A stretch of DNA of 64,000 nt. Origin: Oculina patagonica (taxonomy: Eukaryota). The first letter of the stretch is position 1. Each line of letters begins with the position of its first letter. Under the pieces are notes generated by a model, which worked only from the letters and a program-made list of their open reading frames with translations, ran no database searches and was not told the origin of the DNA. This document shows, one piece after another, positions 1 to 64,000 of this stretch. Location: NCBI RefSeq assembly GCF_052425735.1, contig NC_135764.1, forward strand, positions 20,336,001 through 20,400,000. The letters run 5' to 3'. The position numbers and the translations under genes were made by a program.

Positions 1-1480
1 ATACTTTAAACCACAAATGTTCCTGATTGGACATATATTTAAAACTGAACAGCTTTAGCTTTGAGTACGCCGTGTACGAGCCAGTCTCGACTAAATTCGC
101 TCTTACTTCCTCGTCTGTTCTTTGTCAGAGGAACAAAGACGAGGAAATGACATACGCATTATTATATATATCACAGCATGATACAGCACCTTTCAGAGGT
201 TCCAAAAAAAAAGCTGACGACGGAAGGCTCTGATTTACGAAACTGTGTCTGCACAAAGAAACAGGGTAAGACAACAAACACGATCTTTCGCTAGCAGGCT
301 ACTTGAACATGAATCCTACTGAACATCATACTGAACTATTGCTAGTTACACTTAACAACTAAATTTATACGTATTAGTAATATTAATTTCAAGACTCGTT
401 GTCACTTTTGCAAGGTATTTGTTTGGGTAACTAAAATATTTCACAACAAACAACAGCTGTTGGACAAAGTTACAGAACGTTTTTTCGCGTAATTTTAGAT
501 TATTAAATTCTCGGCATAAATTCAAACCAGTTTTCGGCTAAAAGTTGATATAACTTCAAGACAATATCGAACAATATTGAGCTATAGTCAAAATTCCCGT
601 AACTTTTAAGAACCATTTTGCCAGGCGAAGTTAACGTTAGTGACTTGAGGAAAGCAATCACCCACTTATTGGAGGTCCTATTACGGGATTCATTAACAGT
701 GCTTTGGCTGAGTGAGGAACATTGAGAGGCTTTTCCGATAGTCTGCCTAGGCCTGTAGTCGTACTAATGATGGTTTGACTGGCATTGTAGTTGCATTTCG
801 AGACTAACTGTAGAACCTTGAAGGACTTGATACAAACATGGGATGAAAGCAGCCCTTGCAAACAACAGTTCTAACAAACAAAAATTGTTCAAGTAATCTT
901 ACATTAAAACTATAAGTTGCATTTTTCACCATAAGTTAAGATGTAAGATGTAATTTTATATTAATACAAGCGTGGGACAACGAAATTCACCTGACTAGTT
1001 CCCAGTCGCTTTCATACACTGCGCGAGGTTAAAAGGGCGAGCTGAACAAGGGGGTGATGGGAAGGGAAAACGCCTTCCCATCTATGCTGCAGAACAAATT
1101 TTTGGAATGTTGATTATGTTGCCGCCAATCACATGTGAGATGTTGACATCTGTAAAGAGTACATCAACACATGGTTTCCACATCAAAAACGAATGAATTT
1201 GGACGAAATTTTCTTTCAAAATGCATCCTCTATACAGTCAGTTATGACCACGTCCTCCGCAATGGTACAAATCTGTCTGAAAATGTTTGAAATCTAGGCA
1301 AATATTTTCAGGCGAGAAGACGGCAACTTTTATTATTTACTTTATTTATTTTCATTTCTTTGTGTCCTTTTAAAGTTAAGTATCTAATATTTAACGGTGA
1401 GATCCCGTTAGCTGGCTGAATTGGTCAAAGTATTCAAATAAAACACTTTCCCAATCATTGTAAGTTAAAACTGTCGATAA

Positions 1481-2891
1481 TAGACCATTTGCATTATGAC
1501 GTAAAAGCGCAAAGACTTCTGGTAGTTGTAGTTGTGTTCGCGGGAAAAAACCATTTCTGCCTTATGATTGGCTAAGGGCAGCCAAGCGTAAAGGTGGACA
1601 TCCAGGACCTTTTTTTTGATCTGAAGTTGAGCTGCTACGTTCACGTTCTTGTCGCTTCGAAATTTGTTTATATTTATTTTTTCAGTTACCTGTCAAAAAT
1701 ATAGAAAACATAGCTTTGGAATGAAAAATGTCTGAGTTCTGTGTTTTAACCAAGACAGACAAATGTTGTTCGTGTTCAAGTAAGTTTAATATGTACGTTG
1801 TGTGCGGAGTTGACTTGGTAGAATTTCATTCATCGCGGCCGACAACTTCTCTTCGTAAAATAATTGTAGCCTAACATCACAGCTTCAAAACATCGCGCAC
1901 TGGAAACAGATTGCTTGAAAGGACGAGTCTAGGATAAAACTAAATTTGAGTGGAATCAAGTGAAAGCAAGGCAAGCCATTGACTTTGTTCATCAGCTATT
2001 TTCAGACGTTCAACAAACGATCGCTTTCATCGATCGCAGGTGAATTAATTCTTCATTGAAAAGCTTAGAAAATTTACCATATATCATGATTGCTCGGCGG
2101 GACGGTCAGTTTAATTTATTTTTACAGTGAGACAGAGAAACGGGTCAAATAATTTTCCTCGTTCAATCGAGCTTCATCGATGAATCATGAAGGGTCAATG
2201 ATAGAGGATTTCCAAGCTGATCAATCCTGTGCAGGTGAATACAGATTTATTTGTTTTTTATCTTAAAATTGTATTTCTGTTTTCGTCAAATTAGAACTGT
2301 AATTGCAATATTCTTTAACAAAGAAGTTTTCTTGTTTTTGTGCTGGAAATGTCAACTCGTCGAGTAGCAGTTGTGGTTTCAATCCGAGCGAGGGCCGTGC
2401 GAGCAAATATAATTTTATTTCCATAATCTTGTTGATGAACGATTACTTGTAATACTTGAAAGGTGAGCCTCAAAGATTTTTACGAGTGTAGACATCATGT
2501 AGTGTACTCCCCCATGTTTAGAAAGGGTAAAATATTGCGTCTTCGTATATTATTTGAAAATACCTGGCAAGCAAAAGTTTTAGCCAATTTAGGAATTTAA
2601 TTAAATAACCCCGCGGACTCGAGTGGAGGAAACACCCGTTGAAACTTCACTACAAAACGCAACCCAGAAAATATACAATTTCTTGCATAAAACGGACTTG
2701 GTTTTATACTGAGAGGTTGCATTTTGCGCTTTAAATGAAGCCACAGGGACGTCTTCGGTGAGAGCAATTTTCTTTACCTCCATCACGATTTTCTTGGGCA
2801 AGCAGGCTTGATGACGATTCAAAATTTCCCGCGAACTTAACTACAACTACCAGAAGTCTTTGCGCTTTTACGTCATAATGCAAATGGTCTA
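1481..2891. mobile_element. Non-autonomous DNA transposon (~1.4 kb) with ~69-bp terminal inverted repeats
   Basis: 1479-1547 aatagaccatttgcattatgacgtaaaagcgcaaagacttctggtagttgtagttgtgttcgcgggaaa is the reverse complement of 2825-2893 with 2 mismatches. No long internal ORF. Confidence 0.85.
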
Positions 2892-3722
2892 TTGTTTTAA
2901 AAGAATGTGTTCAACTGAGGTCAACCATTTTCGGCTGAAAACAATTTTTTTGACTTGCGCTTTGCGTGCTTGTGAAATCATTACCGTTGTCAAGGATGCG
3001 ATATTTGATGCACCCTTTTGTACCTAGCCCCTCTTGATATTTAAATTGTACATGTGGCTGGAAAGCCATTATTCCCCCAAAATTGTCAGTTCAGAATTAA
3101 GCTGCCGGCACCATTAATTACAACGTTGTCGCAACGGTATCGCTTATCCTTGTAGTTTTTCAGTCAGTCGGACACTGTTTTTTTTTAGAAAATAATTTGT
3201 TGGTTTTCTTATTGTCCGATTAAACATTTATAAAATTTCCTTTCTGTTATCGGGAACATTTCCTACATTATTTTTTATGTACTTTTTAGAGCCGGTCGTC
3301 GAGCTTAATCGAGGCAAAGTCCTTGTCTTTTCTCGGATTCTCGGCCGTTGTGAAAAATTCTCGTAAATTCTGTTTATTATGAAATACAGCGAATTAAGAA
3401 CAGTTTTGTCACAATGCAAATAATTTTTTCCACTTCGTAGTCTCATGGCGTGATATCTATCCTTAAATCCTGAAATATAACAGCATGTGCGCAAATTGTT
3501 CACAAAATGTCACGGATAGTTTTAATTTAAGGTATCACGTGTCTCGCCATGCTTTTGGTCTCGCGTGATCTCGCGAAGATAATGCGGACCACCGAGGAAA
3601 CGCGCCATTTCGTTTGATACACGAAAGAAAATTGGTTTTTCGGCTACGTCGGAATGAAATGTAGATGACCTTGCCACTTTGTCTCAAACACACCGCAGGG
3701 TGCCAAACGTTTTTGTGTATAT

Positions 3723-3883
3723 TAGTCTGCATAGCAGGCGTCTGTGTACGTTTTTTAAGCGCATTTAAAAAAGTGTGCGATCGCGAGAAGGCTGCGCGAG
3801 GAAAAAGCGAGGATTTTTCCACCTCGCGCCTTTCGCGTTTCCCATACGCGAGCTCGAAACTACGGCGCCTGCTACGCAAGCTA
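3723..3883. mobile_element. GC-rich hairpin MITE with TAG..CTA termini and 9-bp TSD
   Basis: TIR tagtctgcatagcaggcg / cgcctgctacgcaagcta; perfect TSD tgtgtatat at 3714-3722 and 3884-3892. Confidence 0.85.
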
Positions 3884-3989
3884 TGTGTATATCACCATCA
3901 GAAATAAAAAATAAAGAACGAAATATGTCTGTTCACTCTACACAAAACTAAATCCCACCCGAGCTCATGGGTGGAGTTAAAGATAAATC

Positions 3990-5830
3990 GTAAGTCATGT
4001 TTGTAACTATAACGTAGTTTCTCCAATATCGACCGAATTGAGTTGGCCATATCAGGGAAGACATATTACGTCTGAAGTGCGTCGAGATAAATCCGAGACG
4101 CACAAATTTTCCACTAGACATTTGAAGTCACATTTTCACTTTTCTCATGATTCTGTTCGGTGTACAAGGGTATAAATAATTATGTATGTTTTATGAGTCT
4201 CGAATTTATCTAGACGACATTGTCTATGACGCCCCGGGGGATCTCTGGTGCGCAGCTCGTACAAAATAAATAAAAAATAAATCACTTTATTTAAGTGTCA
4301 ATGTATTTAGCACGGCGGTGCTAATTGAGGACACTGCAAATAATGGATCAAATATTATAAATCGAACAGAAAACTTGTTAAAATCCCAACTGGCAAGAGG
4401 CCGACCAGTCTACTGCGCTATTATAGAGCTCGTTTGCCCTGGCTGACCTGCTAAATCCTATAGCTTTCAAATGAATTTCAAAACTCAGGGAAGTCCTAAC
4501 ATTCCCAAGACAAAGTGAAAATTGTCAGTATTAGTCACAGGCCATGGGCTTTTTGCAAGCTCTCGCCCCTCATGTTTGGATTCGAAAAAATACAATAAGG
4601 CCAAACAGCATATTTTACACACAAAAGGCTGAACAGCAAATAAATAATGTATAGGAGAACCAAATATTTACAAATTTAACGTAAACTTTCCACTATTAGG
4701 GTTTCTGTTAATGAGAAAAGAAAATCCCAGCAAATTTAGTTTTCCGCTCAATGATTTTTTGGGCCACGCATGTCCAGACATGAGAGGCAATGTTTCACAA
4801 GAACGTTACTTTTTATAGTTTAATTACTACATCAATTGCTTAAAAGTTACGCGGGAACTTAAGTGACTCTCGAACCCATTTCCATATTCTTTTGTGGCAT
4901 AAATAGGACCACTCGAGGACAGAAGACCCAGTTCACATCCAGAGCTTCACAAAGTCCAAATCCCACAGTAAGGAAAGTTAAGCCTTTGCCGAAGAGTTTC
5001 TTCAAAAGACCAAAGTCGCACAAGAAGCTTCCATTTCAGTAAGTCGTGTTTGTAACTATAACGTAGATTCTTCCATATCGGCCGGATTTAATTGGCCGTA
5101 TATATATATCAGGTAAAATATAATTCGCCTCAAATGAATTCGAAGTGCGTTAAAATAAATCCAAGAAGCACAAATTTTCTACTAGGCATTCCAAGTCATT
5201 AAGATCTAGAGGGGGGGGGGGGTCCTTTTGTCACTTTAACTAAAAGGGTAGTGAACAAGGGCAGTATTTTCGGTTTTTTATGATTCTCGCATTTAACTAG
5301 ACTTATTAATATACTTCTAAGGCGAGTAGAAGTTTATATTTACTTTCCGCCGGATCTCCGATGCACAGCTCGATCGTACAGACCCGGTCAGGTGATTTTA
5401 AAACAGGCCGCGCTATACGGCCAGTTTTTTGTGTCTGTAGACGTATTGGCCGAATCATGTAGAATGATCAGACGATCATGTCAGCTTTATGTCTTCCATT
5501 TCTTTACTGCTGCATGAACGAAAGCAGCTAAGAGTACTAAAAATACGCAGTTTCCAAACTCTCCCGGCGCCAGCAAGTCTAAGTGCTTCTGACCTAAATT
5601 TTAGCCGTCGCTCCGGCCATTTTTTAGCTGTCAGTTTCATGACCTGTGATCGATAGCTTTATATTTAGGATCTCTTAACCATTCACATCCCATTCTTCAC
5701 AAAGTTCTGACCTGTAGCAAACATGAGGCTAACCTTACCACAGAAGAGTGATTTCAAAGGGGAAACTTTGACGAGAAACGTTCAGTGCCGGCAGTAAGTC
5801 ATGTTTGTACCGCTACAACGTTAATTTTTT
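3990..5830 (+). repeat. Three diverged direct copies of a module beginning gtaagtc(a/g)tgtttgta
   Basis: Copies start at 3990, 5039 and 5794. The first two align over ~270-340 bp (ending ..gatctc..tgc.cagctcg..taca); the third aligns over only ~35 bp. Confidence 0.7.
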
Positions 5831-7927
5831 TCGAAATTACAGCGAAGTTTTATTCATTTTAAGAAACGGACGAGTATTTTGGGCTGAGACTAAGCGTTAA
5901 CGAACTTCAAAAACTTCAACGTTCTTAGTATTGCGACGATTTGAGCCTAGAGATGTTCTTAAAATGTTTCTATTATTTCCAAGTTTGAAAACAAAGTAGT
6001 AAAATCGCGCCAAAACGCATTCAAATTGATATATACACGTATACGTACACGTCACTGTGAGACGGGTAAAAAATTAGATTTGAATAAAAGTTGATTCATT
6101 CTAGAAGTGTATTTACATTCCCACCGGCAACAAAATGAATTTTTTTTCCCACATTTCAGCCTTAGGTACCTTCTTAGCGTGTTTTAAGACTTTGTCTGTG
6201 CTTTCTCAAACTCGACGTTCTTATAAACGTTTATAAATAGGTACCCTCAATTCTGTAAACCGAAATTAAGCAATTAAAAAAGAACAGTTCTTTTGAATGC
6301 AACAAACACATTACACGATTTTTATGATTGAAAAAGTTTTGAACAATGCCGCTACGTGTCATTTACAACCGAACGTAGATAACCAATGCATTGTTTTCCT
6401 GAATGTCCTTATTAAGGCGCTTTTTTATGCGCGATAGCTTGCTACGCACCGGCCTTATTTTGTTTTCGGTTGAAAGCCTATACAAACCTCGATGTTCACA
6501 CTTTTTGTGGAAAAATTGTTGGAAAAATTAACTTGGGCAGAAACATGGACCAGAACACTTGGCGAAATACATCCTCTAACGTTCAATCATGCCCTTTCGC
6601 TACTACACTACTAACGGAAAACTACCGGTACATCCTTTCATAGACTTCAAATTCACGCTTTTTGTTTCGATTTTCTGAAACGTAGAAGTCGCCGAATGGC
6701 AAAAGTTACACGGGAATAATTTAATTTTAATAATGTGATGTTCAATGAAGCAACTGAAGACGCCAATCCTGCTAGAGGGTGCCAATGGGCTTAACAAATG
6801 AAAATAATTGCTGTAGGAGCAAAGACCGATACAACGTATCAAACGAAGATTTTTGCAATTTTGAGTAATATATTTTCTGTTTGCCAAACCAGCCTTCTTC
6901 AGATACAATGAGTAAACTTTACATTGGTATATACCGCATTTGTTCACGCATGAATATTCAAGGATCGGTCCCCGTTACGTTTAACGTATGAAATATTTTT
7001 TGACGTCAAGGATGTAAAACGTAACACGTAGTCTCTTTGTTCTCCTGTAAAGCAAAAAATTCTCTTATCATGAGACGACTCCTGAAAGCCAAACGGCAAT
7101 ATTCACGATGAGAGACAGTTGTATTCGCAGACTATCAGCAAACGTTCGCTGAAATATTTGAAAATTTGCAACGCGTGACATTAAGTATATGGCTCTGCTA
7201 AATACTCAGCCTTGCGTTATTACTTTTCTCGCTTTCTGATTGGTGCAATGATTTACACTCGGGGCGTGGCCATATTTGGTAAATGGACGCGCAAACTGAG
7301 CGTATATTTTTCATATCGCGAGCTACAAGAAAGCTGAGAAAAGTATCGCCTCGCAGCCTACATACGTGCAAAGTATTTTGAAATAACTTGACCTTGTCAC
7401 GTAGTTGCAAACCAAGAGTTCGAGAACGGTTGTCGGAAGAAAGCACAAACTTGCACGCGACTAGACGGAAAGACGGTCTGGGTATAACTAGAATTGTGCA
7501 TATTGGCCTAGAGGAAATGTGCAAGTTTGTATTTTTGCACGTGAAGATTTTGTTTTTTCTTCTCAGGAGGCCTTTTTCTGTAGCTTTACTTTTCCTGTCA
7601 CATGTCTTTGAGTCTTGAAAATTCTTCTAAACTTCAGCGTGGCTAATAGATCCTTGTTTCCACATGTCTTTAGAGAAAGGAAACGTGCAAATTCGCCTTT
7701 GTCATGTCGCCATATCATTAGTAAAAAGCACGTACAGTAGCTCTCTTCTGTACTTCTACCCATACTACCTTTCGGTCTTGTCGCGTGCACTTTGTGCCTT
7801 TTCCGACAACATTTCTCGAATTAGTTGTATACGTAAAAGGTAGTACCACAACCCACTGATCAAGATGGCGAATCGCCAAGGAAAAGTGCCTAGGTACCCA
7901 TTGCTCTTAAACGCTTCCCTCCATACG

Positions 7928-8004
7928 TAGTCCTCCTCGCAGCTGTTTTTAGTGTCATCACGCAAGGAGCGTTGCGTGACGACACTATAAATTAACGGCT
8001 GCGC
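7928..8004. mobile_element. Short degenerate hairpin MITE just upstream of the KLHL ATG
   Basis: cgcagctgtttttagtgtcatcacgcaa / ttgcgtgacgacacta..aacggctgcg inverted arms around a ggagcg loop. Confidence 0.55.
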
Positions 8005-8046
8005 TCGAGGTCGACGGGAGTCACCATCGCCTGAAAGTCAGACACC

Positions 8047-9120
8047 ATGTCTGTGAATCGTCCAAATCCATTTGACATTACTTTGGTGGTGAAAGATGGC
8101 AAGGAGTTCCAGGCTCACAGAAATGTTCTTTCACAAGCGAGTCCTTTCTTTGAAAAGCTTCTCAGCACCGACATGAAAGAGAATAGTGAAGGAGTTACTC
8201 GACTGGAGTGGATAACCGAGTCTCAGATGGCAGACATTTTACATTTCATTTACACTGGCAATGTTCAGATTTCTAGTCAAGAGAATGCTGATAACCTGAT
8301 CGCAACGGCAGATTATCTTCTCCTTTTCAACCTTAAAACTATCGCCGGGAAATTTCTCGCGCAACACATGACCACTGAGAACTGCATTTTAATTTACTAT
8401 TCAATAGCTGAACAGTATTCATGTGAAGAGCTAATCGCTAGCGCCCGGAAATTCATCAACTCAAACTTTACCACCGTCGCTGCATCTGACGAGTTTCAAA
8501 ATTTGCCAAGCCACGAGTTTGAAAAATGGATTTCAAGCGATGAGATAGTGATTGACGCTGAGGAAAAAGTGTTTGAAACCATACTCAGATGGATTGATCA
8601 CCACAAAAGCGAACGAAGCGTAAAATTCGGCGAACTGTTTCGCTACGTTCGACTGACGAATATATCGCGTGACTTTTTACTGAGCGACGTCGTGACCAAT
8701 GATCTTGTGAAAGAAAATGAGGACTGCCTCGACAGGGTGACTGGCGCATTAAACTGGATTGATCGGTCAACTGTGATCGTGGCTTGTGAACTTGCGGAAC
8801 CTCCTTTCCGAAAAAAGCAACTTCGGCGAACTGTTTCGTCACGTGCGACTGACGACTATATCGCGTGACATTTTACCGAGCGATGTCGTGACCAATGAGC
8901 TTGTGAAAGACATTTCAGACTTCCTTCCCTTCCTGATCCTGCGACTGACGACTATATCGCGTGACATTTTAGTAAGCGATGTCGTGACCAATGAGCTTGT
9001 GAAAGACATTTGAGACTTCCTCGACAGTGTGACCAGTGGGTTAAACTGTTTTGATCTGTCAACTGATTGTGACGTACCACGGCCACATTCTCCAAGGAAC
9101 TCTCTAAAAACAAGTGCTAT
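8047..9120 (+). pseudogene. Truncated kelch-like (BTB-BACK) gene with a triplicated BACK C-terminal segment and no Kelch repeats
   Basis: The ORF gives a BTB domain (DITLVV..FQAHRNVLSQASPFF..FIYTG) and a BACK domain (..LPSHEFEKWISSDEI..EEKVFETILRWI..VRL). Homology to the paralog at 55467-53744 breaks at ~8775, restarts at ~8815 and ~8940, and ends at ~9120 in a MITE fragment. Confidence 0.85.
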
Positions 9121-9482
9121 TTTTCCTCTCACTTGCATGACTCTTGCATATTTTCGACTTTTCATGTCGCGCGTGGGATTTTAGGAATAAAAACCGACTG
9201 CTCGCAGTCTGACAATGCAATGATGGAATCCCGAGCAGTCGAATTGAGTCAAAACGTTTACCCTACGTTAGCAGTCACGATCTTGAGTAATGCGTGACAA
9301 CACTACACCAATTACCTGTCGTCTGGTTGTTGTCTTCAATTAACTGAAGAAATATTATTGTTATTTTTTTGCCAAACAGTTCTTTTGGGTTGTTTTCACA
9401 CTGTCACGCCTGGAAAAAGTAAAATCAAAACCACTGAAAAATAAAGAAAAGCATTATAGAAGACAAATATAGACATGATATA

Positions 9483-9996
9483 CCTTATTATAGGAAATTA
9501 ACGCTTCATGGAATTAAGGCGAATTTCGAAAATTCGCGTTAATTTAAGTCGTGTTAATTTTTGTTAACGTTAATTTCCGCGCCGTTAATTAAGTGGAGCG
9601 TTAATTTCCATGACCTTAATTTCCATTATTTTAGCCCCAATTTCTCGATACAGCTCAGGCATTCCTGACTCCTAGGAAAAGGCATTATTTCATTAGGGTG
9701 GAAATCTGCCGGTATTACCTAAACTGTGAAGAACGCTCGAGGCGGTCAGATTCCTTCGCTTAACCTCTACGTTTAGGATTATACGCTTAGTGTTGACTAA
9801 ACTTGTTCCTGTTGTTTCAACAAGTTTTTTTTCCTTTGTGTTCGTCGCGTTAATTTCCTTCATTTTGAAATGTTACCCCCTCTTTCGCGTTAATTTCTTT
9901 TATTGGAGAGTAATTTTTTCTTCAATTTGCGTTAATTTAAATCGCGTTAATTTCCAATACCTTAATTAACACAAGCGTTAATTTCCTATAATAAGG
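9483..9996. mobile_element. Tc1/mariner-type MITE with TA TSD
   Basis: ta|ccttattataggaaattaacgctt ... aagcgttaatttcctataataagg|ta forms a perfect 24-bp TIR; many internal gcgttaattt motifs. Confidence 0.85.
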
Positions 9997-12900
9997 TATG
10001 ATAAATCATTTTTGTGTCCGATTCTCAGGTCTTAGCAGTATTCCTTGCTCGAAATGTTCCACACACATTTATAGAGCTCAGTATGGAAACGCCATATTGG
10101 TGTCCCACGGAGGGGCACAGATATTGCAGTCGGTCGCAAATCAATGAAAACATCTTGAATTTACTTCTGCTCTGATCTTAAAGCGTTCATTTCATATTCA
10201 TGAACTAGTTAGAATTAACACTAACAAACTGTTCAGACTGCAGATGATCACACCCACAGAATGAGGCATTTTTTTCAAGATCGTGACAGCCTTCTCGAGG
10301 TCATTTTGACGTCGTATGGTGTAAAAACTCAAAAATTCAAAATGCTTTACTTCGAAAACGAAGGATGCCATCAAGTTAATAATTGTAAAAGATATATACT
10401 TAGGAGGTCTTGTAGAAAGATTAAAACTCATGGGACCTGCTTAAGTTTGGGACGAAACAGCTAGTTCAAAATCTGGTTTCAACAATGCGATCGAAATTCA
10501 CAACATTCACAGACTAGTATGGAAAATATCTTGCTCAATATCCAACGCATTTCTAGCATATTTCCTATAGCTACGATATGGTAGCCGGTGAGGGGAGGGA
10601 AACGGCTGTACACAGGCTACTGTATGACACATTTACTGACATTTCCTAATTTATTTGGAATTAATTTATTTATTTGGAAATAAGGAGATCAAACAATAAC
10701 AATATATTTGTATTCAGGCGTCTAAAAACTAGTACTGTATATGCTTTCACCAGTTGAATTATCATTTTCGCCTTTAAAATTTTACATGTCTTTCTTTCGT
10801 TTTCTCATTCTTGGAAAAAGAATACTCCGAAAATATATTTAAAACATTCCAAGAACCTTTGATCAGACTCTTAGCGTCCAATAATTACAAGCAATGTATC
10901 TCTTCTTGGCACTTTTTAAAACACTAGCATACTTTTTCTTCATGTTGGGCGATAAATAAAATTCAGTGCTTTTTTTTAACTTGGTTGAAATCAGTAGTTT
11001 CAGGCTTCCCGGAAGCCAGCAGGCATCGCAGGCGCATTAAGCCCCTAGCAGCCTGGGGACTAAAATGCATAAATTAATACATTCAAGTAAAGAAATGAAA
11101 TAAATTGTTACCCTTATGTCTTAACCCACAAACACGAACCGCTAGCTTAAAAGCGATTTTCCAAGTCGCAAAACAATTAGGGTAAAACGCTTTTAAAAAG
11201 ACTTCCGTGCAATGGCCTTGTGCGGTTTTGCAAATTTTGAAACGTTTTTTGGAATTATTTGGCAGCGGACCAGTTACTAGCAAGAAAATTGGCGATTAAC
11301 CAGATAAAAGACAGGAGAATTTGATAAGTTTAAAGTACACCATTGTGTGGTTTTTGTTTGTGTATTCATGCAACGTTGGCACGAAAATTAATAACAAAGA
11401 CTGCAGTTCCGCAAACATATCGCTGTTAAAACATCCTGTCCTGGCTGACTAGCGAGCGAAGGAGCTCTTGCTCCAGGGGCGAATCTATCTAAAAGTTATT
11501 TTGAAAGGTAAGTCGAAATTCAAACTATGGTTTGTGTATTTTAAGACCAATTTAGTCTCGGCCGTGCGCGGAATTATTGAGATTTTAAATTGAGTTCTGG
11601 TGCTGATGTTAAACAAAATCCCGTTTAATTTTGTTACGCCCAAAAGCATACACGAACGCTTCTCATATAATACAGCATTTAGCATTAAACTAAGCTTTGG
11701 TATCAGAGTGCGATTGCGCTCTGACGCCGCTTCTATCGCCGCGAAATACAAGATGCAGTCGTTTTATAAATGATCCAGGTTTAGTTTATATTTTGAAGAG
11801 TTGAGAAGATCGATTCCTCGGCCAGACCGGCTTTTCCTGTTTGGAGGTTGTCAAGTGTTCCTATAAGCCTAAGTTTCAACATTAGTCATTTCGTAGCTCT
11901 TTTGAATTCCTGCCCCATTCGTTCATTTTCTCTGCTGTAATAAAATTGTAAGTCCTGGTATTTCAGGCAGTGAGGAAAATTATTGCCAATGTTGTAGAAT
12001 GGTTGAAATTTCTTGGGTTTTTCCTCTGGTGGTGTACACAATTTCTATGGTGAGTGAATTATCTACAGCAAGTCTTTCAATCAGTGGCCTTTTCTATACT
12101 TTGTAAACTCAAGATCCTTATGTTATGCTAGCGAGGTGTTGCATTGCAACCGAAAGAATAACAAATGTTTTGTCTTAACGAAACCACAGTAAATAATTCA
12201 CATTTCGCTGCAAAAATTCGATACAGCACTACCTTACAATGAATCGAGTTCTGCCGCAAAGCTTTCAATGTGGCTTTGGTGTTTTAGTTCTCAAGTTGAG
12301 TTTTCATTATGTTGTACAGTTTAGAATTTAGCACTAATTTTATTGCGAATACCCGAGGAAATGTTTCAAGGGCACTATCACCACCTGTTGAAACAAATTT
12401 AGGACCTGTTGCTATGTGTGCAGATTGAAAAAATATCGTGTAATAATATCAAGTAATTGAATTTTACCTTATCACATAATTACAGAAACAATCACTTAGC
12501 AACCAGGCTTCGCTCAGAACTGACGTCAAGTTATTTAGAAATGTGCAAGGGATTTATTAGGCGAATATTTTAAAACGCTGACAAAGATTTCAGGCAACAA
12601 ATATTATATTTTGATTTCGTGAGATCCAAAATTCTACGTAGTAACTATGTGGACGACGTTATGGCCTGTACAGTTGAGGCGCCTTGCTGGATAATAACAA
12701 AGTGTTAGTTTACCATCACATGAACTGTCGCTAGCTAACGTTTTTATTTGCTGCGGGGGTGATTAAAGAGACTGTGTCACGACTAAGTTAATTTTATGTT
12801 GTTAAATTTTGTCAAATACAGTTCGCTATGAAACTAAATGTTTGCAAGGAAATTAATTGTATGATTGTAAATGACAAAACTTCATTGCAGCCAAATGTGT

Positions 12901-15900
12901 CTCCCGGGCGTTTTAATTTAAAGTTACAAGCAGACAAGATTAACTTTAAAAACTGTTCCGCCGGACCATATTTCAAAAACCCATATCGCAATCCGTTTCA
13001 ATCTTCGACACTTATGGCCATCCGTGTCTTCTTTTGCATTTGGTGTGTTATTGAAATATTTCTTCAGTGTTTTAAGAGGTTATTTTATACAGTTAAACGT
13101 ATTTGATGGTCATTTCGGTCCCTCTAAGCAAAACCTTAGCTTTGCAATCTAAATTTCCAATGAGCTAAGATGCTATTAAATTCGCTTTGAGATTATTCAA
13201 AGAAACACTGTGATTTGAAATTTTTCCTTAACGATATACCTTAGGCTTATCAAAGCTTGGTAGTTCACCAAGCTGCATTTCTGTGCTAAGATTTGTTTTT
13301 AAGCTGAGTAGCGTTTTCAAAAGATTGTTGCTATAGTGATCTTTAATGACGTAATACGTACAAACTTTAGGCTGCAAAGGATCGAGTAAACTTTGCTGCT
13401 GTGCAAAAAACCAAGCCACATAATGCTATCCAACAGATAAATCACTTTCCAGTGTATAATGTAGCCCAGTAGTTTTGTTAAATCTCGATGGAACCGAGAA
13501 CGCGTGTTCAATAAATGACACTTCAACTCTTTCGCTAGAGGCCTTAAATGTTGTTTTTACCAGTTTTGTGACAGATTATCTACTGAGACAAAAATTATCA
13601 ATAAAGTGAAATTATCTTTACCTGCGAAGATAAATTTAATTAAAAACCTGAATAAAAAGATAGAGGGAGTTTCGTAAGTCCTTATTGGTTCCGAGTACCT
13701 GCCACCTGTTGCGCTATTTTAATTATTTTTAGTTTTTTTTCCCTTTTGGTTTAAAAACATTTTGTCATTCACAAATTAATTTTACCTCCTCGCGAAAACA
13801 ACCATAGAATTTAGAAAATAATCCCCCCTCCCCCCAAAAAAAGCTTCCCTCTCCCCAAAAAGAGCCCCTAGTATTTCGGAGGCAGAAATCCTTCCAAAAA
13901 ATGAGACCTCTCTAATAATAATTAACCCAATTGATACTGAACAATACGGTGTACGAACTACAAGAAATTAATTTTAATTACTATGCTTTTTTGGTTCACT
14001 TTTGGATACAAACCTTTGAAACACTTACTATATTATATACATTTCGCCGATACTATATTTTTGCACTTTTTTGCACACTTCTTGCCAGCTAGGCGAACTG
14101 TGAGTAAGCAAGGCCGCGCATCGTACTGATGAACGGTTACGGCAATTAGATATTTTCAGGAGCGCCATTACGTTTATGATCTGTCTCCTTAGAATTGAAG
14201 TCTGACCAGCTGAATTACCGGTTTGCCATTTGCTAACCACATGGGGGTCATTTCTTCCTTCCTTATATTTCATCCCAATGGAGGAAGGAGACTTCGATTC
14301 CTTCCAGAACTGACGGAAAAAAACCGGTCGATCGCAAGTTAGCCATTTAAAGCAATAGCTTCACGACGCGACACATCTTCGCGGTTTTAGCTTGGCACAA
14401 CCTGACTTTTCTCAACTATAATACAGTTATAATGTTCAGACAATGTTAAATTTATAGCATCATCAGGGATCGTTTGCATCGGGCATTTTGAAAATATTAT
14501 TTGGCACTCACAAGGGCGTATTTGCCAGTTTTAAACTGTTAAGGGGAATGTTAGGGGTGATCTGTCATTTTCAAGAGGATGGTAATGGGGGATATAATTG
14601 TTCAAGATCACTTCTCACAAAAAATAAAATGCCGTTTTACAATTCACGAGAAGAAAGGCCTATTACGGATCACGAAAACCCCTTTACCACCCTCTATTAA
14701 GAGCCGAATGTTTGGCATATCATTCAGAATACATGGAATTTTCAAGGTAACATTTGCCCTCTTTGGGTTATGGAGTTCGGTTCTGGTATTAGGTTTGTTC
14801 AGTGGTATGTTGTTCTGATCGTATTTTTGTTTAGTTGATACCGCGGCGCGGACAAGACGCAAAAGGCCAATATGATGGCTCTGTAGATCGACCTACACCC
14901 ACTTACATCGGCAGAGCGTCATATTAAAACTTGGGCAAGCCAAAAGTGCGATATTATTTATAAGTCATCAGATAACAGTGAGATAAACAAATTATTATGA
15001 ACTTGTTTACAAGGACAAATCTTCAGAGACGCCGCGGTTCAAGAGGGTAAACACTGTCTGATTATCCTTTTTTCCTTTTAAAGGCTACCTGATATAATTG
15101 TATCCTAGGAGGTAGGATTGTTCTACCCAGGTATACAGTTTGCAATTTCCGTCGACTTTGAGGTTCACTTATCGCATCTCAAAAGGGATAAGCGTCATTT
15201 GAGAGTTTATTAAGTGTCCCAGACGAGTTTTTGATGTTGTTCAAATCTAAAATTTATTGTGAATTTTCTTTTTTCTTATTAGTTGATCAAAACCAATGTC
15301 CGGAATTTGGCTGCGTTCGTAACTTTGTTGCCTTAAATATTTTAAAAGGTTAACTATTTCAAAGTTCGAGGAAAGCATAGATTAGATATCTTCAGGTCGG
15401 CTTTCACGAAACTTCTATTTATTTACACAGTAGCCGAATAAAATCTGGACAACTTTCGTTTAAATAGCCCAATAAACTTTGACTAAGAGATAGGAATAAG
15501 ATTCACTTTTCTGAAAGAAAAACAAAACTCAAAAGAATATAAATAAAAGAAAAAAAGGCGCAAGTGCCATGCCATGGTTGACAATTTAGTAAATTTTATT
15601 TTAGTTTAGAAAAATGTATTGTAATCGGAATTTCAAAGAAATTATGTTGGAGTATTAACAGATAGTGATTACAATCTATTCTTTACGTTTTATATTATGC
15701 AAATTAACCCGACATCGCGTCTTGTTGCTACAGGTACCATGAATATTTATTCAAAGGATTATTCTGTAATTGTTTTGCTTCAATGTGAAATAAAATATGC
15801 ATATAGAAACGAGGAATGTTGAAAGTTTTGTCACGGTAATGTCCGATCTAGTAGCTTATTGCGAAAGAAGAAAAGAAACTTAAGTCCTAAGGGTACGTGA

Positions 15901-16748
15901 CGAATTGTATTTTGGATTAAAGCCGTCCCTGCCCACGCCTGCGTCCGACACCGGAACAGCTAAATCAATTGCCGCAACAGGTTGCCTGCAAAATTATCGT
16001 TTCATTAGCGTCTTTTTATAAAGCCGATATTCTTAAAAACCAGCCTGTCTCTTAGCAATCGGTAAAATTTTAGTTAACCAATCTTGCCCTCAATGGAAAA
16101 GAACCGAGCACGAAATAGGGGTCGGTTTTTCAGCACCGATTAGTCGCTGCAGCGATGCGTTAAATACTTAAGTTTTAATGTAAGCTCATACATTATAATT
16201 CTGTTTTTAATACCGATTTATTTAATGCCTTTATTCTTTCAGGACAAAGGTGACAGCACTTGAAATCGCCTGTGCAAACTTTAATTTGGAATGTAAAGAA
16301 AGGTGGCGAGCTCAGAGTTGTCGCAAGCCCTCGACGCCACGTTCTCTGTACGTTCACTTATGTAACTTGAGAAGAGGATTCTGTGACAATCATACGCTTT
16401 CGAACTGTATTCGTTGCTGAGTGTCTGTCCGTCTTCAAGCAAAATCGTGTCAGTTAAACTTCCTACAATCCGCTGATTACACAGGAAAAACGTAAAATTT
16501 GAAAGTCAACATGTGCCAGCATTGATTACGCAGTTCCTGAATCGTCGAGCGCTTTAAGACACGGTTATTAAAGCGACGGAGTATGTTTATATAAACAGTT
16601 CAAGGAGTGTGGTTAACCTTGTCGGACTGGGGCGGTTTGGTTTCAACTGCTCTGCTCTGCTCTCCTGGACGTGGAAGCCGCGGATTTTTATCAGTTCCAA
16701 TTCTTGTAGAATCAAAACAAACAGTCATCTAAAGTAGAATTGTCTAGA

Positions 16749-18645
16749 ATGGCCTTTTTCGACCTTCAATTGAAGCGATTATTTATTCTGGTGTCGTTTT
16801 GGACGCTGAGCTTGGCAGCGGATGGCGGACATAATAAACATGGCAACGACTCCTCGCCGGGAATCCATGATGATTTTAACAGAACAGTGGTTTTAAACAG
16901 TGCTAGCGAGCATTATTTAGCGATGATATTTCACGACTACTCGGATAACGCCACGGAGAAAATCTCCGCTGCAAGATTTAAAGATCTGTTGCGGGATTTG
17001 AATCTCGGGGAGAAGGTTTCCGTGACAAAAACATCGCCATCGAAAGAATCCCCCGGGAGTCGCCACCGACATCGGCAAGCAAGGAGTTACGGGCAGCAAG
17101 CGAGTGAATTTGCTGGAGGAAGCACGTACAAACGAAAAGAACAGCGTAATTTTGTGTCCCGTGGAAGTCCCGCGAAGTCTCGGGACAGGAAGCGACGGAA
17201 CACGCAGGATAATAACTATTCACATAACGATCACAAAGAGGTGAGATATTAAAATAAGTATTTATTTTTTCCGTAATTTTACTCGCTGAGTATGTTTATC
17301 GCTGTAATTGACTATTGTTTATGTCTGGGCAAGTAGTTTGAAAACTACTTTAGAGGAATTGACCGTTTATATGGCAAGCCGTGTTCACCCATAATTCACT
17401 GTGGCCCAGGGCGCGTCACAGAACAACCCTTAATTTTAACTTGTCTGGAACGTGCCTATAAAGAAAGCAGAAGAAAGGTATGTGAAAGTTATACGTGCAA
17501 CTATGAAAGTATTCTTCATGCAGAGGTCATCTGTATTTTATTTCGCGAAAAAAGGTGAAGAAGGTCATTTCATCAATGAGTCGAAATAAAGCTAAATAAG
17601 TGATTGGTTTGATCCGAAAGCGAGATTTTAAGGAGCTTTCTTTTTAATCAGTCCACTGAAGTTTTTAACGTTTTTCCGCAAACACTAAAGTGCAAAAACA
17701 TAAAACCGGGATAAAGGCATGTACTGTAGCATGTATGTAGACTTTATTTGAATGATCCCAAACTATGGTTTCACCCATAGACTCTAACCTAGAACCACCG
17801 TGTACAGCATAATAAACAGTACAACATGAGTGTACTACACAGACTGCAAGAAAGCTTTCATTTGAATAGTCACACAGAACTTTAATCGACTTGGGTTTGC
17901 CTTTGAATGCAATATATTTACACGATAAGATAATTTTCGTGGCATTCGCCTGAACATAGGCTAAATTCGTTACTGCGTATTCCACTTTCAGTAAACCCGA
18001 GTAAACTTACATGTATAGTGTATGCACTGAAGGTCAGTATCAAAATCTCCTAAGTGGATTTATTTCATTTTCTCCCCTTCAAGTTGATATAAACTGTTTT
18101 TTTGGTCAAGAAACGCACGGCTTACCGTAAATGATAAAGTTCCATATGTGATAGTGGTCATGCACTTAGCTTTGACCTAGTTGGTACTTTTACGTCTCAG
18201 AAAATCAGTACTGAAACTCTGGTATCGTTGTGCCTCGATTCAAATGAAAGCCATTCGGGACGGCGCTTTTATATACCGTACTGTTTATTATGCTGTAAAA
18301 ATTCAAACTTTTTACGAATGTAAAAGAAAACACAGAACACAATCGGGCGCATCTATACGCATTTTAATCAAACCTGTTATTTAAGGTACTGTTTTTTTTT
18401 TCAACGTTAAACTTGGACACTAGTACTTACTGCGAAAGAGTTAATCTTCTTTATGCTAACGCAGTTTTCGTGTTCTTTGCGTACGAAAATTGCGTAAAAC
18501 GACGTCACCCTAACCTGGCCTGTACATTAGAAAAGGAAAAAAACTTTTCAGGTCAGTTATCTCATTACACGTACTAATCTCGAGTGGATTACGGTTTGCC
18601 GGAAACGGCATCTTGAGAACTTTCAAGTGATTCTGAAAGAAGCAA

Positions 18646-18681
<36 letters not shown>

Positions 18682-21600
18682 TGCTGTACATGGTACCGAC
18701 TTTTTTTATTATTATTTTCCGTCGCGGTCAAAAACATTTCACTTGTTCACCCCAGAGTATAATCAGAAGGTTTACGGGGCTACAAAGCCGTTTTTGTTTT
18801 TTGTTAGTTAGTGTTGGTGTTAGCCGTTAGCCGTTGTTGTGTTTTGTTAGTTAGTGCTGGTAACAGAGTGATAACATCTGTATGCGTAGACAGATCACCC
18901 TTTGTGAATGTTGTTTGTTTTTTGGGGGGGGGGTTTTTTGGTTTTTTTGGGCATTTTTCTAAGTACTTTCAAATTGAAGGAAACTGTCTAACATAGAAAA
19001 CAACTCTTAAAGGAGCAACAAAATTCAAATAACGCAAAAATAACAAAGACGGTTTCGACTGATCGACTAAGATTCGAAAATGGATTAGAACTGATTTCTT
19101 TGCAAACATTTAGTTTGATAGCGAATCTTAGGCCAGATTTAATTTCAAAATGTTAACTTGTCCGTGACGTAGCTCCTTTAAGGCGTTTCTTTATGAGTTT
19201 TTATACATGTAGTTGCTACATATTATGATATCTTTTAAAGCACGTTTTTAAAGTAAGCCGGAATCAGCTTAGCAGGAATGATTTTCGTCTGGAACGGTTT
19301 GGAACGTGACTCTTGGCTGGCCTGTGCCATTTGTCACTCAACAATAAAAGAGTCTGTATTGGTACCTCTTAGGGGTAAATATGAACTTGAGCCAACTCCC
19401 CCAAAAAGGGATTCTTTTGATTTCTAGGGATGTTTTGGTTTTCAAAAAATTCCAACTGACATGCCTGTCACTTTATATAGCAGTCCCCCCCCCTCCCCAC
19501 CCCCCGGGTCCGCGAGTGTCAGGAGTGTGAGTGTGTGGTTTTCCCGTCTTCGGCTCTTTAGTTTCTTGGAAAAAAGAAGCCCCGAGAAAGATGTCAAAGT
19601 AACATATAAGGTGTTCAACGAACTGCAAACTTAAAAAGAAGACGATACACTTTAATGAATGATGAAATCGTAGCCACAAATAGAATAAAGATTTTTTTTA
19701 GCTAACGCACAAACTGACCTTTATATATTGTTCAGATGTGTAGGATAAAATAATCTATTGCCGAGTTGTCTATTACTTCTGCGGGAATGCAACTTTTCTT
19801 TTAATAGAAATACTCCTTAAGGAGATGTCGCTTGAGTGAATATGTTATTTTATGTGTCCTTGATATGTAGTCACTCGTGAAACAAAATCAAGAATTAATA
19901 TTGATCATCTTCAAAAGGTTTAAAAATAAAACTGTTTGAGCAGCGTTTTAATTAGGCCAAGTAAAAAACAAAACAAATGTTTCTCGTCCGGATTTCTATA
20001 AAGAGAGCGGGCGGGCGCTTTTGTTTTGTTACATGTTTTTTATTTATTATTTTGTTGCATTTCTTACCTGTGTTGTTCGAATATTGGTGTTTTTCCCTCC
20101 AGGTCATTCTCCAGATGGACGAATGTCCGCAAGGGATGACCTATCCAGTACAGACCTAGCGTACCAAGGGTTTAAAATTTTGGCCTGAGTTTGTATTAAA
20201 ACGCGGACAAAATCAACGACTTACAGAATTTTTTCAACTACGTATAAAGTGAAAGTACACGAACGCCTGTTCGTTTGTGCTCGTTCCAACTTTTTCAATA
20301 ACAAAAAATAAAAAAAGGGAGGCGGCCCCACGAGGGGGGGGGGGTTTTCGGCCTTGATAAACGTTTCAGGAAATTTCCTTGTAATGCATTATTTGAACCT
20401 TCAGCGTTTTGTAAATTTTGCATTTCAATGTATAAGCCACGAATTTCAAAGAAATTCATGTCCGCTTTTTCGAAATTTTTTAAATTATTTTTTATAGCTT
20501 GCATGGCCTTGTCAGGCATACAATTATCAATACTTTTGTAATGATAAGTAACATGTTAAAGATTATAAATTATTTAACAATAAAAAACGTTCCTGGAGCA
20601 TGCATGCAGGCAGGCAAACAACAATATTAGTATACCAGAGTGTTTCATTTACATTTTTTACAGTAATTACGAAATCCAATTTCGCGATATTTCTCTTTTC
20701 AATGTGTTTTCATTCTTGCATTTACTGTTTTGTTCTTTGTGGGTAGTGGGGATTATTATATACAAGAATTATTTATTAGATTCACTAATACACGTATTGG
20801 GCTGCAATCAAGTACATGATAGACTACCAAGTGTAAAAATGGTAGTTTTTATGTTAGGCACTCGCGTGCAATGTTTCCTAGACATTTTTGATGTGTTATA
20901 ATAACGTGCTGCAAGGCTGCAGGTATACGCCATTCACCCCCACTCCTCCCCCTCCCACCCCGTTTAAAAAGTGGTCCGGCGGAGCTGGAACTCAGGGAAT
21001 TCAAAATGAAAATTTCCAACTCAATTTGCGAAGGGAATTTTGAATAAGGAAAAAAACTAAGGATCAACTACAAGACTACGAAACGTAACTGATGGTGAAA
21101 ACCGTTTTTGGTTTAAATATTTATAATTCCCTGGTTTGCATCACCGTTTAGATTAATGTTTGCAGCACGAAAACAAAAAAAGGTTTTGTCCACAGTAAAG
21201 ATTTATGTTTCTATATATTATTGCATAAGAGAAAGACCAAAGCACTTTAATAATACTTGTTGAACGAGCGACATTGTTCAAGTTTTTCTCCGTTTCATTT
21301 TCCGTGTCCAGCAGATAAGTAAGAAATATTTTAATTTTAATGGCAGACGGTGCCAGAGGACTTTGTTGGACATAAATTCAAAAATTAAATCCTGCCAGTT
21401 GTTTTCATATTAAAGAAATTCTGTTATGATTTATCGCCATAAGCGTTTTTTTTTCTTCTGTTTGTAACGTGTAGAATATTATTTATTTTAATTGCCGGCG
21501 GCATTTAAGAGAGGGGTGTTAACGAAGTTCAAGTTCGCCTTTTCAAAATTTCTCATTATTTTTTTATAGCTTGCACGGCCTTTTTACTTTTGTAATGATC

Positions 21601-24226
21601 AAAATCTTCATAAAAATTATAAATTATTCAAAAATAAATAACGTTTGGCATGCAGTCAAACAACAACAGTAGCCAGTAGTATATTTAATTACCGTTTGAC
21701 AGCAACAAAAAGAAAATTCTTTTTCCTCTCTTTTTCTTTGTAATCTGTTTTCATCCTCGTGGCCTTGCGATATAAGGTTTTCTACTTTTTGGAGAATATT
21801 ATATACAAGAGTTATTTATTAGATTCACTAATATACGTGTTGGCATGCAGTCAAATGCATGATAGAGTACCAAGTGTGAAAATGGTTGTTTTTTTTTTAA
21901 GAAATAACAAACAATAAAGTAAAACACTTGCGAAGGTTTCTAGAATTTTGTAATGTGTTGTGGTAACGTGCTGCAAAGCTGCAGATGGACGCAATTCACC
22001 CCTCCCCCCCCCTCCCCCCCCCCCCCCCCTCCACCCTGTTTAATAAGAGGCCCGGCATAGCTGGAACTCGAGGAAACAAATAAACTACAAAATGAAAATT
22101 GGCAGATTGGCAGTTAGGAAACAAATTTTGTTTTTTTGTTTTTCGAAAGTTTTTGTAAAGTGTAGAATATTATAAATTTTAATTGCCGGCGGCATTTAAA
22201 AGAGAAATGTAAGTAATTTAAATTATAATTGTGACATTCATACTGTACGGCTGCACGATTTCCTAATCCTTCAATTGTCCGTGTCATTTTTAATGATTGA
22301 CAGGTGGAACATTCAGCTGGCTTTTTTTGGCACGCTGAATGAAACATGTAGTATAAAATGAACCTAACCTAATGTTGCATTCACTTTTTTAGTGTTTGGA
22401 AGAGAACGAGTTGATGAGCATTCATGATGTGAGTGAGGCAGAAGGATTAAGCGAAGACGATTTTGTAAGGATTTGCCCATCCTTGATTCGTCAACTGCAA
22501 GAGGGCGCGTGCGTTAAAGAAAAGTCTGAAAGCAAAGAGATGGGGGAAGATTCCGGCAGAATGCTACACAGTAAGTGTATGACTATGTTAACAACATTGA
22601 ATATACGTGCAGCGCAATACTTTTGGAAGAACGTTTAAATAGAAGAAATGACTGCGTGTGTCAGACGCCTGTTTGCAACTCACAGCCGTCTCCCAACGAA
22701 GCAGAGGGACTACCTTATTGTTAATACTATCCCAGGCCGTACTTAGGAATTTTAGCGATTCTGCGGGGGCACATTCAAAAAACGCGAAAAGAAATTGCCC
22801 AGCAAAAACTATTTTAGAAATTTTTTTTTTTTTTGTTTTCCAAGTCCGGGGAAAATGCCCCCGTTCCCTTTTCGCGAAATTAAGTACGGCCCGGCGATAA
22901 GTTACAATAAGGTATTAGAATGTCATAGAATGTTTCAATGTGCAAAAGAACGATGAAAGCCTTATTAAAATAATACTGTAGTTTATTAGAATAAAGAACG
23001 ACACGAATCGTTAAGATTCGGAAAGATTATGGCGCGGATTATAGCGATACGGCTGAATAAAAGGTTATGCAACATTTCACTCAGTTGCAAAAAAAATATC
23101 TTGTGCAACACTATGGCTTTTACACGAATTTTTCACGGATTTTTCTCTAATCTCGTAACACTGAAATCAATTATTTGCACTGCTGCGAGAGAAACACAAT
23201 CAGTGTTTCCTTCTGCTTTAAGCTAAAGAAATACGTGGGATTACTTGTCTTGACAAATTAACATGAACATCGCCCAACTCACCTGCAAAAAGAAGTGCTG
23301 TGAGACCTGCGCATGCCCAATACCCGATTCCCTCTATAGCGCGCGCTGCGGGGAACCGGTGTTTTTATAAACCTGCGCGAGATGAGTGTGTTTTTGTGTG
23401 TCTCGGTGTTTTTTTGTATATATAATCCTTTCCCCCGCGCGCGCGGAGGGTATTCAAACCACGTTGATTCCCCGCAACTTAGGTCAGGGGCTCCAGTGCT
23501 AGGGTCCCTTTTGAAAGATGTGTACTACTAACTGACCTAGCGCGAAATACCGTCTTTTTGTATAAGAACGGTATTTGATGACAAAAAAACTTAGAAAATT
23601 TTAATGCTTGCCAAAATATTTGTATTTGGATTTTCTGGGAAGCTCAATGTTCATTTAATTTGTCTGTTACTCTGACCTTTGGGTACGAGCAAGGGAAACC
23701 TGTTTCCGGAGGACATGTTATTGGGTGGAATTTTCGTCTTGGGGAGGACTAGACATTTGGGCCGACCTTTTTTGGGATTTTGTGCCAAAAGAGAATCCAA
23801 AATGCAAATAGTGAAACCTTACGGTATGAGTCGTCAAATTAAATGGAAATGTCTGAAAAATGCATAAAAAAAATTCCCTCCAATGAACGTTTTTTTTAAA
23901 AAAAAAAAAGATTGAAGAAGAACACTCCCGTATCTAGAAGAACCATCATCCATCCTTTTGTTCTTTTCACAAATGATATACTCTTCTTGCAGTTTGGGGT
24001 TATGGTATCCTGTCAATCACTGTCATCAGTCTGACGTCCCTTCTGGCGATAGCAATCATTCCTCTGATGGGACATTCGATATACAAAAAGATCATGTCAT
24101 TTCTGGTGGCGCTAGCTGTCGGTACATTGTCAGGAGACGCCCTGCTACATCTGATTCCACATGTGAGTCTACAAGTTTCTTTATTCGAAACAAAGTAGGG
24201 AATAAGGGAAAGAAAGGAAGACATAC

Positions 24227-24273
<47 letters not shown>

Positions 24274-24513
24274 TTGCCATGACTTACTGAAGGAACGAAA
24301 GAGCGGATGAACAAACGAACGAGCGAATGAATGAATGAATGAATGAATGAATGGACGAATGAATGGAGAAGTGAAAATAAACGATAAAACGAAAAGAAAG
24401 AACGATCATTTAAACGAGAAAATAGACGAACAAACGAAAAAAGAACGAATGTATGAAAGACATGTGAGTAACTGACTGATTAATTGACTGACTGACTGTC
24501 TGTCAGATTATTG

Positions 24514-24553
<40 letters not shown>

Positions 24554-27500
24554 CTGACTGATTGATTGATTGATTTGGTGGAATAATCGAGTGAGTGAAA
24601 GACTGAAGAAAAGTTACCAATGGCTATGAAAAATAACTCGAAACATTCGCCACAAATAATCACACATCCTCAAGTTATTGGCTCGGTGGATCAGAGAACA
24701 GTAGAGAGAACTTTCAACCCATGATATTTGTTTTCTGTTTATTTTTAAGGCTTTTAGCGCCGGTCATGACGACAGCGAAGGGCATACAATGAACGTCTAC
24801 AAGTCCTGTGTAATCATGGCAGGAATCTACGTGTTTTTCATGATAGAGTGCACAATGAAAGCGCGCATGGCACGGAAGAAGCGCCCAGGAGAGCACGTGC
24901 ACACGTGTGACAATGTTACATCTCCAGACAAAATGGTATGACACTCTACTGATTATATAACCACGCACTAGCAAAGAAACTTTTTCAGGCCTTGGTTTCT
25001 CGCTATGTCCAATGTTACTGTCAACCTTGTTCCCAGGGCTTTTCCCTGGGAACGAGGTTGTCTCACTGTACACTTACCTTAACGCGTGACAAGAGAAGTA
25101 GACACGCCTTCAGTCCAGATTCTTTCCATTGCTTGTCACGCAATAACATGCTTGTTACGAAATAGTGCGTGATAAGTCATTTGTATGTTTGTAAAGGAGA
25201 CCAGTAGTTTATTAAGAGAGTAGTTTCATCCAGCTACAATGAATACCTTAGCCGTCACTATACCCTTTGAGTTGTTATTTATCATAGTCAAATCTCTCGC
25301 TCTGGTCCACCGTTTATTCTTATACACGGAAAACGTATTACCTTCACTTCGTTATAAATTAAAGCAATTTTTTTTTTTGATCACAATTTTTTTTTTTTTT
25401 TTTTTTCCTCCTCTCCTTTTTTTTTTTTTTTTTAAGAGGTGGGATGTGGATCATATATCGAGTCAACATGACGTTTGACAAATCTCTTAAGACATACCTC
25501 AAATTTCCAAGGTTTCTGTACGAACTACGATTAATTCCAGGTTCCTTTTGTTTATTACAATACAGAGCCTTAGCCAAAAAGAGAAACAAGCCGCAAAGTA
25601 TCAAGAAATGATTGGTTCACGGCTCGCTGGAATTCAACGATGTATCAGCCACGACGGCGCGCACTTTCCAAAAGTCAGCGGTGACATCTCTGAAGGCTGT
25701 AAACCAACATCATGTGAACTGGTCCTTGTGGAGTCTGGGAGCGAGGAGCGTGCCAGCACTAGGTCCGGGAGCTCCCAAGAAAAGGAACCCTTGTGGCAAC
25801 CTAGTTGCCATGGCGACCATTGCCATCAACGGGATAGTCTGGGTGAACGTAGCAAGCACAGTTTTAGCGACTCGGAACTTGTGGCTGTTTTACAGGGCAA
25901 GTCTTGCATCAGGCCCAACATCTACACCAACAACAACTTTTCTGCCAGTGGTAGCGATAGCGATAGTCAAACACATCACAACGTCAATCAAATTCGCCGT
26001 CACGATGGTAACCAATACTCGTACCCAGTCCCCGCTGAGACGACAACCATTACGACGGAGACGACATCAAGAAGCGACAGTGGAGATGGCAGCTATGAGG
26101 ACGAACACGAGCAGGACGACCACCAGCATCATCATCATCACCATCACAGCCACAATATTGATAAGACCACCTCAATTGCTACTGTAGCGTGGATGGTGAT
26201 TGTGGGTGATGGCTTTCATAACTTCAGTGATGGCCTGGCTGTTGGTGCTGCCTTTTCGGCGTCACTGACCAGCGGTCTTACTACAGCGATAGCGGTGTTC
26301 TGTCACGAACTGCCTCATGAACTAGGTAAGATTTGGGGGAACAGCGGGCCAATGCACCTGTCAATGTTGCCCAGGGTGGGGGTGGGGGGACGGGCGGAAT
26401 GACATCTGAAGTGTCCCGGGTGGGAGACATCAAAATGGTCCTGGAGAAAAAGAGAAGAGAGAATGACATTCACTCTGCTCCAGAAGTCTCCGCGCCCGCC
26501 CCCCCACCGGGGAGACAGGAAAAAAAAGAAAAAGGAAAAACAGAATGTCTCTGCCCAGAACAAAGAGGTGGGAGGAAACGGATGAAAAGAGTTTAAGTGG
26601 TTCACGTCAATGTAGGATTTTTGTACCTTTAAAAACCTGGCGTTCTTTCTTTCGCGTATCGAAACTATCAACGGCCGTACGGCTTAATCAGCTGTACAGC
26701 TCCATCAGCTATGCAGGCCTTGTTTCTCATAAGGGACGGTTCATTTTTTATGAGATAGGGGGGCTGGTGGGATTTGAGGGGGGGCCATCCGAAAAAATTT
26801 GGCTTTAAAGGGGGGGTCAGCCAAAAAAATATGGTCTGTAAGGGGGGTCACTTAATATAATGGTACTGTTTAAGTGTTGTAAAGAGACTTCTGTAAGAGT
26901 AAAAAAAAATTTGGCAGATGCCCAAAATAACATTCCTGAGGTCCAAAATATTTTTCGCGGGGGAGGGTGCCCCCGGACCCCCCTACTTTGTTATGTACCA
27001 AATGCCATTAACTCAACCCAACAGCTTCTTGGTTACAAGGCAGACAACCCATACTAACAGACGACATCCACAATAAACAGTTGAGGAATGCCAGCTATTT
27101 GGGATGTGTTTTTTGTACACTGATAAATTCTTTACTCACAAGGCTCGATATATTTTAATTTCACTTGATAATTGTTTTTTTTTTTTGGGGGGGGGGGGGG
27201 TCATCGAAAAAAAAATTGATTTCGAGGGGGGGCCAGGCAAAAAATTTCGATGAATGAAGGGGGGGCCATTATATATAACAGTGACTATCTATCAAATCCC
27301 ACCAGCCCCCCTACCCCATAAAAAATGAAGGTCCTCTAAAGTAAGGGTTTCCTGTAATTTGTTTTCAATAATTCTGTTTTGTGGCATTTGAGTTTGAAGG
27401 ATATTAGCTTATCACTTTTGTATATATGCTTTTCATGAGGGAACTCTAAGCTCAGGAGTGAAAAGACAAACCCGTTGTTGTAACATTTATTTAATCTGTT

Positions 27501-28666
27501 TCAATTCTTCTTTTAAATTTCAGGCGATTTTGCAATTTTGCTCAAGTCAGGTCTTACCTTTAGACAAGCTCTAACCTACAACCTTGCGTCTGCCGTAATC
27601 TCTTACATTGGCCTTGTGCTGGGCATCATTATTGGTGATATACAGTCCGCCCATACATGGGTCTTGGCGCTTACTGCTGGCATGTTCCTTTATATATCAC
27701 TGGTTGATATGGTGAGTAAAACGGTGTTGTACTTTCCTTTGTTTAAAGGGCTAAACCAAAAGAAAAGTAATCATCCCATCTACCTATTATCACAACAAGC
27801 GCAACTAACAATAAACCATCGATGGGATATAAAACTGCAAACTAGCCTGCGTAGCGACAACGAGCGTTTTCGCTTTCTTCTCCCTAGGCCCCTCACGGCT
27901 TCGCCTCTCGTTGTCGCGGTTTCGCGGCTTTCTCGCGCGCGCGTTTAATTAATAACCCAACAAAACCACCAGCCACGCAGGCTAACTGCAAACATGCAAG
28001 AGGTACGGGAAACCATTAAACCTTACAGCCTGGTCCCAATTGGGGGAAATGTACCGTAATTCAAGTGAGTTAAACGACTTCTGAAGGCCAGTATGAGGTT
28101 AAACTGAGAAATGATGCGTTTTTTAACTGCAAAATTTACTGATATCTGAGAAATGGGCTTCAGTTCCAACTCATAGCTAAGAAATAGCCGAAAATTTAAC
28201 GGATAACTAAGATTCCATCACTACCATGCAGAACTTCAATTCTTGTTGTCTGAGGGGTAGTAAAAAAATCGTTTTAATAAATGATCTCTTGTTGATTCCT
28301 CCAAGGTGCGGATTTTGAGGCCAGTTCTGTTTATACTTCGCTTCTGAAACTTTTTCGTTCAGTTAAACTCGCTCCCAGTCGCTTACTTGTTATTAAAAAG
28401 GCGGAGCCATAGAACATAATGCGAGAGGAACGAGCGGTATCCTGGGAAGGCGAACGAAAAACTAAGGTAGAATGAAGAGGAAATTTTGCTTTCTTTGAAT
28501 TATAAATGTTTTGATATTTTTTTTTTGTTTTTTTTTTCTTCAACAGCTTCCTGAACTTAGCAACTTCATAAACGAAGGAGGTGGCTGGTCGGTAGTTTTA
28601 TCTCAAAATATGGGTATATTAACAGGGGTATCTATTATGCTCGTTATAGCTTTATATGAAAGTTAA
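16749..28666 (+). CDS. Zinc transporter ZIP, LIV-1 subfamily (ZIP6/ZIP10/foi-like), 697 aa, 7 coding exons
   Basis: Exons 16749-17240, 22393-22570, 23993-24162, 24750-24935, 25566-26325, 27524-27711, 28547-28666 (2094 nt, GT-AG, phases consistent). Signal peptide, CPSLIRQL ectodomain motif, [21 protein letters not shown], His-rich loop, [29 protein letters not shown] and [17 protein letters not shown]39A family is secure; the exact ortholog is not assignable by eye. Confidence 0.95.
18647..18686. repeat. (CTG)n microsatellite in ZIP intron 1
   Basis: About 13 ctg units; the poly-Cys/poly-Ala ORFs over it are artefacts. Confidence 0.9.
19011..19177. mobile_element. Short MITE with TTAA TSD (Kolobok-like termini)
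   Basis: ttaa|aggagc ... gctcct|ttaa. Confidence 0.55.
19955..20354. mobile_element. PIF/Harbinger-type MITE, same family as 29471-29783
   Basis: Starts ggccaagtaaaaaa..caaatgtttct and shares the internal gacctatccagtac..gacctagcgtaccaagg block; right end degraded. Confidence 0.7.
20445..22205 (+). repeat. Diverged tandem duplication in ZIP intron 1 (units ~20445-21515 and ~21524-22205)
   Basis: Shared blocks include ttttttatagcttgca.ggcc, ttatttattagattcactaata, taccaagtgt.aaaatggt, agctggaactc and gtgtagaatattat..ttttaattgccggcggcatttaa. The second unit lacks ~350 bp. Confidence 0.8.
22732..22894. mobile_element. Short TIR element
   Basis: caggccgtactta ... taagtacggcccg. Confidence 0.5.
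24220..24575. repeat. Compound tetranucleotide microsatellite (AGAC, GAAT, GACT, GATT) in ZIP intron 3
   Basis: Runs are directly visible. Confidence 0.9.
25022..25060. mobile_element. 39-bp minimal hairpin MITE with degenerate 9-bp TSD
   Basis: caaccttgttcccaggg-ctttt-ccctgggaacgaggttg; flanks tgttactgt / tctcactgt (7/9). Confidence 0.6.
26733..27336. mobile_element. PIF/Harbinger-type MITE with TAA TSD
   Basis: taa|gggacggttcattttttatgagataggggggctggtgggatttga ... tcaaatcccaccagccccc..taccccataaaaaatgaaggtcctc|taa. Confidence 0.75.
27843..27984. mobile_element. Hairpin MITE with TAG..CTA termini and 9-bp TSD
   Basis: tagcctgcgt..acgcaggcta; perfect TSD actgcaaac at 27834-27842 and 27985-27993. 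Confidence 0.8.
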
Positions 28667-29470
28667 CTTATTTAAAAGTCTTTGATCATTAATTGAGAAA
28701 GTTTTGTGACAGCTAATGCTAGGAAAATAATTTAAGTCATAAAAGCATATTGTTATTTATTTCACTTCTCGAGTAAACTAGAATAGTTATTATTAATTAT
28801 TTCACCGGTGTAATTTTAATTGAGATTTTTATCTTTTAATTCGCCTGATGACAGGCGATGTATAGGTAAATGTCAAAGACAGGTAAAAGCTACAATTGAT
28901 GGTTCTCGTTTGAATAAAAAAAAAATGTCTCGATTTTGGGAAAATGTGGGTATATTTTTTGAAAAATCCCGTTTTGTAGGTTAATCATTTTGGTAAGGTA
29001 TTTTCAGATGAAATATTTTCAATTGTGAAAAGTTATATTATGGGTGGGGAGTTTTTCTGAGCAAATGGCTAATCTCAGCAAGATTCATGGGAAGTTTTTA
29101 CGACTTTTTTTCAACTTTATTGTTTTTTTTTCCCCTTTTTGTTATTACACATCTTTAAAGCCTTAACATATGATATATGATGACAGCTACAGTAAACATT
29201 TTGTGTTTAGTTTTTTTTTAATACCTCTGCGAGGATTTAATTCATTTACTGCTCTCACAATGCTACTTTTCTGTGTCACAGAGCTTCATTTTGCGAATCA
29301 TGAATATTTGAGTTGCCATAACATTCCTTAGAATGAATCGTAGAAAAACCATATTGGAACATTAGAGCCCAGGATCTCTCAACGCTAGATCTCTGTTGAA
29401 TTTTATTATTTGGTGTTTTGAACTATTTTACAATTTTTTTTCTAGTGCAAAATAGTAAGATATCTATTAA

Positions 29471-29783
29471 GGCCAAGTAAAAAAAAAAAGAAAAACAAAT
29501 GTTTCTGGGCAAAATAAATGCTGCAAGGTAATTGACCTATCCAGTACGGACCTAGCGTACCAAGGCTTAAAAATTTTAATTTGGCCTGATTTCGTTTTGA
29601 AACGCTGACAAAAGCCATACCTTACAGAGTTTTCAACTAGGTACAAAGTGAAAGTAACGCCTGTTTGTTTTTGTTCGTGCCAACTTTTTCAATACCAAAA
29701 ACTGAATAAAACATGAAGAGAGGCGGCTCAAAAAATGGAGCGGGCGTGGACGAGAAACATTTGTTTTGTTTTTTTACTTGGCC
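29471..29783. mobile_element. PIF/Harbinger-type MITE with TAA TSD
   Basis: taa|ggccaagtaaaaaaa..aacaaatgtttct ... agaaacatttgttt..tttttacttggcc|taa. Confidence 0.85.
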
Positions 29784-29940
29784 TAATAGTTTTCAGTATT
29801 CTGAAAGCAGAAAGACACGTTGGGGTTGCCAACGAAAGATTATTAAGACATTGTATTCTATGTCTCTTTTCCGATAAGTAAAAGATAATTTTGGGTATTA
29901 CTAATATTAGTACTTGTATAGCGCCGTCGATCGGTTACAG

Positions 29941-30129
29941 GAGGGTCTGGATGCGGTTAACGTGATAGCTGAAACTGATTACTAAGATTTTAACTGCCAG
30001 CTGAGAATAGAGCGTTTTAAGCTGAGAAATGTGATCTGCAAATTAGCTGAAAATTTAACTGATAGCTGAGAAATCGGCGGAAGTTCAACTGATAATTGAG
30101 ATTTCAGCACCTTCATCGTCCAGACCCTC
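29941..30129. mobile_element. Short TIR element with internal a(a/g)ctga repeats; related remnant at ~28085-28235
   Basis: gagggtctggatg / cgtccagaccctc TIR; repeated aactgatagctgagaaa motifs. Confidence 0.55.
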
Positions 30130-32247
30130 TAGCAGGGTGAGCGTGATTTTATAGCTAGTGTAAATGTCATGTGTAAAACGCGATTTGTTCGTATGGCTAC
30201 AGGGGATATATGTGCAGAGCGTGTTTGGATAGCCATTTCATACATCGGAAGTCCATGTTTAGGGCGCGGTCGTATCGCATTTGCGGGGACGTTTGGTTTC
30301 TAACTACCTTATTACACAAAATTTTCGCGACAACTTATTGGAAGATCCATTTTTCGCGAAATAACTGAACTTTTTTGTCGGATTTGTTTAACATTTTCTT
30401 TATTGAATGAGACACTTTCTTTTTTCGCGACCTCGAAGGAAAAAATTGGGGCAGCGAAAATTTCGTTTAATAAGGTACTTTGTAGTGAATCATTGGCTGA
30501 ATCATGGAGCTTCGCACTCCAAATCCAGAGAAAACAGCGCTTGCGGGACAAGCAACATTTGGCCCTCTGACCCCAGTTGTTCTTGTTGAATCGTCATGCA
30601 AACATGTATCATTTGACGTTTTTGACGTAGAAAATGGGACTTAAGTGTCGGTATTAGAAATTAGAGACTGGATGAACGCTGGAGGGAAGAGATTTCTCCG
30701 TACATTGCCGTATATGGAATTTAGGGGCAAGATCACGCTGATGTCATAACATTTTACCGGCGTCAGGTCACGTTAGCATCACGCCATGTTGAAAGGGGCT
30801 AGGTCACGCAAGATCACGCCATGTTCAAAGCAGTATGTCACGTTATTTTCGGGGTATCGTATTTATGTTGTTTATTTTCAGTTGTCCTTGCATGTCTCAT
30901 CATGCAATCTTTACCTCAAAGTTACAAAGGAAAGATTGCGTGGTGCGTCACGCTTATTGTATGCGACACAAAGGCAAAAATAACGTGACGTAGGTTTTTT
31001 CAGATCTCTTCTGAATGGTGTTTTCACATGACAAGTCATCAAAATTAGAATATATTTGTTTTTTGTTTGGTTTTGGGGTTTCACTTTTTACTTTTTCACT
31101 CTGGGGCGAAGTGAACAAGGGCTTTGAAATAAGGATTACTCTGGGACAATTTTCCACAAAACGTTGATCTGCATTTTTAATTTTAATTTGAATTTGAATT
31201 CTATTACTTTCTAGATGCGGACAAAAAATTTTATATCGGCTTACAAAATTAAATTATTTTTAATTAAGTATTTGATTCCAAATGAGTGATCTATCAGTAA
31301 AATTTATCTTGTTATTTATAAATTTACGATTTTAAATAAAAAATTATTTGAAACTTTTATAAAATATATTTAATAATCTATGGTAAATTATTAGCTTTTC
31401 TAATTGATGCATTTCTGTATAAAACAAAATATGACTGATCCTAGAATAATAAAAATCATTTTGGGGATAATGGTGGTTTCTGTTTTATTGCACTAAGTAA
31501 ATTGTGAAGATAGATCAAAGGTAACCCTAACATATCACCCAGATTTTGTTTTTCTAATTACTCCCGGAAGAAACAAAAATATTGTTCAATGGCTTTTTGT
31601 GTTTATTTTCCGCGAATTTTTTAAGTTCCCCGAAAAGTGCTTATTTGTGTCCTGTGGCTGCGGAATGAGGGAGAATGGTTCGAGTTTACTCGTGACGTCA
31701 TCCCAGGGAAATCAAACTCGCAGTTTGGCAAAACCGTTTGAAAATGCAACCGATTCCCAATTAATTTTGAATAAATCAGAGCTAATGGAAAAAATTAGAC
31801 ACTGAAACGATTTAGTGGAAAATTCATTTAGAAACCATATTGGATTCATTTTTTTAAGTTTGAGCTCCCCATATCTGTGGACTTGTTCACAAAGTCGTTG
31901 ACAACCGTTGCTTTCTAATTTAATTTTTTGAGATCAAAAACTGGATACCAGTAAAGATGCATTTATGTCAGAATCGAATGGCGTTTTGTTTACAGTACGA
32001 CAGGTGAAGCAACCATTCAGTGACAGGTAATTGACCGAGTTGGGGTGGGGCAGGGGCATATAATCGGATCGAGAGGGCTTTTAAAACGGGCGAAATGTTT
32101 CGTACATTTTTCTCCACCTTCATGCCGAGATCATCTGGACCCTGGATCTCCGAGAGAAAAAAAGATTCCCCAACTAGCCTAACAACTCTTCATTTCGTGC
32201 CGTACTTGCCATCTTTGCAAATCTTCGACGTAATATAAAGCATTCAA

Positions 32248-32428
32248 CATTGCCTCGGAGACCCAGGGGCAGGAGGAGGGGGGGCGAGGGGCAGCTTATC
32301 GGGACGACGGGAATTTCTGGCGAAAGTTTACAAGAGCGTAACGCTCTTGTAAACTTTCGCCCGAAATTCTCGTCGTCCCGATAAGCTGCCCGTCGCCCCC
32401 ACTTACTGCCCCTGGGTCTCCGAGGATG
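32248..32428. mobile_element. Near-perfect palindromic MITE flanked by a 22-bp direct repeat
   Basis: cctcggagacccaggggcag..ttatcgggacgacggga..aaagtttacaagagcgt/acgctcttgtaaacttt..tcgtcgtcccgataa..ctgcccctgggtctccgagg; flanks cgacgtaatataaagca(t/c)tcaa. Confidence 0.85.
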
Positions 32429-32512
32429 CGACGTAATATAAAGCACTCAACATTTGCCGTTCCGAATATCTTGGTGAGGAGGGGCGGGGGGGGGGGGGGG
32501 TCTCGATGGGAG

Positions 32513-32876
32513 TAGGCCTGTCCCGATTGTGCTTTTAATATGATGGAAAGTTGCTCACTGGAATGTCACAAGGTTCTACCTAAATTTCTTGATATTTTTA
32601 ATTAACCGTTAACTAAAAGCTTTACTTTTCTTTGTTCTTCGCAATAAGTGACAGGTTATGGTTTCAAAAGGCTGATAAACATTGATAAACATGCAAGAAA
32701 ACCGCCTAAATTGAAGTTTTGTATGAAATGGTTGGCTTGTTCGTGCTTGATATGTGCTCAAAAAGTTGTTCAGAAAGGCAAAACCGTCAGGCTCGAGGTT
32801 GCAAGAACCGGAAAAAAAATTATTCCAAAAGCCAAAAGTTGCTCAAAAGTTGCCGAGCACAATCGGGACAGGCCTA
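32513..32876. mobile_element. hAT-like MITE with 20-bp perfect TIR
   Basis: taggcctgtcccgattgtgc ... gcacaatcgggacaggccta; flanks gatgggag / ggagggag (6/8). Confidence 0.75.
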
Positions 32877-32990
32877 GGAGGGAGAACTCCCTGTTCCTGT
32901 ATATAAAGCTATTTAGTGAGTCTCCACTAAGCTAAGGGTGTGGTTCTTTTAGCTGGTGGACTCTGAAAGCTTCTGAAATACTGGGATTGT

Positions 32991-33249
32991 AGGATTTATA
33001 CGGATTTCAGAGCTTTGCAGCCTTCAAACAATACCTGCATAATGAAACCTGGTGGCAGTCACCTGGATTTTTATTTTATCAATTCAACTGTCATTAGCTA
33101 AGAGGGAAAGAAAATAAACTCATTTGTGAGTGATCAGTCATTGTGGAAGCGAAGGCTTGCAAAGCTCTGAAATCCGTATAAATCCTTGAATTGATAAAAT
33201 AAAAATCCAGGTGACTGCCACCAGGTTTCATTATGCAGGTATTGTTTGA
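32991..33249. repeat. Double inverted repeat in A-B-spacer-A'-B' order
   Basis: A 32991-33025 pairs with 33151-33186 (1 indel); B 33024-33087 pairs perfectly with 33186-33249. Confidence 0.9.
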
Positions 33250-33727
33250 CGCTATTTCAGCATTGCGGAAACAAAATGACGTCACTTGACCGTACGCCAA
33301 TAATTTAATAAACTAAATATCCCGAGTCGATTTCTCGAACGTCCAAGGAAAATGAAAATTGGCTCGAGAAATCAGGGGGGGGATGCAGTGTTCGATTGGG
33401 GAAAGGAAAAACACTTTTCGTTCGAGTTATCGATACTTTAAAAAAGTCAAGGATTCAAAACATAGGGATTTCACAAGGGAAGTTCTGTATAAATTGTATA
33501 AATATTTCCGCCCTTTTTAACAAATCGACCCCTGTGTTCTCTCTCAGTCCCCTCAGCAACGTATTTTTTTATTTTTATTTATTTTTTTTTTTAATTGAAA
33601 ATTGAAATATTGAAATTATCTATTCCAGGAGCCTGTAATTTTCATGATGTCTTCTTTAAATTTATTGTGCTGATAACCAGGGCAAAAATGTTTGCCATGT
33701 TATGGTGGATTTATTGGGTATTTTTTT

Positions 33728-33764
<37 letters not shown>

Positions 33765-34029
33765 CCTTTTCCGCGAAATGTTGTCTCCATGCATGTGAAG
33801 TTCACATGCTTGTTTTCATATTAGGGTATCTTGACCAAATATGGCAAACGTAAACACATGGATGGCGGCAAAATCTGAACACAGACCCTCCCGGGTTAGG
33901 AACCGATGATGAGCTCCTGGGCGAGCTGAAGCAGTAAAAATATGGCTGGTGGTCAGTTCGTCTACCGGCGTTAAAATATACAAATCTTGAATTGTCTGGA
34001 TTCTTGTACTTTAGTCGGAAAATCTCAAG

Positions 34030-35494
34030 ATGGAACAGTCTACGAGGAGTAAGCCGTGGTTTTGGTCTGTCTTTCCTCAAGCACAGTGCGAATCGCTACT
34101 CGGCCATGTGAGTTTTAATTTTGTTACTCGATCGCTTCCTTGCTAAATTTTCCACTGAATCGTAGATTTCAAGCTTACTTTATTCAGATCGAACGCCCTT
34201 TTCGCTAATAATAATTCTGTTTTCTTTGCTTAATGCAGTATGCTTTAAAGCCGGCCGATCCAATGGAAATGAGAAGAATTTTCAACAAGGTTGGTACTAA
34301 TGAATTAATACCTCGACAAAATTCATAAGCTTAGTTTTTAAGGCCTTTGAACGCCAATATTTATAACTTTGTTGTACTCGGGTACGCCATAACAGGCAAC
34401 AAGTATTAATTATAGACTGTTAAATATCCCTTTTGATATAAAAGGGAGGTTAAAGACCAAAATTGAAGCCCGCTTCTTAGGCAACGAGACTTTGTTCTGT
34501 GGTTGGAAGGAAGGAAATTATGGCGGTTTCGATTTGTAAATATAAGCTTAACTTTGCATTCATGCATGTAATAACTTATGATCGCGTCAAGGTTAAGTTT
34601 ATATCTGTTTGTGTTTTACAAACTCGCCTTCGTGTGTTGTTCAAAATGTTTAGTTTTGTCGTCAAATTGATAGCATAAGATGTAGACCTCCAATGTTCAA
34701 ATATTCGATTTTCACTTAATAAAAATACTCATTCAAGAAGTTGGATGTTGAAGAGAAAATATTTCATTCTGAGCACTGCTGTCCCCACCCACCCCTACAC
34801 ATTTATAATGGGGTTATTGACATGATTGCAGCAATCTGGGAAGTAATGACAGGGTACTTGGGAACCACAAACATGTACAAGTTGCACATGCATACAATTA
34901 TACCTTCTATGCCTGCTTAATTTGGCAGTAAAGGATTGAATTACACCAGGGCCCATCAGGGTGTTTATAAGGCATAGGGGAAGGATCGCCCGCTACTACG
35001 TAGAATTCTCCGGCAAATTTCAAAGGCCTGTACCTATTTTTTATTAAGACTCAAAACCTTTAGAAATCATTTTCCAGTTAAATAATACTATTCTCCTACT
35101 ATTATAATTCTTAATGAAAACCCATGCCCATAGAAGTGGTCAAATGGTTAGCACGCAGAATGGTTAGCGCGCTCGACTCCGAGTCAAATTGCCCGGGTTC
35201 GAGCCCTGGCCGGGGCGCTGCGTTGTGTTCTTGGACAAGACACTTTACTCTCACAGTGCCTTCTCTCCACCCAGGTGTATAAATGGGTACCGGCGAATTT
35301 ACTGCTGAGGGTAACCCTACGATGGACTAGCATCCCATCCAGGGGGGAGTAACAATACTCCTCAAGAGTTAAAAGGGTCTTAATGCTACAGAAACTGGGA
35401 TAAGCTCTGGCTGTATGGACCACTTAACTTGGACACAGTTACTTTTACCCATACAAGTGTTTTTTTTTGTTTTTTTTTTTTGGTTGGGAAAAAA

Positions 35495-35534
<40 letters not shown>

Positions 35535-37445
35535 GTGACACTACTGTTTGTGTTTTCGAATAAAGAAATGTACAAGAATATCAAAAGGGTCTTATTGTCA
35601 TAAAGATATTGATCGAAGTAATGATCTACATTTAAGTTCAAAATAAACCTAAATCTACCAGCTCATTTGTTTATTTCATTGTCTCTGCAGCTCAAAATGG
35701 TGAATTTGAGAAATTTGAAGGGTTTTGAGTTCGCTGTAACTACATTGTACATTATAAAAGGAGAACTACACATTTTTCGACCAGTCCTACCAATTTTTAC
35801 CCAGAATCACCCAGCTTCGAAATCAAACACCAGAGAAACTAAAAAAGTGATCCTTCAAGATTCTTGTATCAGTCAATCTGATTAATACATATACAACTAT
35901 ATGTACAAAATACAAAGACAGATCCAAATTATTTTGAAAGAAATAGTTCAACAAATTATATATATTAAGTTCACACTATTCTTTGATGACATATTTTTTT
36001 TTATTTATGTTGACTTATTTGTCATTGTAGTATGCCACAGTTGAAAAGGATGATGAAAAGTACATGACACCAGTGAATCTGATCCGAGACTACCTCGGAA
36101 TGCAAAAAGTTGAGGAGTACAACCAAACAACTTTGGGTCTTCTGGCAGGATGTGTTGACCAAACAAAAGATGGGTATGATAGATTTTTTTAGTGCAATAA
36201 TTAATTAATTTTTAAAAAAAAACTAGCTGTGATATTATAACAATTCCTGATTGGTTTACAGGCCATTATGGACTACAAAATAATATGTTAGGTGTACATG
36301 TCAGCGAAAACCATCAGGAGCTCAAATAATTATTGCAATTCTTTAAGCGTTTTTATAAAACAATTACCGTAAACACCCGCGGATAAGCCGCACCCGCAGA
36401 TAAGCCGCAACCTGAGTTTAACAACTCAAATGTTGGAAAAAAAGTTTTGGAGAGATTTTCGCACAGCCCCATACATTAATTATGTATGCAACTTTTTCAT
36501 ACTATCACTATACACAAACAGCAATCATGAAAAGAACGAGTCAGTCAGAAGATTGTATGCATAATTAATGTATGGGGCTGTGCGGAAATCTTGCCAAAGT
36601 ATTTTGAAAGTACCGGTAAATGAAGAAAATCCACAGTCGAGTCAAAAATTCAAAGTTGAGTCTCAGGAAGTCTTGATGATCGAACGTAAACTCAATGAAC
36701 ATTGAAACAGAAAATACTTCAGTCTTACCCACAATTTGAGCTCTTTAATATAATGAAAACCAACTTTGACACATTATGGAAGATCTTCTTCTGGCATTTG
36801 TTGACAGGTATTTCTTCATGCAACGCAGTTTTTCCATAGATTTTTGTGTCACAACAACAAGAACTTGCGTTTGCCGAACGTTCGTAGCTTAGTAACCAGG
36901 CATTTGATCGGACGCGAAATATGGGACTAGGTCGAGAACGTACAAAGCAAAACAAGATGGCGGTGGAGGCCTTCGGGTTTCGTGTCCATCATATCAACAA
37001 ATTAAAGAGATTTAGGAGCCATCTATTGGAGATAAACTTGTTGCATGAAGAGAGTTCCATAATCAGTTCGACAAATTTTCCATCAAAGTGCAAAATGAGG
37101 AAGAAACAATTGGCCATCTTACTCGTGAATACTCGTGGTATTTTCTCGCTCGTGAAGTATCAATATTACTGTTAAAGTTATAGGGCATTGTCGAGACTGC
37201 AAACAGCATAGGAGCTGTTAAACTTGCAAAAGCAATGACCGGTACTCTCTTGTAGTTTTATGTTATAACCCCGCGGTTAATTTACATAATTTTCCATAAA
37301 TTAGCATCAGTTAACGAAAATTTACGGTACCTTTTCCGAATGTTCCCGCAGATAAGCCGCACCCCCGCTTTCGGCAAAATTTTTTGGAAAAAGTTGCGGT
37401 TTTTTTGGTTTTTGTTTTTCCCTCTCCTCCCCTTCTTTCTTTTTT

Positions 37446-37476
<31 letters not shown>

Positions 37477-40400
37477 CTCTTTGGTACTTTTTTGTGTTTT
37501 TTTTTTTTTTTTTTTTTTTTTTGAGCTGAAGCACAGGGTACTACAACAAAAGAAATCACATGGAAGCTTTGGGATTAATTAATCTTTTCTTCTGTTTTAG
37601 TGCCCTAAGCCTCGACACAGTGTTCAATTTATATACCACAATAATAATACTGGTCTATCACAGTACATAACACATTGTACATGTACATCTCAATAAGTCC
37701 TTGCATATGACTAAAATTCTATTAATAATTTATTGTGCCCAGGGCTATAATTCTGATTATTGAGACAGTGTATTTTTTGTGTCTTTGTCCTTTACAGCTT
37801 GATCTCATTTAGTGAATTCCTGGCATTTGAGGCTTTATTGTGTGACCCTGGAGCTCAACACAAGATTGTTTTCCAGCTCTTTGACTTGGATGGCAAAGGA
37901 TCAGTCACATTTGGTATGCTTTTCTGTTTCCCAATTTTAACTATAAAGTTTTCTTAGCAATTATTATTGTGGGACAAAGGGTTTACATGTAGAGTTTGCC
38001 CTGTTGGCCATAAACTAAGTGTATTAAAAATACTGCAAAAGGCTAGCTTCCTACGCAGATGTTCTTAGGGCTCATCATGCCTTTCTCCGCTATTAAGAGA
38101 AATGCGTGACGAGCCCTTAGAAACATCTGCGTAGGAAGCTACATGTAGCAAAAAGCATATATATAACTGAAGTTTTTACTGCAGTTGCATTTGCTAGTAA
38201 GAGTTTTCTTATGAAATTGTTATTGTTTCGTGCAGATTTTGTTTAATCAGAAGTCAACTGGAAACTGTCCTTGGATAGTTATGAGACGATGACTGTATGA
38301 ATTAAAAAAATAAAGAATTTGACAGAATTAATTAAAAAGTGGTTGCACTTTTGGGCTCCATGGTGTAATGAGTTTTTAATTTGGAACATGATGAAGTGGT
38401 TCAGTTGTTATCCTGATATTGAAGGTCACAGTTACATTGCAGGACAGTAAAAAGACTAAGTCCTGTGTTATGTGTATGTTTTCAGATGAATTTGAAAATG
38501 TCATCAAGAAAACAACTTTCTTCAACAAAATAAAATTTAACTTTGAAACTGAGTTTGTGAAGACGTACTTTGGGAATGACAAGAAGACACATGTTCGTTT
38601 TGATGACTTCTCACATCTGCTACAGGTTTGTGATTTTCATTCCTTTCTCTCAGCCTCACAAAACTTTCGTGCGATAGCATTTTCAGTGTAGCATTGTCTT
38701 ATTTGTGGCACAGAGGCGTGGTGTCCTAATGGTTAGTGCACTGGACTCCCTTCAGATCAAGCAATCTGAGCCAAGCCCTGGCCAGGTTCTTTGTACTGTG
38801 TTCTTGGGCGAGACACTTAACTCTTGCAGTTTATTTGTCCTTGCAGGTGCTGGGGGTACATGTAATTCTTCAGAGGGTGTAAAATACTCCTGGTTGTGTG
38901 ATGTTACAGAAACCAGGATAATTATTAGCTCTGTGTAAAGGACACTTTGGCCTGACACACACTTATCCTTTATCTGAATTGCATGCAAGAAGTCATCTAC
39001 ATGTACTCTTATTACAGCTTATTTGCTGGTACCTATTTATACACTGGGTAAAGAGAAGCACTATCAGTGGCAGATCCAGACCTTCAGATAAGGGGGGACC
39101 CTGATCTTCCAGACCGTAGAATAAGGGAGGGGCCCACTCTCTAAAAAATAATTTTTTACGGCCCCTCTGGCCTCTATTTAAATTCTAAAAATTAGGTGGT
39201 GGCCTGGTCTCCCGGGTCCCTCCCTAGATCTGCCACTGACTACATGTATGAGAGTAAAGTGTCTTGCCCAAGAACAAAATGCAGTGACCCTGGCCAGGGC
39301 TTGAACCCAGACCACTCAATCCAGAGCCCAGTGCGCTAACCATAAGGGCACCATGTCTCCCATAGACTGGAAGGGTGGTTGAACATTGTTATTCTGTTTT
39401 AATTTCAGGATTTAGAAAAAGAATACCAACGGCAAGCCTTTTTCCAAAGCAAAATGCCTGATGGAGAGATAACAGCTGTTAAGTTTGCAGAGATCATGAA
39501 AGTTCTGAGAGGACACAAGCTGTCTCCATTTGTGAGAGAATACCTTTTAACAGTAAGAACTTGCTCTTTTTACATGTATGTACATGTACTCTGTGTTATA
39601 GCACATGAAGCGCACCAGCAGAGCACCATGGGTAACAAATTTTGGTAAACCCATCAAGCCAGGAAAATTTGGTAGTCACATCGAAGTAACTAGTAAGCAT
39701 CAGTTATGGCCAGATGTGACAAACCCGCATCCATCCATCTGTACAAACTCTCAGGGAGGTGGAGGCGGCGGAAAGGGGAGTCCCAAGATAACTAAACAGG
39801 GGGAGGTGAATGCCATCTTTTCTAAGATGGTTTTGTAGTGACTCAGGTCTCGGAAAAGTGTCTATTATCTGTATTAAGCAGGTTAATGTTAGAGAAAATG
39901 TTTGAGCCTTTTGTCGGGACAGACAAAACTGTCCATAATAGGCAGGTGTCCATAGAGTGGGGTTCCACTGAACCTAAAAGTGTGCATTAGACATTAGACA
40001 AACTTGTACACTGAATTTACAGTGTGGTTTTATGTACGCCTTAACTGTTGGAAGAATTGTTCCTTAGTTGTAAGAGTCAGTGGCAACCACTAGAGGAAGA
40101 AAGCTCTCCATATGTGGCACCATAGGCACAAGCTTCTTTGCTACAAAGACAACAACAACAACCATTTTATTTTGTCAGAATAAACATAGGGGATAGCACA
40201 GCATAAAACATTAACTTAAAAAAAAAATAAATAGCCAAAAAGAACTACTCAGAATAGTGAAAATTAAACAAGCTGAGTAGTTTCAAACATATATAATTTG
40301 ACTGGGTTGAACGTGTAGCACACTGAAGGATATGGGCAGTTGAATATTGACAGTTTCTCATTCATTACTCGCATATTAAGACAAGAATAATTGTCGTTTT

Positions 40401-43400
40401 GTTTTTGTTGTAGGCAGCTAGTGGAGAGGGTGGCCATCGTGTGAGTTACGGTTATTATAGGGCATTCAATACAATGTTAGACCATGTACAAGTTCTTCAC
40501 AATATGGCACTGAAAGCTGCAAAAGGGAATCGCTTCAAGGAGCTCAAAAAAGGTACAACAACCAGTCACTTGTATTCAACTAGAATAAAATGTACCCAAT
40601 TAGGTACCCCCCCCCCCCACTCCTTTGAAAAGCCCCTCCCCCCCCCATATGAATTTCGAAAGACTTCGTTGTTGTGGATATGAATGTTTCCTGGAACCCC
40701 ACAATACACCAAGATGTAGTCCACATTTGTACATAAACCACGGGCACCCATCAAGAATATAGTTCAAAACCACTTAAAGATAGCACCGTTGACCGTATTT
40801 TAGTATTTAAACGGTAGATATAGGCATATTTTTATCCCCTAAAAAATTTTCATCTGTTCGGATTTTCGTAGCTGAAAGTCTAGTGATCCAAAAGTTATAG
40901 GGATCAAAACTTGCCTTTTCGAAAAAATTCCAGCCAGAGAAAGGCTCCCGAAAATTCTAGGTGACCATTTTTTAGATATTCGAAAATCCTAGGAAAGGCA
41001 GGCAAGCAAAAAAATTTACAATGAATGTTCTGAAAATTCTAGATCTCAAATCGTCTACCGAACAGATATTTTAACGAAATATTCCGTTGGGTGCCCCTGA
41101 TAAACTCATGCTTCACCATTTATATTTATTTCAACAGACCTTCAGTTTCAAACTGATGATTACTATTGAAATTTCCCTGTTGTTAAAACCAACCTTATTT
41201 TGGCCAAGTCAATCTCTTCTTGCAGTTTTACAAATTTTCCTTTGTGAGCAAACAACGGGGAAAGGAACTTTCTGAAAATTACTTTGCACTTTGTAATACT
41301 GCCACACCACTGACCTAATATCACGTCATTCAAAATGGCCCACTGCAGACAAGAAAAGTCTGTTTTCCGCTGGATACATAACTATAAAATGGACTTTGAG
41401 AAAGCCTTACATAAAAACTGGCTCATGCATGTAGGGCAGTCAATTAGTATAGTACATGGCAATAGACCGGCTACAAATATTATCACAGGGAGCAGAGAAG
41501 CAAAATTTGACTTTTGATCTTTTTCGTGGCACTTGCCATTCATTATCCGATCTGTTTGTTTACACCAAGATAAGAATCTTCAAGTCCAATGTCATAGCAG
41601 TGCTTCTTTACGGGTGTGAAACCTGGAGAATGACCAAGGGGGGGGGGGGAAAAATAAAAAACTTTTTAAAAAATTTTTTAGGGGGAAAATAAAAAAATTA
41701 TGGGGAAAAAAAAGAGTAAAAAAGGAAGGTAAAAAAAAAGGAAAGGAAACGAACAACAAGAGAGAAAAAAAGGGGGGGAGGGGGGGGGAGGGGAGGGTTT
41801 AGGGCCCCCACAAAAACCCCCCCCGCGCACAAAANNNNNNNNNNNNNNNNNNNNNNNNNNNNNNNNNNNNNNNNNNNNNNNNNNNNNNNNNNNNNNNNNN
41901 NNNNNNNNNNNNNNNNNNNNNNNNNNNNNNNNNNNNNNNNNNNNNNNNNNNNNNNNNNNNNNNNNNNNNNNNNGAGAAAGGGGGAGGGGGTTGTTTATGT
42001 GACGATTAGCCTAGTAGACTAGGAGCAGTCCCTATTTTTTCGTCCCCATTTTTCGCAAGGTCATTTATTTTTTCACTTCAGCACACTTAACGGACTGTGC
42101 AAAAAAATAGGGACTGCTCATAAACTGTTAGCCCAGGGGGAAACTCTTTCAACAATTTGTTACATAATCCCAGCGGGTAATCCTTTCTGTACGAAAAGCA
42201 TAAGCTTTCTGAGCACAACAGGATAAAATGCTTAACAGACGCCTTAACAAAAAGATCCCAATGTATGACAAAAGCACGATAAAGATCCAATATTTTAATA
42301 GTCACAAAGGTCAAATTTGGCTCTTCTGCTCGCTGTGATATTACGACTAACCCAATTTAATGCAGTGAACACCCAGGGAAGGCCATCTTAAAAATTGCGA
42401 CTGCATACAATGCACTTTCATCACGCATGCAGCTTTTTCAAACCTGACAGCCCTGGTCATTGTAACTCATCAATTTTTAACCAATAGGCTCAAAATCTGA
42501 CTTTTAAAAATGTTAAGGAATAAAATTGTTTATGCAGGTCTCAGCTAAATAACCCGTTTTGTTTAATCCACCTTTAGTTGACATCTTACATGAAGCCAAA
42601 GCTGACTCGGAGGTATGTAATTCTGTACAGCAAAGACATTTTACTTGTAGTAAATACAGTTGAATCCTGATAACTCGAACCCTCAGTAACTCGAACTCCC
42701 GCTAACTCGAATCTTTTTCGATTCCCCTTCAGGTCATTTTCTTACTAATTTTACCCTCGATAACTCAAACTCCCGTAATCTCGAACCTTTTTTGATTTCC
42801 CTTGAAGGTTCGAGTTATCGGGATTCAACCGTACCTGTACAATATTTTTTTTTTTGGTTTTTAGTTACAGAAGATAGCTGGAGCTGTGTACGGAAATGTA
42901 CATGAAACTGTGGAGTGGGTCATAAAACTAACGTTGTTATTTCCTCATGCTAGAAAAATTCATCCACTTTCTTTTTTTTTTTTAATTTCAGATCACTCCT
43001 TTAGTTATTGACATTCTTTTCCATCTGTGTGACTTGGAACACAGAAGAGGGTAAGTGAAGCTACACTTATTTCACCCTGCAAGTACATGTATATAGAACA
43101 TCAATATAAAAACTAATAAAGGCAAGATAGGTGAATTCAATGTTCAAGCCTAGTAGCCCATCAGACCAGAGCTAACCCTGGCTCCATAGCATTAAGTGAC
43201 TACTAGGATCGAGTTCTTCTACTCCTCCCTGGATGGTATGTTCTCTGGTGCCCATTTACACACGTGGGTGGATAACACAACACTGTGACCCTGGCCAGAC
43301 TGCTCTGAATCTGGGGTCCAGTTAATAACAGTTAGGCCACCACCTCCTCCACTATTGAGAATCAAAATTTAGTCCAAGATTAAGGGACAAACTGTTTCTG

Positions 43401-46400
43401 AGTGAAAATTGGCAATGCAAAAAATACTTTTCGTAAGAAAATAATTTAGAGTACATTTAGAGTGATGTAGTTTCTCACTCCAAAATCCCGACAGTAAAAG
43501 GCACTGTGGTGAGGAAGACAGGCAACAAGGAAATATGGAAAAGGCACTTAACAATAATTTTGAATACATTAACTTCTATTTGTTTCAGACGTGTCACCGT
43601 GTCCGATGTGCATCAGATTATTCCCCGACGTGATGTGTTTAAAGTGTTCTCTACAGAAAGAATTGAGGAAGAGGTATGAATTGTTTATGAGCTTTGGAAA
43701 ACTGAATACACTTACTTGCTACAACTGAATACAGTACACTTACACGTATGTAAGATATCCGAATTACAGTTTTCCATTTTTTAGCGGAGCTCCATCGCGC
43801 AAAGCGTGCAAGTGGAACACCGTGGATAAGACATTTTGGTAACTTGTTGATGCGAGAAATCGTGGTTATGACGCCACCGTACGCCATCCAAATGTCCGCC
43901 CGTACAGACTCTAGGAGAGGGGAGGGGAGACCAAAGGCAACCGGGGAGGGGGAAAAAAACGTTTTTCTTGGCAGCAAAATAGTGGCACATTGTTCATTTT
44001 GTAAGCTGAATGAAAGCCGTAAAGAAAGCAGAAACACGAAAATATTTTTTTTGTAAATATTCCCCGTTGTATCTCCTCTAAAGTGTCCTGTATAGTGAAA
44101 AGTTATGACAAATGATTTAAGTTAACTGGAACATCCGAAATCGAAATAATCGCGGAACTAATCAAAAGATCTTGTACAAGTCTAAAGGAGCGAGAGCTTT
44201 AGCATTTTCTACTGTTCCCATGGCTGACAATTAATTGCGCTAACATAAATATTAGCTCAGAGTCGATCAAGTTCACTGAAGTGAAGGACAAACGACTTGA
44301 ACTACTGACAGTGACCTGGATGGAGAGTAAGAGATTGACCCTCACAGATTAATTTACATATAAAAAAAATTATCCGGGTAGTAAAACATTCTTATTGGTA
44401 CATTTATGTTCTTGGCCTAGTTGTTAAATAAGGCTGTTTACTGATTAGTCGTACAGTATACATTGTAGCATTAATGTTATGATAGGCGAGTACTGACTTC
44501 CTAAAATGTTGCAGATGATAGTGGAGCCCAAAGAGGATCAAGGCTCTATATTTTGGAAAGCAGTAGAGCAGTTTTATCGATTTGGAGTTGGATCTGTGGC
44601 TGGAGGTAAGATGTTTTTTTTTTTTTTATTTCCAACAATGATGTGAAAAAACTGCTAAACTTTGCCCTGGGGATTTTGTTGTGTTTTTGTTCCAAAAAAC
44701 GAAAAAGGTCGCGATACATGAGCCACAAAGCCGTATATGCATGTACAAAATGTATACACTTTTTTTGCTTTGTCAGTGAGCATCCTTTTAAGAAAAAAAA
44801 GTCATGAATTTATAACATTTTCTTTTTAATTTTCTATAACATTTCTTCAAATATTTATAAAGTAGGACAGTCGGGGTGAATAGTTCTAAGGGAGGTACTT
44901 AGTGTGCGAATAGTTATTGTGTTGGACACTTTGTGGAGAGGCCCAAATTTCAATGTCTTTGGGAAGCTGATACGTGGGCTGACCATAATAATAATTGAAA
45001 ATTTGAGACTGCTTTGGGACTTATCTGTGTAGCCCTCTTTGCTCCGACTGTACATAGAACCCGGCATCAGGAAACTGATCAGAATGGACCTTTCAATAAC
45101 ATACCAGTTTCCATACCAGTGTAACATACCAGTGTGCACTTTTTAAAAGCTACAGCGTGCTTGGCACTGACTTGTGATGTTTTATTCTACAGCGGCGGGT
45201 GCGACTGCAGTGTACCCCATTGATCTGGTAAAGACTCGAATGCAGAATCAGCGAGCTGTCCTGCCTCATGAGAGACTGTATGCCAACAGCTTTGACTGTT
45301 TTGTCAAAGTCATCAGAAATGAAGGCCCAAGAGGACTGTACAGAGGTTAGACATGTACTTTATGAAGAGGAGGCAGGTCTCTTGCGAATGTTCCTGCAAC
45401 AAGTCCCGTAGAAAAGTCGATTTGTGTAAATATCCTATTTTTGTTATAAAAATCTATACGCAAGGGCCAAAATTTGGTCCGTGTGACTTGTCCCCAATTT
45501 GAGGGAGCTTAAGCAGACTACGACAGCAACGTGAACGAGAACGTCACTAAACAAAAAAGTTTAATAAGCAGAATAATAACTCTGCGAGTGCGTTATAAAT
45601 CTTTGTACATTTCGTGGCCGTTCTCTGCAAAACAACAACGGCGGTTTAACGCACTCTTTACTTATTCAGCTGGAGCTACATGTAGTTTCTAAACCAATAG
45701 ATACACTGAACATACCTGGATAATCACGAGATTTTCGAGTAAAATATAGATTCTTTTTCACTGGGCGTTGTCCTCGGCGTCGCCGTCGTCATTGCTTAAG
45801 ATTCCTATTACTGAACGAAGAACAGTCAGCTCCCATTATAATATAACGGACACCTTTAGGACCACAAATTTTTTGTCCATAATAGAAGAAGTCATTGTTA
45901 TAGCGAGGTCCGCAAGGCGGGAGTTGCCTGTACTGATGGTAACCTTGAATATTTAGTAGCTAGGCCTGTAGAAGCGTATGTGGGAATTGATTTTTACCAC
46001 TAATAACGTGGACGTTTTAAGGCTTCATATTATGATATTTTTGTTCTCAGGATTACTGCCACAGATTGTTGGTGTTGCTCCAGAAAAAGCTATTAAATTA
46101 ACGGTAAGCTTAGACTACGAGCAGTCCCTATTTTTCGCAGAGTAATTTCGCTTCAAGCTCGACGGACTCTGCGAAAAAATAGGGACAGCTCGTAGTCTAC
46201 GGTAAGCTAAGCTCAACGTGACTGACTAGGTAACGAAAGAATGCGTGTGTATTTTACATAGCATTTTGTCTGTGACTCATTTTGAAGGCTTTTCTACCTG
46301 TTTTCATTGCCTACGTGTAAATGACACTTGTGAAAAGACTGTTGAAGGCCCAATTAATCCTCTTTAACTAAACCTCTTTTTGCTCCTCCTAGACAAACGA

Positions 46401-47437
46401 TTTTGTTCGTGATGTGTTCCGTGATAAAGATGGTTTTATCAGCTTACCGTTCGAGATTGTGGCTGGTGGATGTGTAAGTACATTTTGAGGCAGTGACAGA
46501 CTTTTAATTATGTTACAGCTGAATGATAACAAAAGTTGGGACGCTTTGGGAATGACAATGACTAATCCCTTCCCCCTTGCCACAGATACAAGTAAATAAA
46601 ATCGGCTTTGTTTAACGATCGCGAAAATTGCAGTAACACGTAACAGTCTAGCGACTGACAAACCTGTCGCCCTCGGATTTCCGATCGAATCGGAATTTAG
46701 AAGTGTTAGTTTTTATGGAGGGACGAAAACCGGAGAACCCTGGGAAAAACCCTAGGAGCAAGGACGAGAAGCAACAACAAACTCAACCCACATATGAGCC
46801 GGGTCTGGGAATCGAACCCGCGCCACATTGATGAAATGCGAACACTATCCCTGCCCCCAGGAGCAGGGATAGTCTCGCCACAAGAGATCGTGGATTTTCA
46901 ACTGTGAGATTGACAGGTTGTCATAAGGGAATTGTCCCAAGATCACTGTTTTGATCCTACATTACACCAGTATTATAGCTGGAGAGAGGGAAATGTTGGT
47001 ACACAACAATCTTGGTTGCCTAGCAACATGACGTATTCTCATTCCGTCATGCTGAGGTGACATTTAATAATTGGCGAGAAATAGTCGGACATGCTTGGAG
47101 TGCTTCAACGAAGCATGGTCTGAAAGGTGAGTGAAGTAACCACTCCCCCCGGTTTCATTGGTGTTTCTGATCATTTCAGGGAGGAGCCGCCCAGGTTCTC
47201 TTCACCAATCCTCTGGAGATAGTTAAAATCAGGTTGCAGGTGGCTGGGGAGATTGGAGCTACTGGTAAAGATAAGGTGACGGCCATGCGAGTCATTAGGG
47301 AACTGGGACTGACAGGACTTTACAAGGTATTCATCCACTGATGTTAGTTATTTTCTTTTTCAATAAAACACGCTGCCTCCTCCACCGGCGTTTCCACGGC
47401 CGATGAGCGCGGATTCTGGAGAGTCGCGAGTGGGAGG

Positions 47438-47501
<64 letters not shown>

Positions 47502-50500
47502 GCTTTTATTTATACACGATAAATATTGCAGCATAATAGCTGATGTGGTCGTGTCTTATGAAAATAACAATAAATTAAGAAATCAATAAACTACGCTAAA
47601 TCATTAGAGTCCCTAGATGATACAACAGATTTAAAAACCATGTTCTATTAATGAACTTTTGAAACCCGCCAAAGATTCTTCAAGGCGGGCCTCATTGTCT
47701 AATGAGTTCCAAAAAGAGGCCCCTGCAAATTTAATTGACTTCTTAACAAAGTCCGTATTAGGCTTGGGAAGCACCAAGCAGTTCTTTCTTCTTAGATTAT
47801 ATCCGCTCTCTTGTTTTGACCACAAGTGACGTAGGTGGGAGGGAGCATCTCCGGAGACGCATTTGTACACTAAACAAAGTATCCGTCGAATGTACATTTG
47901 CTTTAAAGACTTTCACTTGGTTTTCAGTAAATACCTCATCTGAGGGGGTAAGCCAGTCGAGACCGTAAATTCAACTTGGCCGCACGTACATGAATCTTCT
48001 CAAGTTCACTAAAAATTGCTGCACCACACGAACCCCAGACAAGCATTCCATACGTAACAGAGGGTAAAATTACTTTAAAATAAAAGTCAACCCTTACTTG
48101 AACTGGTAAAAAATACAATGATCGCAAGAGGTTTAGTTTTTTAGTAAAGCATTTGCACAATTCCTTGACGTGAATGTTCCATTTGAGCATATTGTCAATT
48201 TTAACACCTAAACACTTTGCGGAGTTTACATGATTAATGTAATTGTCACCATGTTTAATGCCTTGTAAAGGGCCAATGAATGGTCCACGCTGTAAAAACA
48301 TATATTCTGTCTTTCCTGGGTGTGGTGTGAGGGAGTTATGGCAACACCAGCGATATAACTCGCGAAGAACAGAATTCAAGACGCTAGCTACCTTGTCTGG
48401 ACTTGGGGACGCGACGTAGATAGTGGTGTCATCAGCATACATGTGTAGCTCCCCTTCTCTATCGTCTATTATGGTAGGCAGGTCATTGCAAAACAGAGCA
48501 AATAGGATTGCGAGCAAGCGCGTAGCGAGAGTGAGAGGATTGGGGCGAGCGCGAAGCGCGTGCGGTGGGTACCTTTCCTTTCCTTCCCGTGTCTCCCTTC
48601 GCCCCGCTTTCCTCAATAATTAACTAGCATTTCTCCCAACGATCGCTAGCGACTGGGGACGAGGCAGTAAAACACGATCAAATGTAGGAGCCCATTATCC
48701 GGAGCGTGCAACTTCCGTATATTTGTGCAAAGGCGTTTTCACAAGTAAAGTTATTTTTAGCAAAGCCTTCCCGCAAAAATTACCGCTTCCGATGAAGTCA
48801 GCTACTACTTTGCGACGAAATACTGAAATCATTGCTTGACATGCTGTCAGAACACTACGAAAAAGTTTCCTCGCGTGTATGCGCAATGGTAACTTCTCAG
48901 GTGGACGAGGTACTGTAGTTGCGTATCAACAGTCTATTGCAAAATCGCGTGTGATCAGTTGGCTTTCCGAAACCAATTCGCGGGCCGAAAATATTAGGGA
49001 GCTTTAGCAAACCACGACGGCAACGTGAACGAGAACGTCACCAAACAAAAGATTTAATGAGCAGAATAATAGCTATGCACGTGCGTTTTCAATCCTGGTA
49101 CATTTCTAGGCCGTTGTCTGCGAAACAACAACGTGAAATGACCAAGTTCTGCGTATATTGGAGAACGTGAACAATGACAGCTAAATTTCCGTATTTCTAT
49201 TTGGGGATGAACGCTTTTTTTACATATTCAGCTTGGGCTAGTTCCTAAACCAACAGAGAGAGATTCTCGAGTAATAAATAAATTCATTTTGCACCAGGGG
49301 TTGTCCTCGGCGTCGCCGTCGTCATTGTTAAAGCTCCCTAATCTAAAGATGACTTTACTTGTGAAAACGTCGTTTCACAAACGCAGTATGGAAGTTGCAC
49401 GCTCCGAGTAATGGGCTCCTGTCAAAGTTTAACATCCTTGAACAGGTAAGTGAAAACTTTTCAAACCTCTCCCTCATGTTGGTGACATGGTTCTTCATTG
49501 TTTTTCTTGTCCAGGGTGCAAGAGCGTGTTTTTTGCGAGACATTCCATTTTCTGGTATTTATTTTCCGGCCTACGCCCATCTCAAAGGGTACTTCGCACA
49601 CGAAAGTGGTCAAACTGGAGCTGGTGGACTATTTGCTGCTGCTATGATTGCTGGTAAGAGCAATGTAATGAGAGATAACCTGGTCAGAAAGTGACCCTCT
49701 AAGCTCACTGTTACCTCCTGTAACCATTTAAAAAAAAAACGTATAAAACAGATCTTAAGTGTTAAAAAGGAAAAACAACTGAATTTTCGACTGCGTTCTG
49801 CGGTCTTTTTCAGAGAAATGACTGCAAGAGTAACAGAATGTAAATTTTGCCCCCCTAGGGAGGCAACCAGCAAGGCATAAACCCCTGGGAAGGGCGCTCT
49901 TTTATTAACAGAGTTTTGTCCAGGAATAAGTGCAATGACTCTAGAAATAACCGTTTGTCCTTGTTATCCACGCCTGTTTCCAGAATGCTCGCGTAATTAG
50001 GGTGTATGTCGTGGCCAGTGGTTTCGGCATTTCCCATTTGTTTTTGTTTTTTTGTTTTCCCATTTGCTTTTTTGTTTTTGTTTTTCTTACCCCATGTAAC
50101 GTTTGTTAATTGTCTTGTGTTCTTATAGGTGTACCTGCAGCAGGTCTGTGTACCCCAGCTGACGTTATCAAGACCAGGTTACAGGTAAACAAGCGTATCT
50201 ATATTTTCTATTGAAGTGTACACAACAGCGTTACGACCGACTGACAAGAGGAGACAAAATATTTATTAACTCATGTGTTTTGTGGTATGCAGGTTAAAGC
50301 CAGAGCAGGTCAGGCAGTCTACCGTGGGGTGATTGACTGTACAAGAAAAATATGGAAGGAGGAAGGAGGCAGAGCGTTTTGGAAAGGAGCAGGAGGTCAG
50401 TTTGTTTTCAGCTTTTCTTTGTGAAATCTTGAACTGGCCGATTCAATTCGCCCTAATGGACTGGTGTGTGTCTGCTTATTTATCCGGGACATTAGACCTT

Positions 50501-51494
50501 TCCCGCCATTACCTGCAGGACACGCGGCGCCAAGCTTTGCTGTGATTGGATGATTTAAAAAGAAGTCGCGGGTTGATTGGCTACAATGTAGCAAAGGATC
50601 ACTGAAGAATCGCCCTCTGTTTTAATAGGCTGTTTTGGTTCGTGACGAAATCTTTTCCCAAAAGGATTGCGTGAGAGGCATCAAAACTTTTGTTTACTAT
50701 CAGTGAAGTGTAAGGGCAAGAACATGCAAGGGTTTGACTAGTGCCAGTTGAATTTCGTTTTACTGTTAACTTTTCCTTGTCTGTTTTAGCTCGTGTTTTT
50801 AGATCTTCGCCTCAGTTTGGAGTCACGTTACTCACGTACGAACTTCTTCAGAGAGTGTTTAAAGTGGATTTCAGTGGAAAAGGGTGAGTGTGAATCTTCA
50901 AACACCATTTCCTTCCTATATTGAAACTTCTATTTTGGAAGCAAACATCTTTACGCTGAATAGAGACTGAGATGACCCCATAAGAGGTTAAAATACAGTT
51001 GTAACTGTACTTGCCAATCTTTTACCCAACGACTGCGAGTTTCCGGTCAGCAAGAAGTGAAAAAGGTTCTTCTCTGATTGGTAGCAGCGCGGTGCATGGG
51101 TTTCATGAACAGAACTTTGACAAAGTAAACCCAATGTAAAACTCTATTTCGTTTTTCGGTCCTGTTTGGGGTCTGTTCGTTCGTCCATACTCACGTTTGG
51201 GTTCCGAATTTTTCGTTTGCTGTTTTCTTCTTCTTGTTTTAAACCAGTATTTAGAGGTTTTTATTTAGCTTTAAGACCGTTTCATTTTCTTTCTGCAACA
51301 GAGCGGTGGTACACGAAGCCTGGAGTGAGAAAAGATCGTTCAACCCAGACATATCCATGCATCCTGACCACATTGGCGGCATGAGACTGGCCGTGGCCTC
51401 GTTTGCAGGCATTGAGACTAGGTTCGGCTTGTGCTTGCCCAAGTTCTCTCACACGTCATCGTTTCACACTTCAGGACAAAAGAAAGTCACATGA
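34030..51494 (+). CDS. SLC25A12: Calcium-binding mitochondrial aspartate/glutamate carrier (aralar/citrin), 699 aa, 20 exons
   Basis: Exons 34030-34107, 34239-34289, 36031-36173, 37798-37913, 38486-38625, 39409-39552, 40414-40552, 42578-42612, 42992-43050, 43589-43673, 44515-44605, 45193-45345, 46051-46103, 46393-46473, 47180-47326, 49515-49653, 50129-50184, 50293-50395, 50790-50883, 51302-51494 (2100 nt, phases consistent). EF-hand DQTKDGLISFSE; carrier motifs [30 protein letters not shown]; [24 protein letters not shown]; C-terminal [20 protein letters not shown]. Likely co-ortholog of SLC25A12/13. Exon 1 is the least certain. Confidence 0.95.
35135..35445 (+). mobile_element. tRNA-derived SINE with CORE-like central domain
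   Basis: A box tggttagcgcg, B box ggttcgagccc, then caagacactttactctcacagtgcc..ccacccaggtgtataaatgggtacc; three more copies in this window. Confidence 0.8.
36367..37327. mobile_element. Tc1/mariner-type non-autonomous element (ta|ccgtaaa ... tttacgg|ta)
   Basis: TA TSD, short TIR and subterminal ataagccgca repeats; CpG-rich relative to the surrounding intron; followed by low-quality sequence. Confidence 0.55.
38044..38141. mobile_element. Hairpin MITE with TAG..CTA termini and 9-bp TSD offset by a CATGTA insert
   Basis: tagcttcctacgcagatgtt ... aacatctgcgtaggaagcta; gcaaaaggc (38035-43) / gcaaaaagc (38148-56). Confidence 0.8.
38712..38975 (+). mobile_element. tRNA-derived SINE, CpG-decayed copy
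   Basis: Aligns to 35135-35445 (tggttagtgcactggactcc, agccctggcc, tgtgttcttgg..agacactt). Confidence 0.7.
39015..39361 (-). mobile_element. tRNA-derived SINE (antisense) interrupted by a TIR element at 39065-39238
   Basis: gagagtaaagtgtcttgcccaagaac..ggccagggcttgaacc..gcgctaacca; nested cagtggcagatc..gatctgccactg. Confidence 0.75.
40739..41099. mobile_element. TIR element with 6-bp TSD
   Basis: ataaac|cacgggcaccca ... tgggtgcccctg|ataaac. Confidence 0.65.
41560..41640 (+). mobile_element. RTE-clade LINE reverse-transcriptase C-terminal fragment
   Basis: [21 protein letters not shown] is characteristic of RTE-clade ORFs; runs into low-quality sequence and the gap. Confidence 0.7.
41835..41973. 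other. Assembly gap (139 N) preceded by low-quality purine-rich consensus
   Basis: N run. Confidence 1.
42015..42127. mobile_element. Hairpin MITE, same family as 46111-46199
   Basis: tagactaggagcagtccctattttt ... aaaaatagggactgctc. Confidence 0.7.
42657..42831. mobile_element. pogo/Tc1-type MITE with CAG..C(C/T)G ends and TA TSD
   Basis: ta|cagttgaatcctgataactcgaacc ... ggttcgagttatcgggattcaaccg|ta; internal taactcgaa repeats. Confidence 0.85.
43135..43350 (-). mobile_element. tRNA-derived SINE, antisense and decayed
   Basis: Reverse-complement similarity to 35135-35445 (ctactcc..cctggatgg, cccatttacac.c.tgggtgga, ccctggccag). Confidence 0.6.
45503..45805. mobile_element. Harbinger-type MITE, copy 1
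   Basis: gggagcttaagca..cgac.gcaacgtgaacgagaacgtcac ... cgtcgccgtcgtcattgcttaagattcc; colinear with 48997-49338. Confidence 0.8.
46111..46199. mobile_element. Hairpin MITE whose 9-bp TSD duplicates the exon 13 splice donor
   Basis: cggtaagct|tagactacgagcagtccctatttttcgcagagt ... actctgcgaaaaaatagggacagctcgtagtcta|cggtaagct. Confidence 0.9.
46662..46858 (-). mobile_element. tRNA-derived SINE of a second family, antisense
   Basis: Reverse B box (gggaatcgaaccc) and body aaaaccggagaaccc..aaaaccct.ggagcaaggacgagaa.caacaacaaactcaacccaca. Confidence 0.65.
47373..48667. mobile_element. Hairpin MITE with 9-bp TSD hosting a LINE insertion
   Basis: taaaacacg|ctgcctcctcc ... ggggacgaggcag|taaaacacg. 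Confidence 0.8.
47441..48503 (-). mobile_element. 5'-truncated CR1/L2-group LINE (RT fragment) with (ATT)n tail
   Basis: [29 protein letters not shown] then, after a frameshift, [14 protein letters not shown]; tail 47441-47500; flanking aggatt at 47435-40 and 48504-09. Confidence 0.9.
48997..49338. mobile_element. Harbinger-type MITE, copy 2 (TWA flanks)
   Basis: tta|gggagctttagcaa ... ttgttaaagctccc|taa. Confidence 0.85.
49690..50030 (-). mobile_element. Penelope-like retroelement 3' fragment (GIY-YIG endonuclease C-terminus plus degenerate hammerhead)
   Basis: [33 protein letters not shown] matches the GH..IL..R..ES pattern of Penelope endonucleases; downstream ctgaaaa-agac..gtc-gaaa. Confidence 0.65.
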
Positions 51495-52453
51495 GAATTC
51501 CCTTGATTGGAGATAACCTAAAGAACATGGCGTCAAAGAGTGATCTCATGAGCTGAATGAAAAGAGAATTGCTGGACAATTTCCTCGTCAATTTTCAGTC
51601 GATCAATGCCCAAGATGTATTTTACAACATTAATTCTTTATATAATTTATGCGATGTTTCGAGCAGTCTCGAAGCCGCCTCTATGCTTCTATTTTGGGTT
51701 GTTCTCTTGTTACACTTCAGCAATTTGAGTAGTAGCGTTGCTATGGCCTCGGGTTCATTAGTTATTCAAAATGAAGCGGTTTTCCGAGCTGGAGCTGGTG
51801 TAAGCATAAAACTAAAGACATAACAAAGCCAATATCGTAGCGGAGCCTGAACTAACAGCGAACCAATCGAAACCCGAGGAGGAAATCGTGGCCGAAGAAA
51901 AAGCGCGGGAAAGATCACGCGGGTCATTTACCCTCTTCTGATGCGCCTGATTGGCTGGAAGAACTGGGACTTGCTGACTGATAGCCGCTTGGTGCATGAA
52001 GATTCGTGAACGAATCACGGAACTCGGCTAAAGCGAACTCAATGTAAACACGATGCGAAAAGCTGCTATGGCCAATGGCGAAAAAATCTCTAATATATGC
52101 TACGGAGTATAGGTCACCGTCACACATTTGCGTTTATATTTAGAAAAAAAATTCACCACATTGCGCACCAATTTACCAATTATTAACACTCAAATAGCAT
52201 ATCTCCAGTATCAGAAAGAACCACAGGGCTTCATAGTGGGTGGGAGAGAAATAAAAACCTAGAAGATAGTTTCCTAGGTAGATACCTCAGGACGCTTGTG
52301 GATTATTCTGAGACATATTTCGAACGAATTGGGGTCAGTTGTTAGACGTTCAACCCTTTGAATGAATGATAAATTTCTTTGAGAAGTCATCTTTAAAAAT
52401 TACATTATTTCAATCAGTTTTCAAATTCGCTGTTTTTTTTCTAATTTTTCGCG

Positions 52454-52917
52454 GTAGCTTTAGGAAAAAGACGATATGATTAAGTTATGCATGAGATAAA
52501 AAAAAATGATTCACATTCGTGATTGGGTGCAAAACAAAATCGGTTGACTTGATATGGGGTAAGCAGGGAAAATAGATGCTCCAGGTCAAAATCGGGAGGG
52601 GTTGGTTTTTAATTCACAACCCTATACCCCAGCAAGAACATTGTTGAACTGCTGTCAATATCCGTGAGTCAGCATAGCCTCGTAAACAGTAATTTAGATA
52701 TAGTGTTGTTTAAATTTTATTTGTAATGTCGGTATTGTTTTGTGGTTATGGAATTTATGTAAACAAAAACTATGGTTATTCATAGCAAAATGTTCTCAAA
52801 CATTTGCGCAGAATGTACGAGCTGTTTGCTACATACTATTTGAACACTGGCGATTGCTTTCTCGTGTTACTTTGTCATTTTGTAACACTTAAGATGTGAA
52901 AGAATAGAATTATATTT
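52454..52917 (+). repeat. Direct repeat copy 1 (partner 56014-56462)
   Basis: Colinear blocks gtagctttagg, gattgggtgcaaaac, tataccccagcaagaacattg, tgagtcagcatagcctcgt and tgttactttgtcat. Confidence 0.85.
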
Positions 52918-53743
52918 CAGACTCGGTTTCAAAATCATGTGACGACAAATGGTTGGTTTTCTTCAGTATATTTTAATTCTCTTGTGATGTTTTTCCTTTT
53001 CTAATTCAAATCAACACTGAATTACTATTATAGGTAAATTACATTTTAAACGCCATAACTGTAACTACCACACTTTCTTTAGTTGACCTTGCAATACCGG
53101 GCCTTGAATGAATGCATTAGTCCAAAACAATTTAGACCCATTGTATTTATAAGGTCCTTGGTGTTATTAAGCCGAAAAAGTTCTTGGAGGCGACTGTCCT
53201 TTGACAATATAACAAAAAAGATCCTTAACTTAATTTCAAAATTGTCCTCGAATGACTTCATTTTTCGGGCACTTTTCGGGACTACTCATGCAACAGCATA
53301 CCTTTTCCTTGTCCTTTATTGCCAATATCAACTTTCACTTGCTTTAAAAAAAGATATTAATAATAAATAATAATCGCGAAATTTAGTACGCGCAAAAAAA
53401 ACATATTGCGTAAAATTTTAACACGCGAAAATTAATACCATATGATATATCAAAACAATAAAAATTTTAAATGTTTCGAACTGCAATTATTTACCTTTTA
53501 AAATATCTTTCCCTATTGTTTTTGACCAGCACCTTTTCTCTGATTACTGTTTCGAGCTTTGAATTCGATTGTAAATTGGTTCAAATCACTGAAAAATCGC
53601 GGAATTTAATACACTTTTTCTCTAATTTTTCTTGCAATCGCGAAAATTAAAACTTGCAAATTAGTCAGAATAAGTATAAGCGGACAAACTCGCCAGGATC
53701 GCGGGCTCTTGATAAGCACGCGCTCGCTCTCGCTGCGACATTA

Positions 53744-55467
53744 CTAGTCACGGTCTATGGACTCAAGGCTATTAAGAACACCTGTAAAAACTTGAAGTGA
53801 ACAACCTTTAAAATAGTATTGGGGTTTTGCTCTATTCTTGATGGTCATCTTGCTGACAGGAACATTTGTCTTGTTGTTCCACTCGTCTTTTTCATGGTCG
53901 TAGCACTCAACTGTATCGCTCCATCTGTGACCACTACTATAATAACGAAATGACGTGCGACCACCAAGCACGAATAGCACATCGTCGACCAACACCATGC
54001 TCCCTAAATTTCGATTCAATTTCAAGTTGGCTATCAATTGCCACTCATCTGTTAGGATGTTGTAAACTTCACAACTATTCATGAATATAACTTGGGAAAC
54101 ACCGTAAATCCAACGACCTCCAGCAATGAAAATTTGTTCATTTTTGCAAACACCAAAAGCGCCTATCCTCTCCTCGTTCAAAGGTGCTATGTTCAGCCAG
54201 TCATCTGTCTCGGTGTCGAATCTTGAACATTCCGAGAGTGGTCGGTCTGAAAAGCTACCAGAATATGCCCGATAACGTATATGTACCTGCCTACAGCCAC
54301 GGCACAGAAAGATGATTTTTCAACCCAGTTAAACAACGGCGTCAACGAATTTGTGTCAAGGCTGTATGTCCAAAGAGAGGTAGATCTGACTTCTGCTACA
54401 ATAAAAAATATTTGGTTTGCGACAGCTAACACGTTCTGAAGATCATCTGTGGTGAATGGCAGGTTTGAATCCAGTTTTGTCCACGGTGCTGGTGACCAGC
54501 GGTTCAAATCAGGATCGTAGCATTGGGATGTGGCGATATCATCAGTAACAACGAATATCTTCCCGCGAAATGAAACAATGTGTCGTACCTTTGGTTGGCC
54601 TTCAATTGCAGGCAAATGGTACCACTCATCTTTTGCCGGAAGATAACAGCGCGGGTGGACTTCGCCCACAAAATCTGTTATCACAATAACACTTGTTTTT
54701 AAAGAATTCCTTGGAGAATGTGGCCGTGGAACATTACAATCAGTTGACCCATCAATCCAGTTTAATGCAGCAGTCACCCTGTCGAGGCAGGCTAAACTTT
54801 CTTTCACAAGATAATTTGTCACGAACTCCTTTATTAAAAAGTCACGCGATATAGTCGTCAGTCGAACGTGACAAAACAGCTCGCCGAATTTCACGCTTCG
54901 TTCACTTTTGTTGTGATCAATCCATCGAAGTATGATTTCAAAAACGTTTTCCTCGCCGTCAATCACTATCTCATCGCTTGAAATCCATTTTTCAACTTCG
55001 TGGCTTGGCAAATTTAGAAACTCGTCAGATGCAGCGACGGTGGTAAAGTTTGAGTTGATGAATTTCCGGGTGCTAGCGATTAGCTCTTCACATGAATACA
55101 GTTCAGCTATTGAATAGTAAATTGACATGCAGTTTTCAGTGGTCATGTGTTGCTCGAGAAATTTACCGGCGATAGTTTTAAGGTTTGAAAGGAGCAGATA
55201 ATCTGCCACTGCGATCAGGCTCTCAGCGTTCTCTTGACTAGAAATCTGAACGTTGCCAGTATAAATAAACTGTAGAATATCTGCCATCTGAGACTCGGTT
55301 ATCCACTCCAGTCGAATAACTCCTTCATTATTCTCTTTCATGTCGGTGCTGAGAAGCTTTTCAAAGAAAGGACTCGCTTGTGAAAGAACATTTCTGTGAG
55401 CCTGGAACTCCTTTCCATCTTTCACCACCAAAGTTATGTCGAATTGATTTGGATGATCTTCAGACAT
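53744..55467 (-). CDS. Intronless kelch-like BTB-BACK-Kelch protein with one apparent frameshift at ~54269 (pseudogene or sequencing error)
   Basis: MSEDHPNQFDITLVV..BTB, BACK and Kelch repeats (CYDPDLNRW, YIYVIG, FIAGG..CEVYNILTDEW, FVLGG..VECYDHEKDEW). ORFs 54193-55482 and 53744-54181 join if the frame shifts in the GGG at 54268-54270. Confidence 0.85.
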
Positions 55468-56013
55468 GTTTTTTTGTCTCATAAACGATGAATTTATTAA
55501 CTTAAGCGTTGATTCGAGGGAGCACTTTCAGTTTCAAGTTCTTTAATTCAGCTGTTGGCGCTTGTTGCAGATCGTACTCGTCAATAAAGAAATACTCAGG
55601 TAGTAAGCAGCTGTGTAGTAGCCCTCGTCTCCTGCAAAAGTAAATCTTCCTCATTAAAGCGCGTGACTGCTACTGCTGTCACTTAGAATGATTTCCTTTT
55701 GGATAATAAAGTATCCTGGTTGCGTGCTACACAGAAAGAGATGTCAATGTCACGCAATTTGAACAGAACAACAGGACTGCAACGCGTACATGAGTGGCTT
55801 GCTCCTGCTGACATGTAAATTAGCTATTTAATTATTGCACAGCAGACATCCACCCCGATTTTACGATCGTCGATTTAAAACAACGATATTCCTGATTTAA
55901 CGATCAACATTCTGTGTCCCGGGAAAAGTTACAGCAGTTTTACAAATACCGTTCGCAGAGTGCTGTTCATTAGTTTAGTTTTTAAAAAATCGCATAAAGC
56001 TCGTCATGTCCCT

Positions 56014-56462
56014 GTAGCTTTAGGGACGGAGACAATATGATTCAGTTATCGTACATAGAAAAAAAAATCATTTACATTCGCGATTGGGTGCAAAACAGAA
56101 TCGTTTGTCTTGATATGGATAAGCAGGAAAAATAGATGTTCCAGGTCATTAATTTGGAGGGGTTCTTAATTCACAGCCTTATACCCCAGCAAGAACATTG
56201 TGAAACTACTGTTTATATCTATGAGTCAGCATAGCCTCGTGCACAGTGATTTAGATATAGTGTATTTGTAACGTCGAGTTTTTTTATGATTGTAAAGTTT
56301 ATGTAAAAAAATACAGTTATTCATAACAGAATGTTCTCAAATATATGTTGGAGCTTTTTCCTACATAATAATTATTTAAACACAGGAGCTTGCTTTCTTG
56401 TGTTACTTTGTCATATTTTGTACTGAATAGATAATGCGATGTGGAAGAATATGATTACATTT
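56014..56462 (+). repeat. Direct repeat copy 2 (partner 52454-52917)
   Basis: See partner; offset 3560 bp. Confidence 0.85.
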
Positions 56463-57076
56463 TTTCGCTGCGTCATATTGGAACAACATTGTGGAGAAAA
56501 TTACCAACAGCCGAAAGATTAGCAAAGACACTTAAAGCTTTTACAAGCTGCATTCGCAAAACATGACAAGACACGAGAAGTTCGGTCATTTGAAATGACC
56601 GAACTTTGATCCGGACTAAAGATAAAACAATAGAAGTCGCTGACAGATCTCACAGCAAGAATTGCTTGAACGCTTTGGTAAATGAACGCGTAATGCCAAT
56701 CACACGTCAACGCCTTGCACGCTTAAGAAACCCAGCCGCGCAATTTAAGCGCAATGACTTATACAATATCAATCGCTTCCAGCAATTTACAAGGCGAATG
56801 AAAAGCAATAGATTGTAAAAGCTCTCGGGAAATAACGGGTGCGTTTTCAATTAGCCCTGCTCTTAAAAATCTTATGAACAGTTTCCCAATAAAGCTGTTT
56901 TAAAAACATTACTCTGTTTAATTCTGTTTAATTATTTATTTTTTGCTTGGCGGCTTGTACTTGGCGGTCAGGTTCTCTACACTGATAAAAAATAGGAAAC
57001 AATAGTGGAAACATCGAACCAGATGAGGCGTTAGTAGTCCTTATGTTACCTCGAACTGTTTGAGGCGTATCACCCG

Positions 57077-57300
57077 CCCGGGGGGGGGGGGGGTACTCCC
57101 TATAATGGCCTATACGGGGAGGCTCCGCCCGAAAGGGGTACCTTTTTCAGGCTTCAGGTATATGAAAGGGTAGGGATTTCACAAGTTTAGGTATACGAAA
57201 GGATATGGAAATCAGTCATTAAGGTTTTTAAAAGGGCCTTTTAATAAAAATATTTCGAGCAGATGCAATTTATGGCTGTATAATTTCAGTTTATCGAATT
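57077..57300 (+). mobile_element. Partial interspersed repeat beginning cccggggg..gtactccctata, upstream of the GPCR
   Basis: Related ends occur in reverse at ~19320-19508 and at ~32880; the second TIR was not found. Confidence 0.45.
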
Positions 57301-57402
57301 TACCATTTTCGAAGATACATTTTTCGGCGCGAGATTGTTCAAGAGCTCAAAGGGAACAGTGAACTTTAGAAAAACACCGTGCTGCTGAAAACACACACGA
57401 TC

Positions 57403-58335
57403 ATGAACAACCCTATCTGTAAGGAAACCCTGCCGTTAATCTATCCAGCGGATACTGAAGCTAAAGACTTACATTCATGGTACATTGCGAATTGTGTATT
57501 GAACGCTTTGCTGGCCATTACCGCCATCGTGTTCAACGGCGTCACAATCCAGGCGCTAAGAAGAACTTCATCGGTGCCAAAGCCTCTAAAAACATTGCTT
57601 CTGAATCTTGCTGTTTCTGATCTTGGTGTTGGATTACTTGTCGAACCTCTGTATTTTGGGATGTTGGTCAGTTGGGCACGGGGAAACGATTTAACTGGCT
57701 TTACATGCACCACGCATCTCATTATCTCGTACCTATTTGCTGTTCCTTCATTTCTCGGAGTTATGTCTTTAAGTGTAGACAGATTCTTGGCAATTCATCT
57801 TCCTTTAAGATACATAGAACTCGTGACTCACAAGCGTGTTGTTGCTGTGGTGATCTCAATATGGGTGTTCAGTCTATCTCTTTCGTTATTCCGGTGGCTT
57901 GGCTCAAGGAATGTTACTTACGCGTTTATTGCCATTATTGTGATAGTTTCCTTTGCCCTCTCAGCGGTGCTTTATTGCAAGATATATTTAGCCGTACGAC
58001 GCCACAGAAATCATATTAATGCCTTACAAGTACAGCAAGTAGCAGAGAGTGACGAAATGACAAATTTTGCAAGGCTAAGAAACTCCGCTCTCGATACATT
58101 TTATGTATATCATGTGTTCGTGCTCTGTTATTTGCCACATATCTGTGCAAGGTCTTTTTTGGTTGTTAAGATCTCTGCCTTAAGTACTGGTGTAAAAGCT
58201 TTTTCCATTTGTGCGGCGACTCTCTTGTTACTAAACTTATCTTTGAACCCTGTTATTTACTGTTGGAAGATAAGACACATTCGACAAGCTATCATGGACA
58301 TACTGCGACGAAATATCTTTCCAAGTCACAACTGA
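57403..58335 (+). CDS. Intronless class A (rhodopsin-like) GPCR, 310 aa, ligand unknown
   Basis: Seven hydrophobic segments; TM1 N, TM2 LAVSDL, TM3 SVDRF, TM4 W, TM6 CYLP, TM7 LNPVIYCW. First ATG at 57403. Confidence 0.92.
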   Translation: MNNPICKETLPLIYPADTEAKDLHSWYIANCVLNALLAITAIVFNGVTIQALRRTSSVPKPLKTLLLNLAVSDLGVGLLVEPLYFGMLVSWARGNDLTGFTCTTHLIISYLFAVPSFLGVMSLSVDRFLAIHLPLRYIELVTHKRVVAVVISIWVFSLSLSLFRWLGSRNVTYAFIAIIVIVSFALSAVLYCKIYLAVRRHRNHINALQVQQVAESDEMTNFARLRNSALDTFYVYHVFVLCYLPHICARSFLVVKISALSTGVKAFSICAATLLLLNLSLNPVIYCWKIRHIRQAIMDILRRNIFPSHN

Positions 58336-60802
58336 GGAACGTTTCAGCGAATAAGCAGTAGAGCCAGATCGATCTACAAAACTTTAGATGATTGTTTAGT
58401 TTTAAAAAGTTAAGAAGCTATTAGAAATGCATTTGCTAAATGCTATTAAGAGATGCGCTTAGGAACGGACAACGCGGCGTAAAAGGTAGACATGAGTTAT
58501 CCGGCCTTCCTTCAAGAGTTTGCTGAGGATGTGGTTGAAAAATTGAAATTTGAAACGCAAAGCGAGATTTGATCATAAGCGTCCGGCCGGAACTTGGAAA
58601 GAACGAAAGAAACTAGGGTTAGATAAATTAAATTCTTGGTACTGTTTGAAAGCTATGCATAGTTACGCGATCAAGCAGGATTGGGCTTTGTGTATAAAAC
58701 AGAAATAAGCACCGGTTCTTCTCTTGTTATTTAGCCGAAAGGAAAAAAAAAATATGGGCGCGTATGAATGAATAAAAATCCTCTTACTATTTACAGGTTG
58801 TACATTGCAGTTCAATTCAGATAAACGTATAAACCTTCTGATTTTGTGAATTACGTACCGCTACAAAGAAGGTTTCACATTACGTGGACCCTTTTAATTT
58901 GTATTTCATTTTTGAAACCCATCATTGACTTGCTGCAAGATGAGACACATATGGCATGCTTTGAGCTGAGGAAAGCTGCAACATTTTGAAATAATGAAAT
59001 AATGAAATCCACTGAAAAGGCACCTATGTATGTTTTGATAAGAATCCTTAAATGATACAAGAATCTACTTTATGGGCGTGGCTCAAATTTATTTTACCTT
59101 TATACCAAGCGAGTGCATGGAACACTTCGTACTTAAAAGAAACTTATTTTTTAAATTTTATGTATCCCAATAAGAACAACTGTAAAAGTTTAAAATTGAA
59201 AGGCTCAAGTGATACCAAACCAAGCATATTTCCTCTAAAAGGTGCAACTAGTATCCTGCAAGTGGTATGTAGGGAGTCCCCCACGGGAATAAAAGCTGTT
59301 TACCTTGCTTCAGCGAATCACGTCTAATGTCTAATAACAAAACTATAAACTTTCAACCTCGCACGTTCGTACAGTTGCTTGACTGCATTTATTTTTTTTT
59401 GCCGGCTTTTCTCGCGCAGTCTGTCCCAGGCTCCCAGATCGCAGACAAATTCGACGCGTTACAACTGGACTCCAGCGTTTTCTCGATGTGAACAATCTTA
59501 TATTTGCCTCCAGGCACCATATGAGTCTGTTGAACGTTTTCATTAGTGCAGTATTAACAGGCGAACTATATTGACAGACTGTCGAAAGCAGGTGAGGTCA
59601 ATGGCAAAAAATTATAAATTCAGTCACGTTCTCTTCCATTTATTGCGCAAACGAACTTATTGCCTTGCCTTTTTATCTTTTGGGGCTTTAGCTTATAATT
59701 ACCGACTTACACATGCTGTTAGACAGTTTTTGATATCTTTCGTTCAGACAGCTATATTTGAAATGTGAATGTCGGCAGATGCAATACAAACACCTTGTTC
59801 GATGGTTTAACATATAAAACGAGTTGCGTAGTATTTTTGACAAACTGGTTAATGATATACAAGCATTTCATGTGGTTCATGCGCGTTGTAATTTTTTCAA
59901 ATCAGACCAAAAGATAGAACATTCGCGAATTGATTTTGCCGATTGTGCTTTCTTGGAACGCTGTGCAAAAGGAAATTATTTTATGTTATGAAAATAAACA
60001 CCGTTCTCCCGTCGAAAATAGACGTGTTTGTTTTTCGCCAAAGTTGTTTAAGAACCAAAAATGCAAAAAAATTAAATAAACTACCATGTTTATTCCATAT
60101 TGGACAATTTTGATGTACAGCGCGTGCGAATTGTAAGTTTACAACCCCATCTGCGATTATCTGTGAATTTGTCGAATTTGATTGACTTGAAATAAAGGAA
60201 CAGTTATTATTTTATCGATGCCTCTTTGACCCAGTTGACATTTGGAACTTAACCGATCGCGTTCTAATTAAAAATGAAAGAAATTTATGACTCGATAGAT
60301 CTACACCAATTGGATAGATGATGGTTTTTATATTACGCACATCACAACTGTCACATGGCACTTTACATACTTCATACGAAAGTTTCCGGGTGATTTTTTA
60401 TTGGCAAAAAAAAAAACGTTTTTCTACCGAAGCCAAATCAAAATGTTACTCCGCAATAACTGAAATTTACGCCGACACGACATGAAAAGAGCAAAAGATA
60501 AAAGAAAGGAAAACTCAAAACATCAACGCTTTACTGCTTCCTTTCTTTGTCAGGCAAAATATAGTAAAACAAATTTATTTTCAGGTTATGAAGAACCAGA
60601 CTCTTGATGTTGGCAGAAAAATAACATTTAAAGCGTGCAAAAATACTTTGTCTGGTAACCTTGGATTTATTCTTATTCTAATGAACTTTAATCAGAGATG
60701 ACCACAACAAATCGCCAATTCAGAGCTTCTTTGTTGTGTTGCTTATGTGAGAAGGTTTTGCCTCCAAAACATGGAACGGAACATGCAAATTACCTAGGAA
60801 AT

Positions 60803-60920
60803 GGCCCAGAGCGGTTAGAGCGCCCAACCGGTATCTGGGAGGCCATTGGTTCAATTCCCGTCGGGGACTCAGATTTTTCTTTGTCCCACGCTCGTGACAT
60901 AATGAATATTTCATCTTCAT
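60803..60920 (+). mobile_element. tRNA-derived SINE head (third family)
   Basis: A-box-like ggttagagcg and B box ggttcaattcc, then cagatttttctttgtcccacgct; a reverse fragment lies at ~965-990. Confidence 0.6.
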
Positions 60921-60984
60921 CATTTATCACCAATTTAAAGTTTAACATCTATTTTATTTATTATATAATTATCTATGTATAGAT

Positions 60985-63020
60985 TAAGGTACTTTATGGA
61001 AAGTGCGCGCGTACGGTGTTTACGCACGAGTTGTTGACGTATCAGAAATCGAACGAGTGAGCGAGAGCGAACGAGTGAGATTTCTGATACAAAACGAGTG
61101 CGTAAACACCGTACAAAGCACTTTCCATGCTGTAATTTTTTTTATAAACACAGAGATTTTTCCACGCTGAACTGTTTTTTTTTTTATTGTTATAATACAC
61201 CGGTACAAGCACACAAAATAAAAGTACCTAAATTTGCAAATGATAATAACTATAAAATCGTCGAAAAAAGACATTTCATGAGATTATTCTCGTGTCTTAA
61301 TATTGTTCTAATTGGATAAGAAATCGAATATCAAGAGTTTTTCACCCAACAAGTACAAAAATGAAATATAGAAATAAGAACTAAGAATACGTTACCGCGC
61401 TATTGCAAGGGAGGGCTATCTTCATCCGAAGAATCTAAAATACGTTTAACACGCTTGAAGGTGTGCTTTCTTGTTGCTGAGTACGCATTAGGCGAGTGAC
61501 TTGCTGTGTTTATAGAAATGTTAAAGTGTCCTCCATGAAACACGGTTCCGCTAAATACACTTGCTCCAGGCAATGTTGGACTGCTTGACGACTGAAAACT
61601 ACAAGACAGAGTTTCAGCTTCACTCTCTGTAGCCAATGCTCGATGAACTTTTGCAGAAGGTTCAGTCGAGGTCGCACTCAGTATCCTTGACATGTTTCTT
61701 TTGCTGTTTTTGGGAAATGTGGCTATAACTGTTAATGCTTTGGACATTTTTGTGGCCTGAGAGCTGCATAATGTGACTGGGAGATATGTCGCTGTCGTTT
61801 AGTTTTTGTACCATGCGTTTTCGAGCGCTGTGATTTGTCAGTCGTTTACTTGAAAGGCCTCCTTTTTCCGCCATGGTTTTCATCAAACTATTCAATTTGT
61901 TCTGACCCATTGCACTTGATTTAAACCACAGTTTATTCGACGAAGGACCTTTTGTGTAATTTATTCCGAGATAGCCGGGAATGGCGCATCAGGTTTATTC
62001 ATCGCGTCAGGTCTCTTTTCGGTAAACGGCAACTGGATCTCTTTCAGGTGGACCGTTTGGTGCTGCGAAAGCCTTCGGTTTAACAGCTCTGACATTCGAG
62101 GTTCAGGTCCCGTTCTAGTTTTCGTTTGACGTTCAGAATACTCTAGGTATTCAGTTCCGTCGGCTTCCATGTGAAGTTCCACGTCGCCCCAAGTCATCTG
62201 CCGATGTTCTTCACAGCCTCTCAAACCAAAATGCACCGAATTGAAAAGCCAGACTAGTACTGTGTTTAGCAAAGCTTCGGCATTTGAGATTCCCAGTAAA
62301 TTCTTTTCGAAAAGAATGTTTTCCTCCACATCAGCCAAAGCTTCGGCTGCGTTGGGTTTGTTCCCCTTGCCTTCTTTTTTCAGTTGTTTGCTGCGAGCTT
62401 CCAGACATTTTCTTGCTTGATCAAACACAGTGTCTTCGATAATACTCGCTGAGTATTTACGTTCTCTTAAATACCGTTTAAAACTTGAGAACAACCCTCG
62501 AAGGCTCGATGGTTCATAGCCTTGGCCATCTTTTCTTTTCACACTAAGAATGAATTCACTAAGGTAACGGCTGAGCTTTTCTGGTTGGATTTCTTCAATT
62601 TTTCTTTGTTCGTTCTTCTCCAGCAGAAATGTAGAAAGCAGCTTTACATCCTGCTGCGTTTTTGCTTGAGTGTTTTTGTTTTCCTGCTGCGATGGGTTTA
62701 CTTAATGATTTGAACCTACTGTCAGAACATTCAGCCATAGTTGTTAATGAGAACGTTTTAAACTCGTCCACAAATGTACTGCGAAAGGCAAAAAAAACCC
62801 TGCAAGCGATAACTTTCAAGCAGTGAAAAAGCTAGCGCCATCGACAAAGCTACCACGTTCATTAAAAATGTTGATGCGTTTTGACGGCCGCTTTCTGATT
62901 GGACGAAACGGGTTTCTCACGCGTGAAAAAGTCGTTTCGCTGTTGTCATTGGCTGCGAGAATTTCCGAACCGGGTTTTCAACAGATCAATTCTAACTGTA
63001 AATCTCAGTATGTATGATTG
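60985..63020 (-). mobile_element. Crypton (tyrosine-recombinase DNA transposon, DUF3504/CryptonA-like), decayed
   Basis: Fragmented ORF 62738-61400: ..YLSEFILSVKRKDGQGYEPSSL..HFGLRGCEEH..ERQTKTRTG..TNHSAR..LSGHKNVQSINSY, giving the R-K-HxxR-H-Y catalytic set, with about 5 frameshifts. Terminal hairpin 60996-61128. Confidence 0.85.
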
Positions 63021-63285
63021 AAACTGGGTTTTGAAATCCGAAAATGATCTTCATTCTGGGACTAGCCTTTTTCCTCGGATATTGCAGTCTTACATATTAA
63101 ATATTAGAGATTTTGATATTAAGATATTGAAATTTCCGGGTTGTGGTTACCCTTTAAAAAAGTAAGCGAATATTTGACCCGTTGCTTTTCTAATATAAAG
63201 CTCTAGCGTGCGCATGACAATTTATGAGCTAACCAGGAACAATTTACATTGGAAAATCGGCGTATTTTCAAAGGAACTCAAGATC

Positions 63286-63600
63286 ATGAAAAATCCTCTC
63301 TGTGACGAATTGCTGCTATATCAGCCCGCCAGAGCCCAAGTTGAAGACTTCTATCCTTACTAGAACATTGATAATTGTGTCTTGAACGCTTTACTAACCA
63401 TCCCCGCTATCACGCTGAACAGCGTCACAATCCAGGCGTTAAGAAGAACTGCATCGTTCCCAAAGCCTCTCAGTGCATCTTGCTGTTTCTGAACAGCAAG
63501 CCACAGAAAACTGGTATTTTATCACACGGGTCCAAAATCGTCATTTTCAGTGGCTCATGTAGCACTTTCTTTTTTTATTCTTTTGAACCTGGGGTGAAAA
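63286..63600 (+). pseudogene. Internally deleted paralog of the GPCR at 57403
   Basis: MKNPLC..*NIDNCVLNALLTIPAITLNSVTIQALRRTASFPKPL aligns to the 57403 protein; TAG at 63361; then only short patches (atcttgctgtttctga, gccacagaaa, tttgaacc). Confidence 0.8.
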
Positions 63601-64000
63601 GTAGGATGAATCCACGTGATTGCAATTTCTCAAAAAGACCCAAACTGTACATTTCAATTAAAAATGGAAGAGTAACCAGGATTCATAATCAAGTAAAATA
63701 TTTTAGAAGCGTTCTCTGGTTAAAAATTTGTTATAAAATAAGCTTTCGGCTGCCAAACTACAGCCTTTAACGAATGATAAAAATGGCGCGAATGAATAAA
63801 TATATAGGGTAAAAATGTGTGAAAAAATTACAGAATAAAAATGCGTAAAAAGGTGACAAGAAAAATAGTGAGAATTTGATAATAAAAGAGAACTATTTTA
63901 AAAGAATAGAATATTGTGGAGGTAATGACCTAGCATTGTTGTCCGCTTCAGTTGTCATGGCAGTGTGCCATGACTCAAGAGTTTTTCGCACGCGATAGTC

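Follow-up and report, generated by a model that had tools for sequence, protein, structure and literature searches.

TACATGTA octamers in a coral aralar/citrin gene as probable excision scars of Tc1/mariner-type transposons

An intronic cluster of TACATGTA

The window (the whole 64-kb stretch of DNA that was analysed) contains an aralar/citrin-type (SLC25A12/13-like) gene for a Ca-binding mitochondrial aspartate-glutamate carrier, and 12 copies of the octamer TACATGTA by exact string count, with ten of them between 37678 and 45684 (Table 1). The original prediction listed these ten within 8 kb and two elsewhere, at 18008 and 19204, and every position proved exact. The expectation for the window is 0.78, and none of 100 dinucleotide shuffles attained 12. 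The earlier estimate of about two per window from base composition set the background too low, however, since 60,197 copies are spread over the 529-Mb genome, an average of 7.3 for every 64 kb, and the 12 in the window exceed that average only 1.6-fold. The local cluster is real: there are ten copies in 8,007 bp against 0.91 expected, and the densest part holds eight in 1,911 bp against 0.22 expected, 37 times the genome rate (Poisson P ~1e-10).

All ten clustered sites are intronic, and no copy of TACATGTA within the window is exonic, so that the suggested addition of two codons to exons finds no case here. One intron contains an assembly gap, but the exons on either side of it match Aralar1 residues 209-237 (exon at 40414) and 267-284 (exon at 42992) and are collinear with that protein; both sides of the gap thus belong to one gene, in the right order and orientation. 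The gap makes the spacing between 39588 and 43084 an estimate, and it could conceal more TACATGTA. The cluster sits in the most CpG-poor part of the window, and within the gene it is confined to the CpG-poor 5′ portion at 37-44 kb. The proposal of strong targeting to this gene body is only partly borne out: there is local clustering, but in the 5′ part alone, and the enrichment itself extends genome-wide.

Table 1. Positions of the features discussed, numbered from the first letter of the window
Feature	Position	Strand	Remarks
All TACATGTA (starts)	18008, 19204, 37678, 37984, 38140, 38857, 38998, 39241, 39571, 39581, 43084, 45677		
Aralar/citrin-type carrier gene	36031-50884	+	EF-hand and three Mito_carr exons; best PDB matches Aralar1/2, in order
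Aralar/citrin exons (included)	37781-37915, 38485-38627, 39409-39553, 40414-40500, 42992-43052, 45193-45347, 47171-47338, 50275-50400	+	
TACCGGTA	36611-36618		Another TA-XY-Y'X'-TA palindrome; ~1 kb upstream of the cluster
CpG-depleted stretch	37001-42000		CpG o/e per kb 0.25-0.60 (most of the window: ~1.0); contains 8 of the 10 clustered sites
TACATGTA	37678-37685		Intron; next exon begins ~100 nt downstream, at 37781
TACATGTA	37984-37991		Unique intron sequence; found in runs X1 and X6
98-bp MITE	38044-38141		TAGCTTCCTACGCAGATG... TIRs; TAGCTTCC...GGAAGCTA; limits backed by 70 genomic matches
tRNA-derived SINE copy	38690-38960	+	TACATGTA at 38857-38864
TACATGTA	38998-39005		Intron; found in runs X1, X6 and X8
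174-bp TIR element	39065-39238		CAGTGGCAGATC...GATCTGCCACTG; within a reverse-oriented SINE (parts 39020-39061 and 39251-39370)
Two TACATGTA, 2 nt apart	39571-39588		TACATGTA-TG-TACATGTA; 18 nt downstream of exon end 39553
Assembly gap	41835-41973		139 N, intronic; nominal length
175-bp Tc1-like MITE, TA-flanked	42655-42833		Element 42657-42831; CAGTTGAATCC ends
TACATGTA	43084-43091		32 nt downstream of exon end 43052
TACATGTA in dispersed repeat	45677-45684		Proven derived +6 at TA

The sites at 37984, 38140, 38857, 38998 and 39571/39581 were found in independent runs, so TACATGTA is not an assembly artefact, and contigs of the other runs show that most cluster sites are common to three coded organisms. 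At 37678, the contigs of all four other coral runs (X1, X6, X8 and X2) lack six letters at 37676, and the extra letters may be an assembly error. The middle letter of the double site, 39580, is changed from G to A in X6 and X8, which fits an original TATATA plus two scars. Organism B carries a private +TACACG at the TA after 39690.

Three further sites lie in or beside repeats, where the original prediction had pointed to internal empty-site controls. At 38140 the arrangement is as described, with the right terminal TA of the 98-bp MITE serving as the first TA of TACATGTA (38140-38147); the 9-bp flanks read gcaaaaggc on the left and, beyond CATGTA, gcaaaaagc on the right. The split duplication at 39241 also stands: the left copy of the direct repeat ACTAT (39060-39064) of the 174-bp element is intact and the right one reads ACTA-CATGTA-T (TACATGTA at 39241-39248), and the host SINE regains its consensus length once the element, one ACTAT and CATGTA are removed. 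The third control fails, since the SINE copy at 35311, taken to read GGGTA-A, has GGGTACCGGCGAATT, as does the consensus; the copy at 38857 reads GGGTACATGTAATT, with 6 nt in place of a 7-nt stretch and no clean +6 at TA. Only three or four of the ten cluster sites are polarisable.

TACATGTA arises from TA by a 6-bp insertion

The clearest case in the cluster is 45677, where the predicted empty state of the second copy (~49239) is shared by 29 more genomic copies, all 30 reading GAGC-TA-GTTCC. Elsewhere in the genome, the site L023:1151 is +6 relative to its segmental duplicate, L025. The largest set comes from the SINE family, at a position with two adjacent TAs (site 2): beside 6,115 empty copies there are 41 six-bp inserts, 22 of which make TACATGTA (14 at one TA and eight at its neighbour), in line with the +CATGTA indel class that had been anticipated for repeat copies. 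A second position in the SINE (site 1) has three six-bp inserts, among them one CATGTA and one CATGAA. The SINE scar rate, 0.13-0.23 % per TA, is about the genome-wide density. A derived +6 at TA is thus seen in three repeat families and one segmental duplicate, and the change from TA to TACATGTA is a genuine 6-bp insertion in which the scarred state is derived and the TA doubled. A high-copy repeat test site gave zero 6-bp inserts, with a copy denominator that is not known. Comparison with paralogues was feasible for nine of 61 sampled sites; two are +6, several are inherited within repeats, and one is a point change.

The word could also have spread passively, by amplification of repeats with TACATGTA in their consensus. 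A dispersed family (L005:5977, L014:8829 and L038:2856) and a tandem array (L006:2737, 2869 and 3004) do carry it at a fixed position, and the SINE copies at the two TAs (14 and eight) might in principle descend as two small subfamilies instead of recording 22 events. Against this, the flanks are unrelated at about 50 of the 61 sites sampled, the consensus of both large families tested lacks TACATGTA, and the per-TA rate in SINE copies equals that of the genome; we consider passive copying very unlikely as the general explanation.

The sequence would equally gain six letters if replication slipped, if a hexamer of the TACATG/ACATGT type were duplicated in tandem or if a simple repeat grew. Site 37678 can formally be read in this way, with GTACAT twice against once in the other runs; ATG-TACATGTA contexts exist, other 6-bp insertions in repeats are mostly tandem duplications, and the mirror word ATGTACAT is likewise above expectation (23,921 genome copies against 60,197 of TACATGTA). 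However, CATGTA repeats no neighbouring sequence at 45677, L023:1151, 39241 or the SINE sites, an adjacent repeat being found at 37678 only; the empty allele has no partial hexamer copy in the polarised cases, and the 61 sampled sites have diverse, non-repetitive flanks. Slippage is accordingly a highly unlikely source.

Genome-wide, TACATGTA is 7-8 times more frequent than an order-3 Markov model predicts, the excess that the original prediction had expected of such a count, and it is the top non-simple octamer by over-representation in the sample. The same CATG core with other flanks (AACATGTT, CACATGTG and GACATGTC) shows no enrichment in the sample octamer counts, so the TA flanks matter. 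The bias towards A at -3 and T at +3 is non-discriminating (46.7 % at TACATGTA against 44.7 % in the mirror control). The excess amounts to ~52,000 copies over ~37 million TA sites, or 0.14 %, and the enrichment is a property of the whole genome, not one peculiar to the aralar/citrin gene.

The alternative that the original prediction itself named is CpG decay with no change in length, in which the methylated CpGs of TACGCGTA, TACGTGTA or TACACGTA in a methylated gene body deaminate to give TACATGTA. It agrees with the location of the cluster where CpG is scarcest in the window, with a mild (2x) enrichment of TACACGTA/TACGTGTA and with one TACGTG and one TACACG insert. The sibling double-decay products of TACGCGTA should then match TACATGTA in abundance, yet TATGTGTA/TACACATA and TATGCATA are at expectation; the single-step precursors are ~4x rarer than the product, and the polarised cases are +6 length changes at TA. 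With siblings at expectation and +6 changes in length, decay is excluded as the main source, and is extremely improbable as the explanation of the word.

Alternatively, TACATGTA might be a motif that selection has retained or favoured for its function, for example as a protein- or RNA-binding site within the introns of widely expressed genes. That TACATGTA is a perfect palindrome, that it clusters in gene bodies and that several of the clustered sites lie 18-100 nt from exon ends are all compatible with such a role. The insertions are nonetheless a stereotyped +6 at random TAs of SINEs and other repeats, arising at the genome-wide rate with no function required; isolated TACATGTA sites show no association with CpG-poor DNA, and no known factor emerged from the literature searched. 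A selected motif thus seems scarcely plausible.

Companion inserts and candidate source elements

Inserts of other lengths occur at the same SINE site. TACAGTA accounts for three of 14 five-bp inserts, and TATGTA for one event among the four-bp inserts; TACCGG or TACCAG is present in three copies and TACGTG in one. In the sample, TACAGTA/TACTGTA is enriched only 1.4-2.2x, and the second most enriched TA-NNNN-TA word is TACCGGTA, over-represented 5x, which is what scars of the same kind from families with different terminal dinucleotides would produce.

The genome encodes at least 92 matches above cut-off to the Tc1/mariner transposase domain DDE_3 (PF13358), most of them free of stops, many in uninterrupted 345-387-aa frames and several at loci with identical scores. 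TA-flanked TIR elements that start with CAGT or CAAT and end in TG are present at L012:4319, L014:5993, L009:5864 and position 17803 of the window; none starting with CATG occurs in the 354 kb sample. Both transposases and CAGT-starting elements are present, but no particular family is tied to the scars. The element at 42657-42831, cited earlier as an example with CA..TG ends, is a TA-flanked Tc1-like MITE, but this copy ends CA...CG. Its left TIR reads CAGTTGAATCCTGATAACTCGAACC and its right TIR, as the reverse complement, CGGTTGAATCCCGATAACTCGAACC; the two differences between the arms are both CpG to CpA/TpG. The family probably ends CG..CG and so is not the obvious source of TACATGTA scars.

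The original prediction also looked to a full-element allele at a scar site. Contigs of four runs over 37600-41800 (4.2 kb) differ by TA/+6 at 37678 and at 39690, and in none of them is an element present at either place. No locus was found that has the empty TA, the filled element and TACATGTA as alternative alleles, and the path from excision to scar is thus one that we infer rather than observe.

These results bear on a transposon-independent process, in which a nuclease or topoisomerase break at TA followed by templated fill-in adds CATGTA, and we know of no break-and-repair process that yields TA-CATG-TA. It would agree with the want of a filled allele at any scar site and with a scar far more uniform than those of transposons in rice or C. 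elegans (PMC4423477, PMC12632400). On the other hand, the TACAGTA, TATGTA and TACCGGTA inserts combine Tc1/mariner ends and the TA duplication in the classic manner, and both transposases and matching element ends are present in the genome. We judge this process to be very improbable.

Probable excision scars and a possible germline record

We consider it likely that TACATGTA here is mostly the excision scar of a cut-and-paste transposon of the Tc1/mariner superfamily, and that the ten sites are such scars. The core of the original prediction, that TACATGTA is TA plus CATGTA left by excision of this type, is supported by the derived +6 insertions, their dominance and the transposases. In the proposed sequence of events, an element would enter a TA and duplicate it; later germline excision by a 2-nt staggered cut would leave a 3′ overhang, the terminal CA of the element, on either flank, and host end joining that retains both overhangs would give TA-CA-TG-TA, a net gain of 6 bp. 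Such scars would be neutral and would have built up at ~0.1-0.2 % of the TAs in the genome. The cluster would then consist of ten scars in aralar/citrin introns, crowded into a CpG-poor 5′ part that is presumably germline-methylated and germline-transcribed, and that would have been a long-lived hotspot of recurrent insertion and excision. That the cut has a 2-nt stagger, that the ends are joined in this way and that excision takes place in the germline are inferences, as is what made the stretch a hotspot.

Tc1 and Tc3 of Caenorhabditis elegans cut 2 nt inside their own 5′ ends. The scheme proposed for the coral resembles theirs in its TA target, the retained TA duplication, the terminal CA/TG left behind and the end joining. 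Tc1 inserts at TA and its footprint consists of TA plus terminal nucleotides, with a usual scar of +4 (TATGTA or TACATA) that makes up 73-78 % of somatic events (PMC12632400). In the coral, by contrast, the +6 form with both ends dominates, one SINE site showing 22 such copies and a single +4 event. The canonical Sleeping Beauty-type footprint is TAC(A/T)GTA, a +5 product of 3-nt overhangs; the coral scars share with it the superfamily, the logic of target-site duplication plus end nucleotides and the stereotyped product, but the +5 TACAGTA is a minority form here. The Minos footprint of 6 bp, four terminal nucleotides plus TA, matches the coral net gain at TA.

An element ending in CATG and cut with a 4-nt stagger would have self-complementary overhangs that would religate to TACATGTA, explaining the uniformity, although the coral CA..TG elements start with CAGT or CAAT. 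As usual scars are +4 in C. elegans and heterogeneous in rice, a uniform +6 calls either for ends joined in a way peculiar to this host or for an element whose CATG overhang is self-complementary. Between the rice species O. sativa and O. glaberrima, just eight of 94 excisions were 'perfect', with deletions or filler at all the others (PMC4423477). The rice catalogue, which includes Mariner/Stowaway elements at TA, likewise treats scars as a class of fixed mutations (PMC4423477), but it offers no single marker word, whereas in the coral a single octamer is the mark of tens of thousands of events, which can be counted with no outgroup.

We tentatively raise a broader reading that we think doubtful as a whole: that, with repair so uniform, TACATGTA, together with TACCGGTA, forms a countable fossil record of ~50,000 germline excisions, unevenly spread and concentrated in gene bodies that are CpG-poor and, in the germline, methylated and transcribed, and that act as long-lived hotspots of insertion and excision. 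Methylated donor elements of Sleeping Beauty have been reported to excise more readily, and by analogy this is a possible reason for the hotspots. If this reading were true, scar density would be a readout of ancient germline chromatin state, and in-frame +6 scars would be recurrent two-codon insertions in coral proteins.

Abundance of the octamer in the window and the genome

A pattern search finds the octamer TACATGTA, which reads as TA followed by CATGTA, 12 times in the window, and the coordinates of the original prediction are all exact; ten of these copies lie within 37678-45684. Dinucleotide-preserving shuffles of the window give an expectation of 0.78, and none of 100 shuffles reached 12. 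The 529-Mb genome assembly holds 60,197 copies (one per 8.8 kb, or 7.3 per 64 kb), so the background of about two per window that had been assumed is too low, and the word is anomalous across the genome; its mirror word ATGTACAT occurs 23,921 times genome-wide. The anticipated enrichment over a Markov background is present in 264-354 kb of sampled sequence, where TACATGTA reaches 7-8 times the order-3 expectation and is the top over-represented octamer apart from homopolymer-like words, and where the CATG core, when flanked by other letters (AACATGTT, CACATGTG, GACATGTC), is only as frequent as expected. The excess is thus an anomaly of the whole genome, and the strongest k-mer anomaly there. 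The word is over-dispersed outside the window too: across its first megabase, contig 1 has a dispersion index of ~2 at 10-20 kb and 23 gaps shorter than 1 kb versus 9 expected, and the maximum per 2 kb is five.

The original prediction had named CpG decay, with no change in length, as the outcome that would tell against excision scars. This was not found: descent from TACGCGTA would make its three remaining double-decay products equally common, yet those occur at the expected rate, and the sites that can be polarised show a change of length. Amplification within repeats is rejected as the main source, because about 50 of 61 sampled sites have unrelated flanks; the word does occupy a fixed position in one dispersed family and one tandem array. 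In that array, three copies sit at the same position of a ~135-bp repeat within an open frame without a Pfam match, and TACATGTA may be coding there. Slippage is likewise rejected as the main source, since the inserted letters do not duplicate the adjoining sequence, with 37678 as the exception. An A at -3 and a T at +3 of TACATGTA are significant relative to all TA sites in the sample (46.7% and 46.4% genome-wide), but a reading of this flank bias as a Tc1-type target preference was dropped because the mirror-word control gives 44.7%.

Gain of six letters at TA

Four sites had been offered as internal controls for a change from TA to TA(CATGTA). At 45677, pairwise alignment gives GAGC-TACATGTA-GTTTC against GGGC-TA-GTTCC, as claimed, and 29 of 29 further genomic copies of this repeat have TA without the six letters; with all other copies plain, 45677 is a derived +6 insertion at TA. 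The arrangement at 38140 is also as described, with a 98-bp TIR element ending in TA at 38141, followed by CATGTA and then by a 9-mer that equals the left flank at eight of nine positions; the element limits are backed by genomic copies. The claim for 39241, that the six letters split a target duplication, holds up as well: a 174-bp element, with limits drawn from 40 genomic matches, lies inside a reverse-oriented SINE, and once the element, one ACTAT and CATGTA are removed the SINE has the consensus length and one substitution. At 38857 the claim fails: this copy reads GGGTACATGTAATT where the SINE consensus, like the 35311 copy, has GGGTACCGGCGAATT, so the difference is a 7-for-6 replacement and no +6 at TA. 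Copies of the 38140 MITE, the 39241 element and the MITE at 42657 were sought in the 354-kb sample, and none was present.

Evidence for a genome-wide mutational class comes from duplicates and dispersed repeats. An all-against-all comparison of the 354-kb sample, with no preselection, shows the six letters at L023:1151 and a 91%-identical duplicate (L025) without them. As a stronger test we examined a SINE segment whose conserved sequence, GGTG-TA-TA-AATGGG, has two TAs side by side, allowing up to three flank mismatches. The plain TA-TA without insert is found in 6,115 copies. Six-bp inserts occur in 41 copies, 22 of which form TACATGTA (14 at the second TA and 8 at the first), where the chance of a random 6-mer being CATGTA is 1/4,096; one other is a single substitution from TACATGTA, three are TACCGG or TACCAG, one is TACGTG, and the rest are mostly AT-slippage. 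Inserts of 5 bp (14 copies, with TACAGTA in three) and 4 bp (37 copies, many with TA-repeat growth) were also found; five of the latter are TATGTA and probably represent one event, as all are in one duplicated region of contig 3. A third SINE TA has three 6-bp inserts, namely CATGTA, CATGAA and one tandem duplication. A search for +6 at one TA of the repeat at 40.8-41.1 kb, over an unmeasured number of copies, returned no match in this genome.

Per TA, 0.13-0.23% of SINE copies are scarred, and the genome-wide excess of ~52,000 sites among ~37 million TA dinucleotides is 0.14%; values this close suggest that ordinary TA sites were hit independently. It is conceivable that the 14 and 8 scarred SINE copies are instead two small SINE subfamilies. 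The excision-scar reading stands as a genome-wide mutational class, and individually for only three or four of the ten local sites.

Second in enrichment among the 136 TA-NNNN-TA classes is TACCGGTA, with 9 seen versus 1.7 expected, and it turns up among the 6-bp inserts of the two-TA SINE segment as well. It is probably a scar of the same type from a second family with CC..GG (mariner-like) ends. Seven of the nine sites are within 1.5 kb of TACATGTA; co-clustering of the two words is not significant without the ascertained loci.

Coordinates of features in the window (unprefixed), in loci of the genome sample (L) and on contigs of the same genome (C)
Feature	Position	Description
ZIP zinc transporter gene	26001-27945 (+)	Exons 26001-26330 and 27517-27700; lies 5′ of the carrier gene
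Carrier gene	36031-50884 (+)	EF-hand and Mito_carr exons; best solved relatives Aralar1/2
Carrier-gene exons further 5′		Match Aralar1 residues 74-112 and 117-159
Carrier-gene exon	40414-40500	Matches human Aralar1 residues 209-237
Very high-copy repeat	40800-41070	Summed contig depth thousands of times single-copy in four runs, highest in X8
N run (assembly gap)	41835-41973	Between exons 40414-40500 and 42992-43051
MITE	42657-42831	175 bp, TA-flanked, Tc1-like TIRs
Carrier-gene exon	42992-43051	Matches Aralar1 residues 267-284; weak, but no other matches
Rhodopsin-family 7TM receptor gene	57370-58332 (+)	Single exon, 321 aa; downstream of the carrier gene
TACCGGTA sites	6623-6630, 36611-36618; L002:581, L003:6832, L005:8300, L005:8683, L006:3175, L017:9659, L019:5794	Unrelated flanks
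TACATGTA in tandem array	L006:2737, 2869, 3004	~135-bp repeat
Open frame containing the array	L006:1934-4255 (-)	774 aa; adjoins the helicase exon
SNF2-type helicase exon	L006:721-1143
Equal-score DDE_3 groups	C1:45201306, C5:18781657, C7:16270874, C11:5674528, others	Uninterrupted 353-, 374- or 387-aa frames

The carrier-gene cluster and the age of its sites

All ten clustered sites (10/10) are intronic in a gene that, from its predicted exons, is an aralar/citrin-type aspartate-glutamate carrier. Eight copies fall within 1,911 bp versus 0.22 expected from the genome rate, and ten within 8,007 bp versus 0.91 expected, a span that includes the N run, which may hide more copies or a small exon; a Poisson model predicts fewer than 1e-4 stretches of 1.9 kb this dense in the whole genome. 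Because exons on both sides of the N run match Aralar1 in order, it is flanked by one gene in correct orientation, and none of the conclusions on TACATGTA rests on continuity across it.

Eight of the ten sites lie within 37-42 kb, where CpG o/e is 0.25-0.60 per kb versus ~1.0 over the rest of the window. On contig 1, two dense clusters, chosen for density, are also CpG-poor and lie in gene bodies, one adjoining an SNF2-type helicase exon and one inside a coiled-coil protein gene. Across the window and these two clusters, median CpG o/e is 0.40-0.42 at sites versus 0.72-0.98 in the background (0.40 versus 0.72 on contig 1), whereas for 23 isolated sites from unbiased loci the two values are equal (0.95 versus 0.95). 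The CpG-poor association thus belongs to clusters, and may not extend to the genome at large. Of the original proposal that events target the carrier gene, the dense, CpG-poor intronic cluster is borne out, but the excess itself is genome-wide. The cluster could be caused by open germline chromatin, by excision that methylation enhances, or by another factor.

Contigs from four other coral sequencing runs (X1, X2, X6 and X8) were compared over 37600-41800, where most cluster sites are common to three coded organisms. Contigs of independent runs contain 37984, 38140, 38857, 38998 and 39571/39581, so TACATGTA is not an assembly artefact. The CATGTA at 37678 is absent from all four runs, with a GTACAT duplication or an assembly error as alternatives to a scar. 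Fifty bp from this indel, at 37725, seven letters of an AT-rich run are also absent from 4/4 runs, and near these two positions the assembled haplotype differs from the other runs by two indels and zero substitutions over ~240 bp. Private to organism B (run X6) is a +TACACG insertion at the TA that follows 39690, which creates TACACGTA, a lineage-specific +6 event of variant type within the cluster. At 39571-39588 two scars enclose a spacer that reads TG in the assembly but TA in both organism B and organism C, which would fit two hits on an ancestral TATATA. These events of different age in one 2-kb stretch, although a small sample, fit a long-lived hotspot better than a single burst of local hopping; the burst is judged less likely given that most sites are present in three organisms, while the assembly alone has one and organism B alone has another.

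In one X6 contig only an A separates 39061 from 39246 (GCAC-A-GTATGAGAG); the 174-bp element is absent, as is the greater part of the scar. A second X6 contig runs into the element, and the shorter side of the joining contig fits only 27 letters. Organism B may be polymorphic for presence of the element here, or the junction may be an excision allele.

Candidate source elements, proposed mechanism and meaning

Tc1 and Tc3 cut 2 nt inside their 5′ ends. An element that duplicates TA, has ends 5′-CA...TG-3′ and is cut in this way would yield TA-CA-TG-TA if both 2-nt 3′ overhangs were kept and the overhang-bearing ends were joined. No allele with an element still in place at a scar locus was found, so we infer the excision-to-scar step in the genesis of TACATGTA. 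The uniform +6 could reflect either host joining that keeps both non-complementary overhangs or an element with a self-complementary CATG overhang; TA-flanked TIR elements starting CAGT or CAAT are present in the sample, and none starting CATG was seen there. The MITE at 42657 had been put forward as an element of the CA..TG end type, but its arms differ at two positions, both CpG to CpA/TpG changes in the left arm, and its family probably has CG...CG ends; it is therefore not an obvious source of CA-TG scars.

DDE_3 transposase gives at least 92 matches over the Pfam cut-off, most of them without stops, in open frames of 345-387 aa. Several loci share identical scores, which suggests recent copies, and the equal-score groups point to Tc1/mariner elements that were copied not long ago and may be autonomous. 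Among the 61 sampled sites, three (38140, 39241 and L009:5858) abut a TIR element end; at L009:5858 the abutting element is a 245-bp MITE with CA..TG ends (TACATG-TA-CAATCATTG...), an arrangement that looks like re-insertion into its own scar.

Excision footprints are textbook, and are normally observed singly, locus by locus, with variable sequence. The coral scar is a uniform +6, unlike the usual Tc1 scar of C. elegans, which is +4 (PMC12632400); and it is one octamer, unlike the heterogeneous excision scars of rice, where only 8 of 94 are 'perfect' (PMC4423477). The literature searched contained no description of TACATGTA as a scar that recurs across a genome. The mechanism is of a known kind; its scale, uniformity and clustering are, to the extent of that search, unreported.

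One octamer thus flags tens of thousands of fixed events, and its count is a simple gauge of the amount and place of cut-and-paste traffic that needs no outgroup. Coral variant callers and k-mer or motif analyses should expect a +6 class at TA (~0.14% of TA sites), and it becomes possible to test whether transposon traffic is tied to germline expression or to methylation of gene bodies. There is also a hint that coral end joining may treat non-complementary 3′ overhangs differently from that of nematodes and plants.
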